From the IMG/VR virus record IMGVR_UViG_3300028920_000039, positions 71,047-135,046 of that record: DNA of 64,000 nucleotides, one strand, 5' to 3'. Below, in pieces: positions 1-64,000 of the stretch. This DNA is from a virus. A program made the translations under genes and the position numbers. Every line of letters starts with the position of its first letter. The first letter of the stretch is position 1. The notes beneath the pieces are model-generated. The model searched no databases. It saw nothing but the letters and a program-made list of their open reading frames with translations, and was not told the DNA's origin.

Positions 1-7
1 AAGAACA

Positions 8-457
8 ATGAAGTTTCAGTTTCCCACAAAAGAAGCAGCACAGAAAGCTGAAAAGGACGTAAAAAGGTACCTCAATAATCAAGCGGTGGTCGACAAAGGA
101 AAAACAGATGTAGTAGCGTACACTGATGATAATCCTTATATCGATGCGGACGCTTCTCAGGAGTACCTATCTGTAGTTTTCGCAATCACAGTCAATGAAG
201 AAGCAGACCCTATCGAACAAGCCATTGACATGTTGGTTGAAGTGGAGGCCAAAGACCTTGCTTACGATGAAGGTTTTGTTGAATGGTGGATGGCGAAGAT
301 GAACAAGCTGTCTCCTGAAGAGCGAGAGGAGCGGATTGGCGATATAGAAGAGATAGACTATGGGATAGCGCAGAACTGGATTCACAATCTGCTTGACGAT
401 GAAGCGCTTGCTTCAGAGTGGCGAAGTTACAAGCGCTGGAAACGGCGCCAAAGATGA
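8..457 (+). CDS. hypothetical virion-module protein (149 aa, acidic)
   Basis: ORF with ATGA stop/start overlap with the next gene; no recognised motif. Confidence 0.6.
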   Translation: MKFQFPTKEAAQKAEKDVKRYLNNQAVVDKGKTDVVAYTDDNPYIDADASQEYLSVVFAITVNEEADPIEQAIDMLVEVEAKDLAYDEGFVEWWMAKMNKLSPEEREERIGDIEEIDYGIAQNWIHNLLDDEALASEWRSYKRWKRRQR

Positions 458-1059
458 CCTTCACCAATGACACAGTTGATCCACGCCATGCAGACTACCT
501 CGGCTGTGAGATCCTGGATCGTCTGAACGACGAGCTGGACAAGACAGAAGAGGGTTGGCCGCTCAACACCAATCTGCCTTCACCTGAAGAGATCAAGTAC
601 GTCTACGATATGCTGGAAGGCTACTCCCGGCAGTTCTTTCCTATCATGCCTTACAAGCACCTGCTTACCACTGTAAAGGAGATTGATGAGGTGCACGGTG
701 AGCTAGCCGATGTGCAAAGGCGTTGGGGTGATATCATTCATCTCAGAGCATTCGCAATTCCGACGCAGCCAACCCAGCCGCAAACCAGTTTCGGAATAGA
801 GGAAGTCAGGGAAGTGACTCTGTTGGTGACTGTCCCTGATCTTATCACAGCAGGCCTGGCCATTCAGGATCCTGACAACTTCGACATCACACTCATCGGC
901 CGGCTAGGTGATCGTTTCTACTACCACAACAGAGAGTACGAAGTAACTACGTATGTCCCCGCAGCCTGGTGGGCCAACACTGATGTTCCAATCTACTACC
1001 AACTGAAGTCGCAACTCCATCGTGCCAGCTCAGTTGACGAGTTCGGCAACACTCCTTGA
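454..1059 (+). CDS. putative neck/head-completion protein
   Basis: ATG at 454 overlaps the upstream TGA. C-terminal 'GRLGDRFYYHNREYEV' beta motif is of the head-tail adaptor type. Lies upstream of the tail terminator/sheath. Confidence 0.45.
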   Translation: MTFTNDTVDPRHADYLGCEILDRLNDELDKTEEGWPLNTNLPSPEEIKYVYDMLEGYSRQFFPIMPYKHLLTTVKEIDEVHGELADVQRRWGDIIHLRAFAIPTQPTQPQTSFGIEEVREVTLLVTVPDLITAGLAIQDPDNFDITLIGRLGDRFYYHNREYEVTTYVPAAWWANTDVPIYYQLKSQLHRASSVDEFGNTP

Positions 1060-2297
1060 AGGTTGCAATGTTAACAGATCAAGCAATTCAGTTTCTTCTT
1101 GAATTCGCCAAGGATGTAAGAGCTAAGTTCCTAAAACAAGGCGCTTCAGAAGAAGAAGTCGATTCCTATCTTTCCAGGTTTCAAGAGCTTCGTGATAAGA
1201 GAATATTAAAAGGCGAACAACGTGACATAGGTCAGTACAAAACCTTTGGTGACTTGAAACAAGTTGTGGATAAAGCTTCAAAAGTAGTCACCAAAAGGCA
1301 AAAGAAGAAGAAAGCCAAGGCGAAAGGTGCACAGGTTGTTCATTCCGACAACAATGTTACTGTATATCATATTACTTCAAAACCCGCTGCTTGCTTCTAT
1401 GGCGCTGGTACTAAGTGGTGCATTTCAGCAACACACGGCCGCAACATGTTCAAACCTTACCAGGAACAAGGTATTAGTTTCTACTTCATCATTTCTAAGA
1501 ATCGAAGCGCTGAAGATCCTCTTCATAAAGTAGCAGTTGCAGTGTATCCTGGTGAGGAGGCAATAGAAGTGTACAATGCTAAGGATAACTTAGTATCTGT
1601 TTCTGTTCTTAAGGAACTTGGTGTTAGCGAATTGGATATATTCAAGAAGTACACTACTGTTGATTTAACTACAAAAGAAGGTTTTTTGGAATGGTTGGGC
1701 AAGCAAAATGTTGGGGAAATGGATGTTGATGGTAAAGTGAACATCCATGGTGATCTTGATTTATCACACAAAGGCCTCATTAAGTTCCCTGTTGAGTTTG
1801 GCAAAGTAACAGGTAGCTTCTACTGCGGCAACAACCAACTAACTTCACTCCAAGGTGCACCTACCGAGGTAGGTGATTATTTCGACTGCTCCTACAACCA
1901 ACTAACCTCGCTCCAAGGTGCACCCGCCGAGGTAGGTGGTAGCTTCTCCTGCGGCCACAACCAACTAACTTCACTCCAAGGTGCACCTACCGAGGTGGGT
2001 GGTTACTTTAGCTGCGCTTACAACCAACTAACTTCACTCCAAGGCGCACCTACCGAGGTGGGTGGTTACTTCTCCTGCGCCTACAACCGACTAACCTCGC
2101 TCCAAGGTGTACCTACCGAGGTGGGTGGTTACTTCTCCTGCGCCTACAACCGACTCACCTCGCTCCAAGGTGTCCCTGCCAAGGTAGGTGGGAAATTCTA
2201 TTGTGCCCACAATCCCGGTAACTTTACACAACAAGACATTGCAAAAGCAATGGGCGGGGTTGAAGAAGCAATCATCTACCTTCTGGATCACTCCTGA
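1056..2297 (+). CDS. protein with N-terminal 'YGAGTKWCIS' domain and C-terminal leucine-rich repeats
   Basis: GTG start overlapping the upstream TGA; six 21-aa repeats FxCxxNxLTSLQGxPxxVGxx. Confidence 0.8.
   Translation: MKVAMLTDQAIQFLLEFAKDVRAKFLKQGASEEEVDSYLSRFQELRDKRILKGEQRDIGQYKTFGDLKQVVDKASKVVTKRQKKKKAKAKGAQVVHSDNNVTVYHITSKPAACFYGAGTKWCISATHGRNMFKPYQEQGISFYFIISKNRSAEDPLHKVAVAVYPGEEAIEVYNAKDNLVSVSVLKELGVSELDIFKKYTTVDLTTKEGFLEWLGKQNVGEMDVDGKVNIHGDLDLSHKGLIKFPVEFGKVTGSFYCGNNQLTSLQGAPTEVGDYFDCSYNQLTSLQGAPAEVGGSFSCGHNQLTSLQGAPTEVGGYFSCAYNQLTSLQGAPTEVGGYFSCAYNRLTSLQGVPTEVGGYFSCAYNRLTSLQGVPAKVGGKFYCAHNPGNFTQQDIAKAMGGVEEAIIYLLDHS
1818..2195 (+). repeat. six tandem 63-nt LRR-coding repeats
   Basis: Units start at 1818, 1881, 1944, 2007, 2070 and 2133 with a near-identical 'caactaac(t/c)tc(a/g)ctccaaggtgcacc' core; partial cap at 2196. 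Confidence 0.95.
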
Positions 2298-2382
2298 ACA
2301 ATCCTTTGCAACCCTTTGTGCTTCGTATAATAAATCAGTACGTCTCTTTTAGTACCGATTCATTTAGTACGGAACACAGAGT

Positions 2383-2811
2383 ATGCTTACTACTGAAGTA
2401 CAAGAAACCTCTCTAGACCCCACCATTGTTGAAGACGATCTCGACGTCCTTGAGAAGCTGTATCGTGAAGCAGTCCAGCAGACCAAAACCGATATCATCA
2501 ACAAGCTGGCTGTTGAACTAACGACACGGGATCCTACACCAGAAGCATTGGTCAAGTACCCTTTCTTCAAGAACAGCTCTAAGTTACTTTCAGACTATCA
2601 GGAAGCACTCACTGTCGAAGAGACAGACGGGCAGATTTCACTAGTGGTTGACAGAGATGTGCTTCAGAGAAAGAACTTGCCTGAGAACCTGCCTTCTCTG
2701 ATGGAATATGGTAATGCTTTGGTGAAACCCCTTCCACATATTAGGCCAGTGGTTTTATCGTCATCTTCCCCGATCTCGTCGGTTACTCGCCGGCTCAAAG
2801 AGGAATTGTAA
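2383..2811 (+). CDS. hypothetical protein (142 aa)
   Basis: ORF, TAATG overlap with the next gene. Confidence 0.6.
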   Translation: MLTTEVQETSLDPTIVEDDLDVLEKLYREAVQQTKTDIINKLAVELTTRDPTPEALVKYPFFKNSSKLLSDYQEALTVEETDGQISLVVDRDVLQRKNLPENLPSLMEYGNALVKPLPHIRPVVLSSSSPISSVTRRLKEEL

Positions 2812-3158
2812 TGTTCGTGGATAAGTACAAAACGTGGGTGGAGAAGATCGTCAAGAATCTTCGATGTTCCAAAGGAGCTGAAAGCAAAGCACTCCTGGCC
2901 CGTTTTCAGAGACTTGAACTTCGAGAAGATGAGCTTGGCGCCTTCCATCATGTCAGGACCCTCCACAAACTGGCTCGTGAATATGCACAGGAACGAAAGA
3001 ACTTGCGATGGTTAGGTAGGTTGGTAGAGAGGCTCGGCAAGTGGGAGAAGCTGTTTGAGTCCATCCTTCGCATCACTGAGATCGATGAAGATTCGGTAGT
3101 CGAGGCGCTTGCGAAGGATGAGATTGATGAAGAGTTTGCAATAGGGCTGATGCAATGA
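2811..3158 (+). CDS. hypothetical protein (115 aa)
   Basis: ORF coupled at both ends (TAATG, ATGA). Confidence 0.65.
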   Translation: MFVDKYKTWVEKIVKNLRCSKGAESKALLARFQRLELREDELGAFHHVRTLHKLAREYAQERKNLRWLGRLVERLGKWEKLFESILRITEIDEDSVVEALAKDEIDEEFAIGLMQ

Positions 3159-4273
3159 GCGGAGATGTTCCAACCAGATACACGCAGATGTATCACAACT
3201 ACGACAAGGCGTTCGTAGACAAGGTGCACTCTATCAAGGTCTTCACTCAAGATCGCTCCAAGAACGATGTTGAGTATGGCTTGCCTTGTGTATGGGCTTC
3301 TCCGGACAGAGCATTCGGGCAGATTCGCCGACAGATCGCTCGTAAGAACCAGGTGAAGGAATCTGAGGTCAAGACGATTCCTCTTCCGATTGCGTCACTG
3401 AGCCGAATCAACCAAAACATCGACTTGACTCGATACGTCAGATTTAAGTTCAATCGTTTGAAGTATGTGCCAACTGAGCAGAAGTACATCGGAATGGATC
3501 GTCCGAATCCCTGGGACATGGTGTATCAGATTGACGTCTGGGCCAAGACCATTCAGGACCTGGACATGATCACTACTCAGATCAACATGTGGCTAAGAGC
3601 CGATGAGTTCTACCTGAGGGTGGCCCACCCCTCTCCTATGGATGAGAGGATCGTTCTAACGCAGTTCCAGGGAATGGTGGAGAATTCTAAGCTAGATACC
3701 GGTCAAGAGGAAAAAAGAACTCTTCGGAGAACCTTCACATTCGTAGTACATGGGTGGGTAATCCACCCGCCGGACGAATACGGAATCGTCAGAAGGATCA
3801 TTGTCGATTTCTACGACATGACCCTTTCAAGGTTGGATCCAGTGTTCTTGGAGAGGTTGGTGATCCTGCCAGACGAAGAAGACATCGAACCGGAGGACGA
3901 AATCATGGGAACAGTTGCTACATCATTCTATGGTGTTTTGATTGTTGGTGAGGCACAAGTCAACGAGACTTACGGGAGTTTTGAGGCTCCTGTCAATGCA
4001 CTCATAACAGGGATGCAGATCAATGTGCTTGGACGTCCGCCAACAGGTGATGATCTCGAATTCCAGCTGACAGTGAATGGTCTTCCCGACACATCACGTT
4101 ATGTTACAGTGTCAGCCGGAGACAGACAGGAATCGGTGATATTTGGCTCCGAGCGAAGAATCGTTGCGGGCGATATGCTCGGCGTCAAATGTGTGAGTGT
4201 AGGTGGTGTCGACCCCGGAGATTGGATAGAGGTTCGGTTTGATGCCACTTTGGATGTGAGTGCGACGACGTGA
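3155..4273 (+). CDS. tail terminator/sheath-stabiliser-like protein (T4 gp15/gp3-like) with C-terminal beta-sandwich extension
   Basis: 'PCVWASPDRAF', 'PLPIASLSR', 'PWDMVYQIDVWAK...DMITTQI', 'LRRTFTFVVHGW' match the tail-completion fold pattern; upstream of sheath. Confidence 0.6.
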   Translation: MSGDVPTRYTQMYHNYDKAFVDKVHSIKVFTQDRSKNDVEYGLPCVWASPDRAFGQIRRQIARKNQVKESEVKTIPLPIASLSRINQNIDLTRYVRFKFNRLKYVPTEQKYIGMDRPNPWDMVYQIDVWAKTIQDLDMITTQINMWLRADEFYLRVAHPSPMDERIVLTQFQGMVENSKLDTGQEEKRTLRRTFTFVVHGWVIHPPDEYGIVRRIIVDFYDMTLSRLDPVFLERLVILPDEEDIEPEDEIMGTVATSFYGVLIVGEAQVNETYGSFEAPVNALITGMQINVLGRPPTGDDLEFQLTVNGLPDTSRYVTVSAGDRQESVIFGSERRIVAGDMLGVKCVSVGGVDPGDWIEVRFDATLDVSATT

Positions 4274-4992
4274 AATCAGCTTGTAGAAATCGTGCTTATT
4301 GGGATGATCCTGAGAACAGGAAGAAGCATGCGGAAACTCTAAGGAAGGTCCATGCAAAGCGTGCGCCTGAAAAGGAAGCTGAGAGAGTGCGGAAGATAAG
4401 AGAAGGTAACAAAAGAACAAAGGCTTTGCATCCTGAGAATGTAGTCGCTTCATTCAAAGGCAAACACCATTCAGCAAAGACAAAAGAACAAATCAGAAGG
4501 AAAGCCATTGAGAATCGAGCGGCCATGACACCGGAAGAGATACAGCAAAACCATCAGAAAGCAGTTGAGAATCTGCACAAAACCATTCCTGATATGTCAG
4601 CTTTCAAGGCTCAGCAGATTGTCGATGGCAAGGTGCGATTCAACACAGGCAGATTCTACTCAGAGAAGAATGGCGAGGAGTTGTTCTACAGAAGTTCCTA
4701 TGAGCTGGCGGCATTTCACATTTTGGAGCAGATGTCTGTGGTGAAAGGCTACTCAACCGAGTGTGAGATCATTCCTTACGAGTTCGAAGACGCCATTCGA
4801 CGTTACGTTCCAGATTTGAAAGTGGAGTATCTTGATGGAAGTGTTGACATCATTGAGGTGAAGGCTGATTGGGCAATAGATTTGCCCGTCAACCAAGCCA
4901 AGTTTGATGCAGCTCGGAAGTATTGTTCAGACCATGACTTTGGTTTTGTGGTCTGGACTGAAGTGAACCAACCAAAATTGGCGGGTTTGTAA
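4270..4992 (+). CDS. TnsA-like PD-(D/E)xK endonuclease (gp4-like/homing type) with NUMOD3-like N-terminus
   Basis: 'YRSSYE...IPY...RRYVPDLKVEY...IIEVK' nuclease motif; 'FKGKHHSAKTKEQI' NUMOD3-like motif. Confidence 0.75.
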   Translation: MKSACRNRAYWDDPENRKKHAETLRKVHAKRAPEKEAERVRKIREGNKRTKALHPENVVASFKGKHHSAKTKEQIRRKAIENRAAMTPEEIQQNHQKAVENLHKTIPDMSAFKAQQIVDGKVRFNTGRFYSEKNGEELFYRSSYELAAFHILEQMSVVKGYSTECEIIPYEFEDAIRRYVPDLKVEYLDGSVDIIEVKADWAIDLPVNQAKFDAARKYCSDHDFGFVVWTEVNQPKLAGL

Positions 4993-5013
4993 CCCGTTGA
5001 AAGAGAGGAAGTT

Positions 5014-6546
5014 ATGGTTATCGTTTCTCCTGGGGTGTATTCTCGTGAATTAGATTTCTCGCTGTATGTCCCCCAACTGGCCCAATCGATTCTTGGAATC
5101 GTAGGTACGGCCAGTAAAGGACCAACAGATGAGATCACGCTCATAACGGATGAGTCAACACTCATCGAAACCTTCGGTGAACCGTCTTCGGACCATCTTG
5201 GCTTGTATGCAGCTCTTCGTTACTTGCGTAGAGGCAAACAGCTGAAGTTTGTGAGGGTGGCTCATTACGACGACAGCGCAGTCGGCTATCTCAGGAACGC
5301 AGCCAACGCAGCCAACGCAGCTTTGCTGACAGCGGTGAGTACGGGTTCTTGGGGCAACAACATCACGGTTGTAGTGTCAGCAGGAACTGGCCCAGACCCT
5401 TCGACTGGTGTTACCACTTACAAGCTATCGGTTCGGTATAACAACGTTGTGGTAGAGAATTACGACCTGCTGCTCTTTGGAACAGCTTATGCAAACTACG
5501 ACAACTACATCATGACGCGGATCAATGGTGTGTCAGCATACATTACCGTCACCCCCGTCCCGACCGAAACCGATCTGTTGACTTCGACCACAGCGGTAAC
5601 GATGTCGGGTGGCGACGATGGTGCGCCAGTTGAGATTTCCGATTACGTCGGAACAGCTGCTGTTTCTGGCAGTGACACAGCCACTGGTCTCCAGCTCTTC
5701 GCTGATCCTGACACAGTGGATGTGAACCTGTTGGCGGTGCCTGACATCAGCCACAGGACGATTATCAGTGAGATGATTACCCTCTGCGAAAGCAGGGCGG
5801 ATTGCATCTGCTTGATTGATGTACCGTATGGCAAGTCAGTTCAGCAGGCTGTTGCTTGGGCAAACGGTGTTGGTGGTGGTGCCACCGATCCTACCGCTGC
5901 CATCAATTCGTCTTATTGCGCTATCTTCTATCCGTGGGTGCAGGTATTCGACGGGTATAGCAACAGTAACGTCTGGATTCCTCCGAGCGGACACATTGCG
6001 GGTGTGGTTGCTTACACTGACCACGTCGCGGATCCGTGGTGGGCGCCAGCCGGTTTCAATCGCGGAAAGCTGCAGGATGTTCTTGACATTGAGCATTCTG
6101 CTACACAGGGCGAGCGAGACTACATGTATGCCAACGGTAATGTAATCAACCCGATCGTCGACTACGCTGGTCAGGGCATTGTGGTTTATGGTCAGAGGAC
6201 AGGGACCCGGACTTCGTCTGCTCTTGACAGAATCAACGTCAGGCGGATGATGCTGTACTTGAGGAAGGCAGTATCCACCGCTGTTCGTTCTCTGCTCTTC
6301 GAACCGAACGACGAAGAGACATGGGCGGCTTTTCGCAACCTTGTGAATCCTGTATGCGATGACATCAAGGCTCGTAGGGGTATCACCGAATTCGAGGTGG
6401 TTTGCGATGAGACAACCAATACCTCGGCCGTTCGAGCTCGTAATGAGATGCGCGGTAAGGTGCTGATAGTTCCGACACGGGCTGCGGAGATGATTTCGAT
6501 CGACTTCGTAGTCCTCAACAACGAAGCTCAGTTTTCTGAGTTCTAG
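5014..6546 (+). CDS. contractile tail sheath protein
   Basis: 'VSPGVYSRELDFS', 'GTASKGP', 'WWAPAGFNRG', 'DRINVRRM', 'AEMISIDF' are sheath hallmarks. Confidence 0.95.
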   Translation: MVIVSPGVYSRELDFSLYVPQLAQSILGIVGTASKGPTDEITLITDESTLIETFGEPSSDHLGLYAALRYLRRGKQLKFVRVAHYDDSAVGYLRNAANAANAALLTAVSTGSWGNNITVVVSAGTGPDPSTGVTTYKLSVRYNNVVVENYDLLLFGTAYANYDNYIMTRINGVSAYITVTPVPTETDLLTSTTAVTMSGGDDGAPVEISDYVGTAAVSGSDTATGLQLFADPDTVDVNLLAVPDISHRTIISEMITLCESRADCICLIDVPYGKSVQQAVAWANGVGGGATDPTAAINSSYCAIFYPWVQVFDGYSNSNVWIPPSGHIAGVVAYTDHVADPWWAPAGFNRGKLQDVLDIEHSATQGERDYMYANGNVINPIVDYAGQGIVVYGQRTGTRTSSALDRINVRRMMLYLRKAVSTAVRSLLFEPNDEETWAAFRNLVNPVCDDIKARRGITEFEVVCDETTNTSAVRARNEMRGKVLIVPTRAAEMISIDFVVLNNEAQFSEF

Positions 6547-6573
6547 ACAGCTCTAGCTGAAAGGAGCAGAGTC

Positions 6574-7086
6574 ATGGTAGAAACACTGTCTGCAGATCAT
6601 ATAGCTGCACAAGATGGGGCATTCGAACCACAGCGTAAGAATAACTTCACCCTTCGGCTTTCAGTTGGCGGGCGGATTATTCAGCAATCGTTGCAGTCAT
6701 TCCCTCTTCCGAAAGAGGCGAATGAGGTGCTGGAGATCAACTTCGGCAACGAGCAGCGTAAGGTTGCAGGACGCGCTACCTACGACAATCTCGAGCTGGT
6801 CCTGAAGGACTATGCTGATCAACCTACCATGGCGACACTTGTTGCTTGGAGGCGAAGGGTGTACCAGCCTACCACAGGAGAAATAGGCCTGGCATCTGCT
6901 TACAAGGAACAGGGCGAAGTCGTCATGTTCGCGCCGAACGGAACACTCCAGAGGCGCTGGAAGCTGATCGGTGTATGGCCTTCTCGGAATGATCCGGGCG
7001 GCGGTGATATGGAAGCCAATGCGCAGAACCTTATCACAGTCACTATGGTGATTGACAAGGCCATCGAGATTGTGCTGGAAGCGTAA
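6574..7086 (+). CDS. tail tube protein (gp19-like)
   Basis: Follows sheath; 'FEPQRKNNF', 'KVAGRATY', 'AYKEQGEV', 'WKLIGVWPS'. Confidence 0.85.
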   Translation: MVETLSADHIAAQDGAFEPQRKNNFTLRLSVGGRIIQQSLQSFPLPKEANEVLEINFGNEQRKVAGRATYDNLELVLKDYADQPTMATLVAWRRRVYQPTTGEIGLASAYKEQGEVVMFAPNGTLQRRWKLIGVWPSRNDPGGGDMEANAQNLITVTMVIDKAIEIVLEA

Positions 7087-7115
7087 CCCCAACACAGTAA
7101 CAAGAGGAGAAGTAC

Positions 7116-7925
7116 ATGAGTACTGAGGAGAAAGAAACAACTGTGGAAACTCAAGATACAACCCCCGAACCCGAGGAAACAACAGCCGGTCCTTACGACA
7201 AGGAAGTGGTACTTCCGAGTAAAGGGATGTTCTATGATGGTGTTCTTTCTGATGGGAGGGTGACCTTGCGCCCCGTCAGCGTTCAAGAGGAAAAACTGCT
7301 GGCGGGGAATGCTGGTAATAGACTGGAACTTGCAGATAAGGTGCTTCAGAAGTGCATTGTCTCGAAGTGCCTGCCACTGTCCGACCTGTTGATGACCGAC
7401 AAGTTCTATTTGTTGTTGGTATTACGATCCATCAGTTACGGGACAGAGTATGGGTTTACGCTTGCTTGCGGAAGCTGCAAGTTTGAATTCCAGCATTCAG
7501 TGAAACTACCTGAAGGACTTCAGTTGAAGGTTGCAACAGAAGGTGACGTAGAGCCTTTTGAGGTTACGCTTCCTGCTTGTAAGAAGAAGGTTTCACTTCG
7601 ATTCCTTCGCGGATACGATGAGGAGGAAATCGAGAATTTCGTCAAGACACTTCCTGACGCAGGAAAGGATGATGGTGATCCTGGTTATCCTTTCCGGCTG
7701 TCACGATTCATTGATAAGATTGAGGGGGAGGATGTTGACCCTATTGAGAAGTTGCAGTTTTGCGAAAAGCTCATAGGGATGGATTCTATGAAGATTCGGC
7801 ATTCGATTGCTGAGAGGGAAACTGGCCCCATCTTGACAGTGAGTGCGAAGTGTCCGAATTGCCAAACACCTGTGAGGTCTATCCTCCCGCTCACCAACGA
7901 CTTTTTTCCGACGCCTACTGCTTAG
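7116..7925 (+). CDS. tail/baseplate-hub assembly chaperone (T4 gp26-like)
   Basis: 'VVLPSKGMFY', 'RPVSVQEEKLL', two CxxC pairs, ends 'NDFFP'; between tube and tape measure. Confidence 0.75.
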   Translation: MSTEEKETTVETQDTTPEPEETTAGPYDKEVVLPSKGMFYDGVLSDGRVTLRPVSVQEEKLLAGNAGNRLELADKVLQKCIVSKCLPLSDLLMTDKFYLLLVLRSISYGTEYGFTLACGSCKFEFQHSVKLPEGLQLKVATEGDVEPFEVTLPACKKKVSLRFLRGYDEEEIENFVKTLPDAGKDDGDPGYPFRLSRFIDKIEGEDVDPIEKLQFCEKLIGMDSMKIRHSIAERETGPILTVSAKCPNCQTPVRSILPLTNDFFPTPTA

Positions 7926-8127
7926 CGCGAGGGCTGCTGAGCTGAAGGAACTGGTTAGGCAGCAAGTGGCTGCATCAATGTTTTTGGGGATTTCTTGGGA
8001 GACATCAAGCAAGATGTCCGTACCTGAATTCAAAGCAGTTCAGGAAGCCGCCAAGGAGTTACAGGAAGAGATGAAGACCGATGGGCCTTCTATGCCAGGA
8101 ACTTTGGGGAAAGCAAGGGTCTTTTAA
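7903..8127 (+). CDS. +1-frame ORF behind the chaperone (chaperone extension or small partner gene); not in the ORF track
   Basis: Open frame from 7876 to TAA 8125-8127, which overlaps the tape-measure ATG (TAATG). Reads FFRRLLLSARAAELKELVRQQVAASMFLGISWETSSKMSVPEF...; first ATG only at 7978. Confidence 0.55.
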   Translation, partial: FFRRLLLSARAAELKELVRQQVAASMFLGISWETSSKMSVPEFKAVQEAAKELQEEMKTDGPSMPGTLGKARVF

Positions 8128-9626
8128 TGCCTGAGAAGAAAGAGTCTATACACGAGCATATCTTGGATGTACGTCTTAAAGACAATGCTTCCAAGGAGGC
8201 TAAAGGGATGCTGGGCGGGTTGAAGGGCCAGTTTACCAAGTTCTTTGAGCAGTTTCAGTTGACGGCAACTATTGGAGGGGGGATGGAGAAAACCCTGGCT
8301 TCCCCGGCAATACCCCCTAAAAGTGTTCAGCAAATGGCCGCAGAACATATTCGTCAAGCACAAATAGCTGAGCAGAGGCCCGGTATCGGACAGAACCTGC
8401 TTGGTGCGGGCATACTGGGCGGGGCCATGCTTAGTAAGCTGGTAGGCACACTCATTAAAGACACCTTTGAAATACCTAAGAATCTTCGAACTATTATGTC
8501 TCGTCGAAAAGCGGAGGGGGCATCGCCTGTTCTTGGTGAAGAGGAGTTGAAGGGTAAGACTGAGTTTGGAATGAGTGCGCATATCATGCCGGTGTTTTTA
8601 ACAGGTGTTGACCCTTCTGTACACAAGCAGTTGACGACGCTAGCTTTGGGGACAAGAAGAGCAGGACCTGAAGATGTTGATGTTAGTAAGGTTGGCGAAG
8701 GTGAAAAACACAAAGCCACTATCTTTGGTAGCATTATTAAGAAGATGTTCACTGCAGGCAAAACCCGTGCTCTTTCTATCTGGGTTTTTCTTGGCAAAGC
8801 AATGGCGCCTGTTTTGGATCTTTTGGCTAACACATTGATGCCTCTGATGGTTCCATTGCAAGAGTTTCTGATGAACATCATTGTGTCGGTTCTTCAACCA
8901 CTTGTAGCACGATTGCTTCCAAAAATGCAAGACCTGTTCCTGAACCTGTCCACTCGATTACTCCCTACATTTGTCAGATGGGGGCAGAAATTGGGTGATT
9001 GGCTGATGACGTTAATTGATTGGTTTGCTGGTGAAGGCGTACCAATGGCTCGAAATGCTTTCAACGTAGCTGTTGATTTCATCAAGAATCTAATGGATTG
9101 GGGTGTGTTTCTCAAAGAATCCTTGTCGAGTCTCATGGTTTTCATGACTTCATTCAAAAACGGATTCATAGCTTTCGGAGAGTGGCTTGGAGAAGCGGCC
9201 TGGGCAGTATGGGACTTCCTGGAACCTGTTCGCAAAGCTATTATGAATTTCGGCCAGTGGTTAGGAGAGGTGGGTTACAAGGCCTGGGATCTGCTTGTCA
9301 AGATCTTTGACAAGGTTTCAGGATGGGTCAAGAAGGTTGGTAAGTGGCTGGGCTTCGGCAAAGGTGAGGAGAGGGGCGACATTCAGGAGTTTCAGAGAGG
9401 CGGTTTGGTTACATCAACCGGTCCTGCTCTAGTTCATCAAGGCGAAACTGTATTTCCGAGTGGCTACTCACAAGAAAGCCTGGTTATTGCCAGAAATGGT
9501 CTGGGGCAATTGAGGGACATATCCTACATTCTATCTCAGGGTTTTTCGCAGTTAGCATTGCAGACCCAGGGGGCGGCACCTGGTTCCAGCATTGTTGATG
9601 ATGTTTTGCGAATGGAAGGTTTGTAA
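8127..9626 (+). CDS. tape measure protein (short, 499 aa)
   Basis: Amphipathic Trp/Phe-periodic helical middle region; C-terminal 'FQRGGLV...ALVHQGETVFP'; position after the chaperone. Confidence 0.75.
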   Translation: MPEKKESIHEHILDVRLKDNASKEAKGMLGGLKGQFTKFFEQFQLTATIGGGMEKTLASPAIPPKSVQQMAAEHIRQAQIAEQRPGIGQNLLGAGILGGAMLSKLVGTLIKDTFEIPKNLRTIMSRRKAEGASPVLGEEELKGKTEFGMSAHIMPVFLTGVDPSVHKQLTTLALGTRRAGPEDVDVSKVGEGEKHKATIFGSIIKKMFTAGKTRALSIWVFLGKAMAPVLDLLANTLMPLMVPLQEFLMNIIVSVLQPLVARLLPKMQDLFLNLSTRLLPTFVRWGQKLGDWLMTLIDWFAGEGVPMARNAFNVAVDFIKNLMDWGVFLKESLSSLMVFMTSFKNGFIAFGEWLGEAAWAVWDFLEPVRKAIMNFGQWLGEVGYKAWDLLVKIFDKVSGWVKKVGKWLGFGKGEERGDIQEFQRGGLVTSTGPALVHQGETVFPSGYSQESLVIARNGLGQLRDISYILSQGFSQLALQTQGAAPGSSIVDDVLRMEGL

Positions 9627-10162
9627 TGGCTACTGCACCTGTTCTAAAGATTGGCGATATGGAGTTTGAGCTCGAGCAGAGCTTCTCTGATGGATATCGG
9701 AATGACATTCGACCTCCTGGTGAAATGACTCACAGGTGTCATCCTACACATTTCATATGGACAGGCGGGGAGTTCACACCTTTGAATATTGCTATCAATT
9801 TGGCCGTTGGTGTCCAATCAGCCCTTACCACTCCGCAAACATTGAGAGACGCTCTGCGGAAGTTCTATCGATATTGTATTCCTAGCAATCCGGTAACTAG
9901 CAAACCTCCCGAACCTGTTGTTATCAGCCTGGGTGACTGGTATAAGAAAGTAGGGTATATGGGTGACCTTAACGTCACTTATATGGAGCCATGGGATATT
10001 GAAACCAGTATGCCTATGCGAGCTGAAGTGAGGTTCACTTTTATTATCGATTACTTGGCTTTCATTCCTGCTGTAAAGGGCCAGAAATCAGCCGCCCTGC
10101 TCCCTTCTTCGTCGAATTGGGATTTCAACTTTACAGTCGGCTCTCGACAAGGAGGTAGATAG
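9626..10162 (+). CDS. baseplate tube-initiator-like protein
   Basis: Follows tape measure; 'PEPVVISLGDW...GDLNVTY...PMRAEVRFTF' pattern of tube-like baseplate proteins. Confidence 0.55.
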   Translation: MATAPVLKIGDMEFELEQSFSDGYRNDIRPPGEMTHRCHPTHFIWTGGEFTPLNIAINLAVGVQSALTTPQTLRDALRKFYRYCIPSNPVTSKPPEPVVISLGDWYKKVGYMGDLNVTYMEPWDIETSMPMRAEVRFTFIIDYLAFIPAVKGQKSAALLPSSSNWDFNFTVGSRQGGR

Positions 10163-10164
10163 AG

Positions 10165-10527
10165 ATGGGTGCAGAATTTCTGAAAAACAGAAGTGCCATT
10201 GATAATCGTTATTCTTTGACGTCAGTGCATATTGATGATTCGGTTGCTCCAGGACGTCGTCGGTACGGTTTGTGGGTTCCTGCATTGATCAAAAGCCTTC
10301 CCGAATCTCCGCTTGATGACGGTACTTATCACAGGTACACAGTTGCTTCCTCGGATATTGGTAGATTGGATTTGATTGCATGGCGGTATTATGAAGAGGT
10401 TTCCTGGTGGTGGGTTATTGCTTACTACAACAGCATTAAGAATCAGATTACCGATATGAGTGTCGGCGATTTGCTCGTCATACCTTACAAAGAAATCATT
10501 GCTGCGGCGATTGAAAGGCAGTTGTAG
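10165..10527 (+). CDS. LysM-like baseplate wedge protein (gp53-like)
   Basis: 'RLDLIAWRYYEEVSWWWVIAYYN...VGDLLVIP'. Confidence 0.85.
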   Translation: MGAEFLKNRSAIDNRYSLTSVHIDDSVAPGRRRYGLWVPALIKSLPESPLDDGTYHRYTVASSDIGRLDLIAWRYYEEVSWWWVIAYYNSIKNQITDMSVGDLLVIPYKEIIAAAIERQL

Positions 10528-10530
10528 TGA

Positions 10531-11649
10531 ATGTCGGTTGAAGCAACAACAATGGAGCTGAAGTTAGTAGGTGACACAATTTCACTTCAGAAAACAGTTG
10601 GCATGGATGCCGAGATTTTGGAGACTATTTACGGACAGTCAGCTTACAAGATAAAGATTGCGGATGTGGATATAGCTACCTGGAATCAGGTGGCTCGAGA
10701 GTTTGAAACCATCGATATGAGTTTTCGATGGGGGAGAGTAGATGGCCAAGGTAAGATCACGTGGAGTGAATGGCGCTACCTTCAGCCTCGACGGTTCGAG
10801 TTTCAGATCAAAGGCAATATGCTAGACATCTTTGTGTTAGCCACCGATAAGATGTTTCTTCTGAAGCATCATTCACCGCAGCGGTTGTTTGACGAGATGT
10901 CAGTTAAGGAAGTGCTGGAGGACATTGTCAGTAAAGCTGAGTTGCGAGCATCGATTGATAGCAGTTTGTCGTCGACGAAGTATACTTTGTACCAGGCTAC
11001 GATGAGTGATTATGAGTTCATACAGAAAGTAGTTCTTCCCAGGGTTGGTTTGAAGGGTGTTTTGTTGTTTATGGATCGCGGAGATCGTTTGGTTTTGAAA
11101 CAGAGGAAGAAGGAGGATCCGGTTGTTAAGTATAGCTATTCGGCTGAAGGTGACGATGAGTCAATAGTGCTTTCGTGGTTCAAGTCAACAGTTGTGGTCA
11201 ACAGCTCAAACTTTGGCACACTAGCTGCCGCTTTTGATCCTCTCAAGCAGCAAGGAGAGCCTTATCTCAGAACCTTCTTGGCAGATGATGAGTCGGAAGT
11301 TCGTGAGAAGGCATTTGCCGGCAAGAACACCCCGAAACCTATTTCAATTTCAGGATCACCGGGCAATGTGGAAAATGTGGTTGTGGAGCTTCTCGGCGCA
11401 AATATTGATGAAGAGTTGAAGTCACGAGTAGATTGGGAGCCGCCTTTGTCGATGTACAGGGTGGCCCTTCCTTCATACTTTTTGCCACAAGTTGAAGTAG
11501 CAAACACAGCCTATTTAGAAGCAGGATTGCCAGGAGGTTCGCAGCAGGCATTCACAACAGGAAACTATTTGATATATGCTGTCTACCATAGAATTGAGCC
11601 TGCGAATGTTATGACGTATGTGTTCGGGGAACGAAGGGGTTCAGCATGA
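10531..11649 (+). CDS. baseplate hub protein (gp27/late control D-like)
   Basis: 'YQATMSDYEFIQK', synteny between LysM and spike genes. Confidence 0.7.
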   Translation: MSVEATTMELKLVGDTISLQKTVGMDAEILETIYGQSAYKIKIADVDIATWNQVAREFETIDMSFRWGRVDGQGKITWSEWRYLQPRRFEFQIKGNMLDIFVLATDKMFLLKHHSPQRLFDEMSVKEVLEDIVSKAELRASIDSSLSSTKYTLYQATMSDYEFIQKVVLPRVGLKGVLLFMDRGDRLVLKQRKKEDPVVKYSYSAEGDDESIVLSWFKSTVVVNSSNFGTLAAAFDPLKQQGEPYLRTFLADDESEVREKAFAGKNTPKPISISGSPGNVENVVVELLGANIDEELKSRVDWEPPLSMYRVALPSYFLPQVEVANTAYLEAGLPGGSQQAFTTGNYLIYAVYHRIEPANVMTYVFGERRGSA

Positions 11650-12464
11650 AATATCCTGGTCTATACAGAGGTTATGTGCTCAATAACGACGATTCAGGGC
11701 TTGAACAACCTTACTTGGGTCGTTTACAAGTGCATGTTCCTGAAGTTTACGGAGAGGTGGAAGACACCACTAAGTTGCCTTGGGCATGGCCTTGCTTTCC
11801 TGGTTTTGGTGGTGGCGTGACCCAAGAAGATGCGGATGGAGAAGGAGGGGGCAGGACCAGCGCAATGATAGGCCTTCCAGCTATTGGATCTACTGTGTGG
11901 GTGATGTTTGAGCAAGGCGATATTCAAGTACCTGTGTGGATGGGCACGTGGATAGGGCAGCAGACATCCCTCCCTTCTGAAGCAAAGGAGTATAGCTTGC
12001 AAGGTCGAAGCGCTCAGTATCCTGAGATATTCCTCATCAAAACACCTTTCAGTGAAACGGCTATGATACGGATAGTAGGTGATGGTCTTATTGAAATACG
12101 CTTGCAAGATATGTTTGTCAGATTGAAGGGCGAAACTGAAGAAGACGCAGAGGACTCAGAAATTGAAATCACCGCTGCCTATGCAGACATCAAATTGAAC
12201 ACAGCACAAGGAAAGATCACATTGTCTGGTAAAGAAGTGGATGTTTTGTCTCAAGAAAACATGAAAATACAAGCGGGTGTGTATACCACTGACTCAGACG
12301 GCAATCAGGTGGTTGCAATAGAAGGTGACCTAGAGGTGGTTGCAACTAAGGATTCTACTTATCACATAGAAGAAAAGAGCGTCCTTCGTTCCGGTGAGGG
12401 TGGTGGGTTTTTTCTACGGACACCAAACGCCAGTGGCTTTGAAAGACATGGGGGCTCGTTATGA
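11646..12464 (+). CDS. baseplate central spike (gp5/gpV OB-fold)
   Basis: 'GRLQVHVPEVYG...LPWAWP...PAIGSTVWVMFEQGDIQVPVWMG'. Confidence 0.9.
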   Translation: MKYPGLYRGYVLNNDDSGLEQPYLGRLQVHVPEVYGEVEDTTKLPWAWPCFPGFGGGVTQEDADGEGGGRTSAMIGLPAIGSTVWVMFEQGDIQVPVWMGTWIGQQTSLPSEAKEYSLQGRSAQYPEIFLIKTPFSETAMIRIVGDGLIEIRLQDMFVRLKGETEEDAEDSEIEITAAYADIKLNTAQGKITLSGKEVDVLSQENMKIQAGVYTTDSDGNQVVAIEGDLEVVATKDSTYHIEEKSVLRSGEGGGFFLRTPNASGFERHGGSL

Positions 12465-12853
12465 GTGAATTTTGGAAGGGGATAGCTTTGCCTTGGAGTG
12501 GTACGATTCCTTCTGTGATTGAGCCGAAGGATGATAGAGAGGTACTCAAGAGCAGTGTGTTGTGGATTGTGCTGACAGCGCTCGGTGAGAGAGTGATGCA
12601 ACCAGAGTTTGGCTCTTTGCTTCCTGGGGCTGTGTTTGAACAAAACGATGCGGTATTAGCTGAGTCAATCAAGACTTCAGTTCGGAATGCTATTTCTCGG
12701 TGGGATGATCGTATCACTTTTGTGGACTTTACTGTTACAGCTGAAAACAATGTTATGACCTGCTCATTGCAATACAAGATGAACATTGATCCGAGGCGTG
12801 ATAGCATCGATGTGGTTGCTTTTGAAGTGACTCCTGATATGCTAAGATCATAG
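12461..12853 (+). CDS. gp25/gpW-like sheath initiator
   Basis: 'LLTALGERVMQPEFGS'-type motif, 'ISRWDDRI'. Confidence 0.9.
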   Translation: MSEFWKGIALPWSGTIPSVIEPKDDREVLKSSVLWIVLTALGERVMQPEFGSLLPGAVFEQNDAVLAESIKTSVRNAISRWDDRITFVDFTVTAENNVMTCSLQYKMNIDPRRDSIDVVAFEVTPDMLRS

Positions 12854-12941
12854 ATATGAAGTGCTTGCTTTGCAGTCTGGTATTAGTTGAAAAGCGACAG
12901 ATCCGATCTATCGCAGAAGTTGCATAACCAAGGAGAAAGAA

Positions 12942-14990
12942 ATGACCACCGCGGCGACTCCGGCTATTGATTATACAGCGAGGGACTTCCTTACAATCAA
13001 GGAAGCACTCAAAGAGCATTTGAAAGCCAAGTTCCCGACGACTTGGCGAGACTTCTACGAGTCCAGTGCAGGTATTGCAATCCTTGATTTGATTGCTTAC
13101 AGCCACGATGTTTTGAGCTTTGGGCTTGATTATACAGCCAATGAGCTGTATCTTCCGACGGCGCGAGACAGAGATTCGGTCCTGCTCTTGGGTCGGCTGG
13201 TTGGTTATCAGTTGCGCACTGCAACATCTGCTTCGGTTGTTTGCACTTCTCGAATCGATTCTACCTACACAGAAGGCATCATCATTCCTGCTGGCTCCAC
13301 TATCAAGAGCACAGGCAATGTTGATTTCGTGACAACTGAGGATGCGCGGATTGAGGCTGGTTCCGTAGTTGGTACAGTTACTTTTGTTCAAGGCGTCAAT
13401 GTCACAGAGAACTTCTCGTCTGATGGTTCAGCCTTTCAGAAGGTTAATCTAACCAGGTATTCGGTGGTACAGGGCACCGTGTCAGTTTTGGTTGATGGTG
13501 ATGAATGGACTGAGGAGACGTCACTGGCGTATGCTGGTGCTAACAGCAACGCTTTTTCTGTTGAGTATGCTGAGGATGGCGTCGCTACAGTGGTATTTGG
13601 TGATGGTACTAGCGGAAGGGTTCCTCCGGTGGGTTCTAACATCGAGGTCACATATCGAACAGGTGGTGGCTTATCTGGTAATATTGCTTTGAATGAAATC
13701 AGCGGAACCGTCCAAGGCTACCGGGAACTTGTGAGCCCTACTGCTTGGGTTACAGTTAATATTCTCAATGATGCACAGAGAGGTGCCGGCGGTGAGGAAG
13801 CCGAGTCAGTATCTCACGCCAAGTTGTGGATTCCGCCTTGGATCAGAGCAAACGGTCGAGCGGTAACCGAAACAGACTATGACGCTCTCGCCAATGCTTT
13901 CTCAGATTCTACCTACGGCGCACCAGCATTTGCTAAGTCGAAGCTGAAGCAAGAGATTCCTGAGCTGAATACGGTCGAGCTGTATGTCTGGGCGCGTGAT
14001 TCAGGCGGTGATATTGTAACGCCGTCTCAGGGGCTTAAGGACGCGCTTGACACCTACTTTAACAACAACGGGACAGGTTCAGTCAAGTGCATTTGTACTC
14101 ACACAGAGGTGGTCGACGGGCTGATTGTTTACATTGATGTGAGCATAGCGATCCGGGTTGCCACATCGTATGTCTCTGCCGGTGTCATCACAGAGGTGCA
14201 AACGACTATCGAATCGCTGTTCGATTCTTCTGAGGTCGCTCCGGGCCAAGACTTTCGGTTGAGTGCTCTATATGAAGCAGTTCACTCACTGGCTGGTGTT
14301 GACTACTGCTTGGTTCGTAGCCTGGTCGCTTCTTACATCACTACAGAGATAGTAGGGGTAGGAGATGATACTGACGTTACTTTCACATCCACATTGGATC
14401 TTGATCCTGGGCTTGAGGTGGTTCCGCATACTGTCAGGATGTACTACGGTGCAGAGACAGAAGTCCTAACGGATGATGGTGAAGGGAATCTCCTCGACTC
14501 GATCCAGACCGTCAAAGGATCTATCGACTACGAGACAGGCTCTATCACAGGCATCTTCGCTTCAGCGCCGGCAAGCGGTGCTTCGGTTTATGCTGAGTAT
14601 CGCCACAAACTCGACTATGCTCGTGGTGAGGTGGAAGACACTGGCGACGGGACGACAACAATATTTGAAGGTGCTGTCACCTACCCTCCTGTGAACCCTT
14701 ATGATCCTACCACAGGGCAGAAAGGCATCGCTTTCAGCGATGGCAACCAGGTCATTTTGGATGATGGAGACGGGAATCTGGTTGATGACCCAACCGACCC
14801 TTTGTCGTCGAACAGAGGCTTAATCGATTACGGAACAGGGGGCTACACCTTGCGGTTTCCCAACCCCCCTCCGAATAACGCTGAGATCCGCAGCACTTAC
14901 ATGCAGATCTTAGAGACCGATTCGCAGGATATTCCGATAGAGAAGAGCCAGATAGCAGTTAAAGGTCTGATCACCATCTCGACACTATGA
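12942..14990 (+). CDS. baseplate wedge protein (gp6/gpJ-like)
   Basis: 'DYTARDF', 'NELYLPTARDRDSV', 'VVFGDGTSGRVPP', 'RAVTETDY'; two inserted 'DDGxGNL...IDYxTG' domains. Confidence 0.9.
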   Translation: MTTAATPAIDYTARDFLTIKEALKEHLKAKFPTTWRDFYESSAGIAILDLIAYSHDVLSFGLDYTANELYLPTARDRDSVLLLGRLVGYQLRTATSASVVCTSRIDSTYTEGIIIPAGSTIKSTGNVDFVTTEDARIEAGSVVGTVTFVQGVNVTENFSSDGSAFQKVNLTRYSVVQGTVSVLVDGDEWTEETSLAYAGANSNAFSVEYAEDGVATVVFGDGTSGRVPPVGSNIEVTYRTGGGLSGNIALNEISGTVQGYRELVSPTAWVTVNILNDAQRGAGGEEAESVSHAKLWIPPWIRANGRAVTETDYDALANAFSDSTYGAPAFAKSKLKQEIPELNTVELYVWARDSGGDIVTPSQGLKDALDTYFNNNGTGSVKCICTHTEVVDGLIVYIDVSIAIRVATSYVSAGVITEVQTTIESLFDSSEVAPGQDFRLSALYEAVHSLAGVDYCLVRSLVASYITTEIVGVGDDTDVTFTSTLDLDPGLEVVPHTVRMYYGAETEVLTDDGEGNLLDSIQTVKGSIDYETGSITGIFASAPASGASVYAEYRHKLDYARGEVEDTGDGTTTIFEGAVTYPPVNPYDPTTGQKGIAFSDGNQVILDDGDGNLVDDPTDPLSSNRGLIDYGTGGYTLRFPNPPPNNAEIRSTYMQILETDSQDIPIEKSQIAVKGLITISTL

Positions 14991-14991
14991 C

Positions 14992-17528
<2,537 letters not shown>

Positions 17529-17532
17529 TACA

Positions 17533-18399
17533 ATGGCATACGATTCGCAGATACGTTTAGATTACCACAAACCACTCCTTATTGATGGTAAGCCGATGTT
17601 GGAGTGTTGTTGTGATCCGTGCTATTGGCCTGTGATAGAAGATTTGTGGCCACCCAACAACTACACTCAATATGGCACCACAGCTACTCATCCTTTCTGG
17701 TGTTACGTGGATTATAGGTTCTGTGATTGGGTGAAGCTTGATGTTTATGCTGGATCGGGATGTACAGGTTTTTTAGGAGGGGACTGGATATTCACAACTT
17801 ACTCTTCTGCAACGAACTGGCTAACGATCACTGCTAGAGAAACCGTTGCACCTTTCAACCCCATTCAGTTTCCTTCTGGTACTACTATTTATTGGAAAGT
17901 TACTGCTTACAACAATTGTGGTGGCGAACATCGATTTACATTCGGACCCTGCAGAAAATGGACTTATATAGGTGATACAGGCAATGATTGCAACAACTGT
18001 GTGCCCAAATTGCCGAACAATGTCACAGTCATATTTTCCAACATGACAGGGTCATTCACTCTTTTTCAGAACAAGAGTCCTGTAGTGTGTTCCTATACTT
18101 CATATTGTCACTGGGAGAAGGTGGGGGGAGATTTGGGGTATTTCTATGTGGGTCTTCCTCCTACAATTCCTGTAGGCAGAAGGGTTGAGGTTGATGTGGA
18201 TGCAAATGGCATATGGAGAGTGTATGTGCTTCATAGTTACTCGCCTACAGGCTTGTTTTCTTGTTTCTGCCGTTGGCGCCATGGCAATCCTGGCTGTCCT
18301 TGTACCAGCCCCCCTCTAATCACGATCCCTTACAGTGCAGATCTACAGTGGTGCTCGGGCACCACAACCACTCAAGCCAACATAACGGTGGCTGTATGA
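17533..18399 (+). CDS. Cys-rich putative fibre/receptor-binding protein with FN3-like domain
   Basis: 'ECCCDPC', 'TTIYWKVTAYNNCG' FN3-like strand; many Cys, Trp and Thr residues. Confidence 0.5.
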   Translation: MAYDSQIRLDYHKPLLIDGKPMLECCCDPCYWPVIEDLWPPNNYTQYGTTATHPFWCYVDYRFCDWVKLDVYAGSGCTGFLGGDWIFTTYSSATNWLTITARETVAPFNPIQFPSGTTIYWKVTAYNNCGGEHRFTFGPCRKWTYIGDTGNDCNNCVPKLPNNVTVIFSNMTGSFTLFQNKSPVVCSYTSYCHWEKVGGDLGYFYVGLPPTIPVGRRVEVDVDANGIWRVYVLHSYSPTGLFSCFCRWRHGNPGCPCTSPPLITIPYSADLQWCSGTTTTQANITVAV

Positions 18400-19001
18400 T
18401 AGACTCATTCTTCAACTCTGTTCATTGTTTAAGCGGTGCACATTGCCGTACCTGTCGTCGAGATCGTCATTGGCGAAAAAGTATGATGGAGTTCTTTAGT
18501 GACATTGACAAGGTTGATTTTGAGTGCAAGTGGGGTGGCCGGCCACCTACTCACAAGGTGCGAAAGTATCGAATTATCCCCAATCGTCTCGAGAGAATGA
18601 AGGTTGCAGAACTTGCGGAGGAGATGAAGGGGTACGAGCTAGATGATGAGGCAAATGAGATCCTCACAACCTATATAACAGACCATCCACGGCATCATGA
18701 TGAGTGTGCAGATCGAATGCGCATCTGGATTGCAGAGAAGGAAGATCTGAAGCAACAAGGCCTGCCACCCAAACTGATATTGACCCACGACGGTGTGGAT
18801 TATGAGATACCAGAGAAGTTCCAGTATGCTGGCTCACATGACTTGGCTGATGCTATGCGAAAGCTGCCGCTGGACAAGTGGGGAAAGAGTTTACTGAGGA
18901 GACATGTGAAAGCAGAGTGGAAAGGACCTTGCCCCAGTTGTCAGGAGTCATCACACATCAATATGATGCGCCTCTGGCTTACCATCAACTCTCCTTCTTG
19001 A
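18396..19001 (+). CDS. hypothetical protein with CxxC motifs
   Basis: ATG 18396 overlaps the upstream TGA; 'HCRTCRR', 'CPSC'. Confidence 0.6.
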   Translation: MIDSFFNSVHCLSGAHCRTCRRDRHWRKSMMEFFSDIDKVDFECKWGGRPPTHKVRKYRIIPNRLERMKVAELAEEMKGYELDDEANEILTTYITDHPRHHDECADRMRIWIAEKEDLKQQGLPPKLILTHDGVDYEIPEKFQYAGSHDLADAMRKLPLDKWGKSLLRRHVKAEWKGPCPSCQESSHINMMRLWLTINSPS

Positions 19002-19029
19002 GTTGTAAGTAACAAAGACCGAGGAGTCT

Positions 19030-22000
19030 ATGGCTATACGCTACTACTGTGGAGACGGTTGGAAAACCGTTTCCTTTGCTCGCAAGGATATGGGCGCAGA
19101 TGCTTATCTATTCTGCCCCGGTCCTTCATTGGAGCATGTGTCGGATGCTGACATCCATGTTCCGGGTGTGATGGTATTTGCTGTCAACACTGCTTACCCT
19201 CGAATTCGACCCGATGTCTGGATAGGAATGGACGTCAAGGAGAAGTGTTACGACAAAGCTCTCTGGAGTGAGCCTTTCAGAAAGATCTGTCGAGCCGGGC
19301 GTTCGAAGGCAGGGGTGGACGGTAAGAAGATCTGTGAGTTCCCTGAGGTGTACTGGGCTGATGTTTCTGGTGATAACATCAAGGATATTTTCAATGGGCG
19401 GGCCCATGATTCTTGCTTTGTTTACATGCATAATACCTTAACAGTTGCTTGTCATATCATGGTGTGGATGGGGGCCAAGAGGATCCATTTCGTCGGTTGT
19501 GATCAGGACAATTCGAAGAAGGACTATCATGACAATCGCAAGTTGCATGATCGTGACAGAGAAGAGAACTTCCGCCTGTACAAGAAGCAGACAAAGTTTC
19601 TACGGCAATTCATGACGTTAGGTCTCCAGCATGGCATTGAGTGTATTTCTTGTACCCCGGGTTCGCCGATAAATGAGTTCATGGACTACGTTCCTCTTCA
19701 GGAGGCCTTGCGTGTTTCTCAGGAGAAGTCGCCAAAGCGTGGCTACAGTGAGATTCTGAATACACGAGAGGTGGAGCGCAAGCAGCTTCAGCAGTGGGGC
19801 ACACCTGAGCTTGGTAGAGGTGTGGTAGTAGCCTTCAATGAGAACATGGAGTGGATGGGGGAATGGTGGTGGGAGAATCTGCGAAGGCATGTGGATGTGT
19901 CCGCACCGGTTGCATTTGTTGATCTAGGAATGTCGCCTCCAATGCGCAAATGGTGTGAGAACAGAGGGCGTATCATTGATTTCACTTGGTCTCCGATTCG
20001 TCCTGACGGTGACAAGAAAACGTTTCGAGTAGAGCATGGCTGGAAGCCTTTCGTCTTTTTCAAGTCGCCGTTCAGGGAAACATTGTTCCTCGATGTTGAC
20101 TGTGAAGTAGTAGGCGATGTGCTATCGGTGTTTGAGCATCTTGGAAAGAACCGTTTCGGGATCGCTAAGGACCAGTTGTACCATCAGTTGAAATCGAAGC
20201 AGGAACTCTTGCCCGGAGAAGTGATGCACAATAGCGGTGTGTTGGCTGTTAGGCATGGCTCAAAGATCGTCGAGCAGTGGGCCAAGGCTATTATTGATGT
20301 AGGTGTTGATGGATGGAGAGACAATGATCAGCCTATTCTCAACAAAGTACTCACCACATCCGGTATCGAATACGCAGAGATTCCGCCGGAGTACAACCTG
20401 CTAGCTCCGTATGCTCAGAACTGGAAGAGCCGATGCAAGGCTGAGGTTGTCACTTCACCGAAGGTGCTTCATCGGTTGACATCACATCCTCATTCTTTCA
20501 ACACGCTTCGAACTATTCTTGAAGAGCGCTTTTGTGTAGACGGTATCTGGCTAAGAGATGCAGATATCTTCCTCAAGTGTTTGTGGGCAAACGAAGCGAT
20601 GGCAGATAAGGGTGTGGTGATCGGAGTTGACGCTAACCAAGAGTGGATGATACCATGGTGGGTTGAGAATTATCGTAGGCATAACAATTACCCTGTGTTG
20701 GTAGCCGATTTCGGGTTGACGGATGATGGGATCGAGCTTTGCCGCCAGCTGAACCTTGGAGTATCGGCGACCGTTTCACTTGAAGGCCACGGTTGGTTCA
20801 AGAAGCCACTCGGTTGTCTTCAGACGATATTCAAGAAGACTGTATGGATGGATACAGATGTCGAAGTTCGAAAGGATATCGGTCCGCTGTTTGACTACAG
20901 TGAGAACAACATGTTTGGCATCACATACGACCGCGGTACCCCTCAGCAGTACAAAGATGCCATGCCTTGGGACGCGACTATCTACAACAGCGGTTGTATC
21001 TCGTATCGTCACAACGACCCTCTTATTCAGAAGTGGGCTATGATAACAGTGATGACCCACGAGCTGAAACCACAGCCTGGGAAGTTGTTCTGCGTCTGTG
21101 GTGACCAAGAAACGTTGGCGATGGCTATTCGTCGTTACGCTAAACATCGAATTCACAGGATACCGAAGGAGGACTTTGCCCTTCGGCTGAGCAGCGATCC
21201 AGATGACTGCATTGCCAAACACTGGACTGGTCCGACAGGTAAGAAGGTCATCAAACAGCAGATGGCGGATTCTCGTAAGGACATCGGGGTGATGGTGGGT
21301 CTTCTGGACGAGGACACTGAATGGTTGCTTGAATGGTGGTATGCCAACTACAAGCGCTACAACGACCTGCCTGTGTGTTTTGTTGACTGTGGCATGAGCG
21401 ATTCGGCACGAGCTTTTTGTGAGGAACGAGGCCGGATTGTAAAGCTGGTCACCAAACCCCATATCAAGAGCTGGTTCAGAAAGCCGTGGGCACTTCTCGA
21501 AACACCATTTCAGCGAACACTTTTCATTGAGACTGATGTCGAAGTCAGAGGCAACATCAGAGATCTTATCGTGAATACAGGCGGTCTTGGCATGGTGTAC
21601 GAGCGTTCCACTAAAGAAGAGTCGGTTGCTTTGAAGAGACATTTTGGTGATAAGAGGCGGCATAATGTTCCTGACGATGCGCTTGTATACGATGGCGGTC
21701 AGCTTGTTTTCAACAGTGACGAGCCAATGCTACAGAGGTGGGCCGATGCCGTTGAAGAAACCAAGCACCTGCCTGCATGCAACACTGACAACAGCGGTCC
21801 GGTGGAGAACGGGTTTGTTGGCGACCATGAGATTCTTGCCAAGGTAATGTATGAGATGCGTAAAGGGGTTCACATTATGCCACGGTGTGCCAATAAGTAC
21901 TATGGGCCGCCAAAGGACAGTCTCTTGTATCACAGATGTGGCTACAAAGGGCAAGGAAAGGATTCCATCAAGCGTCAGACAGAACGGAAGCAGTTGCCCG

Positions 22001-23316
22001 AAACCTCGAAACCAAAATCTGTTGTTGAGCAGGATAAAGGTGTGCTTGTCGGCATTTTGTATGAGGACACAGAGCAGATGTTGGACTGGTGGATGGGCAA
22101 CTACTTGTGGCACAACTCATTGCCTGTTTGCTTCGTAGGCTACAAGACAACTCCTGAAACCAGGGAGAAGTGCGAGGCATGGGGCATCTTCATCGATATT
22201 AGCGACATCAATTTCGTGGAAGGTCGTTGGAAGCGCCCCTTTGCTATGCAGCGGACGCCTTTCAAGCATACCGTGTGGATAGATATCGATTGTGAGGTGA
22301 GGGGTAATGTAGGACGGCTTCTCGATATGAAGTCCCCTTCTCTTATGTTTGAGCGTCGAACTGAAAAGCTGACTATGGTGTCTAATCTACAGACAACTGC
22401 TGATCCACGTCAGTGGGCTAATGTGCCTTCTCAGGCAAAGGCTTTTGATGCTGGGGTAGTGCGTTTCGACAAAGGGTGCGATCTTATTGCTAAATGGTGT
22501 GAGCGATGCAAGATTGTCAGAAGGCTACCGGTAGAAATGGTAGAGGATGAGGTCTTTGCTGAGGAAAACGGTTTCGTCTATGATCAGGAGGTGCTGTCAC
22601 TGATTGTGCATGAGAATCAGGTACCTGTTGGTTGGATCCCAAACAAAAATTGTCGAAACAAGCATTACGGCGACAGCGGTGTCTTTCAGGTGTATCATCG
22701 TTGTGGTGGTGGGCTTGAGGGCAAGGGCGGTATCCGAAAGCAGATTCGGGAGCATCCGATTGTCATCAGACACAACAGTTTGGTGCTGGCTTGCCGAAAA
22801 GATCTTCTTGCTCGGATGGGGCAGAATGTGGTTTGTTGTGAAGTAGGAGTTGGTGAAGGAGAGCTCTCTGTCAAGATCAACTCTATGCTTCATCCTAAGA
22901 AACTGCATCTGGTGGACCTATGGAAGCACCAGGAAGAGGGTTACGAAGACGAAAACAATGTGAGTGATGAAGAGCACGCTCGTCGAAAGGCGCATGTTGA
23001 AGGCATATTCAAGAACTGCGCCAATGTTCAGATTCATCAGGGCTGGTCTACCGATGTCGTTGCACAATTCCCTAATCACTACTTTGATTTTGTGTACATT
23101 GATGCTAACCACTACTTCGATCCGGTACTGGCTGATCTCGAAGCATACGCTCCTAAGGTCAAAAAGAATGGGTTCCTATGCGGTCACGACTATGCTGGTT
23201 TGAACCCCATGTTTGAGGTTGAGGAGGCTGTCCAAGAGTTTTGTAACAGGCACAACTGGCGGTTACTCTACACCACAGATGAAGAGTGGCCCAGCTTCGT
23301 TTTGAGGCGGTTATGA
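19030..23316 (+). CDS. 1428-aa multidomain glycosyltransferase: Maf/DUF115-like domain, four tandem GT-A domains, class I SAM methyltransferase
   Basis: N-terminal 'CPGPSL...FAVN...PDVWIGMD...IHFVGCD'; four repeats of 'GV.V....EW...WW..N...PF..T.(F/W).DxD.EV...(N/D)xG...DQE'; C-terminal 'EVGVGEG...VDLW...FVYIDANH...GHDY'; SD GAGGAG. Confidence 0.85.
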   Translation: MAIRYYCGDGWKTVSFARKDMGADAYLFCPGPSLEHVSDADIHVPGVMVFAVNTAYPRIRPDVWIGMDVKEKCYDKALWSEPFRKICRAGRSKAGVDGKKICEFPEVYWADVSGDNIKDIFNGRAHDSCFVYMHNTLTVACHIMVWMGAKRIHFVGCDQDNSKKDYHDNRKLHDRDREENFRLYKKQTKFLRQFMTLGLQHGIECISCTPGSPINEFMDYVPLQEALRVSQEKSPKRGYSEILNTREVERKQLQQWGTPELGRGVVVAFNENMEWMGEWWWENLRRHVDVSAPVAFVDLGMSPPMRKWCENRGRIIDFTWSPIRPDGDKKTFRVEHGWKPFVFFKSPFRETLFLDVDCEVVGDVLSVFEHLGKNRFGIAKDQLYHQLKSKQELLPGEVMHNSGVLAVRHGSKIVEQWAKAIIDVGVDGWRDNDQPILNKVLTTSGIEYAEIPPEYNLLAPYAQNWKSRCKAEVVTSPKVLHRLTSHPHSFNTLRTILEERFCVDGIWLRDADIFLKCLWANEAMADKGVVIGVDANQEWMIPWWVENYRRHNNYPVLVADFGLTDDGIELCRQLNLGVSATVSLEGHGWFKKPLGCLQTIFKKTVWMDTDVEVRKDIGPLFDYSENNMFGITYDRGTPQQYKDAMPWDATIYNSGCISYRHNDPLIQKWAMITVMTHELKPQPGKLFCVCGDQETLAMAIRRYAKHRIHRIPKEDFALRLSSDPDDCIAKHWTGPTGKKVIKQQMADSRKDIGVMVGLLDEDTEWLLEWWYANYKRYNDLPVCFVDCGMSDSARAFCEERGRIVKLVTKPHIKSWFRKPWALLETPFQRTLFIETDVEVRGNIRDLIVNTGGLGMVYERSTKEESVALKRHFGDKRRHNVPDDALVYDGGQLVFNSDEPMLQRWADAVEETKHLPACNTDNSGPVENGFVGDHEILAKVMYEMRKGVHIMPRCANKYYGPPKDSLLYHRCGYKGQGKDSIKRQTERKQLPETSKPKSVVEQDKGVLVGILYEDTEQMLDWWMGNYLWHNSLPVCFVGYKTTPETREKCEAWGIFIDISDINFVEGRWKRPFAMQRTPFKHTVWIDIDCEVRGNVGRLLDMKSPSLMFERRTEKLTMVSNLQTTADPRQWANVPSQAKAFDAGVVRFDKGCDLIAKWCERCKIVRRLPVEMVEDEVFAEENGFVYDQEVLSLIVHENQVPVGWIPNKNCRNKHYGDSGVFQVYHRCGGGLEGKGGIRKQIREHPIVIRHNSLVLACRKDLLARMGQNVVCCEVGVGEGELSVKINSMLHPKKLHLVDLWKHQEEGYEDENNVSDEEHARRKAHVEGIFKNCANVQIHQGWSTDVVAQFPNHYFDFVYIDANHYFDPVLADLEAYAPKVKKNGFLCGHDYAGLNPMFEVEEAVQEFCNRHNWRLLYTTDEEWPSFVLRRL

Positions 23317-25697
23317 AGAGAACCCGTTGGCTGAACAATCCAATCTCCCATCCTTCTCGTTATCATCCTGTTTACCGAACTGACGAAGGCGAGTACAAGG
23401 TATTCAGGATGCGCGGTAAGAAGATAGTGATGGATGTCAACACTCTGGACCTTTTTCAACCACCAGACAACGGAGATCCGGTGGCTCCGCCGATGCCTGT
23501 CTTACCTCAGTTTGTTCGTCCTCACATGCGAACTATCAAGCAGTTGGCACTGAATGTTACGCATGCTTGTCAGTTACGGTGTGACTACTGCTATCTGTCT
23601 CACTTTTACCCAGAGATGGAAGCCAAGATGGGTGTTGACACAGCTATCAGAGCAGTGGATGAGCTCTTTAACCACTCGGCACTGGATAAACTGCCTGACG
23701 ATTACACAGGCAGGGGTCCAGGCATTTCCTTCTTTGGTGGCGAACCTCTTCTTAATTTTCCTCTCATAGAAGCAGTTGTAGCACACGCGAGAAGCCGGTC
23801 AAAACACTTTAGATTCGGTGTTACCACTAACGGGGTAGCAGTGACACCTTCTATAGCAAAATTCCTGGCAGAGAACAAATTCTCAATGATTGTATCGGTT
23901 GATGGCCCCAAAGCCTTACATGATAAGCACCGAAAGTTTCCTGATGGCAACGGTTGTTTTGATTCAGTAGTTGAAGGCCTGGAGATGTTGCGTGATGCTG
24001 GTGTTGAGAAAATCACTCTGCGTTCAACTTTCTTACCTGATGAAACAGAGCTGCTGGAGCGAACCAAGTATCTGAACGAACTGTGCGACAACAATTATGC
24101 TCAAAATGTTTCAATTGAGCCTGCTTGCTTATCGGAAGGCTGTGCTTTTGATGGTGAGGTGCGGTTCACGGTTGCAAATGTAAAAAAGCTGCAGAAGGAG
24201 TATCTTGTTGTTGCTGATTGGTTGGCTTCTCGAATCATTGATGATGAGAAAGCACGGTTTCACAACATCATGTCATATGTGGATCGGTTGGTCAACAAGA
24301 AGCAGTATTGTACCGAGTGTGGTGCCGGGGTAGGTTTTTTGGCAGTTTCCCCTGTAGGCAAGATCTGTGCGTGCCATCGAGAGATGAATTCGGAGATTGG
24401 CGATCTTGAAAGAGGTGGTGTTTGTGAGAAGGCTCGAGCTCCGTGGTTTGACAATAGATATTACCTTTGTCAGAAGTGCACAAGATGCAAGATTCGAAAC
24501 CTCTGCGGAGGGCCATGTCGAGAACACAACATTACGGCAAAAGGTGATATGCACACTCCCGATCCTGTTTTTTGTGAGTTCTACAACATCTGGGCGAAGG
24601 CAGCAGTGTCGATTCTAGACCAAGTGGAGCACAAGAAGTTACAGGAGCTGTTTCCTGCTTACAAGAAACGACAACCTACCATAGTCAGGAAAGCTGTCGA
24701 GGAGGAGTACGCATTCGTTAGAGAAGCGGGTGGCTTTGGGGATATTGTGAGTATAGGTGCTGCGGCTCGATGCTTGAAGCACGAGAAGCCAGATTGTCAT
24801 ATCACTTTGTATGTCCCGGGTGAATTCAAGAATGTGGTACAGCACTTGAAAGGTGTGGATGAGATGGTGAGTCTGGGTTCTCTACGTGAGTTGGTTGACG
24901 TCAGACGGAAGCGGGGCACACCTTTCAGTCGAGCCGATTATCCCTACTTGGAAAAGGTGGATTCGAACAAGAAGCTCGTCGATATGTGGGGCCCAGCACA
25001 TCTATACGAGAGCACCGCGGAAGACTTTCTTAAACAAACACGGTCACAGATCTTCGCAGAAAAGGCAGGCTGTAAAGATGTGAGTCACGCTATTCCTTAT
25101 TGGAAGGTGACGTCAAAGGAGCGCAAGGAAGCTAGTGAGTACCTTAAGACCTTGCCGCTACAGACAGTGATAGCCTTGGCGCCAAGAGGCACCGATGTGA
25201 ATCGTTCACTGCCAAAAGACACACTACTGGCTCTTCTTGATAAGTTGAAAGGGCGGAGCGTGCTCTTCCTTGACTGTGTTGCGCCTGATCTGCCGGAGAG
25301 ATTTGAGAATGTGCACTTTCCTGAAGGCTCGCTGTCCCAGGCGGCAGCTCTTATAGAGCAGAGCGATATACTGATCTCTGTGGACACTTCTTTGCTTCAC
25401 ATCGGTGTAGGTGTTGGCACTCCGACTCTGGGCATCTTCAACTCCACCGATCCGTCACCGTATGAGGGTTTCTACCCCGGTCTTCAGACAGTATGGTGGA
25501 AGGGCGATACCCCAAATTGCATGTTTCCTTGTAATCGTTCTCGAAAGAAGGGTTACGGACCTTGGTGCAAAGACGCTTGTGATCGCCGTAAGAATCTTGG
25601 GATCAAGGAGATCATGGAAGGCCTCTCTCGAATTCAGCAACTCGCTAACAACCCTGCGTTGCAGATGAAGCGAGTAGAGAGGATGAAGCATGGTTAG
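23313..25697 (+). CDS. radical SAM/SPASM peptide-maturase-like enzyme fused to a C-terminal GT9 (heptosyltransferase-like) domain
   Basis: CxxxCxxC 'CQLRCDYC'; 'FFGGEPLLNF'; SPASM 'CGAG...KICACH...CTRC...CGGPC...C'; GT9 'GGFGDIVS' and 'ISVDTSLLHIGVGVGTPTLGIF'; ATG 23313 overlaps the upstream TGA. Confidence 0.88.
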   Translation: MKRTRWLNNPISHPSRYHPVYRTDEGEYKVFRMRGKKIVMDVNTLDLFQPPDNGDPVAPPMPVLPQFVRPHMRTIKQLALNVTHACQLRCDYCYLSHFYPEMEAKMGVDTAIRAVDELFNHSALDKLPDDYTGRGPGISFFGGEPLLNFPLIEAVVAHARSRSKHFRFGVTTNGVAVTPSIAKFLAENKFSMIVSVDGPKALHDKHRKFPDGNGCFDSVVEGLEMLRDAGVEKITLRSTFLPDETELLERTKYLNELCDNNYAQNVSIEPACLSEGCAFDGEVRFTVANVKKLQKEYLVVADWLASRIIDDEKARFHNIMSYVDRLVNKKQYCTECGAGVGFLAVSPVGKICACHREMNSEIGDLERGGVCEKARAPWFDNRYYLCQKCTRCKIRNLCGGPCREHNITAKGDMHTPDPVFCEFYNIWAKAAVSILDQVEHKKLQELFPAYKKRQPTIVRKAVEEEYAFVREAGGFGDIVSIGAAARCLKHEKPDCHITLYVPGEFKNVVQHLKGVDEMVSLGSLRELVDVRRKRGTPFSRADYPYLEKVDSNKKLVDMWGPAHLYESTAEDFLKQTRSQIFAEKAGCKDVSHAIPYWKVTSKERKEASEYLKTLPLQTVIALAPRGTDVNRSLPKDTLLALLDKLKGRSVLFLDCVAPDLPERFENVHFPEGSLSQAAALIEQSDILISVDTSLLHIGVGVGTPTLGIFNSTDPSPYEGFYPGLQTVWWKGDTPNCMFPCNRSRKKGYGPWCKDACDRRKNLGIKEIMEGLSRIQQLANNPALQMKRVERMKHG

Positions 25698-26535
25698 TTG
25701 TATGATAGCTGTGCTAGTTAGAGACAGATTTCCTTTGACCAAGTTGTGTTGTGATTGGATCTGCGATAGTGACGATTGTGAAGGCATCTATTTCAACCTT
25801 GTGGCTTTCGACGATCGCAGCACAGATCCTCTCATGTTCAGATACCTTGAAGAGCGGTTTCAGGGCAATGTGGTACCTGTTTCTACGGATGACAGGATGT
25901 CCGCCCCTGCGCGAGTAGGCATGGCTCGTCAGACTGTTGTGAAGCTGTTTCTCAGTGGTGCAGGCTGTGACTATCTGTTTCTTCTGGACAGTGATGTGAT
26001 TGTTACCAAGGCTACTATCAACGAAGCCATTCGTGATTACAATCTGCTGGCTGAAAAGATGCCTGTTGGTGGCTATACACTTTACGCATTGAACCACATT
26101 GAAAAGACACACCCATGGAACAGTAATAAGATCTTCGCCGAGATCAGCTTGACAGGGGATGCTCATTTGTTGTATCGCCGAGACCACCTAGAAGAGGTCG
26201 GTAATCATTTCAGTGTCCGCCCCGGAGGATTTGCGGATCAGCAGATTCATGCCATCTATGATCATGGTCTGAAGTTCTGGACTCGCATCACACCTCCGTA
26301 TGAAGTTCAGCATCTCGGGTTCGGAGAAGGTGTGAGTTTCTGTTGGGATTGGGATGGCATCGCTCCTTTTTGGGTAAGAAGGCCGTATTGGAGCCATACT
26401 GGAACAAAAGGAGTTATCAATGTTACGGGGTTCGATGTATTACAATATGCTGACCTTGTAAATCGGTACGGTGGTCTTGAAGCACCGAAACTCTATCTGG
26501 AAATGATGAAGGAGAAAACCAATGAATGTTCGTGA
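25690..26535 (+). CDS. GT-A fold glycosyltransferase (GT2-like)
   Basis: 'VAFDDRSTD', 'YLFLLDSDVIV', 'VQHLG'. Confidence 0.75.
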   Translation: MVSCMIAVLVRDRFPLTKLCCDWICDSDDCEGIYFNLVAFDDRSTDPLMFRYLEERFQGNVVPVSTDDRMSAPARVGMARQTVVKLFLSGAGCDYLFLLDSDVIVTKATINEAIRDYNLLAEKMPVGGYTLYALNHIEKTHPWNSNKIFAEISLTGDAHLLYRRDHLEEVGNHFSVRPGGFADQQIHAIYDHGLKFWTRITPPYEVQHLGFGEGVSFCWDWDGIAPFWVRRPYWSHTGTKGVINVTGFDVLQYADLVNRYGGLEAPKLYLEMMKEKTNECS

Positions 26536-26980
26536 GGAAGTGGACCATCGTTTGCGTGGTCGAATTAAGATTGTAGCTGAACATGAGGTAACCAAGGAGA
26601 AGAGGGTTATTTGTGAGCAGAATCTGGTGGTGAACGGTACTTACAGTCAGCTTTCCCGTCTGTTGTCAGGCGATCTGGTCGACAACACTATCACCAAGCT
26701 GGACTTCGGTACTGATGGCACTGCCCCTACAATTTACGAAGTAGCGCTTCAAGGTCCACTGGGCATCTGGTTGACAGTTTCCGATACCTACCCGTCAATT
26801 ACGACAGTAACATTCGGAGCAACCTGGGCGTCAGATCAGGTCAACACCAATTCCATTCGAGAAGTGGGTCTTTTCACTGAAGACAATACATTGTGTACCA
26901 GGGCGGTTTTTCAGGAAATGAAGAAGTCAGAAGGGTGGACATGGACGATCTCCTGGACGCTCTACTACACCCTTCCATAA
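26522..26980 (+). CDS. tail-collar/fibre-attachment-like small protein (paralogue 1)
   Basis: 'QNLVVN...ITKLDFGTDGTAP...IREVGLF...LCTRAVF' resembles phage tail-collar-fibre N-terminal domains. Confidence 0.6.
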   Translation: MNVREEVDHRLRGRIKIVAEHEVTKEKRVICEQNLVVNGTYSQLSRLLSGDLVDNTITKLDFGTDGTAPTIYEVALQGPLGIWLTVSDTYPSITTVTFGATWASDQVNTNSIREVGLFTEDNTLCTRAVFQEMKKSEGWTWTISWTLYYTLP

Positions 26981-26990
26981 AGGAGATAAC

Positions 26991-27422
26991 ATGAAAGGCA
27001 AGTTTGTCCTCACTGCGATTGCTGTAGACAGCGGATATCGTCAGAAATTGGTGAAGGTTCAGAACACCATTCTTAACAGTATGTATACGAAGTTGCTTCG
27101 CCTGCTCGGCGGTGGTACAGGCTCGTCTCCTGTTGATCGTATGCAGTTCGGAACCGGCACACTTTCACCAGCCCCCGACCAAGAATTCCTGCAGAAGCCG
27201 ATCAACCCGATCAAGAATGTTACTCCAATAGTTGACGCTGCTAACTTTGAGGTGGAGTTTACCGCTGCACTCCTTTCAGATGAAGGCAACGGATTTCCGA
27301 TTGGAGAAGCCGCATTGGTTTGTGCCGATGACACCCTGGTTGCCAGGTCTACTTTTGATGTCCGAACCAAGACGTCGAGTTACATATTCGACTTCTCGTG
27401 GACCGTTACGCTCAAGTCGTAA
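26991..27422 (+). CDS. tail-collar/fibre-attachment-like small protein (paralogue 2)
   Basis: 'QNTILN...VDRMQFGTGTLSP...IGEAALV...LVARSTF'; aligns by eye with the previous gene. Confidence 0.6.
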   Translation: MKGKFVLTAIAVDSGYRQKLVKVQNTILNSMYTKLLRLLGGGTGSSPVDRMQFGTGTLSPAPDQEFLQKPINPIKNVTPIVDAANFEVEFTAALLSDEGNGFPIGEAALVCADDTLVARSTFDVRTKTSSYIFDFSWTVTLKS

Positions 27423-27444
27423 TCAAAAAAAGTCAAAATAATGG

Positions 27445-27473
27445 TTGACTTTTGTTCCACGAGTACATAAAAT
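27445..27473 (+). promoter_or_regulatory. sigma70-type promoter of the replication/modification block
   Basis: TTGACT-N17-TAAAAT with an A-rich UP region. Confidence 0.8.
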
Positions 27474-27517
27474 GCTTTAACAATTAAAAACGTCCCGTTA
27501 ACCAAGAGGAGATGAGC

Positions 27518-28108
27518 ATGGCACAGCTGGACCTTTCGCCCGAGTCGGTCGCCCGTATGGTAGAAGAGAAAACCCACCTCATAGAAAGAACAGCCAGGAA
27601 GTTCTGGCGCAAGATTTTCACCAAGTCCGGAGTCATCGATTATGATGATGTTCTACAGGTGACCTACTGCGCCTTCCTTGACACTCTCAAATACTTTCAC
27701 AAGTCTGGCAAACCCATGGCGGCGCTGGATCCGTATCTGGTAATGGGGATGAAGAGCGAACTTCTGAACTGGATTCAGAAGACACAACGTCAGTTCAATT
27801 ACACCTTCGATGACCCGTCCGTCATTGATAACATACCCGAAGTCGTTCAGGACTTGATGCCGACTCTTGAGGACCTGGAAATTGCGGTTCCTCTTTCATC
27901 TTCAGCCGCTGAGTTCTTGATGTGCATCTTCAGTCCTCCGAAGGAGCTTGAGGAGAGAATCAAGGCTAAGGTGACGTCAGGTAAGCCCTATGCTAAGAGC
28001 ATCCTGCCTGTCATCCTGGATTGGCTGAAGATAACATATGACGAGTTCAACGTCATTCGGAATGAGCTCAGGGAGAAGTGCAGATATCAGCCTTTGATGT
28101 CTGCTTGA
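27518..28108 (+). CDS. sigma-factor-like protein 1 (region 2-like)
   Basis: 'IDYDDVLQVTYCAFLDTLKYF...YLVMGMKSELLNWIQK'; alternative start at 27512. Confidence 0.55.
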   Translation: MAQLDLSPESVARMVEEKTHLIERTARKFWRKIFTKSGVIDYDDVLQVTYCAFLDTLKYFHKSGKPMAALDPYLVMGMKSELLNWIQKTQRQFNYTFDDPSVIDNIPEVVQDLMPTLEDLEIAVPLSSSAAEFLMCIFSPPKELEERIKAKVTSGKPYAKSILPVILDWLKITYDEFNVIRNELREKCRYQPLMSA

Positions 28109-28142
28109 GCAACTGTAGGTAGGTACAACAGGAGGTACAGAG

Positions 28143-28985
28143 ATGCAGATACGTACTCGGTCAACAGGATCCAAACACTTTGGAATCAAGCCCTACCCTC
28201 TGCTGGTGACAAATGCGTCAGTGAGCAAGAAGAAGGGCGAGGCGCTCTTGTTTTCAGCCTACACAAAGTGGCATGTGCCAGCTGAAAACGGTAAGTTCAG
28301 AGTTGAGCCTGAACACAGGTATGGGTTCAATCCGCTTGATGTTGTTATCACAGACGCTATCAAGAGGTGGCTTGATGAGGAAGGCTACAACCTTCCAGAG
28401 TTGGCGCTGGACAGATACACAATGCTCCAGAAAGGTCTTCACACCTCAGACGACGGAGTTGTAAGAAGGTACAAGGAGGAAGGCGTGATGGTAGTTGAAG
28501 AATCCGAATGCCCCGCGTTTAAGAGATACTGGAATCCGGACACCTCCGAATGCCAGGCTTGCAAGAAACATTTTCCTGATGAGTACTTCGCTTGCAAGAA
28601 GATTTGCGAGAAGAAGGCCCAGGACAAGACGAAACCTCAGAAACCCACGTCGTCTGAGACGCCAGATTCCGAAGCGGAGCCAGAGGAGAGCCTTGAGACA
28701 GCATTAACATCACAGAGCAACCAATCTGCAAGTTCATTCAAGGGGTTTCGTAAAGGTTCCCGGGCCCAGGTTTTGATAGACTACTTTGCGGCTACCGGAT
28801 CGGTTAGCTTTTCTGAGGCAGCACAGCACCTTGCTACTTCTTGTGATATCGGATTAGGGAAGGCAATGGAGAACGTCAAGGGTTACGTTAGTGAGTGGAA
28901 GAACGGAAAGTGGAGCGGGAAGGTGATGGATTTCCCCTTCACAATCACAGCGGATAAGGAAACAATACGTTATCAGGAGGGCTGA
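28143..28985 (+). CDS. putative DNA-binding protein with C4 zinc motif and C-terminal winged helix
   Basis: '[18 protein letters not shown]...C'; '[13 protein letters not shown]...[10 protein letters not shown]'. Confidence 0.5.
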
Positions 28986-29641
28986 TGAAATCGGTAGTGA
29001 TCCTCTCCGGAGGAATGGACTCGACAACTCTGATCTATGATGTTGTAAGCCAAGGCGGTGAGGTTGAGGCACTCAGTTTCAACTACGGACAGCGACATTC
29101 CAAGGAGTTGTCATGTGCTGCCGTCACCTGTCAGAAGCTGAGCATTCCTCACAAGGTGGTTGATCTAGGTGAGGTAGGAAAAGAGCTTTTGCAGGGTAGC
29201 GCACTCACAAGTGACATTGATGTTCCTGAGGGGCACTACGAAGAGGGGAACATGAAGTTGACGGTGGTGCCCAACCGTAACATGATCATGCTTTCTCTTG
29301 CCATCGGATACGGTGTTTCCATCAAGGCTGATGCCGTTTACTACGGTGCTCATTCTGGCGACCATGCTATCTACCCGGACTGCCGTAAGGAGTTCGTTGA
29401 GGCTATGCAGAAGGTGGCAACTCTTTGCGACTGGCATGAGCTTGAACTCAAGGCTCCGTATCTGGATATGGACAAGGGGGATATCGTCATTCGAGGTGTC
29501 ATGGAGCTAGGTGTTCCTTATGAGGACACTTGGACTTGTTACAAAGGTTTGGAAAAGGCCTGCGGTAAGTGCGGGTCATGTCAGGAACGCTTGGAGGCCT
29601 TCGAAAAGGCAGGGGTGGAGGATCCGGTTACTTATGATTGA
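28985..29641 (+). CDS. queC: 7-cyano-7-deazaguanine synthase
   Basis: '[11 protein letters not shown]', 'FNYGQRH', 'VPNRNMIML', 'YPDCR', 'TWTCY...CGKCGSC'. Confidence 0.97.
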
Positions 29642-30194
29642 TGAAACCAAGCTTGTCAAGGGCATACGCCTGTTTTTTGAAGGTCTAGGCCTCGGCGCGG
29701 AACTGGCCGACCAGCATTTTAGGGATACTCCAAAACGTGTTGCTAAGGCCTGGAAAGAGCACTTTGGTGCTGGGTATGAGCTAGACCCCAAGAAGTATCT
29801 GAACGTTGAGTTCTCTGATGACTACGACCAGATGGTTGTGGTGAAGGACATCCCTTTCATGAGCCACTGCGCCCATCATATAGTTCCTTTTTGTGGTGTT
29901 GCCAAGATCGGCTACCTTCCTGATGAGAAGCGTATCACAGGTTTGAGCAAATTGGCAAGGGTTCTGAATGGATATGCTCAGCGGTTGCAGATTCAAGAGC
30001 AGCTCACTCGACAGGTGGCTTCGGCGATCCAGGAAGTGTTGCGGCCAAAAGGAGTAGGGGTGGTGCTGGAAGCTGAGCATTTCTGCATGACACGTAGAGG
30101 GGTGAAGGCTCCTGGCAGTATGACCATCACCAGTTGCTTGCTGGGGAGTTTTCGGGATGAACCAGAGACCCGAGCTGAGTTTCTGAACATGTAG
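29634..30194 (+). CDS. folE: GTP cyclohydrolase I
   Basis: 'DTPKRVAK', '[10 protein letters not shown]', 'GLSKLAR', 'LQIQEQLT', 'HFCMTRRGV'; start taken as ATG 29634. Confidence 0.96.
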
Positions 30195-30203
30195 GAGTCA
30201 GTT

Positions 30204-30668
30204 GTGTTGCGAATTGCGTGGGACGATTACCATGATATGGTTAGGGTTCTTGGTAACAAGATCAGGTCCAAGATTAAGCCAGGTGAGGATGGGAAGATAC
30301 ATATCATCGGCTTGCCTCGTGGCGGCACACTTGTTGCTTTGCATTTGACCTACATGTTTGAAGAGTTCTATGCTCACTTTGATGCCTTCAAGACAGCCCA
30401 CTCTCTTACATGCGAGCACACCGTCATTATCGATGATGTTTTGGAAACAGGAAAGACGCGTGTCAAGCTCATGAATATACATAACGCATCCTCAATCGGC
30501 ATGTTTGCTGTGCTCGTAGACAAGTCTTTCCTGTATACCACGTCTCCTTCTGATGTAAGTATAATGCGACTGGAGAGCAAGATCTGGGTGGAGTTTCCTT
30601 ACGAACGGGAAGATGACCCGAAGGAGATCAAGAGCAGAGAGGAAAGAGGGTATGAAGCAGACGGATGA
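30204..30668 (+). CDS. type I phosphoribosyltransferase (purine PRTase-like)
   Basis: 'IGLPRGG', PRPP-binding 'VIIDDVLETGKT', 'WVEFPYE'. Confidence 0.85.
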   Translation: MLRIAWDDYHDMVRVLGNKIRSKIKPGEDGKIHIIGLPRGGTLVALHLTYMFEEFYAHFDAFKTAHSLTCEHTVIIDDVLETGKTRVKLMNIHNASSIGMFAVLVDKSFLYTTSPSDVSIMRLESKIWVEFPYEREDDPKEIKSREERGYEADG

Positions 30669-31116
30669 TGTAAGTGGTGTGAAGAGCCTCGGCTCCGGCA
30701 AAACCGACTACCCAAACCAAGGCGGATGCAACCCCGATGTCCTGGAGAAGTTTCCGAACAAGTTCTCTCAGAGACGATATACAGTGACGTTCTCTTCGCA
30801 GGAGTTCACATCCCTCTGCCCGAAGACAGCCCAGCCCGATTTCGCTACTATCACTATCACCTACGAACCCGATGAGTGGTGTGTTGAGTCCAAGGGTCTG
30901 AAGCTATATCTGTTCAGCTATCGGTCGGAGGGGTCGTTCATGGAGACGATTATCAATAATATCCTTACTCATCTAGTGGAGCTCGTCAAACCACATATAA
31001 TGACAGTAGTAGGTGATTTCGCTCCTCGTGGAGGCATAGGCTTGGTGGTGGAAGCCTGCTACGTTCGGGATAAAGGTGTTATTACCTCATCAAAGGCAAG
31101 ACAGAAGGTATCATAA
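30652..31116 (+). CDS. queF: preQ0 nitrile reductase (preQ1 synthase), single-domain type
   Basis: 'EFTSLCPKTAQPDFA' with catalytic Cys/Asp; QueF motif 'ESKGLKLY'; 'FAPRGGI'. Confidence 0.92.
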   Translation: MKQTDDVSGVKSLGSGKTDYPNQGGCNPDVLEKFPNKFSQRRYTVTFSSQEFTSLCPKTAQPDFATITITYEPDEWCVESKGLKLYLFSYRSEGSFMETIINNILTHLVELVKPHIMTVVGDFAPRGGIGLVVEACYVRDKGVITSSKARQKVS

Positions 31117-31174
31117 CGACCCAAAAGGTGAAACAGAGGGTTATCGGGTTCGAAGAGAAAGGGGGTGCAGTAGT

Positions 31175-32168
31175 ATGAAGATTTTGTTCGCTACTGCTAC
31201 ATTTTCAAGCCCAATACAAGCTGCTTGAATACACCCAGAACATACTGGAGGCCTGGCCTAAGCTGGTTCAGGAGAAGAAGCTGACAAGCTGGCTTTGGGA
31301 CAATAAGGCTACTGCTTCCGAGAGAATCATGATGCTGGATAGTGGAGTGTTCAGCACCTGGACACTCGGCAAGAAAGTTGACATCGACGCCTATGCCCAG
31401 TACTGCAAGGACAACGATGAGATAGTGACTGTCTACGTCAATTGCGATGTAATTCCGGGGAGATACGGGGAAATTCCTACCGCTCAAGAGGTGGAGGACT
31501 CAGCAGCGAAGGGCTGGGATAACTTCATGTATCTCATTGACAAAGGCCTTCCGGCTCACCGCATCATCCATGTGTTCCACCAAGGTGAGGATTTCAAGTG
31601 GCTTGAGAAGCTGATGGATCACAATGAGGAGAGAGTAGAAGCCGGTGAAGAACCTCTCTACATTGGACTCAGCCCTGCCAATGATCGAACCACTAAACAG
31701 AAGATCCTTTGGCTTGATCAGTGCATGCCTTACGTCACAACTCCCGATGGCTCTGCCAAAGTGAAGTGGCACGGCTTCGGTGTGACAGCTACCAAGATCA
31801 TGCGTCGGTATCCGTGGTATACGGTGGACAGCACAAGCTGGATGCGCGCTGGTGCTTACGGACAGCTCAAGATTCCTGCTCGAGGAGAGAAGCTACCGTT
31901 CCTGGACAGCCGCTTGCAGATAGCATTGACGGCAGGTGCAGGCATCTCTCAGGCTGACAAGCATTACGGCAGTTTCAGTGATAAAGAGAAAGACGCCATC
32001 AAGAAGTATCTGAAAACGATAGATCTGTCCATTGATGATGTTTGCCAGGACGGAAACGAAGGCGTGCGCCACCGTCAATTCGCTAACATTCATTACTGGA
32101 AGCAGATGGAGAAGGAGCTCAACACATTGGATTTGCGATGGAAGAAGCCCCAAGAAACGTTTTTATAG
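31175..32168 (+). CDS. dpdA: DpdA-like/TGT-fold 7-deazaguanine DNA transglycosylase; 5' end interrupted by a +1 frameshift at 31202-31205
   Basis: 'LDSGVFS', 'DVIPG', 'IHVFHQGE', 'YIGLS', 'WHGFG', 'PWYTVDSTSW'. ATG 31175 (MKILFA) stops at 31228; the main frame is open 31179-32168. Confidence 0.8.
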
Positions 32169-32325
32169 ACTGGATCATTGCTTGCGCTAATGAAATAGAT
32201 AGGCAAACAAACATCGAAGAGGGTTATTGGATGGGTGTAATAAACCCTGTGATACGAAACTACATTATGTTCCGTAGATCTTCAATGAGAGCTATTTGGG
32301 GCATGAAGAGGAGATGCAGTCGAAA

Positions 32326-33369
32326 ATGAAGACACAGCCGCTACTTAGTGCTATCAGCACAATCTTACCAGCAGTCAATGCCAAAGGTCTTGTTCCTGAG
32401 TTTCAGTTTCTGTACTTCCACAAAGACTATGTGGAAGCCACAGATGGTAGCTTGCTTTTGCGAGCACAGCTTGAAGAAGAAATGCCTGAGTTCTGCGTTG
32501 AGGCTGGCGTTTTCCACCAGCTTCTGAAGACAGTGACAGCTGAGGAAGTGGAGATCAGACTGAAGGACAAGTCGGTAGTACTGAAAGCAAAAGGACTCAA
32601 GACGAAGCTGAATCTGCCTGCTGAGGTACCTGAATGTGACATCGATTTCGATGTGGACGATTGGACAGAGGTGCCAGATGGTCTTCTCGAAGGTTTGAGT
32701 TTATGCAGATTCACAGCCTGTCCTGACCAAACTGCTGGACCTCTCACAGGGGTTCGTGTTGAGGAAGACACTGTTATTTCCTGTGATCGCTGGCGAGTTT
32801 CCCTGTTTTCCCTTGAGAAAGCTTTTGGGCATTCCGTTACCATTCCCGTCAACATAATCGACCAGCTCGGTCGTTTTCCGAAGATTGAGGGGTTTGCGAT
32901 CAAAGACAGTACGATCTACTTTGACGCAGACACAGCCAGAATCGGTGCCAAGCTTTTGTTGGGTGAGTATCCTTCCGAGCCATTGCTCGGACAGCTAGAC
33001 CAGATCAAGGATGCAGAAGAGCTGAAGCTCACCAAAGAGCTGAAAGGTGCAATATCCGATGCAGGTAAGCGGCAGAATATCATTCAGAGTAAGATGTTGG
33101 AGTTTGATCGTGAGACAGAGTTCACAGTTGATAAGGGGAAGGTGAAGCTGTCAGCCCAGAGCGAGGCGATTGGTGCTATTGAGGAAACATTGGATTGCAA
33201 GAAAGCCAAGAAAGCTTCTTTCACTTTCCGGATCAATCCTGTATTTCTGCTCAAATCGTTTGCAGAAACCGATACTCTTCTGTATTCGGAGCCCAACAAC
33301 ATCGCTGCATTCGAAGGCAACAACTTCATGCATCTCGTGAAGACCAAAACGCCTGACGAAGACAAATGA
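32326..33369 (+). CDS. DNA polymerase sliding clamp (beta-clamp-like)
   Basis: 'VEATDGS', 'GVRVEEDTVISCDRWR', 'KLLLGEYP', 'FRINPVFL'; start could be 32314. Confidence 0.85.
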   Translation: MKTQPLLSAISTILPAVNAKGLVPEFQFLYFHKDYVEATDGSLLLRAQLEEEMPEFCVEAGVFHQLLKTVTAEEVEIRLKDKSVVLKAKGLKTKLNLPAEVPECDIDFDVDDWTEVPDGLLEGLSLCRFTACPDQTAGPLTGVRVEEDTVISCDRWRVSLFSLEKAFGHSVTIPVNIIDQLGRFPKIEGFAIKDSTIYFDADTARIGAKLLLGEYPSEPLLGQLDQIKDAEELKLTKELKGAISDAGKRQNIIQSKMLEFDRETEFTVDKGKVKLSAQSEAIGAIEETLDCKKAKKASFTFRINPVFLLKSFAETDTLLYSEPNNIAAFEGNNFMHLVKTKTPDEDK

Positions 33370-35915
33370 CAGACACCATTCAGCGAGCCTTCTTGGTTGA
33401 TGATGCTGTGTTAGCCAAGTACGGCAAAACCCGTCGCCGGCGCAACATGAAGAATCGCGCTAAGGCTGGCGGAAGGAAGCACAAAGCTTCGTCAGCCATC
33501 AAAGACTGCTCTACTTGTGGTTTATATGAGAATGTGCATTCTCCGAAGATGGAGCCTTATGGTAAGGGCGAGCTTGGTGTTATGGTGGTAGGTGAGTCTC
33601 CCGGAGCTAAAGAGGACAGAAGGGGGAGGCCTTTTGTAGGACCTGCTGGTGTTACTCTCCGTCGAGCAATGAATGAGTTTGGCCTTGACCTGGATCGTGA
33701 TTGCCTTACAACAAACGCCTTTCAGTGCATGCCTCCTCCTGATGTCAAGAAGACGAAACCAAGGGTCAAGAAATGGGTTTCCTGTTGTAGGGAACGGTTG
33801 GAAAGACAGATCAAAGAGTTCAATCCCGACATGATTTTGACCCTTGGTGCTGATGCAGCTAACGCTGTGTTACAGCCTTCTTTCGAAGCACTGACAGCGG
33901 CTCGAGTTCGCGGGTTGGGATTCCCTTCTCGTAAGTTCAACTGCTGGGTAACATGTGCTTGGCATCCGTCCTTCGTGAATCGAGAGGATGATCCTGCGAT
34001 TGAGAGGTTTTGGTTGAATGATTTGGAGGATTGCTTTGAGTATTTGGAGAGGCCTTTCCCCGCTCCAATGGCTGAAAACCATATCATTCTCGACGACAAG
34101 AAACGAGCACTCAAGCTGCTGAAAGAGTGGAGCAGCTCTGACACACCACCTACTGCTTTCGACTATGAAACCAACACACTTTTTACCTACAACAACACTG
34201 CTCAAGTTCATTGTGTGACATTGTGTAATGACCCCTCTATAGCCTACTTCCTGCCGCTTGAGTATAAAGACTTCTGGAATGAAGAGGACCTTCTTGACAT
34301 ATACGAAGGCCTGGGAGGTTGGCTTGCATCACCTTGCCCCAAGATCGTTCAAAACCGTGCGATGGAGGAGAAGTGGTCAAACGAACATCTCCAGGCCCCG
34401 GTCAACAATATCATTGATGATACTATGGTCACTAACCACGCCAGATTGAACAGACAGAAATCCAGCGGGTTATCATTCCAAGCTTTTCGCACAACTGGTG
34501 AAGACTACAAGAAAGGTATCAATGTAGAAAAGGAAGGTTGGGCTGATAAAGAGCCTGTTGATCAGGTTGTGAAGTATGCCTGTTTCGATGCGCAAAGCAC
34601 ATTGATTTCTCATTATGACCACAAAGCCGCACTTGTTAAGATGCCTGAGGTGAGGCAAGCGGCAGACTTCTTTCTGAGCTGCTCCCCTGCTCTTGTCCGC
34701 ATGGAGATGCGAGGCATTGGAGTAGACCAAAAAGAGATGGAACGACAGAAGGACGATGGGGAGAAGCAGAAAGCCGGTTGTGAGACCTACTTTTTGGACC
34801 ACCCTTTTGTTGGTAGGTTCAAAACAGTAACAGGCAAGGATCAATGGAATCCTGGGGCCGACCAAGATTTCAGGGATATGTTCTACAAGACGCTTGATCT
34901 TGAGCCTCCTGATTGGAGGACCAAAGGAGGAAAGCTTCCGGCTGACAAGGACGCAGTAGCCTTCATAGTTCAGAATGTGAAAGACGATCAGATCAAAGAG
35001 TTCTGTGATAACATGATGACCTGGAGGAAACTGGACACACTTCTGGGCACATTTATTTCACAGTTTGAAAGGCTGCTACAGGATGACGGACTGATTCATC
35101 CTGCTTTTTGGTTGCATACAGTTGCAAGCTATAGATCCTCTTCATCCGATCCAAACTTCCAGAATCTGCCGAAACGAGATGAGCTCCATGCTGCCTTCCG
35201 TCGAATCGTGATTCCTCACATAGGCAGCATCATAAGTGAGATAGATGCCGGAGGTTCTGAAGTGGCAGTCATGGCGATGCTGTCGAAGGATTCCACACTC
35301 ACAAAGCAGGTCCAGGAAAGGTTCGATCCTCATGCCTACTGGGCGGCAAAAATATATGAGACCACCCCTGACAAGGTGACCAAGGAACAAAGGTTCATGG
35401 GTAAGAACAAGCTGGTATTCCCGTTGTTCTATGGGAGTTACTTCAAGTCTATCGCCAAGAGTTTCGAGATGCCAGAGCGTCATGTCAAGAAGGTTGAGGA
35501 GGAGTTCTGGCGGATGTATCCTGGTATTCGCAAGTGGCAGGAGACACAGGTTCGTTTCTACAAGAAGTTTGGTTATATCACCATGCCTCTTGGTTTTCGT
35601 CGGTATGCTCCTTTGTCTCGTAACCAGATTTTCAACAGCAATGTACAAGGGACGAGCTTCCATCTGTTGCTTGAATCTATTCGTCGAATCGACGATGAAA
35701 TGCGTAAGAAAGGTATGAAGAGCGGAATGGAGATTCAGGTACACGACTCAGCTGTTACAGATATCGTCGAGGAAGAGCTGGAGGACGTTAGGAAGATTCA
35801 GTGGAAACACATGACTAATAAGCTGTTTGATTGGCAGGGCGATGTCTCCAGAAGGGCAGAATGGATGGAAGGTCCGAACTGGAAGGATATGGAAGAGATC
35901 AAAGTAGCAGCGTGA
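33366..35915 (+). CDS. family A DNA polymerase with N-terminal family-4 uracil-DNA-glycosylase-like domain and 3'-5' exonuclease
   Basis: UDG4 'CSTCGL...VVGESPG..ED..GRPFVGPAG'; Exo 'AFDYET'; Pol motifs 'PNFQNLP', 'EID...SE', 'GKNKLVFPLFYG', 'QVHDS'. Confidence 0.93.
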   Translation: MTDTIQRAFLVDDAVLAKYGKTRRRRNMKNRAKAGGRKHKASSAIKDCSTCGLYENVHSPKMEPYGKGELGVMVVGESPGAKEDRRGRPFVGPAGVTLRRAMNEFGLDLDRDCLTTNAFQCMPPPDVKKTKPRVKKWVSCCRERLERQIKEFNPDMILTLGADAANAVLQPSFEALTAARVRGLGFPSRKFNCWVTCAWHPSFVNREDDPAIERFWLNDLEDCFEYLERPFPAPMAENHIILDDKKRALKLLKEWSSSDTPPTAFDYETNTLFTYNNTAQVHCVTLCNDPSIAYFLPLEYKDFWNEEDLLDIYEGLGGWLASPCPKIVQNRAMEEKWSNEHLQAPVNNIIDDTMVTNHARLNRQKSSGLSFQAFRTTGEDYKKGINVEKEGWADKEPVDQVVKYACFDAQSTLISHYDHKAALVKMPEVRQAADFFLSCSPALVRMEMRGIGVDQKEMERQKDDGEKQKAGCETYFLDHPFVGRFKTVTGKDQWNPGADQDFRDMFYKTLDLEPPDWRTKGGKLPADKDAVAFIVQNVKDDQIKEFCDNMMTWRKLDTLLGTFISQFERLLQDDGLIHPAFWLHTVASYRSSSSDPNFQNLPKRDELHAAFRRIVIPHIGSIISEIDAGGSEVAVMAMLSKDSTLTKQVQERFDPHAYWAAKIYETTPDKVTKEQRFMGKNKLVFPLFYGSYFKSIAKSFEMPERHVKKVEEEFWRMYPGIRKWQETQVRFYKKFGYITMPLGFRRYAPLSRNQIFNSNVQGTSFHLLLESIRRIDDEMRKKGMKSGMEIQVHDSAVTDIVEEELEDVRKIQWKHMTNKLFDWQGDVSRRAEWMEGPNWKDMEEIKVAA

Positions 35916-35926
35916 GGAGATGAGCT

Positions 35927-36877
35927 ATGCTATATCAGCGATGTCGTCCAAAGATCTTTGATGAGATCTTCGGCAACCGAGAGATTGTTCGAGCACTGAG
36001 AAAGGTTGTCGAGAAGAAACCTTCGCAGCGTCCTCATACATATCTGTTTCACGGGCCAAAGGGGTGTGGTAAGACGACCCTTGCGAGAATCATGTGCAAT
36101 GAGTTAGGCTGTGAGAGGACGTCACTAGTGGAGCTGAACGCAGCCAATACACGCGGTATTGACTCTGTCAGGCAGATAGCCGAGAATGCAGGCGTGGCTC
36201 CGATGTTCGGGGAGGCCAGATGCTATCTGGTAGATGAGAGCCACCAGTTGACTAGCGCTGCCCAGGAAGCTTTCCTTAAAGTAATAGAAGACTGCCCCAA
36301 ACATACATACTTCATGTTTTGCACCACAGAACCTGCCAAGCTAATAGGTACTATCAAAAGCAGATGTGCCCAGTATCGAGTTATGCCACTACGTCCCAGC
36401 GAGATGCGAAAACTGTTGACACACATAGTTGACATTGAGGGTATAGACGAAAAGAAGATAGACTTGGAGATCATCGACAAGTTGACGAAGGCATCCGATG
36501 GTTGTCCACGAAACGCACTTATGTTGCTCGAACAGATCCAAGACCTTGATTCCACTGAAGAGATTGAAAAATCCATTGAGTATATGGCCTATGCTGATAC
36601 AGCAGATAAGGATGTGGTCGAGTTGTTGAAATTGGCTACGTCCAAGAAGGTGGATCGGTGGCCGAAGATTGCTAAGATGTTTGACAAGGTTAAGGCAGAT
36701 CCCGAGACCATTCGCATCTTGTTACTCAGATGGCTCAAGAAAATGCTGCTGACAGCTAAGAATGAACATGAGGCGGTGAGGCTCTGCGAGCTCATCATGA
36801 TTTTCGAGAAGCCCACATATTCTGCCGGAGATGCCATACTGGTGCGAATGTTGTTTGAGTCAACTTTGGTTGAGTAA
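35927..36877 (+). CDS. clamp loader AAA+ ATPase (DnaX gamma/tau-like)
   Basis: 'LYQRCRP', 'GPKGCGKTT', 'ELNAANTRGID', 'VDESHQLT', 'TIKSRC', 'GCPRNAL'. Confidence 0.93.
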   Translation: MLYQRCRPKIFDEIFGNREIVRALRKVVEKKPSQRPHTYLFHGPKGCGKTTLARIMCNELGCERTSLVELNAANTRGIDSVRQIAENAGVAPMFGEARCYLVDESHQLTSAAQEAFLKVIEDCPKHTYFMFCTTEPAKLIGTIKSRCAQYRVMPLRPSEMRKLLTHIVDIEGIDEKKIDLEIIDKLTKASDGCPRNALMLLEQIQDLDSTEEIEKSIEYMAYADTADKDVVELLKLATSKKVDRWPKIAKMFDKVKADPETIRILLLRWLKKMLLTAKNEHEAVRLCELIMIFEKPTYSAGDAILVRMLFESTLVE

Positions 36878-36894
36878 CTGTAAGATACTTTGAT

Positions 36895-37143
36895 ATGGAA
36901 ACACTAGTAATGACTTTGAAGTATCTGTTGGTTGGAGCAGGCGTATTGCTCGGTATAGCACTGTCTGTTATAGTTGTTGTGGTGCTTGCTTTTAGCATTG
37001 CTCGAGCCATTACTTCAGGGATTCTTGATGCGAAACAGAAGTACAAAAAGGAGGAGACTGATGAGCAGGATGGATGCAATCGAGAAGGAACAGAAGGACA
37101 AGGAAAGCGGAAACTACGGCATAGAGAGGAAATGGTACATTGA
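36895..37143 (+). CDS. small membrane protein
   Basis: Long hydrophobic stretch followed by a charged tail; overlaps the ssb start and has a weak RBS. Confidence 0.4.
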   Translation: METLVMTLKYLLVGAGVLLGIALSVIVVVVLAFSIARAITSGILDAKQKYKKEETDEQDGCNREGTEGQGKRKLRHREEMVH

Positions 37144-38116
37144 CCAGGATGCCCTGGACAAGCATGGAATAGAGCAGTACAGGGCGAAGGTAGGAAGTAA
37201 TTTCCTCTCGATTGTCCCGCCTTCGGATCCCGATGCTTACTTCGGGTTGAGAATCTTCGTCCATTACAACATCGGCCCCAATAATGATGCCTTTCTGTGT
37301 CCGCGGATGATGCTCGGCGAAGCATGTGTCATCTGTGAGAGGCAGGATCAGCTGAAGGCTGCTGAAGCGGATGAAGACGTTATCAAGGCACTGTCTTGCT
37401 TTCCTCCGCGGTATCTCTTTCTGGCAGTGGATGAGACTTCAGAGGAAACAGCGGAGAAAGGTCCTCAGTTGTATGATGCTCCTCAGACCGTCAACAATGA
37501 GATTCTGGGACTCAGCAAGAACCGCAAGACAGGTGAAACGATAGACATTAGCGACCCTGACAAGGGCAAGATGCTCATCTTTGACCGAACTGGTACCAAG
37601 GCTCACAACACACGATACAGCGCTTTCGAGCTTGAGAAACGCGAACCTTTGGCTGATAATTGGTTGAAGGTGCCTAGCATCGAAGATCTTCTGTATTTTG
37701 CTACTGAGGCGGAGATGCTGAAGTCACTTGGCGCTTCAGTCAGAAAGGCTGATCCCGAAGATGAAGGCACTGATACTGCAGATGAAGGTACTGACACAGG
37801 TGGTCGTCGCAGCAGGGGTGCCCGCTCAGGACGTTCAAGTCGTCAGTCATCGGAGGCAAAATCTGAAGAGACACCTTCCGGTTGCCGGTCACGGCGGAGT
37901 GAACCATCTAAGCCCGAGGAGGCAGAGGAGAAATCGGGTGATGAGCAAGACGACGGGACCACCCGCCGCCGGCCCCGGATTCCTCGTGATGAGGAGCCTG
38001 CATCGGACGAAGCGCCTGCTGATGATAAGGGCGGTGAGGGTGAGGCAGCAGATAGTGATGTCAAGTCTCGTCTGCGCGATCGCCTGAAGAAGCGGCGGGC
38101 CTCACAAGAAGACTAG
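37061..38116 (+). CDS. single-stranded DNA-binding protein (gp32-like)
   Basis: SD GAGGAG then ATG 37061; 'VHY.IG...FLCP...CVICE' Zn motif; long acidic C-terminal tail. Confidence 0.8.
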   Translation: MSRMDAIEKEQKDKESGNYGIERKWYIDQDALDKHGIEQYRAKVGSNFLSIVPPSDPDAYFGLRIFVHYNIGPNNDAFLCPRMMLGEACVICERQDQLKAAEADEDVIKALSCFPPRYLFLAVDETSEETAEKGPQLYDAPQTVNNEILGLSKNRKTGETIDISDPDKGKMLIFDRTGTKAHNTRYSAFELEKREPLADNWLKVPSIEDLLYFATEAEMLKSLGASVRKADPEDEGTDTADEGTDTGGRRSRGARSGRSSRQSSEAKSEETPSGCRSRRSEPSKPEEAEEKSGDEQDDGTTRRRPRIPRDEEPASDEAPADDKGGEGEAADSDVKSRLRDRLKKRRASQED

Positions 38117-38118
38117 GG

Positions 38119-38601
38119 ATGCTTAGTTACGAAGAATTAAGGCAACAGCTCCCAATAGATCTGAACAATCTCGACGAAGATTGCAGTCTACAGCCTGAGT
38201 TGTATATGGAAGCTGTTGAGCTTGCTTCAGAGGCCAAGGAAGCTGCTGTTGTCGCTAAAGATGATCTTGATCGAGTCGAAGCACAAATTGCCGTAGGCTA
38301 TCGGAGCGGTGAGATCAGTACCGACATCAAGAAGACGGAAGAGTCCATCAAGGCGTTGGTAGCATGCCATGACGATGTAGTTGCGGCGAAGACAGCCTTA
38401 CGCAAGAAGCAACGGATCTCCCAGCGTATGGAGGGTCTGGTCAATAGCTTTGACCATCGCCGTAGCATGCTGAACAATGAGACAGATATGTTCAACGGAC
38501 AGTATAACCATTGTGCAGACATAAAGGGTCGCCGTGGTGCTGCTACCGAAGACGAAATTCGAAGTGCAAGGAGGCAGAAGAGTGGCCAAAAAGAAGAATG
38601 A
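38119..38601 (+). CDS. recombination mediator-like helical protein (UvsY-like)
   Basis: Helical, between SSB and RecA; 'FDHRRSMLN'. Confidence 0.45.
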   Translation: MLSYEELRQQLPIDLNNLDEDCSLQPELYMEAVELASEAKEAAVVAKDDLDRVEAQIAVGYRSGEISTDIKKTEESIKALVACHDDVVAAKTALRKKQRISQRMEGLVNSFDHRRSMLNNETDMFNGQYNHCADIKGRRGAATEDEIRSARRQKSGQKEE

Positions 38602-39631
38602 AGAGGAAGAAGCAGTAGAGCTTATCAAACGAGCACCTCCGGTTACGCACTACCTTTCAACAGGTTGTACATTGCTTGATCTCGCAATTGCAGACCGTCT
38701 GCCTGGTGGGTTTGCCTGCGGTCGCATCACACAGATCTACGGCGGAGAATCCAGCGCCAAGTCGGTTCTAGTGGCTGAAGCGCTCGGAAGCGCGCAGCGG
38801 CAAGGTGGCACTGCCTACCTTCGTGAGCGAGAAGGCACCTGGGATTTTCAGCGAGCAGAGAATCTTCACGATCTTCATACCGATAAGCAATGGAGTTATG
38901 ACACCATCGATACTATCGAAGATCTTTTCGAAACACACATCAAGGCTGCTGTTAAAAACGTTATGAAGATTGAGAAACCGTGTGGAATGGCGGTAGACAG
39001 CCTGACAGCACTTCCATCCGCTACTGAGATTGATGAGGAGATGGGTACAGCTACATACGGAACTTCCCGGGCCAAGATGTTAAGTTTAGGGTTTAGGAAG
39101 CATCTTGGGGGTATCATTAGTTCAAAGTTGAGCCTGATCATTGTTGATCAGACTCGGGACAACGTTGGTGTCACATTCGGTGACAAAGACGCTATTTCTG
39201 GCGGCAGAGCGCTCAGGTTTTACGCTTCCACACGCGTTCGACTGTCACATATCGAGAGAATCTGCAACAGCAGTGACAAGGTTATCGGTGTGAAGATAGG
39301 TTTCTTCGTCAAGAAGAACAAGGTCGCCCCACCATTTAGGGAAGGAGAGTTTCGCATTCTGTTTGACTATGGCATCGATGACATTGGGTCTTCTATTGAT
39401 TGGTTGCATGATAATGATCCTGAGCTGATAAAGATCAAGGAGAAAGAAAAGCTGAAGAATCCTCCTTGGGCTATTCCCGAGCTAGGTCTCAGAGCCAGAG
39501 GCTTGAATGATCTTGCCAAGAAGGTCGAGGATCAGAACCTTGAAAGAGAGCTTGCGCAAGAAGTTGAGCGTGTCTGGAGAATTGTTTACGCTCCGTTAGA
39601 TCGCAAGAAGCGGGTGCGTTTGGACAACTGA
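38582..39631 (+). CDS. RecA/UvsX recombinase
   Basis: 'STGCTLLDLAI', 'GGESSAKS', 'VDSLTAL', 'SGGRALRFYASTRVRL', 'KNKVAPPFRE'; GTG start at 38582. Confidence 0.95.
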   Translation: MAKKKNEEEEAVELIKRAPPVTHYLSTGCTLLDLAIADRLPGGFACGRITQIYGGESSAKSVLVAEALGSAQRQGGTAYLREREGTWDFQRAENLHDLHTDKQWSYDTIDTIEDLFETHIKAAVKNVMKIEKPCGMAVDSLTALPSATEIDEEMGTATYGTSRAKMLSLGFRKHLGGIISSKLSLIIVDQTRDNVGVTFGDKDAISGGRALRFYASTRVRLSHIERICNSSDKVIGVKIGFFVKKNKVAPPFREGEFRILFDYGIDDIGSSIDWLHDNDPELIKIKEKEKLKNPPWAIPELGLRARGLNDLAKKVEDQNLERELAQEVERVWRIVYAPLDRKKRVRLDN

Positions 39632-39632
39632 A

Positions 39633-40571
39633 ATGCCTATCTTCCGTGAAGAACTCGTGCGGATACTGAACTACTTCGACATTTCGTACAGTGTTCAGAC
39701 CCGAAACGCCCTTAACATAGCCTGCCCCTACTGTGATGACGAGAAGAGCCATTGCGGCGTCTTCGTTGATAACCTGCGTTATTCTTGCTGGAAGTGCAAG
39801 GCTTCTGGTACTTTGTTTGAGCTGCTGCGAGAGCTCTACAACATCACATACCAAGAGTATGTCGCCCTTCTCGACCATGAGTTGCCAACCGAACATAAGA
39901 GCGCCTTGTCACAGATCAAGGAGATATTAGGTGAGAAGGAGGGGTTTTCTCACATGCCTGATATGGTGGAATGGCCTCCCGAAGGTACTGTGCCTATTAC
40001 TAAGATGAAGGAGGATGCTCTTACAAGTGACTTCTTGAAGCAAAGACATCTTGACTGGCGGTTATGTGATGACATGGGGGTTCGGGTTGGTGTGGTGGGT
40101 CGCTATACAGCTAGGTTTCTGATACCAGTTATCAGTGAGAACACGGTTGTTGCTTATCAGGCTCGAGATATGACGGGCCAGTATGATGCCAAGTACCTGT
40201 CAGAAGGTGAGGTGTCTTACTATTTGTACAATATTGACAACGTTGACACTACCAAGCCCATCCCTATCACTGAGGGCGTCATCAGTTCTTGGTTTACAGA
40301 CTACAATGCTGTTGCATCCTTCACAACCGCGCTTTCTCCTCATCAAATCAATCTAATGCTTTCCAAAGACCCTCCTTATTGGGTTCTTTGTTGGGACATT
40401 GGCGAGGATGGCAGTGACGCTTTTTGGAAGGCCCGGCCTGCAATGCAGAACCTATCAGGACAATTCGGTCCAGGCAAAGTCAAGTATGTAACCCTTCCGC
40501 CTGGTAAGGACCCCGCTGACTTGGGGAGGGACAAGATGCAGTACCTACTGAAGAGAGCGACACCAATATGA
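39633..40571 (+). CDS. DNA primase (Zn finger + TOPRIM)
   Basis: 'CPYC...H...CWKC'; 'ITEGVI'; 'LCWDIGED'; 'KDPADL'. Confidence 0.88.
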   Translation: MPIFREELVRILNYFDISYSVQTRNALNIACPYCDDEKSHCGVFVDNLRYSCWKCKASGTLFELLRELYNITYQEYVALLDHELPTEHKSALSQIKEILGEKEGFSHMPDMVEWPPEGTVPITKMKEDALTSDFLKQRHLDWRLCDDMGVRVGVVGRYTARFLIPVISENTVVAYQARDMTGQYDAKYLSEGEVSYYLYNIDNVDTTKPIPITEGVISSWFTDYNAVASFTTALSPHQINLMLSKDPPYWVLCWDIGEDGSDAFWKARPAMQNLSGQFGPGKVKYVTLPPGKDPADLGRDKMQYLLKRATPI

Positions 40572-41086
40572 GCAAAACATCATTACTAGAGACGCTGAGT
40601 GAAGCAGACATCACATCCATTGCAAAAATTATCGTTAGCCGCTCAGCCTATTTCGCTGAGAAGTTTCCGTTCTTGACAATCGACGATTGTATGCAGGTAT
40701 CCTGGAGGGAGCTAATACAGTACCAGAGTTACTACGACTCTGGAAAAGGTAAGATCACATCATGGGTCTACGGCTTGGTGACCAACACACTCACCAGCTA
40801 CGCTCAAAAGGAGTTCAAGAAGACGCAGAAGTGGGACAACATCGAGGACTTCGTCTTTAAAGATGAGAAAGTTGAAACGCCAGGCATGAACTGCTCCTAT
40901 GATGATTTCGTCCAATTGTTGAAAAGTGTGTTGTCTCCTCGATGCTTCGATTTTCTGAAGCTGCTTGAGGTGGATCCCAAGGCTTGTCTGTCCTCTCTCA
41001 CCGAAACACTTGGGCTTTCAGAAAGGAATTTGTTATACTTGCGCAATGAGCTTCGAGAGACTACCCGTCATATGCTGTTGTGTTGA
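40568..41086 (+). CDS. sigma-factor-like protein 2 (region 2-like)
   Basis: 'IDDCMQVSWRELI...YDSGKGKITSWVYGLVTNTL'. Confidence 0.65.
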   Translation: MSKTSLLETLSEADITSIAKIIVSRSAYFAEKFPFLTIDDCMQVSWRELIQYQSYYDSGKGKITSWVYGLVTNTLTSYAQKEFKKTQKWDNIEDFVFKDEKVETPGMNCSYDDFVQLLKSVLSPRCFDFLKLLEVDPKACLSSLTETLGLSERNLLYLRNELRETTRHMLLC

Positions 41087-41403
41087 TGATGAAACAGCCA
41101 TGCTTTGGAAAGCTATACAGTGCTAAGGCCAAAGAGTGTCAGATCTGTAGGCACTCTGTTAGCTGTTGGGATGTATTTTCAGAAACACCAAGGAGATTTG
41201 TAAGTACTAGTGGCTATACCATAGCTATCATGACGATCATTAAAGAGGGGAAGGAAGTAACCGTTGGGCAGATCAAAGCAAGGATGGAGGAAAGATTCAA
41301 AGGGAAAGAGCTCAACATCTACTACTATTTGGGGGTCCTGAAGAAGCAGGGTCTGGTAGATGTAACTATCAAAGGGAGGCAACGGCTTTACTCGTTGAGA
41401 TGA
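41086..41403 (+). CDS. C4 zinc motif + winged-helix DNA-binding protein
   Basis: 'CFGKLYSAKAKECQIC...C'; wHTH 'VTVGQIK...YYLGVLKKQGLV...RLYSL'. Confidence 0.65.
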   Translation: MMKQPCFGKLYSAKAKECQICRHSVSCWDVFSETPRRFVSTSGYTIAIMTIIKEGKEVTVGQIKARMEERFKGKELNIYYYLGVLKKQGLVDVTIKGRQRLYSLR

Positions 41404-41404
41404 T

Positions 41405-42091
41405 ATGAAGGTAGTTGAGATCTTTGAAACGATTCAAGGGGAAGGAATCTATACAGGGGCAATAACAACATTCATTCGGTTTGCAGGCTGTTCTTTGCAA
41501 TGTGATTCGTGTGACACCAAGTACAGCTGGAACCATAAGGACAAGGAGGATGTAGGGGTCCCTTACATTGTGGACCAGATTCAGAAGATCTCCCCTAATC
41601 CACGCCATATCTGCATTACAGGAGGCGAACCACTTGAGCAGCCGCAAGAAGAGGTTTTTAGCCTGTTACAAGCTCTCTTCACATGGCATGGTGTCAGCCA
41701 ACTGCAAAGCATCGTCATTGAAACCAACGGCTCTCAGGACATCACATGGCTTTTCAACAAACCGTTTCGGCGCATCACATCTTTGTCAGTAGACTTCAAG
41801 CTACCCAGTACAGGCAAGACTGATAAGATGCTCACTGACGATTTCAAATACTTGGAGCCGACTGATCTCATCAAGTTCGTCTGCGCTGGTGAGTGTGACT
41901 TCCAGTATGCACTGAGGGTGCTTAGTGTCTTGAAGGACTTTGACACTTGTCGTCCGGTGGTTCTGTTTCATTCTCTTGGTGGTGGGGTGAACGGTTGGTT
42001 GCCACAGTTGGTGTTGGACAATCGGAACCTGATCGAGTTTTTCGATGTCAGGACTAATGTCCAGCTCCATAAGTTGTTCGAGGTAAGGTAA
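41405..42091 (+). CDS. queE: 7-carboxy-7-deazaguanine synthase (radical SAM)
   Basis: 'EIFETIQGEG...FIRFAGCSLQCDSCDT', 'ITGGEPL', 'ETNGS', 'QLHK'. Confidence 0.95.
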   Translation: MKVVEIFETIQGEGIYTGAITTFIRFAGCSLQCDSCDTKYSWNHKDKEDVGVPYIVDQIQKISPNPRHICITGGEPLEQPQEEVFSLLQALFTWHGVSQLQSIVIETNGSQDITWLFNKPFRRITSLSVDFKLPSTGKTDKMLTDDFKYLEPTDLIKFVCAGECDFQYALRVLSVLKDFDTCRPVVLFHSLGGGVNGWLPQLVLDNRNLIEFFDVRTNVQLHKLFEVR

Positions 42092-42103
42092 GGAGGGGTC
42101 GTC

Positions 42104-42400
42104 ATGCAAGACGTGTTATTGGCAAGGATGTTTTTCAGGGTTGGCGGGGATAACTTGCATATCGAAACGAGGCCGCTGAAGTGGATCGAGTTCGTTTCAG
42201 CAGAAGACCTGGCAAGTCAGATGGTTTCTGATGAATCCCGGGATGAGTTTATCGAGCAGGTTGACAGGAGGACACAAGGGGGCAAAGAGGTTTTCATTGC
42301 CATCACAGACAATCTTCTAGGGGTACAGATGTTCAGAGGCACATTCAACAATGTCAGACAAGACAGAAAGCACAGCCACGCTCGTCGGGACCCTCGATAG
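42104..42400 (+). CDS. hypothetical protein
   Basis: SD AGGAGG, ORF. Confidence 0.6.
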   Translation: MQDVLLARMFFRVGGDNLHIETRPLKWIEFVSAEDLASQMVSDESRDEFIEQVDRRTQGGKEVFIAITDNLLGVQMFRGTFNNVRQDRKHSHARRDPR

Positions 42401-43235
42401 CGGCCTGCCTTACAAGCTCCAAGTTCCTGTTACGGCTTTGGAGAAGCTAGTTCTTGGCGAAAGATGGAGAGGTTCAGTAGTTCTGCTGCCTGGGGAGCAG
42501 AACGGGTCTTCTCGTCGACAAAGGGCTATCCAAGAACAGCAGAGGGAGAAGGGCCGCTACAACAATGTGGTTAGGGCCACAGTTGATGAGAGGAAAGTGA
42601 TTCGAGCTTGGAATCGCAGTCGCTACATTCGAAGCCAAGCCTCCAAAGAAGATCGGGAGTCCAGAAACCACCCTTTGACTTTTCGCAAGATAGCCAGTTC
42701 TTTGCCTTTGGTTCGTAAGGCACTTAGGACAGTGGGGCTTGCTCCTATTATTCGCAACATGGAAACTTACTTTGACTTTTGCTCCACTGGTGGTCACATC
42801 TGGGACGGACAGAATCATGGCTACAAGACGGTGACAGGTTTCTTGGAAAAGTTGATTGCTCTCCACAAAGAGGGCAAGCAACCTTGGTGGGACACTCGTG
42901 ATACTCCTCGCAGGGTCATTAATGATGACAATGCACGTCTGACAAACAGGATCGCCAACTCCTTTGCGCAGACCTTCATGAATGAGGAGGAGTTTCCCCT
43001 AGAGGAAGGTAGCAAAGAACACCACCATTTCATGAAGACATCGCAACGAATGGTTGGGTTTATCAAGCGGAAAGGTCGACAAGGTGTGGAGTTGACACAG
43101 ACAGAAATGATACGAGCTTTGTTGGAGTTCGTAGAAGACCTGTTTGACAATGATCCGGTGTATCCGGCTCATTTGTCTTCCAGCTCTATTTGGTCGGCTT
43201 TGCCCCAGTTCCTGGAGGAAAAGGGACTGTTATGA
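42351..43235 (+). CDS. hypothetical protein (possible helicase loader/initiator by position)
   Basis: 294-aa ORF directly before the helicase; no recognised motif. Confidence 0.5.
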   Translation: MSDKTESTATLVGTLDSGLPYKLQVPVTALEKLVLGERWRGSVVLLPGEQNGSSRRQRAIQEQQREKGRYNNVVRATVDERKVIRAWNRSRYIRSQASKEDRESRNHPLTFRKIASSLPLVRKALRTVGLAPIIRNMETYFDFCSTGGHIWDGQNHGYKTVTGFLEKLIALHKEGKQPWWDTRDTPRRVINDDNARLTNRIANSFAQTFMNEEEFPLEEGSKEHHHFMKTSQRMVGFIKRKGRQGVELTQTEMIRALLEFVEDLFDNDPVYPAHLSSSSIWSALPQFLEEKGLL

Positions 43236-43245
43236 GAGATAGCTG

Positions 43246-44643
43246 ATGGGTGAGCGACAAGGGTTATCGGCGCATATACAGGATTCGATTGCATTCTTTG
43301 CGATCACTTCCTCCGCTTTTCTCAAACTGATTCGCACCTGTGTCCGTCCGGACATATTGACAACCGATGCCGTCTATCGTGTTATCAAAGCCTGCTACGT
43401 ATACTATGATTTAACTCGCCAAGCCCCCGGGGATCACATTGTCGATGTGCTGGAAGACGAGTTGAAGGGTGTGGACAAGTCCAAGAAAGAGCTCGTCTAT
43501 CACTTTATTGATCGTGTCAGCCAAATGCGAGCACCTAACATCGATTACGTCATTTCCAAGTTGTCTGAGTTCACCAAGACCCGTGAGTTTGAGATGGCAG
43601 CGGTTGACTTTGTCAGGCTAGTGGAGAGGGGGGAATTCACCAAGGCAGAGCTACGAATGCACAAAGCTTTGAAGGCAGGGGTGGAACGAGAGGACAAAGG
43701 CTGCGAGCATCTCATCGACCCTGATACTGAGGAGGATGTTGGGGAAGAGATTCTAACGATGGGGTTGAAACACTTCGACACTTTTCGCAAGTTCCATCGT
43801 GAAGAGCTGGTGTGCATCTTAGGAGGATACAAAGGTAAGAAGAGCTGGGCTTGTATTCACATCGGCCGACAAGCCTTGTTGAATGGTCTTAACGTCTTGC
43901 ATCTGTCACACGAGAATTCTTTGAAGGAGACTCGATGGAGATATGACAGGATGTTCGGCTCTCTTGCTAGCGAAGATTACTGGCCTGACCGTTTGGTTCC
44001 AGTACAGTATCTTGATGAGGCTACTGGACGATTGAGACAGAAGGAAATGCTTCGTCCGAATGTTCTCGACAGTGCTGCTCGAAAGCAAGCACGAAAGACC
44101 ATGCGTCGCTTCGGTGGACGGCTTATCATCAAGAAGTATCCTATGGGGTCTTGCGACATGCGAGAGGCTGAGAGGTTGCTTGACTATTTGGAACGGTATG
44201 AAAACTTCGTCCCCGATCTATTCATCAATGACTATCCGGATATCATGAAGCCTCTCGATGGTACCAAGCCGACCCGAGACCAGTTGAATGAGTCCTACAT
44301 CTATCACAAGCGATTGGTGGACGAGAGGAAGATGCTAGGGATTGTGCCATCGCAGGCTACTCGTGCAGCCATCAGATCCAAGAAGCTGACCATGAAAGAC
44401 TTCGCAGAGGACATCCGAAAGCTGGCAAATATTGACACAGCCATTGGGGTATGTCAGACAGATGTGCAGGCGGACATCGGTTTGGGAACGCTGTATGTGG
44501 TGGCTGCTCGGCGTGGCAAGATGGATTGCGGTTGTGGCATTGTCATGAATCTGGACGTGGGCCAGTTTGCGTCTGATAGCTTCCCGGTGAAACTCGGTGT
44601 CAGGGTGGCTGACGAAGAAGACGATAGTGATAGAGATGAGTGA
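43246..44643 (+). CDS. replicative helicase (DnaB-like, SF4)
   Basis: 'GGYKGKKSW' Walker A variant, 'LSHEN', 'FINDYPD', 'SQA', 'AEDIRK', 'AARRG'. Confidence 0.85.
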   Translation: MGERQGLSAHIQDSIAFFAITSSAFLKLIRTCVRPDILTTDAVYRVIKACYVYYDLTRQAPGDHIVDVLEDELKGVDKSKKELVYHFIDRVSQMRAPNIDYVISKLSEFTKTREFEMAAVDFVRLVERGEFTKAELRMHKALKAGVEREDKGCEHLIDPDTEEDVGEEILTMGLKHFDTFRKFHREELVCILGGYKGKKSWACIHIGRQALLNGLNVLHLSHENSLKETRWRYDRMFGSLASEDYWPDRLVPVQYLDEATGRLRQKEMLRPNVLDSAARKQARKTMRRFGGRLIIKKYPMGSCDMREAERLLDYLERYENFVPDLFINDYPDIMKPLDGTKPTRDQLNESYIYHKRLVDERKMLGIVPSQATRAAIRSKKLTMKDFAEDIRKLANIDTAIGVCQTDVQADIGLGTLYVVAARRGKMDCGCGIVMNLDVGQFASDSFPVKLGVRVADEEDDSDRDE

Positions 44644-46141
44644 AGTTACACAGGCTGAAGTCAAGTCGCTGACCCTGGATGATCTGGAATACATCTTCGG
44701 CGATAAGTATGCTTTCCAGACCACACCTCGAATACACCAGTATGCTTCCATTCTATGGGCTCTTTATCGTGGTGAGTCCATGTTTTTGCATGGGATAGGT
44801 ACCGGCAAGACGCTCACAGCTATCTATACTTCTCAGGTGTGGGATGTCGATAGGGTGCTGGTTGTTTGCCCCACTACTGTCATGAAGACTTGGTATGACC
44901 AGATTGAGGAGCATACCTCTTACACATATGCTCTGCTGCAGGGGGAAGGCAGAACCCGAAAGATGATTGTGGAGAATGATTTCTCCAAGTTTCACATCAT
45001 CAACTATGAAGGTCTCAGGACAGTGTGGGGTCGAAAGATTGACGCAGTGGAACGTGGTAAGAAGGGCAGCAAGTATGTGCCCGACCATGACGCAATCAAT
45101 CGATCACCATATGATTGTATCATCTGGGATGAGTTCCATCGTTTAAAGAGCTGGGGAGCTCTGCAGACGCAGATTTCGTATGCCTTGGCGCGCTATACCA
45201 ATAAACGTATCATGCTATCGGGCACACCCTTGGCCAAGTCGATACAGGATTTCTGGTCTGAGTTGATGATTCTAGATGATGGCAAGACCCTGGGCGATGA
45301 TCAGTTTGTCTTTTTGCATACATATATGCAGAGGATTGAGATGGAATCCAGGGGGCGCAAGTTCTATGAATGGTTCCCGAAGAAAGACGCCACTCAGAAG
45401 ATTATTGCGAAGGTTGCGCAGGTAGCTATTCGGTACGACGTGTCCGAATGCGCCGATCTGCCTGATCTAATAGAGCAAAAGCGAATGGTACAGCCCAGCG
45501 AGGAACAGCGGAAACTGCGCAACGCTATTGTTAATGATCTCAAGGAAGAGCTGGAAGAGGGCAAGATCAACCTGAAGAATGTCATCAACAAGTCCGCTAA
45601 GCTAGCGCAGATCAGTGGCGGCTTCTATTACGACGATGTAAAGCAGCCTGTATATCTCAAGACCAACCCGAAGGCCGACGAGCTGATTGAAATGCTCATG
45701 ACAGAGGTGCAAGGAAAGTGCATTGTCTATCACAATTTCATTCCTACAGGACGTCTGATAGAAGAGCGGTTGAGAAAGGCCAAGATCAAGTTCTGTTCAT
45801 TACGAGGTGAGGTGAAGAACAAAGCCAAGCAGATAAACCTGTTTCAGCATGATGAACGCTATAGAGTGATGGTCGCCCATCCGAAGAGCGGTGGTGAGGG
45901 GTTGAATTTCCAGGTGGCTAATGTCATCATCTTCTTTGAGCAGGTTTATTCAGGTTCTATCCTGCGTCCGCAGTGCATTGGCAGGATATGGAGATCCGGG
46001 CAGGAAGAACCTTGTGTAGTGGTTGACCTTTTGCAGGAAGGCAAGAGAGGGGACCTTTCCATCGATGAGAAGATCTTCTCATCTGCCAGGACTAAGAGGG
46101 ACCTGGCCAAGGAAATACTGGATTGGATCAGAGACAACTGA
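44636..46141 (+). CDS. SNF2-like SF2 helicase
   Basis: 'GTGKT', 'WDEFH', 'LSGTP', 'GGEGLNFQ', 'QCIGRIWRSGQ'. Confidence 0.92.
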   Translation: MSEVTQAEVKSLTLDDLEYIFGDKYAFQTTPRIHQYASILWALYRGESMFLHGIGTGKTLTAIYTSQVWDVDRVLVVCPTTVMKTWYDQIEEHTSYTYALLQGEGRTRKMIVENDFSKFHIINYEGLRTVWGRKIDAVERGKKGSKYVPDHDAINRSPYDCIIWDEFHRLKSWGALQTQISYALARYTNKRIMLSGTPLAKSIQDFWSELMILDDGKTLGDDQFVFLHTYMQRIEMESRGRKFYEWFPKKDATQKIIAKVAQVAIRYDVSECADLPDLIEQKRMVQPSEEQRKLRNAIVNDLKEELEEGKINLKNVINKSAKLAQISGGFYYDDVKQPVYLKTNPKADELIEMLMTEVQGKCIVYHNFIPTGRLIEERLRKAKIKFCSLRGEVKNKAKQINLFQHDERYRVMVAHPKSGGEGLNFQVANVIIFFEQVYSGSILRPQCIGRIWRSGQEEPCVVVDLLQEGKRGDLSIDEKIFSSARTKRDLAKEILDWIRDN

Positions 46142-46176
46142 CAAGATGGTTGTAAATATAAAGACAAGGAGGCAGT

Positions 46177-46467
46177 ATGTGGTGTGTTAGGTGTCATTAC
46201 GGAAGCGAAGTTTGTCAGTTTGAATCTGTGGGGGGTGGTCGAAAGAGCATTCAGCGACGATGCCCCCAGTGTGGTTTGGTATCGGCAGACCACCTTACCA
46301 AGTATCCGTTTTTACTCGGTACACGAACTCTTCATGGTACCAAAGGCGCTGAGAAACGACGCCCTCGTAGCAAGAAGATGACCCAAGATCAAGAGCTTAA
46401 GATAGACCAGGAACTGGACGAAGAGATTGAGAAGGCGAAGGAGGAGAAGGGTGGGCTGGTTCTGTAA
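46177..46467 (+). CDS. small zinc-ribbon protein
   Basis: 'CVRC...CPQC'; SD AGGAGG. Confidence 0.6.
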   Translation: MWCVRCHYGSEVCQFESVGGGRKSIQRRCPQCGLVSADHLTKYPFLLGTRTLHGTKGAEKRRPRSKKMTQDQELKIDQELDEEIEKAKEEKGGLVL

Positions 46468-46585
46468 ACACCGCTATGAGCCATACGCCGAAACTCGTGA
46501 AAGGATCGGCCCTGTCATTTTGAAGCGCTGGCTGGTGCTGCGGTGTGCCAAGTGCGGCAAGACCAAGAGAAAACGGATACAGTAG
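46451..46585 (+). CDS. 44-aa CxH...CxxC protein (not in the ORF track)
   Basis: SD GGAGGAG then GTG; MGWFCKHRY...CAKCGKTK; stop overlaps the next GTG. Confidence 0.6.
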   Translation: MGWFCKHRYEPYAETRERIGPVILKRWLVLRCAKCGKTKRKRIQ

Positions 46586-47760
46586 TGTTCAAGTCACTTC
46601 GAGTTCGTAACTTCCAATCACATGAAGACTCTATCCTTGAATTCCATAAAGGGTTGAATGTGATTGTTGGCTCTACCTTCTCAGGCAAGACAGCCCTCTT
46701 TCGCGCTATCTATTGGTTGTGGCAAAACCGTCCTACCACTACAGGCTTCATCAGAAAGGCTTCAGCTACCAAAGGCAAGAGAGGCGCTGATCGAATCGGT
46801 ACCGCTCAAGTTGATCTAGTGCTCCTGTCCGGAGACAAAGAGGTTGATGTGTCCCGCATTCGCGGTCATGAGGTGAATGAGTACATCTGTGGCGGGGAAA
46901 AGCATGGGGCTGTGGGCAAGAATGTGCCTGAGGAGGTGACCACTACACTCAACATTGGCGACATCAACATTCAGCGACAGAGAGAGTATCCCTTCCTGCT
47001 CTTCGACAGTCCCGGTCATGTAGCATCCACTTTCAATCGCTTCACCAATTTGGACAAGGTTGAAGCAGCTATTGGGGTGGTTTCGTCTGACATTCGCTCT
47101 AAGAAGCAAGCAAAGGCTACCGCCGAAAAGACCTCTGTTGACTTGAAAGAAAGGATTGCCGGCTTCTCCTATTTGAAGGATCTTGAAGAGCTGGTTGTGG
47201 CTGAGGAGGAGATTCTGGTTGAGATAGAGAAGGCTGATACTGTTTTTGAGACTCTCATCAGGTTATCAGACGAAGTAGCTCAGTCACAAACCAAGATTGC
47301 TGCTATTAGTGAGGATCTGCAGGTTGAGAAGGATGACGCCAAGAAAGCCCGTAAGAAGCTTGAGAAGGCCAAGGCGATCGATGAGAAACTGTCCGCTTGC
47401 CAGAAAGAGGCGGATCAGTTGTCTGATTGCCTACAGAGAGCCAATGATGCACTTAGCAGAATAGACGAGATCAAGGGTTCTCTGCCTGCTTGGAAGAAGG
47501 AGTTGGAACTCCAGAATGTTCTAGTAGAAATAGAGGAAGAGTTAGGCGCAAAGCAAGATTTGATCGGTAAGCTAGAAGATGTTCGAGATCAGTTGGCGAT
47601 TCTGGGTCCACAAATAGACGGGCGCAAAGACGACATTCATGGTCTGAAAGAGGAGCTTGCTGTAGCCAAGAAAGAGCTGAAGAAGGTTGATACCTGCCCT
47701 ATTTGCACGAGTAAGCTGACAACAGAGAAGAAGAAGATCATGCTGGAGAATCTCAAATGA
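46585..47760 (+). CDS. Rad50/SbcC (gp46-like) N-terminal half with zinc hook
   Basis: 'LRVRNFQSH', Walker A 'GSTFSGKT', Q-loop, coiled coil, ends 'CPIC'. Confidence 0.9.
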   Translation: MFKSLRVRNFQSHEDSILEFHKGLNVIVGSTFSGKTALFRAIYWLWQNRPTTTGFIRKASATKGKRGADRIGTAQVDLVLLSGDKEVDVSRIRGHEVNEYICGGEKHGAVGKNVPEEVTTTLNIGDINIQRQREYPFLLFDSPGHVASTFNRFTNLDKVEAAIGVVSSDIRSKKQAKATAEKTSVDLKERIAGFSYLKDLEELVVAEEEILVEIEKADTVFETLIRLSDEVAQSQTKIAAISEDLQVEKDDAKKARKKLEKAKAIDEKLSACQKEADQLSDCLQRANDALSRIDEIKGSLPAWKKELELQNVLVEIEEELGAKQDLIGKLEDVRDQLAILGPQIDGRKDDIHGLKEELAVAKKELKKVDTCPICTSKLTTEKKKIMLENLK

Positions 47761-48704
47761 AGTTGTTGTTGGTATCCGATATCCATTCACGGTACCTCCC
47801 TCCCGAAAACCGAACCGACGATTACTTCCAAGCCCTCCTAAACAAACTCCAGCAGATAGCAGAAATAGCCCGAAAGCATAGATGTCAGGCTTTATTGCAA
47901 GCAGGTGATTTATGGGATTCTCCTGAGCCTTCACGGTATGTTCAATCACAGGTGTTACTGACACTTCGAGAGATGGGGATTCCTATCTACACAGTTTTCG
48001 GTCAGCATGATATGGTGTTCCGCAACTGGAAAAACATCAATAGAACTGCCACTTACTTGCTTCAGTGTGCAGGTGTTTTGACGATTGTGGGGCTTGACGG
48101 TAAACCATATGAACTTGAAAAAGGCATTTGGGTTCATGGGCTGTCGTTTGAACAGGATTTCAACCTACCGAAACCGAAGAAAGAGGACTTCAACATCCTG
48201 ATAGCGCATGCTTCGGTAGGTACTCGTCCATTGTATCCGGGTCATGTGCTGCCTTCCCCGCGAGAATTCATTCACAAGCACCCAGGGTTCGACATGATGA
48301 TTGTGGGTGATATTCACTACACCTTCGAGGATAAGTTCAAAGGTTGTCAGATCTTCAATACTGGTTGCATCATGCGCAAGACGGTGAAGAAGGAGGATCT
48401 TGAGCACAAGCCTTGTGTATTTGTATACGACACTGACAACGGTGAGTATGAGAAGATTTTCCTGGATGTGAAGCCTTGGGAGGACATCTTCCACATACCT
48501 GACAAGCAGACTGAGGAAGCTGACAACAAGCTGCAGGAGTTCATCGATGCCATCCGTAATGAGAAGAAGCTGGCTGTTTCGTTTGAGGAGAATCAGCAAG
48601 CTTACTACAAGCAGCATAAGGTCAAGAAGAAGATACAGGAGATAATCGCCGACGCAATGGGTCGGGTAGGGATGTCGGAGAAAGAGAGGAAGGAAGTAGC
48701 ATGA
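47757..48704 (+). CDS. Mre11/SbcD (gp47-like) nuclease
   Basis: 'SDIH', 'AGDLWD', 'GQHD', 'GDIH', 'NTGC'. Confidence 0.93.
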   Translation: MKLLLVSDIHSRYLPPENRTDDYFQALLNKLQQIAEIARKHRCQALLQAGDLWDSPEPSRYVQSQVLLTLREMGIPIYTVFGQHDMVFRNWKNINRTATYLLQCAGVLTIVGLDGKPYELEKGIWVHGLSFEQDFNLPKPKKEDFNILIAHASVGTRPLYPGHVLPSPREFIHKHPGFDMMIVGDIHYTFEDKFKGCQIFNTGCIMRKTVKKEDLEHKPCVFVYDTDNGEYEKIFLDVKPWEDIFHIPDKQTEEADNKLQEFIDAIRNEKKLAVSFEENQQAYYKQHKVKKKIQEIIADAMGRVGMSEKERKEVA

Positions 48705-48952
48705 CAGATGTGAGGCAGTTGCAGGAGCGGATAGAAGGTCTTGAGTCGAAGATTGGTAAGTCAGAAACCGAGCTGGCTGAGCTGCAGGGTCGAGTCAAGG
48801 CTACCAAGGAGCAGATAAAGAAGGACTTCGACTGTGAGTCACTTGAAGAAGTGGAAGCCAAGCTTAAGAAGATTCGTAAGGAGAAGGAAGATTTGGAGGA
48901 CGAAAAAGCTGCCGTTCACGAAGAAATCGAGAAGCTACTACAAGGCAAATGA
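48701..48952 (+). CDS. coiled-coil protein (likely Rad50 return arm)
   Basis: 83-aa heptad-rich ORF between Mre11 and the Rad50 C-half. Confidence 0.65.
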   Translation: MTDVRQLQERIEGLESKIGKSETELAELQGRVKATKEQIKKDFDCESLEEVEAKLKKIRKEKEDLEDEKAAVHEEIEKLLQGK

Positions 48953-49551
48953 GCTATCGACAACTACTTACTGAAAAGCAGGCAGAGCTGAAGATCCTCA
49001 CTGAGCAGAAGGAGGAAGCCGATGCTCTTGTAGTCACCCTCGCTGTTGAGCTGGAAGAGCTAGCAGAAGCTCGTGAGGTGATGAATAACATTATGTTGGC
49101 TACCCAGGTCTCCATCAGTGATTACATTGAGAGCATTGTGGCTACAGCCCTGCAGGCGGTTCTCGGTGATGAGTATGGGTTCAAGATTGAGTACTCCATC
49201 AAGAGAGATCAGTCAGAAGCCCAGCCTTATATCACACGAAATGGTGAGCTCTACCATCCACGTGATGACTGTGCAGGTGGAGGGCAAGACATCGCCGCCT
49301 TTGGACTTCGAGTGGCTTGTTGGGCACTTGATGACAACCAGACTCAGAAGGTGTTGGTACTTGATGAACCTGGTACTGCTGTTAGTGTCGATATGATGCC
49401 GAAGTTTGGTGAGATGCTGAAAGCTACTTCTGAGCTATTGGACTTGCAAGTCATCATGATTTCTCATGATCCAGTGCTCATAGAATCGGCTGATAGAGCA
49501 TTCGAGGTCACTATCAAAGACGACGTTTCGTCCGTTGAGATCGTTGGTTAA
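48949..49551 (+). CDS. Rad50/SbcC C-terminal ATPase half
   Basis: ABC signature variant 'CAGGGQD', Walker B 'LVLDEPG', H-loop 'ISHD'. Confidence 0.9.
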   Translation: MSYRQLLTEKQAELKILTEQKEEADALVVTLAVELEELAEAREVMNNIMLATQVSISDYIESIVATALQAVLGDEYGFKIEYSIKRDQSEAQPYITRNGELYHPRDDCAGGGQDIAAFGLRVACWALDDNQTQKVLVLDEPGTAVSVDMMPKFGEMLKATSELLDLQVIMISHDPVLIESADRAFEVTIKDDVSSVEIVG

Positions 49552-49627
49552 GCCGGTGTAGCTCAGTTGGCAGAGCAGTTGATTTGTAATCAACTTGTCG
49601 GGGGTTCGATTCCCTTCGCCGGCTCCA
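49552..49627 (+). tRNA. tRNA-Thr (anticodon TGT), CCA encoded
   Basis: 76-nt cloverleaf: GCCGGTG acceptor, D-loop AGTTGGCA, anticodon stem GTTGA-TTTGTAA-TCAAC, TTCGA T-loop, 3' TCCA. Confidence 0.97.
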
Positions 49628-49640
49628 CAAGGAGGTCATC

Positions 49641-49975
49641 ATGGACCATGATGAAGCAAGAGACACTATCAAGAAAGGTGAGTACCATCCTGCAGCTGAT
49701 TCGGCGCTGCAGTTCATACAGTCAATACCCTACCTGAGTTGGTGATTTGGCAGGAGTCGTTTTCGTCTTGTGCTATTGAAGGAAATATGTTGGCTGAGAT
49801 TTGTTCGGGCACATTGTCGCGATTGATAAACCATAAACCCGTGAGTGATCGATATCTGTTGGGGCTTGCTTTTACGATCCTCAAGAACAACTACAACAAA
49901 CTCCAAGAGATTGCTGGCGACCTGACTGACCCTACCAATCAAGGCCGCTCAGCTTGTGATACAAGTGGCGGCTAA
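49641..49975 (+). pseudogene. small helical protein interrupted by a -1 frameshift near 49728-49730 (decay or sequence error)
   Basis: SD GGAGG then ATG 49641, stops at 49745. One extra C would join ...FIQSIP to LPELVIWQESFSSCAIEGN...DRYLLGLAF. Confidence 0.5.
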
Positions 49976-50882
49976 GAAGTACACATCAGACGACCTGCTC
50001 GATTTGCTTCATAACAAGTACAATCTCGGCAACGGTTACCTTGTGTTGAAGGAAGTCGGCAATGCCACAGGATGTGGCTGCAACAGACACGCAGATGCCA
50101 TCGTTTTCGGTATCTGGCCTTCGGTAGGTCTTAGGCGATCTGCATTTGAGATCAAGGTAGATCGAAGTGACTTCCTGCATGAAGTGCAACATCCTGACAA
50201 GAGTCAGTGGGCCAAGGATTGCTGTCATGAGTTCTGGTTTCTGACTCCTCCGGATGGTGTCATCAAAGATGTAAATGAGCTACCAGAGAACTGCGGTTGG
50301 ATGAAGCCAAGAGGTTCCGGGCTCACTATTGTCAGGGCTGCATCTGTGAAGGAGAAGCCTGACCTTGATGACGCCTACCTTGCTTCTTTTATCAGAGCAG
50401 CGGTGCAACAGATCCAAGGTCGCAAGACAGAGATCATTCAGAAGGCGATACATGATTCAGTCGAATTCAAGCAGGCTCGAGCTTGGGAAACGGCTTCCAA
50501 GAAGTTTCTGAATGAGCGAGGAGGAAGGGACTACCTGTACAAGGCTGATGAGATTTTTGAAGAGCTGTGCAAGGCGACACTTGACAAGTCCATGCAGAAA
50601 GACAAAGATCACATCATGCAAGTTCTGGACAATTTCAGGGACCACATGCTTCAAACGCTTGCAGTTTTCGGGCAGATAGCCTCACATTCCATCCTATCCA
50701 CCGACGAGCTAGGCAATCATATACTTGATGTATATGGATCTGCCAAAGATGAGAGTACTTTAGCGGCTCTCAAGGCTAAGCTCAAGAAGGTGAAGAAGAC
50801 TGACCGCTACACCAGGGACCAGCTGAATCGTAAGATACAGCTTCTGGAATTAGTCAGTGTTTTCAACCCTAAAGAAAAATAA
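49956..50882 (+). CDS. MmcB-like PD-(D/E)xK nuclease
   Basis: 'RHADAI...AFEIKVDRSDF...CHEFWFLTP...ELPENCG'. Confidence 0.8.
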   Translation: MIQVAAKKYTSDDLLDLLHNKYNLGNGYLVLKEVGNATGCGCNRHADAIVFGIWPSVGLRRSAFEIKVDRSDFLHEVQHPDKSQWAKDCCHEFWFLTPPDGVIKDVNELPENCGWMKPRGSGLTIVRAASVKEKPDLDDAYLASFIRAAVQQIQGRKTEIIQKAIHDSVEFKQARAWETASKKFLNERGGRDYLYKADEIFEELCKATLDKSMQKDKDHIMQVLDNFRDHMLQTLAVFGQIASHSILSTDELGNHILDVYGSAKDESTLAALKAKLKKVKKTDRYTRDQLNRKIQLLELVSVFNPKEK

Positions 50883-50901
50883 AAGAATCTTAATTTTTTT
50901 A

Positions 50902-50930
50902 TTGACTTCTAGGGAAGAATCATTTACAAT
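50902..50930 (+). promoter_or_regulatory. sigma70-type early promoter
   Basis: TTGACT-N17-TACAAT with an AT-rich UP element. Confidence 0.85.
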
Positions 50931-50960
50931 ACTTGTAACAATTAACAACGGAGGATGGAG

Positions 50961-52319
50961 ATGCCTAATCAGGAAGAAACTCAAGAAGCCTGCCAGAAGC
51001 TGAAGGCTGAGGCTATGAAGGACATTCAGCAGGAAGCAGTCAAGACCTATCAGCTGCCCGTTTGGGGCAAAACGCGTCTAGATCGCAAGGTTGAAAAGCT
51101 CAACCGACGCGCCAACAAGATCGGCTGTCCTCCCATGGAAGTCAAGGTGATCAGGGAGTGGCAGGAGAAGGAGATGGCTCCGGATTTTGATCAGACAATG
51201 GTCTGGACGGGGCGGTACATCCACATGTTCGAGCTGGAGCTTGTCGGTGAACCTCCGAAGATCAACGGATGGGAATTCATCGCAGCTCTTACTCATACGC
51301 CGGCCGGCAATATCATTCGCCGGACACCGCTGGCGGTTGAGCAGGAGCTGGCTCCAGCCGACAAGTACCGAAAGGCGCCTTCCGCTTGTGATCACTGCAA
51401 CACCAATCGCAAGCGCCACAACACATTTCTAGTACGTAGTGTTGAAACCGGTGAAGTCAAGCAGATCGGCTCAAGCTGCCTGGTTGATTTCCTGGGTCAC
51501 AGAAGTCCTGATGTTTATCTTTGCCACGACAAGATGCTCGCCGACATTGATGATCTGATGGATGGCGACTGGAAAACAGTTCCAGGAGATTTCAAGGAAT
51601 TCAACATCGATGTTAAGTCTTATCTCTGGCATGTCTGTCAGTTCGTCCTGGACGAGGGCTTCATCAGCCGGACGAAAGCTTACAACGAGGGGCTTCCATG
51701 GTGCACATCCTCGCTGGCGATCAACAACATGTTCCCGCCGACGAACACGCCGAAGGAAGAGATTAAGGCCATTACAGAAGAGGCCAAAGAGCTGACGGAG
51801 AAGGTGCTTGCCTGGGGTGAGACGCTTGAAGAGCGCGCGAATGGTCCGGAAGGGTCCGAGTATCACAACAATCTGGCAGTTTGCTTCGTCAATGGATATA
51901 TCTCCCACAAGGAGATGGGTCTGCTCGCTTCAGCACCTTCTGCTTATCAGCGTGAAGTTGAAGCTGAAGTGAAGCGCAAATCCCGTCCGGATGTCAACAG
52001 TCAACACTTCGGTGAGATCAAGAAGCGCGAAGTTTTCACACTGAAGTTGATGTCTGTCCGCACCTGGGAGAATGACTACGGAACCACTTGGTTTCATCGT
52101 TTTCTGGACGAGAATGGTAATGTCGCCGTCTGGTATGGTAGTCTGCCGCTTGAGTATAAGGTTGGCGTCGGAATGAAGGATGTTCAGATCGGCGACGTCG
52201 TCAAGGTGAAGGCGACTGTCAAGAAGCATGACGAATACAAAGGCATCAAGCAGACGGTCGTCAACCGCTGCAAGGTTGAGGAATGGCTTCGCAATGAACA
52301 GACCGAAGATAACAGCTGA
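50961..52319 (+). CDS. conserved-type phage protein with Zn ribbon and C-terminal OB fold
   Basis: 'CDHC..NRKR', '[10 protein letters not shown]', C-terminal '[24 protein letters not shown]'. Confidence 0.65.
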
Positions 52320-52530
52320 GCAATGGTTGGCGAAACAGGCTGAGGACATGAAGAAGATGGGTCCCCACCTGCGGAAGATTGTTGAGAAGCTGTCTGATGT
52401 CCGTTTGAAATGGGCTTACAACATGGGTATCATCAAGATGATGCCTGTCAGGACTGGCCCTAAGATCGGCCGAAATGACCCCTGCCCCTGCGGCAGTGGC
52501 AAGAAATACAAGAAGTGTTGCGGTAGGTAA
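52294..52530 (+). CDS. SEC-C motif protein
   Basis: '[21 protein letters not shown]'. Confidence 0.85.
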
Positions 52531-52536
52531 CAGCTT

Positions 52537-52836
52537 ATGAAGTGGGCACACCCTTTGAAAGGCCGAACTATCAAGCAAGCGATGGCTGATGCTTTGGACG
52601 AGAAACTCCCCGAAAAAAGTTTCTGTGATGACGGTTTTTCCAGAAATTCTCCTATGGAGATTCTTTTTGAAGGGGTGTGTTCGTGGACGCATAGTGCATA
52701 TCACACTTGGCAATGGAATATTCATTCGTGGGACACAATGCAGGATTGTTTGAAGTATGGTTTTGATGTTTGTGATGATGGATGTGTTGTAGCTCGTGAT
52801 AACGATTGGAACCATAAGAAAGGCGATACATCATGA
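52537..52836 (+). CDS. hypothetical protein
   Basis: ORF, ATGA coupling downstream. Confidence 0.55.
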   Translation: MKWAHPLKGRTIKQAMADALDEKLPEKSFCDDGFSRNSPMEILFEGVCSWTHSAYHTWQWNIHSWDTMQDCLKYGFDVCDDGCVVARDNDWNHKKGDTS

Positions 52837-53102
52837 TGACGAAGGAAGCGCTTGCAAAGGCGAATCACATCTGGAAGGAGCTGGACGAGCACATGGACTA
52901 CCTATACGCTCGCTGGCTTGAAGAATCAGCATTCGAAGACTTCGCCGAGTACGAAGCAGTCGTTAAGACCGAAGTGGAGAAGCTGGGCGGAAAGTTCGTC
53001 AAGATGACGAAGCGTCCTTTCGCAGTCACTGTCGAAATCGACGAGCACACCATTCAGATCAAGCTGACCCAGACAGAATACGTCTGGAAGCGTGTGGCGT
53101 AA
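52833..53102 (+). CDS. hypothetical protein
   Basis: ORF with phage-like codon use. Confidence 0.65.
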   Translation: MMTKEALAKANHIWKELDEHMDYLYARWLEESAFEDFAEYEAVVKTEVEKLGGKFVKMTKRPFAVTVEIDEHTIQIKLTQTEYVWKRVA

Positions 53103-53169
53103 ATCAACATAGAAAATCTCTCGAGAATCCACATACGATCTGTAATACAAAACAAGGAGGTATAGAGAT

Positions 53170-54057
53170 ATGGCAAACGTTCGAGTGATAACAGATGAGG
53201 GCAAAAGGGGATGCGGTTACCGCAAGAAAGGCGGGCTGTATCTGATGTGTGATGGGGTTGGCACGCCTTGCGGCAAGCTCCCCATCCCGCTGACGGTCTG
53301 TCCCTGCTGCGGCCATGGCATCAAGCCCTCGCTTGGCTGGACCTGGGTTAACGCCCGTCAGCTGGCAGAAGGTGTGAAATGCTCCCACAAAGACTGCTCA
53401 GCTGCTTGTCCGCTCCACACACCGCCTGAGAAGGCTGGACTGCTGTGGATTGGTGAGTCTTTCTACAAGACTCCCAGTGAGTGGATGGCAGAAGCTGATG
53501 GCATGGGCGTTAGCCGCAAGGTCAGCTCAGTCCCCAGAGGCTTCGAAGTCGGCAAGGACTGGGTGATGGTTGCGCACCGCAAGGCAATCAGCAAGAAGTG
53601 CGAGACCTGCGACGGGTCTGGCAACATCGCCGATGAAGTTGATGGTGAGCAGCTCCTGAAGAAGTGCGACGACTGCGAAGGTGGCTACAAGTACACCGCC
53701 GCAATCTTTCACGCCTTCAAGCCCGACCGGGTTGAATACGTCATCAAAGGCACCGAGACGGAAGACGAGCTGGCTGAGCTCGAGCGTCGCGGACTGTCGC
53801 TGGTGAAGCTCGTTCGTACAGACGGGGAGGACAAGGAGACGATGGTGTGGCATCGCCGCCGACACATCGGTATCGGTGAGTCGGAAGAGGACCAGACCTA
53901 CTACCAGACGGACGAAGGTTATGTCATCTGGTCCCACAACAGCGAGAAGTTCACTGTTCACTTCGGTGATGATATTCTCGCCACTGATGACAGGCTGAGC
54001 AAGGCGAAAGCTGTTGCTGAAGAGCACAAGGAGAAACATTCGACAGCTTCCGAGTAG
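53170..54057 (+). CDS. Cys-rich hypothetical protein
   Basis: SD AAGGAGG; multiple CxxC; 'RGCGYRKKGGLY'. Confidence 0.7.
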   Translation: MANVRVITDEGKRGCGYRKKGGLYLMCDGVGTPCGKLPIPLTVCPCCGHGIKPSLGWTWVNARQLAEGVKCSHKDCSAACPLHTPPEKAGLLWIGESFYKTPSEWMAEADGMGVSRKVSSVPRGFEVGKDWVMVAHRKAISKKCETCDGSGNIADEVDGEQLLKKCDDCEGGYKYTAAIFHAFKPDRVEYVIKGTETEDELAELERRGLSLVKLVRTDGEDKETMVWHRRRHIGIGESEEDQTYYQTDEGYVIWSHNSEKFTVHFGDDILATDDRLSKAKAVAEEHKEKHSTASE

Positions 54058-54134
54058 GGGCTGTATATACTTACACGACGCAGGGCCGGTGGGCGGCCCA
54101 ACTTAAGTATGCTTAGAGGTTGCTAGAAACCTCC

Positions 54135-54160
54135 TGGAGGGCTGAAAGGCCCTCCACATT
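54135..54160 (+). terminator. hairpin, possible terminator or part of a structured RNA
   Basis: TGGAGGGC-TGAAAG-GCCCTCCA followed by CATTTT. Confidence 0.5.
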
Positions 54161-54318
54161 TTAAGATGGCCGCAAAGAAAGCTAAGGTGCCAAATCAAGT
54201 TCGTTACTTGTGAGATGGGTCACTCCCAGATACGGAGGCTAATTGGTGAATAGATCGGATGTGCACAACTTCCGGCGCGGCCGCCAATTACAAGAGACAA
54301 AAGAAACCACTGCTTGAG

Positions 54319-54768
54319 ATGAAAATTGGATTCACCGGAACGCGACAGGGGTTGACGGTTCAGCAGGAAATGAATCTAGATGACCTGCTGTCTGATATCG
54401 CCATCGATACCGCTGCGGATGATTCGCCTATCGAGTTTCACCATGGTGATTGCATCGGCGCTGATGCTCAGGCCCATGACATAGTCGATGCCCTTCCTGA
54501 CAGACGTATCATTATCCATCCTCCTTCCGACCCTAAGTATCGTGCTTTCAAGGAAGGTGATGAGGTTCGCGATGAGGCATCCTACTTGGAGCGAAACACC
54601 GACATCGTTGATGAAGGCGAAGATCTTCTGATTGCTTGCCCGAAAGAAGGGCAAGAGGTTCTGCGTAGTGGCACCTGGTCTACCATCCGTCGAGGACGGA
54701 AAGCAGGCAGGCCTGTTGTCATCATTTATCCTGACGGAAATATGTATAAATCATGGGAGGGAACATGA
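54319..54768 (+). CDS. SLOG-superfamily (DprA/YspA-like Rossmann) protein
   Basis: 'IGFTGTR', 'FHHGDCIGADA', 'RNTDIV', 'SGTWSTIR'. Confidence 0.75.
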   Translation: MKIGFTGTRQGLTVQQEMNLDDLLSDIAIDTAADDSPIEFHHGDCIGADAQAHDIVDALPDRRIIIHPPSDPKYRAFKEGDEVRDEASYLERNTDIVDEGEDLLIACPKEGQEVLRSGTWSTIRRGRKAGRPVVIIYPDGNMYKSWEGT

Positions 54769-55517
54769 GAAACTGGGCGATGACACCTACAAATGATGGG
54801 ACGATAGTAGATGAGTCTGAAGGCGCCAAGCGGCGTTTGGTGTGCCAAGTCATCGGGCATGGCACATCTTTCGGCAAGCAAGTTGAAACAGCTCTGACAA
54901 CACTACCGAAGTTTGTGAAGGCTGTGATAGTGCTGCTGGATCAGTTCGAGACTGTCTGTCGTTGGAATGGCGTCACCGCTTCTCAGAAAGATGCGCTGTT
55001 AGCAGTGACTGACATGCTCCCCATCTTCGGAGTGACTCAGGAGAAGCAGATGGAAGTATCGCCTACCATGCGAGATCTTCTTAAATTCGTCGCCCGAAGC
55101 GGTAGTGTGCCACCGACATTGACAGCAGTCAATGCTCAATGGGAAAGCATCTTGCCGAATGCTCTCAACAGCGAATGGCTGCAGATCAAGAAGGAGCCGA
55201 AAAACATTGAAGGGATGAAGTGTATCGTCGACTACGTGGTCCTTACCGAAGCCGGTAACAGAGTCCTGAAAGCGCCGAAGACCCATCAGAATGCGGGAGA
55301 ACGGGCGCCGTCGCTTCTTTACCATGTCAATGTGCTCATGTCGATATCACTTCAGATACAAGAAGCTCACTTGCGCAAAGACGAGTTTCGCCTAAAGGAG
55401 CTGCTTAAGGCGCGGTCAGAGTATTTCGATGCGTGTCCTGAAACGTTGCGTGACAAGCTTGACGACATGATGGGTGAAATCAGCAACGCCTTGGCGGGTC
55501 TGGAGGATGAGGAGTAG
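54765..55517 (+). CDS. hypothetical protein
   Basis: SD GGGAGG, ATGA overlap. Confidence 0.6.
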   Translation: MRNWAMTPTNDGTIVDESEGAKRRLVCQVIGHGTSFGKQVETALTTLPKFVKAVIVLLDQFETVCRWNGVTASQKDALLAVTDMLPIFGVTQEKQMEVSPTMRDLLKFVARSGSVPPTLTAVNAQWESILPNALNSEWLQIKKEPKNIEGMKCIVDYVVLTEAGNRVLKAPKTHQNAGERAPSLLYHVNVLMSISLQIQEAHLRKDEFRLKELLKARSEYFDACPETLRDKLDDMMGEISNALAGLEDEE

Positions 55518-55522
55518 GAGGA

Positions 55523-55720
55523 GTGAAAGTTGCTTTCTGCAAAGGTTCGTGGTTGACGTCGAAGGAACTTAGCAGTATGAACTTTACACAGCTTGGCCAG
55601 GCTATTCAATACAACATGTCTCTTCTTGACAAGAAGGCTGTGGCTGCTTGTATTGATGAGCTTCGGCGACGTGATGCTTTGATCTTACAACTGGCAAACC
55701 AGATCAGAAATTTCAGATAG
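55523..55720 (+). CDS. hypothetical protein
   Basis: SD GGAGG then GTG. Confidence 0.55.
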   Translation: MKVAFCKGSWLTSKELSSMNFTQLGQAIQYNMSLLDKKAVAACIDELRRRDALILQLANQIRNFR

Positions 55721-55747
55721 AAACAATTGTCGTCTTGTAAGTATATT

Positions 55748-55783
55748 CAGAAGGAGATACAGAAGGAGATACAGAAGGAGATA
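55748..55783 (+). repeat. 3x 12-bp tandem repeat CAGAAGGAGATA in front of a start codon
   Basis: Exact units at 55748, 55760 and 55772; ATG at 55789. Confidence 0.95.
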
Positions 55784-55788
55784 CAGAG

Positions 55789-56133
55789 ATGAAGATACTG
55801 GATAAGTTCAAGCGGCCCAAGAAAGATTCCACACCTGACAGTAGCAAGGTGAAGTCTGAACAGAAGGAGAAAGCCAAGGTTCTCTCCAACAAGGAGAAGC
55901 GCCGGCAGCGCTGGGAGAAGCAGCGCAAAGAGCGCGAAGACCTCGGCTTGCGTCTTTGCAAGGTCAAGAGCACCAAGAAGGGTGGACAGAAAGGCGCTTT
56001 CGGAAAGTGCCGTGGACCCTTCTCCGGCGAGGCAGAAAGGCCCAAGAAGGCAACAGGTGAGGCTGCTGAGAAGATTCGCAAGGAGCGCAACCAGCGCCGC
56101 AACGCTCGCCAGAAGATGAGGAAGACTGCGTAA
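55789..56133 (+). CDS. very basic Lys/Arg-rich protein
   Basis: 114-aa ORF, TAATG coupling to the next gene. Confidence 0.65.
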   Translation: MKILDKFKRPKKDSTPDSSKVKSEQKEKAKVLSNKEKRRQRWEKQRKEREDLGLRLCKVKSTKKGGQKGAFGKCRGPFSGEAERPKKATGEAAEKIRKERNQRRNARQKMRKTA

Positions 56134-56573
56134 TGCGTAAAGGCAGATGTAAGCACTATCGAGGCCTGCATGGCTGTGACTTCATGAAGTGCGCCAGGGG
56201 CATTGATCTTCACAAGTTTGAAGGTCCTCAAGGCTATGCTGGTTTAGTGTTACGCCTGCCTTGCCTGAATGATGACGATCTGGTTGAGCGTCGGAAGGAA
56301 ACAGGCAACGAGCAAGCTGAATGCGTCTTGTATAGGGAGCCTACTCAGGAAGAGATCGATGCTTATGAGGCAATGATCGAAGCACATTGCAACCGAATGA
56401 TGAAGTGCACCCCATTGATCAACAAGATCAAAACAGAGCATGCTGGTGAAACAACTTCCGGCAAGGATGAGTGTCCGGTATGCGGCAAGACGATCTATTT
56501 CTCTCATGCAGGTAGTAACGGGCATGTTTGGTTGAAATGCGAGACGAAAGGTTGTGTTCGGATAGCAGAATAG
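56133..56573 (+). CDS. Cys/His-rich putative Zn-binding protein
   Basis: 'CKHYRG', 'CPVCG...H...C....C'. Confidence 0.65.
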   Translation: MRKGRCKHYRGLHGCDFMKCARGIDLHKFEGPQGYAGLVLRLPCLNDDDLVERRKETGNEQAECVLYREPTQEEIDAYEAMIEAHCNRMMKCTPLINKIKTEHAGETTSGKDECPVCGKTIYFSHAGSNGHVWLKCETKGCVRIAE

Positions 56574-56676
56574 GGGTGGGTGATGGATATGCAACTGAGT
56601 GAATTCCTCGTTTGTTGCCAGCAACTGAGCGAGGAAGAGTTGTTTATCATCGTAGCAGAAAGTATAAGTGTACTGA

Positions 56677-57141
56677 ATGACAAGACGTGAGCAGGAGTCG
56701 ACATTGAATCTTGAAGCATACAACCTCCGTCGCCTCGAGATGATTACCATCAAGTTTCTCTTCGAAAAGCATCCGGAGAAGCGGATGGTTGAGAAAGCTC
56801 GTATGCTAGGCATCTCCGCACGATCACTTCGCACAAAGCTGAACACTTACAGACGCAACGGAGAGAAATGGCCGCCCAAACCGAACCAAGGCAAGGGTCG
56901 ACCTGTCAGTACACGAGAAACCCAACCTATCAAGCCGAAAGAAGGCCAAGGTGACACATTCTGTCCATGGTGTGGTGGCATAACACGTACACCAAAGCAT
57001 GGCGGCTACTGCTGCGAACACCATGAAGTTCTCGGCAAACGTTTCAAGGCCTATGAAGCCAACAGCGAATTCTGGAACCCGGGAGGGTGGCAGGACTTTC
57101 GCTACGAACACAAACCTTCTGCTACAAGAGACGCGATATGA
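56677..57141 (+). CDS. Fis-like HTH + zinc-ribbon protein
   Basis: 'VEKARMLGISARSLRTKLNTY'; 'CPWCG...CC..H'. Confidence 0.7.
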   Translation: MTRREQESTLNLEAYNLRRLEMITIKFLFEKHPEKRMVEKARMLGISARSLRTKLNTYRRNGEKWPPKPNQGKGRPVSTRETQPIKPKEGQGDTFCPWCGGITRTPKHGGYCCEHHEVLGKRFKAYEANSEFWNPGGWQDFRYEHKPSATRDAI

Positions 57142-57329
57142 ACGTCTATGTGTTAACAGCAAGTGTGTCATACGACTTGAAACGTCACATTCAGAAGCTG
57201 GCGAAGGAACAAGGCTTGAGTGTGTCTGCTTACATCCGAACAGTTTTGGCACAACACGTTGCAAAGATGGAGACTGGAACTGAACAAGAGTTTGCCGATA
57301 CACTACTGATGCTGATGAATATGTGGTGA
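57138..57329 (+). CDS. ribbon-helix-helix (CopG-like) regulator
   Basis: 'LKRHIQKLAKEQGLSVSAYIRTVL'. Confidence 0.7.
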   Translation: MNVYVLTASVSYDLKRHIQKLAKEQGLSVSAYIRTVLAQHVAKMETGTEQEFADTLLMLMNMW

Positions 57330-57345
57330 GGGAGAAAGGAAAGAC

Positions 57346-57621
57346 ATGAGAGAGCTCGTGATTACAGTTAGCGGAAGTCCGAAGACAGGCAAGACAACAA
57401 TTGCTGCTGAAATCATGCGCACCTTTGCCATTGCTGGCTTTGATGTGAAAGTAGAAGATTCTCCTGACAGTTATTCGCCAGAAACACGCAAGGAGGCGCT
57501 GATAAAAGATCTGGCTATGGCTGCGGCAACAATGCCTTCAAGATTGCAATATCTGAAGAGTGAGGTGTCAATACGGGTTCGAACCCAACAAGAGTATACC
57601 GATGGCCACACTACTGATTGA
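57346..57621 (+). CDS. small P-loop protein
   Basis: 'ITVSGSPKTGKTT'. Confidence 0.6.
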   Translation: MRELVITVSGSPKTGKTTIAAEIMRTFAIAGFDVKVEDSPDSYSPETRKEALIKDLAMAAATMPSRLQYLKSEVSIRVRTQQEYTDGHTTD

Positions 57622-58419
57622 TCCTAATAGAGAACGACTGCGCTTCAGCTGCGGCCAGTGTGGTGAAACAATGGACTTCCTGTTTGAATACGATATGGCA
57701 GACGGATTGCTTAAGATCAAAATCTTCCCGTCAGTAGAGCTGCCTGATGGAAAACATTCGCCAGAAGTATACGTTGAACCTGTTCATGTTATCGGAGGGG
57801 TATGATGCTTAAGAACTTCCCTGTCAAAGACCATCCGGATGACGGATTGATAGTTGATCCAGCTGATGGGAATCAGCTCGTATTCACAGTGCATGACAAG
57901 CATGGTAACTTCGTCTGCAATCTCGGCGTAGGTGTTGCAGAGAAACGAGCAGTAGCAAGGGACATTGAACACGCATTGATTGCGGCACGAGACATAGGCT
58001 TCGAACAAGGAAGACAGCACATCAGAAAGGCGTTAGGGATAGCTGAGTGAAGCTCTCAAAGAAGAAGAGATACCCAAACAAGTATGAGAACCCGACAGGC
58101 TGTATTCGCTGCGGCCATGATGAATTCGACCCTTTAACAGAGAAAATCGTTAGATGTACTGAATGCGGTAAGCAACAGTTGGATCCTAAAGAGTGCGTAG
58201 TAAAGGAAAACAATGAAAGACTGCCCTAAGTGTAAGAAATACAGACAGCTGACCGAGGTCCTCCGAGAACTCATCGAACGTTACAGAGACGCATTGTATC
58301 ATACTGTCGAAAAAGCAGTTGAGCTTCCCTCCGACGAAGAGGACAAGATCGGCAAATGGATCGACCGCTCGAAACGAAGGATTGAGATACTTGGTTGGGA
58401 CCCAGACGATGAAGAATGA
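57602..58419 (+). other. run of four small coupled hypothetical ORFs (57602-57805, 57802-58050, 58047-58229, 58213-58419)
   Basis: Stop/start overlaps; three carry CxxC motifs. Confidence 0.6.
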
Positions 58420-58465
58420 TGTGGCTGTCACTTCATATCATGATGTCATGATGTAGAAAGACGAG

Positions 58466-60049
58466 GTGGAGTTTATGATCAGAGAGAAGACAGTTGAATG
58501 CATCAAGGACATCGTGGTAGATGCCATACGTGCTAAGAGACACGAAGTGGAATGCTCGCGCTGCAAACGTATTTGCAAGCTGGAGCGTGACTCAGACATC
58601 GATATCGTTTCATATAGAAGCACATTGACGATTCTATGCCCTTCCTGCGCTCACGCCCTTATGAATCTCATGACGAGTTGGTTTTGTGAGAAGGCAGTAG
58701 AGATGGCAGAACTAAACAAGAGTAAAATAGATCATGAAGTGGACGAAGTGAGTGATGGGGTGAAGTGTGGTGAAGTTGGCGGGAGTGGATCAGCTCAAAA
58801 TATATCCCCTTCTGAGAACAATTCCACCCCACCGACGAACCATCATCAACGGCCCGTCAAATCTAAAGCCACAACACCACCACAGCCGGCGACACAGCAT
58901 CATGACCCATCGGAGCCACATCAGAATCGCATCAAAGTTGAAGGGGTAGTTCATGCTTCCTACAAGCCGCAGTTCTCCACAGAGGTACATCGAAACGAAC
59001 ACAGCGACATAGTAGAGCCTTGCGACCATATCGATCTCAAGGTTGCAGTCGATCCATCCAATCCTGGTGCTGAAAGAAGCACTGTGGTTGAGATTGACGA
59101 TGGCAAGATGGAGAAGGTTGAAGAGCATATAGCTGTGTGGAAGGACGGTAAGGAAAAGGATTCGATCAACCTGAACAGAGAACCTCTTCCCGGCACCCGA
59201 CCTTTCGAATGCCAACACTGCCAAGCAACATGGGAAGAAGGCCGATGGACAATGAGAGATCCGCTTTGTAATGTATGTGGTGTTAGGGTAGCCCATCCTC
59301 CTTTCAAGAAAGGCGACCTGATAGAACGTGAGCATCCTGTACCCAATCGTGACCCAGACTGCGGCATACTGACAGTGGAGGATTGCCGCTGGTTCGACTC
59401 AGAGCTTGCTTGGAGAGTTTGTGTGAAGGAGGTTGAGAATCGAAATCTACCAGCAGTGCTGTATGTCTTGGTTCCACCCATACAGAATCGTTCTGTACGT
59501 AGTACAGAACGAGGAAACACAGGTCCCAACGACTGCCACACAGGAGAAGGTGTGACAGGTATTACACCTGTCTGTACTCTCCGTTGTCCGAAGTGCAAGA
59601 ATGAGAATGCGGATCTATTCGCCACTGTCATCAATCCAACGACTACCGAAGAGGAGATTCGATGTCGAAATTGCCGGTACCAGAATGGTGAGTGTTATTT
59701 TCTAAAGAAGGCTGAGGAGGAACTAGCCTTTTCTTGGCAGCTGATGATACAAACTCGGGGCATTGGCACGATGGCTTCTCATCGATTCTGTACATCCTGC
59801 GGTAGGCTAATTGAAAAGGAGGGGCACGCCATCTGGTGTAACATATTTCTAATACCACATATCTCCGACTACATGCCGCCTTCTGACATTCTAAAAGTGG
59901 TGCTTGTTATTCCTCCGAACACTTGTCCAGACGCCATGACATTCGAGCAGATGATGAATACGCCTGCAGACGTTGTTTCGTATGGTAGAGTTGTAATACA
60001 TGAACAAGGAGTGGAGCATTCTATGTCGGCGATTAAGAAGTGGAGATGA
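58466..60049 (+). CDS. 527-aa hypothetical with several zinc-ribbon motifs and a low-complexity linker
   Basis: CSRC/CPSC, CQHC/CNVC, CPKC/CRNC, CTSC pairs. Confidence 0.6.
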   Translation: MEFMIREKTVECIKDIVVDAIRAKRHEVECSRCKRICKLERDSDIDIVSYRSTLTILCPSCAHALMNLMTSWFCEKAVEMAELNKSKIDHEVDEVSDGVKCGEVGGSGSAQNISPSENNSTPPTNHHQRPVKSKATTPPQPATQHHDPSEPHQNRIKVEGVVHASYKPQFSTEVHRNEHSDIVEPCDHIDLKVAVDPSNPGAERSTVVEIDDGKMEKVEEHIAVWKDGKEKDSINLNREPLPGTRPFECQHCQATWEEGRWTMRDPLCNVCGVRVAHPPFKKGDLIEREHPVPNRDPDCGILTVEDCRWFDSELAWRVCVKEVENRNLPAVLYVLVPPIQNRSVRSTERGNTGPNDCHTGEGVTGITPVCTLRCPKCKNENADLFATVINPTTTEEEIRCRNCRYQNGECYFLKKAEEELAFSWQLMIQTRGIGTMASHRFCTSCGRLIEKEGHAIWCNIFLIPHISDYMPPSDILKVVLVIPPNTCPDAMTFEQMMNTPADVVSYGRVVIHEQGVEHSMSAIKKWR

Positions 60050-60327
60050 AATTGCTATCGATATATAGGATGGGATGGAAGGAAGCGCTCGAGATCATGC
60101 AGAACGGAGGGCGAATCGCCAAATTTTCCGACGGACACGCCGAGGTGATTACGGCACAGAAGAAGGTGAAGCGGTGGATGGGCATATACGGCGTAATTGA
60201 GGATTCGGAGGGCGGCGAGTGTGTCGGCTACCTCACGGGGCGAAGTGTCGAGTTGTTGGAGGAAGCACTTGCGGCTAACGATGAAAGTGAGGCTCCGAGT
60301 GGAGGTGACGTGCATGGAAACCGCTGA
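60040..60327 (+). CDS. hypothetical protein
   Basis: ORF. Confidence 0.55.
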   Translation: MEMKLLSIYRMGWKEALEIMQNGGRIAKFSDGHAEVITAQKKVKRWMGIYGVIEDSEGGECVGYLTGRSVELLEEALAANDESEAPSGGDVHGNR

Positions 60328-61018
60328 TACACGAAACGAATCAACCGAGAAGGTTGAAATGAGAAAGTGTCTTGATTGCGGCACAGTAGTCAACAACGAC
60401 AAAGATACTTGTACTCATTGCGGTAGTGAGGTGTTGGCAGTGCTTCACTACTTGCATTGCCCGCTCGACGGAACAAAGTTGCACGAGATCGCTCTCGGGC
60501 TTGTAGCGTGCAGCAAATGTGATACACAGTTTATTCCGACAACAGATCTTGAATGGGAGAAGGATCATCCTACATCTGTGATGCACAACTTGTGTTGGGT
60601 TGAGGACAAAAAAATGAGCGCGAGAGAGATGCAGACGCGGAAGGGTTTCTTGTTTGATAGGTGTGTGCGGCGAGAACGAGTGGGGTCTGGGAAGATACGT
60701 TATGCTTGTCGGCTTGGCTTGTGGTCTGTTGAGGGCTATGACGAAAACTGCGTCGATAAAGAGGCACGCCGATACTGGTATCAATACTATAGTGATGGTG
60801 AGTATGAATCTCTGTTGTCGAGCGCTAGAAGTGAGCGGTCAGTAGAAGATATCGAGAAAGCAATGAGCAGCCGTGAACGCGAAAGGCTGGTTGAGGCGGT
60901 TAAAGAGGCATATTGTAAGCGGGGCGATGCATTTCCTGACCTGACCGAGGCAAACCGCAAGTGGAAAGAGGCAGTGCGCAAGCTGCGGGAATACGACGAG
61001 AAAGGCAGTGAGCAATGA
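60314..61018 (+). CDS. zinc-ribbon protein with C-terminal heptad module
   Basis: SD GGAGGTG then ATG 60314; CLDC/CTHC, CPLD/CSKC; ends 'RKWKEAVRKLREYDEKG'. Confidence 0.6.
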   Translation: METADTRNESTEKVEMRKCLDCGTVVNNDKDTCTHCGSEVLAVLHYLHCPLDGTKLHEIALGLVACSKCDTQFIPTTDLEWEKDHPTSVMHNLCWVEDKKMSAREMQTRKGFLFDRCVRRERVGSGKIRYACRLGLWSVEGYDENCVDKEARRYWYQYYSDGEYESLLSSARSERSVEDIEKAMSSRERERLVEAVKEAYCKRGDAFPDLTEANRKWKEAVRKLREYDEKGSEQ

Positions 61019-61203
61019 GCGAGGAACTCGAGAAGCTGGTGAAGGCGGTCGACGGGGCATGGCGCAAGTGGGAAGAGGCAAACCGCAAGCGGAACGAGGC
61101 ATACCGCAAGTGGGAAGAGGCAGGCCGCAAGCGGAACGAGGCCTGCTGCAAGTGGAAAGAGGCAGTGCGCAATCTGCGGGAATACGACGAGAAAGGCGAG
61201 TAG
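61015..61203 (+). CDS. 62-aa 7-residue-repeat protein
   Basis: 21-nt repeats (RKWEEAN/RKRNEAY); C-terminus nearly identical to that of the previous gene. Confidence 0.7.
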   Translation: MSEELEKLVKAVDGAWRKWEEANRKRNEAYRKWEEAGRKRNEACCKWKEAVRNLREYDEKGE

Positions 61204-61410
61204 GCATGACCGATGAACGCATACCCGGCTGGGACGCGCCCGACTACTGCAGCCTCGCCGACTGCGTCGAGAAGGACCGTGAGATACAGACACTTGGCGA
61301 CCGATCAAGCTCAAGCGAGCCTTTAGGCGTCGCTTGAAGCGCCTGTTGGGGCGGTGCCCCGACCAACAGGCGCAGCAACAATACGGGGCAGTAATGGGAG
61401 GTAGAACCCC

Positions 61411-61554
61411 ATGAAAGACGCACTGGAGAAAGCGGTGAAGGTCAACGCGGAGAAGGCGGCGAAGTCTGAGACTTCGGCTGACGAAGCGTTGAAGTACACG
61501 CAGGCAACCGTGAACGCGGCCAATGCGATGAGGGCTGCTGGCATTGTTAAGTAG
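61411..61554 (+). CDS. 47-aa Ala-rich protein (not in the ORF track)
   Basis: SD GGGAGG; MKDALEKAVKVNAEKAAK...; flanked by hairpins. Confidence 0.65.
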   Translation: MKDALEKAVKVNAEKAAKSETSADEALKYTQATVNAANAMRAAGIVK

Positions 61555-61616
61555 CATAATCACGAGGGCGACAGGGCTACCACCTTGTCGCCCTAAAGGG
61601 CAGAAAGGCAAGTGAG

Positions 61617-61913
61617 ATGCAGAAAAGAGATGTTTTTGCCGTTGTAGTGTATATTGGTGTTGCTGTCGCGGTGTCAGCCCTTGTTGCATATTTCATCACT
61701 AGCCCGAAACCCAAGCCGATGTTTACTATTTACGAGAGTGGTGATATCCTGCTCGGGACGAACACGACCATCACTGTGTCAGACACGAATGTCCTATTTA
61801 TTACGTTCGTTGACGATTCCGATGCGGGTGTTCTGGGGATAGTTCCAGAAGGTGACACCGAGGTTATCTGGGTCCATGAAGGCGAAGAGTTCCTTCGATT
61901 GTCTGTGATGTGA
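61617..61913 (+). CDS. membrane-anchored hypothetical protein
   Basis: N-terminal TM 'VFAVVVYIGVAVAVSALVAYF'. Confidence 0.6.
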   Translation: MQKRDVFAVVVYIGVAVAVSALVAYFITSPKPKPMFTIYESGDILLGTNTTITVSDTNVLFITFVDDSDAGVLGIVPEGDTEVIWVHEGEEFLRLSVM

Positions 61914-62033
61914 CCGGGGAAGTGTTGCATGTTCATACGCCGCCCGCACACAGTGCAAGCAACATGATTCGTTTGCTAATTGAGACGATAGAGCAGATCG
62001 CCACCGTACGATAGAGCGACAGAACAGGGGTAA

Positions 62034-62519
62034 GTGATGCCGAGGGATTTTATCCGGGCGCAAACGCTCGATGTCAGAAGGAAGGTTCACCAGAACGACG
62101 GCGACGGACTGTGCTTCTCTGCGTGCATAGCGAGCCTTATGGGGCTGAGGCTGGAAGATGTGCCTTGCTTCTGGGACGACGACAGGGGCGATAGTAGGCG
62201 TGCCGATATGTCTGACTCAGCAAAAGCATGGCTCAAAAGCCAAGGCTATGTGTATTGGGAATTGCGGTGGGACGGGGAGTTGGGCTGCCAGCACGAGCCG
62301 TGTCCGTGCATTCTTTCCGGCCGGTCGCCGCGGGGAATCATGCACGCTGTTGTTGGCGAGTTCTTTATCATCGACGACGGCGACATGAAAGGGCACCATG
62401 GGGTACAAATGATACATGATCCGCATCCGTCAAAGGCAGGGATCAAAGAGGTAGAGTGGATAGGGTTCTTGCTGCCAACGAGAATTACCCCGTCCCCGGC
62501 AGAACAGGGAGATAAGTGA
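62034..62519 (+). CDS. hypothetical protein (papain-like Cys/His pattern possible)
   Basis: 'GLCFSACIASLMG', 'CILSGRSPRG.MHAVV', 'IHDPHPS'. Confidence 0.6.
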   Translation: MMPRDFIRAQTLDVRRKVHQNDGDGLCFSACIASLMGLRLEDVPCFWDDDRGDSRRADMSDSAKAWLKSQGYVYWELRWDGELGCQHEPCPCILSGRSPRGIMHAVVGEFFIIDDGDMKGHHGVQMIHDPHPSKAGIKEVEWIGFLLPTRITPSPAEQGDK

Positions 62520-62781
62520 TGAACAAAGACCGCGACAAGCTGGTTAAGGCGCTTGAAGAGGCACACCGCAAGCCGCGGAATACGACAAGAAAGAAAAGTC
62601 GTAACGTACTATGTACGTTACGAAAAAAACTCAAAAATATTCAACACTTCCCTTTCTTTTTTCTGTATATACAATTGATATGATCAAACAAAATGGGCGC
62701 GCTCAAGCGGGGCGGAACACCGGGGGCTGCGCATCCGGTAACTAAACACGCGGACTGGGCAAAGACGGTAGGGAGGTTGCC

Positions 62782-62952
62782 GTGACTGCCGTTAAGGGGA
62801 ATCGCTCCGGCGTGGTAGAGTGGACATACGCGGTGGACGGCAAGGTGTCACAACACAAGACTGACATGCAGGTGTGGCGTAGGCTTGTATCACGTGCGAT
62901 AGAATACGGCACGGACTTCCGTGCTGCGAACACGGTATTAACAAACAAATGA
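62782..62952 (+). CDS. 56-aa hypothetical (not in the ORF track)
   Basis: SD GGGAGG then GTG; open to TGA 62950-62952. Confidence 0.5.
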   Translation: MTAVKGNRSGVVEWTYAVDGKVSQHKTDMQVWRRLVSRAIEYGTDFRAANTVLTNK

Positions 62953-63047
62953 CAACCCGGCGAATAGGCGGCCATAGGCGCCAGCTCTGCCCTGCCCGCT
63001 GCAGCGGAGTAGGGCTTAGCCGGGCGAACAAACAGAGGAGGAGCACA

Positions 63048-63413
63048 ATGAGGCTGATAGTGTTGGGAGTGTTGACAGTGTTGGGGATGTCTTCTTGTTA
63101 CGCCGAGCCTGAACTTGGCAGGGATCCGGCGGAGGATCCGCGGCCGGTCCCGGTGGAAAGCAAGGTGAAGGCTGAGGCCAAGAAGATGGTGGCTGCGAGG
63201 CTGGCGGCTGCCATAATTGAGGCTGAGAGGATTGCTAACGGAGAATGTCCGAAGTGCAAGGCCAAAGACAAGGAAATAGCTGACTTGCAAAACAAGCTCC
63301 TGGAGGCCAATAAGCAGCTCGAGCGGGCCCGTAAGATTCTGCAGGACATGGACCGGAGGATCATGTTGGGGCGTAAGGCCGCTATCACGGCGGCCTTGAT
63401 TCTGGATCCGTAA
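63048..63413 (+). CDS. secreted/lipoprotein-like coiled-coil protein
   Basis: SD GAGGAGG; signal 'MRLIVLGVLTVLGMSSC'; coiled coil. Confidence 0.6.
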   Translation: MRLIVLGVLTVLGMSSCYAEPELGRDPAEDPRPVPVESKVKAEAKKMVAARLAAAIIEAERIANGECPKCKAKDKEIADLQNKLLEANKQLERARKILQDMDRRIMLGRKAAITAALILDP

Positions 63414-63454
63414 CACAACAAAAGGGGCAACAGCCCTGGAAAGGAGAAGGTAGG

Positions 63455-63787
63455 ATGAGGAACTGGAAAGTGGTAGACCTGGTGAAAGTGGCGTTAGTGC
63501 ATATCGTGATTGCGCTGGTGCTGCTGTTTGTAGGGTGCGGTCTGCTTGGGCAGAGCGGGGTGAGCGATAACCCGGCATTGCGGGCAGCGTTTGTGGAGAA
63601 GGGTATGGAGCTGGCCCAGAAAGAGGGCATGGAGGTCACCGAGGCGGAACTCGGAACCATCTATGACAATGCGGTGGTAATCGCGAACTCTCCCGCGGCA
63701 GTGGCAATTAGCGATGTAATCGAAGGCAACTCGGATGCCGTTGCCAAGCTGAAGGAGCTGCTTGAGGAGTACCTGCCCAAAGAGTAA
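63455..63787 (+). CDS. putative lipoprotein
   Basis: Hydrophobic N-terminus ending in lipobox-like 'LFVGC'. Confidence 0.6.
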   Translation: MRNWKVVDLVKVALVHIVIALVLLFVGCGLLGQSGVSDNPALRAAFVEKGMELAQKEGMEVTEAELGTIYDNAVVIANSPAAVAISDVIEGNSDAVAKLKELLEEYLPKE

Positions 63788-64000
63788 GGGCGAGATATCC
63801 CCGGGGGCGGTCCGATATGGACCGCCGCCGGGGTAACGAGTACATTAACGGATGGGGAAGACTCGGAACCGACGCAAATCTCAGAATGATGGCCGAGCAG
63901 ATAGACGCGCTGGAGCGAGACCGGGTAATGAATCCACCGGGTAGAGCGACAGAACAAGCCCAATAGCACAGAAAGGATGAGACATGAAGGTAGACATGGA

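Follow-up and report, generated by a model that had tools for sequence, protein, structure and literature searches.

The locus considered here raises the question of which substrate is modified by a phage enzyme that joins a radical SAM (rSAM)/SPASM maturase to a GT9 glycosyltransferase in one polypeptide. The analysed stretch of DNA (64,000 nucleotides, hereafter the window) is derived from an approximately 135-kb, distantly T4-like myophage. The enzyme and its parts are located as follows:

23313..25697, + strand: fusion gene P0001, 794 amino acids, with a radical SAM/SPASM maturase domain and a GT9 glycosyltransferase domain (intact reading frame, HMMs, homologues, AF2 model)
23385..23459, + strand: N-terminal three-strand mini-domain, residues 25-49 (modelled secondary structure, alignment to the start of CteB, invariant columns)
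23541..24302, + strand: radical SAM core, residues 77-330 (PF04055, E 7e-19 over residues 81-246; alignment to CteB C104/C108/C111)
24309..24587, + strand: SPASM domain, residues 333-425 (invariance in 13 sequences; residue-wise CteB alignment, ligands according to PMC10177961)
24648..24698, + strand: basic interdomain linker, residues 446-462 (pLDDT <50 at residues 451-462; split reading frames in loci L003-L007, L010, L015, L019 and L030)
24702..25694, + strand: GT-B/GT9 domain, residues 464-794 (PF01075, 33.3 bits; 1psw, E 9e-5; Z 21-23 to 3tov, WaaF and WaaC; motif alignments)
25518..25580, + strand: four-Cys knuckle C736-x3-C740-x11-C752-x3-C756 in the GT9 C-lobe (invariant columns; low-pLDDT insertion)

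The fusion enzyme and its two halves

The rSAM-GT9 fusion is real. The reading frame is translated without an internal stop, and its ATG at 23313 is preceded by GAGG at a distance of 6-9 nt, overlaps the stop of the upstream gene as ATGA and coincides with the start point of the homologues in the alignment. The same fusion is common to 12 full-length metagenomic proteins (41-50% identity) and to the IMG/VR locus L002, and because it is kept across independent metagenomes, it is not a frameshift artefact. In about 20 further phage loci, the rSAM and GT9 parts are encoded by neighbouring separate genes, and the gene boundary of these split forms lies at the position of the linker. Of 27 close loci, about 22 have the two parts fused or directly adjacent, and the fused forms are a single clade nested within the split ones. 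Moreover, three homologues contain inteins sited at Fe-S ligand cysteines, which fits genes under strong functional constraint, where inteins typically occur. The initial annotation had proposed a single polypeptide in which a basic linker is followed by a full GT-B/GT9 domain, and it had considered a stop or frameshift separating the domains. HMMs, profile searches, an AF2 model (pLDDT 82.9) and at least 13 conserved fused homologues agree with the fusion, the linker is present with low model confidence, and neither a stop nor a frameshift lies between the domains. No prior description of such an enzyme in phages was found in the literature.

The assignment of the C-terminal half is supported by sequence and structure. 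The Pfam model Glyco_transf_9 scores 33.3 bits (cut-off 22) with a match that spans residues 670-718 only (49 residues), and a profile search matches WaaF (1psw, E 9e-5). The AF2 model resembles the GT9 structures 3tov (Z 23.3), WaaF (21.6), WaaC (21.1) and TibC (19.4). Residues of catalytic type are invariant, namely G476-D477 in 'GD' and D691/H696 in 'VDTSxLH', and they align to 3tov and WaaC. The four-Cys knuckle of the C-lobe is presumed to be a metal site; the C-lobe of TibC carries an inserted four-Cys iron finger (PMC4358343). The phage encodes no genes of the heptose-nucleotide pathway.

In the N-terminal half, all ten Fe-S cysteines are present, in keeping with the complete CxxxCxxC and SPASM sets reported initially. 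The CX3CX2C motif (C86/C90/C93, nt 23568-23591) aligns to C104/C108/C111 of CteB. Seven SPASM cysteines (C336, C354, C389, C392, C398, C402 and C421) do not vary in 13 sequences and pair one-to-one with the cluster ligands of CteB (alignment; ligand list from PMC10177961). From this pairing, C336, C354 and C402 are predicted to ligate AuxI, three residues only with an open site as in CteB, and C389, C392, C398 and C421 are the predicted AuxII ligands. Model residues 25-439 superimpose on CteB residues 1-450 with Z 36.4 and an rmsd of 2.7 Å over 388 residues (VIA), and the sequence/profile match to CteB has an E-value of 2e-37. The NCBIfam models for PapB, QhpD, nif11 and SCIFF score 167-194 bits (PapB 194, QhpD 188, SCIFF 167) and anSME scores 91. 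All scores are far below the curated cut-offs, and membership in the SCIFF, PapB, QhpD or anSME families was rejected. Thus, the label 'SCIFF-maturase-like' holds for the CteB-like fold and fails for family membership (167 bits, cut-off 425), while the clustering with anaerobic sulfatase maturases envisaged as a counter-finding does not apply, the thioether-forming peptide maturases scoring far higher. The suggestion that the N-terminus retains the strands of a RiPP-recognition element (RRE) without its helices is reproduced by the AF2 model: three strands (28-33, 36-41 and 47-49), aligned to the start of CteB, are followed by a disordered linker up to residue 76, and RRE helices are absent from the modelled N-terminus. 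D41, N43 and L45 are invariant within 'MDVNTLDLF', and the mini-domain is a remnant of an RRE, which in this protein is truncated.

The tail module and its cysteine repeats

The fusion gene is translationally coupled inside a module with the order baseplate J, two Tail_P2_I-like fibres, enzymes and tail-collar-like proteins. The gp6/J-like wedge protein identifies it as a tail/baseplate module:

12942..14990, + strand: baseplate wedge, gp6/J-like (phrog_219, E 4e-47; PF04865; about 25% identity to gp6 of T4-like cyanophages)
14992..15720, + strand: short Tail_P2_I-like paralogue P0122, 242 amino acids (PF09684, E 2.7e-7; comparison with L081)
15720..17528, + strand: tail fibre P0121, 602 amino acids (PHROG tail-fibre and collagen matches; homologues in 12 related loci)
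16422..16514, + strand: six-Cys motif of P0121, residues 235-265 (kept in L002, L081 and L014 at the same place and with the same pattern)
19030..23316, + strand: multi-domain protein, 1428 amino acids, with GT8, a weak sialyltransferase-like match and Methyltransf_24 (Pfam, PHROG); its stop overlaps the fusion start
25690..26535, + strand: GT2-like (GT-A) glycosyltransferase, 281 amino acids (8-nt overlap with the fusion gene; alongside the fusion in 15 loci)
26522..27422, + strand: two paralogous small proteins of phrog_5417, 152 and 143 amino acids (E 1e-16; co-occurrence in 14 loci)

The 1428-residue protein is an accessory part, since it is found in just three related loci. For the GT2-like protein, PF00535 reaches 26.4 bits with the homologue in L004 (cut-off 23.3) and just E 0.22 with the window copy. 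The relatives of the phrog_5417 pair in Atlas are all viral and some carry PF12571 Phage_tail_fib (14-15% share); both are probably tail-collar or fibre-related structural proteins.

In the fibre P0121, a Tail_P2_I-like N-domain is followed by the six-Cys C-x3-C motif, by two domains that contain cysteines and by a collagen-like Gly-X-Thr stalk. Each cysteine of the motif has a Glu at +5, and the motif occupies the same place with the same pattern in four diverged fibres. In this phage the motif is short, with its six cysteines. The paralogue P0122 has a two-Cys C-terminal end (nt 15682-15702), and its counterpart in L081 terminates in SCIATCEIGSD. The upstream Tail_P2_I-like fibres of relatives contain C-[E/Q/T]-x-x arrays in which as many as 125 cysteines follow in succession, and a single protein of 735 residues has 151 cysteines. 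Among about 26 IMG/VR loci that have a close homologue and sufficient upstream DNA, about 21 encode fibre or baseplate proteins in which six or more cysteines form a chain at a spacing of 4-5, whereas chains do not exceed six in about 50 loci with distant rSAM genes that served as controls. Two close loci, L022 and L024, have short chains only (5 and 3). The loci with this association belong to related phages with one tail module in common and are therefore not fully independent.

The composition of the repeats is directional. In the C-x3-C units (n=1140 units, 28 proteins), the residue at +1 is most often E (45%), followed by Q (28%) and T (14%). At chain ends, +5 is E/Q in 74% as against a background of 13% (n=134 ends), and position -3 of the first cysteine is E/Q in just 28%. 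Similarly, E/Q follows the first cysteine in 48% and later cysteines in 80%. This asymmetry at the chain edges indicates that the repeat unit may be read as C-x4-[E/Q].

Proposed function and competing explanations

The likely substrate is the 602-residue tail fibre rather than a small peptide. We propose, at roughly even chances, a bifunctional virion-tailoring enzyme whose rSAM half makes Cys-to-Glu/Gln thioethers in the fibre, which the GT9 half glycosylates. In favour of thioether chemistry, the nearest relatives of the rSAM half in structure and sequence are thioether-forming peptide and protein maturases. This half would hold three [4Fe-4S] clusters, AuxI being ligated by three cysteines as it is in CteB. 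After cleavage of SAM, the side chain of a Glu, Gln or Thr would lose an H atom to the enzyme, and the sulfur of a nearby cysteine would be bonded to the carbon concerned in a thioether of the ranthionine type. The step would be repeated down the C-[E/Q/T]-x-x stretch behind the Tail_P2_I-like domain of the fibre proteins, and the edge statistics predict that Cys(i) is paired with Glu/Gln(i+5). In this phage, the targets would be the six-Cys motif of P0121 and the two-Cys tail of P0122. The crosslinks may stiffen the fibre neck, and unlike disulfides, which cannot form there, thioethers would be usable in the reducing cytoplasm. The GT9 half, held at the same substrate through the fusion, would move a host-made nucleotide sugar, possibly ADP-heptose, onto the fibre, acting together with the GT2-like neighbour and the 1428-residue GT/methyltransferase protein. 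Gene fusion, adjacency and context suggest that both chemistries are coupled on one substrate. Since relatives of the enzyme lie beside tail fibres with Cys-x-x-x repeats, such phages probably crosslink and glycosylate fibres of their own by a chemistry known mainly from small bacterial peptides.

It is unlikely that the fibre undergoes another chemistry, such as conversion of Cys/Ser to formylglycine, epimerisation or C-C crosslinking, or that the cysteine arrays are metal or disulfide modules and another residue is modified. SPASM enzymes are chemically diverse, as the structural matches to 8vpo (TigE) and SuiB illustrate, anSME ranks second among the structural matches (Z 29), and Cys-rich arrays could bind metals or form disulfides after lysis. 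However, every one of the best sequence matches forms Cys thioethers, the three-Cys ligation of AuxI is that of CteB, PapB and Tte1186, and the strict pairing of Cys with E/Q at +5, with its directional asymmetry, fits donor-acceptor pairs.

Remodelling of the host surface is improbable as well. Here, the GT9 half and its GT2-like, GT8 and methyltransferase neighbours would alter the LPS core or O-chain of the host, for example excluding other phages, and the rSAM half would tailor a sugar or lipid or be unrelated to the fibre. GT9 enzymes are classically directed to the LPS core, the characterised GT9 structures matched are LPS heptosyltransferases, the phage depends on host sugar nucleotides, and in pelagimyophages and cyanomyophages, cassettes of GT and radical SAM genes within the hypervariable tail-fibre regions have been read as LPS modification (PMC7029224). 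Nevertheless, the rSAM half is like peptide and protein maturases and unlike the sugar-modifying enzymes BtrN, DesII and BlsE (Z 15-18, compared with 36 for CteB), the enzyme genes are flanked on both sides by structural fibre genes, the close link to CXXX-repeat fibres is not accounted for, and a protein-directed GT9 enzyme, TibC, is known (PMC4358343).

Finally, a glycosylated ranthipeptide, made from a small diffusible SCIFF-like precursor of phage or host, as the 'candidate peptide' of the initial annotation would suggest, is very improbable: the CteB/SCIFF-type fold, the NCBIfam RiPP-maturase matches and the small Cys-containing reading frames adjoining rSAM genes in the more distant phage loci L031-L039 and L045-L052 would suit it, but the whole 135-kb genome contains no small Cys-repeat precursor gene, its C-x3-C-E chains being confined to two fibre proteins, the leader-binding RRE helices are missing from the model, the conserved neighbours are structural proteins, and the cut-offs of SCIFF, PapB and other families are missed widely.

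Relationship to known systems

The proposed fibre-tailoring enzyme shares its fold, its ten aligned Fe-S cysteines and the three-Cys AuxI site with the SCIFF/ranthipeptide maturase CteB (PDB 5WGG/5WHY) and the homologues Tte1186 and PapB. Cys thioether chemistry is predicted here too, and the repeated C-x3-C resembles SCIFF cores. However, the identity to CteB is about 26% over structurally aligned residues, and the window protein has a three-strand RRE, a GT9 fusion, a gene within a phage tail module and, in place of a small precursor, a 602-residue structural protein as its presumed substrate. The NCBIfam family TIGR04115 ('radical SAM peptide maturase, CXXX-repeat target family') is defined bioinformatically and has predicted CXXX-repeat targets; these are bacterial peptides rather than tail fibres, and with 84.7 bits (cut-off 350) the window protein belongs to another lineage.

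The cassettes of pelagimyophages and cyanomyophages are similar in lying in tail-fibre hypervariable regions of large marine-type T4-like myophages. Their genes were interpreted as auxiliary genes for LPS modification or 'antibiotic synthesis' and were not linked to Cys-repeat fibres or virion modification (PMC7029224; PMC12801897). WaaC, WaaF and TibC (BAHT family) share the GT-B fold and the GD and VDTGxxH-type motifs with the GT9 half at about 11-16% identity. TibC provides the precedent of a GT9-like enzyme that hyperglycosylates repetitive proteins and has a four-Cys metal finger in its C-lobe, whereas the window GT9 is fused to an rSAM domain, lacks a beta-barrel and spaces its cysteines as C-x3-C-x11-C-x3-C (C339/342/358/370 in TibC).

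The closest precedent is the CrpC/CrpA pair of Methanococcus voltae, in which CrpC modifies CrpA, a Cys-repeat protein of 29 kDa, with ranthionine links (PMC13692751, 2026). As with QhpD and QhpC, rSAM/SPASM thioethers are formed on whole proteins with repeated Cys motifs, and as in the fibres, the Cys-rich region comes after an N-terminal domain that is shared. QhpD and SCIFF maturases are known to use acceptors of the Glu and Thr types, the motif of CrpA is C-X-X-Q/D (PMC13692751), and the links in QhpC are Cys-Glu and Cys-Asp. In contrast, CrpC belongs to TIGR04463, and the window protein scores 188 bits against the QhpD cut-off of 453. Both known systems are cellular, have no glycosyltransferase and act on substrates that are not parts of a virion, whereas the fibres are built on a four-residue unit in arrays of up to 125 cysteines.

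Genomic context and reading frame of the fusion gene

The 135,046-bp virus record is rated complete by CheckV, and the window covers its last 64 kb. The gene for the fusion protein P0001, which joins a radical SAM/SPASM half to a GT9 half, belongs to a tail module that lies entirely on the + strand and has the following gene order:

12942-14990, + strand: baseplate wedge gp6/J-like protein
14992-15720, + strand: short Tail_P2_I-like protein (P0122)
15720-17528, + strand: 602-aa fibre (P0121) with a collagen-like stalk
17533-18399, + strand: Cys-rich 288-aa protein, directly after the fibre gene
between the 288-aa protein and the fusion gene, + strand: 1428-aa GT8/methyltransferase protein
23313-25697, + strand: fusion gene
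25690-26535, + strand: GT2-like protein, whose homologue in IMG/VR locus L004 passes PF00535
after the GT2-like gene, + strand: two phrog_5417 proteins, viral relatives of which sometimes carry Phage_tail_fib

Structural fibre genes thus flank the enzymes on both sides. With gp6 of T4-like cyanophages and of a pelagiphage, the baseplate protein shares about 25% identity. The 288-aa protein contains 18 Cys (6.2%), including an ECCCDPC motif, matches no family and lacks a homologue throughout the 80 related loci; it may serve as a variable component in receptor binding or at the fibre tip. Elsewhere in the window, QueC (E 2e-65), GTP cyclohydrolase I (E 7e-62) and a QueF-like protein (E 9e-29) are encoded at 28985-31116 (+). 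This block of 7-deazaguanine pathway genes is kept in the related loci L001 and L002 and suggests that the phage DNA is modified with deazaguanine. The gene at 33366-35915 (+) encodes a family A DNA polymerase of 849 aa, in which a uracil-DNA-glycosylase-superfamily domain occupies the N-terminus and a 3'-5' exonuclease domain is also present.

The 794 codons of P0001 are read without interruption from 23313 to 25697 (+). A GAGG precedes the ATG at 23313, which shares an ATGA with the stop codon of the 1428-aa gene upstream, and the 3' end of the fusion gene shares 8 nt with the next gene. The overlaps at both ends thus indicate a translationally coupled operon. A search of 5.8 billion proteins yielded 12 unnamed metagenomic homologues of 775-790 aa that are 41-50% identical to P0001 at 96-100% query coverage. 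The single polypeptide proposed in the initial annotation is therefore borne out by an intact reading frame and by fused homologues kept across independent samples, a conservation that a frameshift artefact would not show. In IMG/VR, 80 phage loci were recovered with the alignment as the query, while a single sequence as the query gave no match. In about 22 of the 27 close loci, the GT9 gene is either fused to the radical SAM gene or located directly downstream of it. The fused form is present in L002 and, with one in-frame TAG, in L001; the split form is found, for instance, in L003-L007, L010, L015, L019 and L030. In a quick maximum-likelihood tree, which was not a careful search, the fused forms are one clade nested among the split forms and the SCIFF maturases occupy a long separate branch. 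The TAG of L001, the closest IMG/VR homologue, is located inside the SPASM domain (L001:5758-5760, RA*WVENR). Recoding of TAG was rejected because other genes of this locus end in TAG; the codon more likely reflects a nonsense mutation or an error of assembly.

Stand-alone GT9 relatives were not recovered from the 5.8-billion-protein set, which reflects a limit of the word index, since split GT9 genes exist in the loci. A pattern-limited scan covering 185,579 species of bacteria and archaea through representative genomes revealed no fused homologue and thus gave no clue to the host. Database proteins of about 800 aa were rejected as alternative fusions because their radical SAM domain is C-terminal, behind an unknown region of 400 aa, and none contains GT9. 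Ten such proteins (P0039, P0048, P0051, P0052, P0054, P0059, P0065, P0069, P0072 and P0077) have a related C-terminal radical SAM/SPASM domain (29-31% identity) behind about 400 residues without annotation and represent a further uncharacterised architecture in the wider family. Likewise, the ORFs of 809-862 aa in L020, L023 and L027 are not GT9 fusions; they are radical SAM genes with inteins:

L020:8720-11149: intein just after the CX3CX2C motif
L023:9749-12337: intein at the SPASM Cys equivalent to C354
L027:9899-12439: intein near the equivalent of C336

These inteins consist of Hint/Intein_splicing and LAGLIDADG or HNH domains and occupy three distinct insertion sites, all at Fe-S ligands, which argues that the enzyme is important to these phages.

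The radical SAM/SPASM and GT9 halves

P0001 matches the Radical_SAM family PF04055 with 69 bits (cut-off 29.5; E 7e-19, residues 81-246), and Pfam also reports Fer4_12. In the alignment of P0001 with its homologues, the CX3CX2C ligands C86, C90 and C93 are invariant, and the barrel is confirmed by structural matches. The SPASM pattern with two auxiliary clusters (CX9-15GX4C ... CX2CX5CX3C ... C) is present as C336...G349-x4-C354, C389-x2-C392-x5-C398-x3-C402 and C421, with all seven cysteines invariant, and the SPASM Pfam profile PF13186 gives no match on P0001. Among the NCBIfam families, thioether-forming maturases rank at the top, with every score far below its cut-off: PapB (NF047865) 194.5 bits vs 340, QhpD (TIGR03906) 188.5 vs 453, nif11-rSAM (TIGR04064) 185.7 vs 519 and the CteB-type SCIFF maturase (TIGR03974) 166.6 vs 425. 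P0001 is therefore filed under none of the CteB-, PapB- or QhpD-type families.

An AF2 model based on the homologue alignment has a mean pLDDT of 82.9. It consists of three N-terminal strands (28-33, 36-41 and 47-49), disorder up to residue 76, the radical SAM/SPASM body, a low-confidence basic linker (451-462) and a GT-B domain (465-793). In VIA-align, residues 25-439 of the model superpose on CteB (5WGG, chain 1-450) with Z 36.4 and an rmsd of 2.7 Å over 388 residues. Hence, the earlier description as SCIFF-maturase-like holds for the structural likeness to CteB, and P0001 is not a member of the SCIFF family. The anaerobic sulfatase maturases, named at the outset as the grouping that would speak against this relationship, are more distant (TIGR03942, 91 bits, cut-off 349; structural Z 29), and RRE-like strands are present. 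The model also agrees with the suggestion that these strands lack their helices: a complete RRE, which binds the leader peptide, comprises three strands and three helices, and in P0001 the strands are followed by a disordered linker.

Based on the ligand list of the CteB auxiliary clusters (PMC10177961) and a phmmer alignment to CteB, C336, C354 and C402 were assigned to AuxI, leaving an open site, and C389, C392, C398 and C421 to AuxII; the neighbouring C333 is not conserved. The same ligand scheme is found in the thioether formers CteB, PapB and Tte1186. Judged from its sequence, P0001 would thus have the three-Cys AuxI with an open site for a substrate Cys that is typical of thioether formers.

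The assignment of the C-terminal half to a GT9/GT-B domain was confirmed. It exceeds the cut-off of PF01075 (Glyco_transf_9; 33.3 bits vs 22), although only over residues 670-718, and has a profile match to 1psw (E 9e-5). Residues 458-780 of the model adopt a heptosyltransferase-type fold (VIA-align; 3TOV, Z 23.3; WaaF, Z 21.6; WaaC, Z 21.1; TibC, Z 19.4). G476-D477, P624-R625 and D691/H696 are invariant; the first pair aligns to 'lGDvi' of 3tov and the last to 'svDtGlsH' of WaaC. We take D13 of the 'GD' motif to be the catalytic Asp of WaaC and the C-lobe 'DTGxxH' motif to be donor-binding. Genes for heptose-nucleotide synthesis (PF01467, PF13580) were looked for in the phage genome and are absent. 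An invariant four-Cys knuckle (C736, C740, C752 and C756) is inserted in the C-lobe. BAHT enzymes (TibC/AAH) have a four-Cys iron finger in this lobe, together with an N-terminal beta-barrel and a beta-hairpin thumb. P0001 has no beta-barrel, the spacing of its cysteines is unlike that of C339/342/358/370 in TibC, and the Z-score of TibC is lower than those of the LPS enzymes. TibC illustrates that GT9-like enzymes with a four-Cys finger are able to hyperglycosylate repetitive proteins (PMC4358343).

Cysteine repeats in the tail-fibre proteins

The fibre and baseplate proteins encoded just upstream of the radical SAM gene in related loci are extraordinarily rich in cysteine:

L018_1591_3438: 615 aa, 131 Cys, spacing exactly 4 in 124 cases
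L016_1460_3667: 735 aa, 151 Cys
L017_87_2828: 913 aa, 133 Cys
L015, two proteins: 850 and 493 aa, 108 and 74 Cys
L027, three proteins: 1071, 382 and 794 aa, 112, 75 and 102 Cys

Several of these share an N-terminal Tail_P2_I-like domain with P0121 and P0122 of the window. Of the 26 close loci with enough upstream DNA, about 21 encode chains of 6 or more Cys at a spacing of 4-5; in contrast, about 50 loci with only distant radical SAM genes have chains of at most 6 Cys. The repeat itself matches no meaningful family in Pfam or NCBIfam. A scan with the alignment of the fibre N-domain found only 7 loci, of which the new ones are too near a contig edge for testing the absence of a radical SAM gene.

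The window fibre P0121 contains a six-Cys motif (16422-16514) about 50 residues after a conserved RPIHVLLR. The pattern C-x3-C-E-x2-C-E-x5-C-x3-C-E-x2-C-E-x3-E is found at the same place in the fibres of L002 and L081 and, minus one Cys of the first triplet, in that of L014. In all four fibres, the motif is located between the N-domain and the collagen-like stalk. Furthermore, SC-x3-CE occurs at the end of the short paralogue, in L081 as well as in the window. A simple ORF scan of the 135-kb genome, small ORFs included, found no C-x3-C-E-type motif in any other ORF and thus no small cognate SCIFF precursor with a Cys-x3-Cys-E chain, which leaves room for a host-encoded one. The stalk (residues about 465-550) is rich in Gly-X-Thr (GDT, GNT, GET) and contains little Pro; the glycosyltransferases encoded nearby could plausibly O-glycosylate its Thr residues. 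A complex prediction of the radical SAM half (1-450) with fibre residues 1-285 scored 0.02 with an uncertain partner fold and is evidence neither of binding nor of its absence.

The residue right after the Cys (+1), counted in 1140 C-x3-C units, is most often E (45%), followed by Q (28%) and T (14%). E/Q follows the first Cys of a chain in 48% and later Cys in 80%. Three residues ahead of the first Cys (-3), E/Q is found in only 28% of cases. The +5 position of 134 true chain ends is E/Q in 74% vs a background of 13%, and each Cys of the window motif has Glu at this distance. Because the array edges are asymmetric in this way, the repeat unit reads C-x4-[E/Q], which predicts links from Cys(i) to Glu/Gln(i+5). 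For comparison, the thioethers of QhpD are Cys-Glu (C-gamma) and Cys-Asp (C-beta), PapB targets CX3D motifs, CteB links Cys32 to Thr37 or Thr34 (reports differ), and CrpA contains C-X-X-Q/D motifs (PMC13692751).

A DNA-level scan of IMG/VR for (Cys-Glu-x-x)5 was unusable as a census of CXXX proteins, returning mostly short 12-nt tandem repeats in tiny ORFs and giant-virus contigs. The matches to (TGYGAR-N6)x5 (L087-L166) include many viral contigs, giant-virus bins among them, with 12-nt repeats that in one frame read as SCEP/SCES-type Cys-Glu in ORFs of very small size. Probably simple repeats of the DNA, they are a trap for such a census. The few long non-simple CXXX proteins are partly on contigs already known to carry a radical SAM gene; others have one nearby (L126, L141) or none on a 17-kb fragment (L097). 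The array protein of L141 (11699-12092, 131 aa, ...CEGSCEGDCEGSCEDTCEGE...; the same protein in L162) is encoded on a 36-kb phage contig, some 0.7 kb downstream from a radical SAM gene with 27% identity, and is a further Cys-repeat and radical SAM pairing outside the main clade. In L031-L039 and L045-L052, distant phage radical SAM/SPASM genes (23-26% identity) are found 0-10 nt from small ORFs of 100-190 aa (e.g. L045:11063-11371) with short Cys chains at a spacing of 4-5; these pairs may be separate phage RiPP-like cassettes.

Candidate functions and comparison with known systems

Alongside the observed domains, motifs, gene context and association with CXXX fibres, we tentatively propose that large environmental myophages use RiPP-type radical SAM/SPASM enzymes, here fused to GT9, to turn C-x4-[E/Q] arrays of up to 125 units, in tail-fibre and baseplate proteins of the same phage, into thioether-ring ladders, and to glycosylate the fibres. 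This would be a widespread and undescribed maturation of virions. The radical SAM half would place ranthionine-type thioethers along the C-x4-[E/Q] segment, and the GT9 half, which its fusion or adjacency would keep at the same substrate, would add a host nucleotide sugar to the fibre. The ladder could take the role of a cystine knot beside the collagen-like stalk and could be formed in the reducing cytoplasm.

It is rather unlikely that the fibre is subject to other chemistry or that the arrays bind metal. Remodelling of host LPS, which we consider unlikely, is the canonical role of GT9 enzymes and the published reading of such cassettes, in which radical SAM/GT genes are taken as LPS or 'antibiotic' auxiliary genes (PMC7029224; PMC12801897), but it leaves the maturase-type radical SAM enzyme and the Cys arrays without explanation. 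A diffusible glycosylated ranthipeptide is very improbable, with no precursor found in the simple ORF scan of the 135-kb genome and the RRE helices missing.

If the crosslinking of fibres is true, they would be insensitive to redox and resistant to protease, and radical SAM peptide chemistry would for the first time act on a viral structural protein. This new type of post-translational modification for virions would matter for the stability of fibres, for host recognition and for the engineering of phages. Moreover, marine myophages carry cassettes of radical SAM and glycosyltransferase genes in their tail-fibre regions that are now regarded as host-LPS/'antibiotic' auxiliary genes and would have to be re-interpreted. 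A natural system processing more than 100 tandem sites per polypeptide would be of interest for peptide and protein engineering, as would a fused crosslinker-glycosyltransferase. The Cys(i) to Glu/Gln(i+5) register, derived from sequence, makes the idea directly testable on a short fibre fragment, and its implications are potentially broad.

Radical SAM thioether crosslinking is familiar from small antimicrobial or signalling peptides. To our knowledge, only few protein substrates are known, namely QhpC and, in 2026, CrpA. A full-text literature search revealed no account of phage fibres being modified by radical SAM enzymes, nor of a fusion of radical SAM and GT9 domains. In its mode of action, P0001 is likened to CteB, PapB and QhpD, although it is a member of none of their families. 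The nearest functional precedent is CrpC/CrpA, in which ranthionine crosslinks are formed at the protein level (PMC13692751, September 2026).
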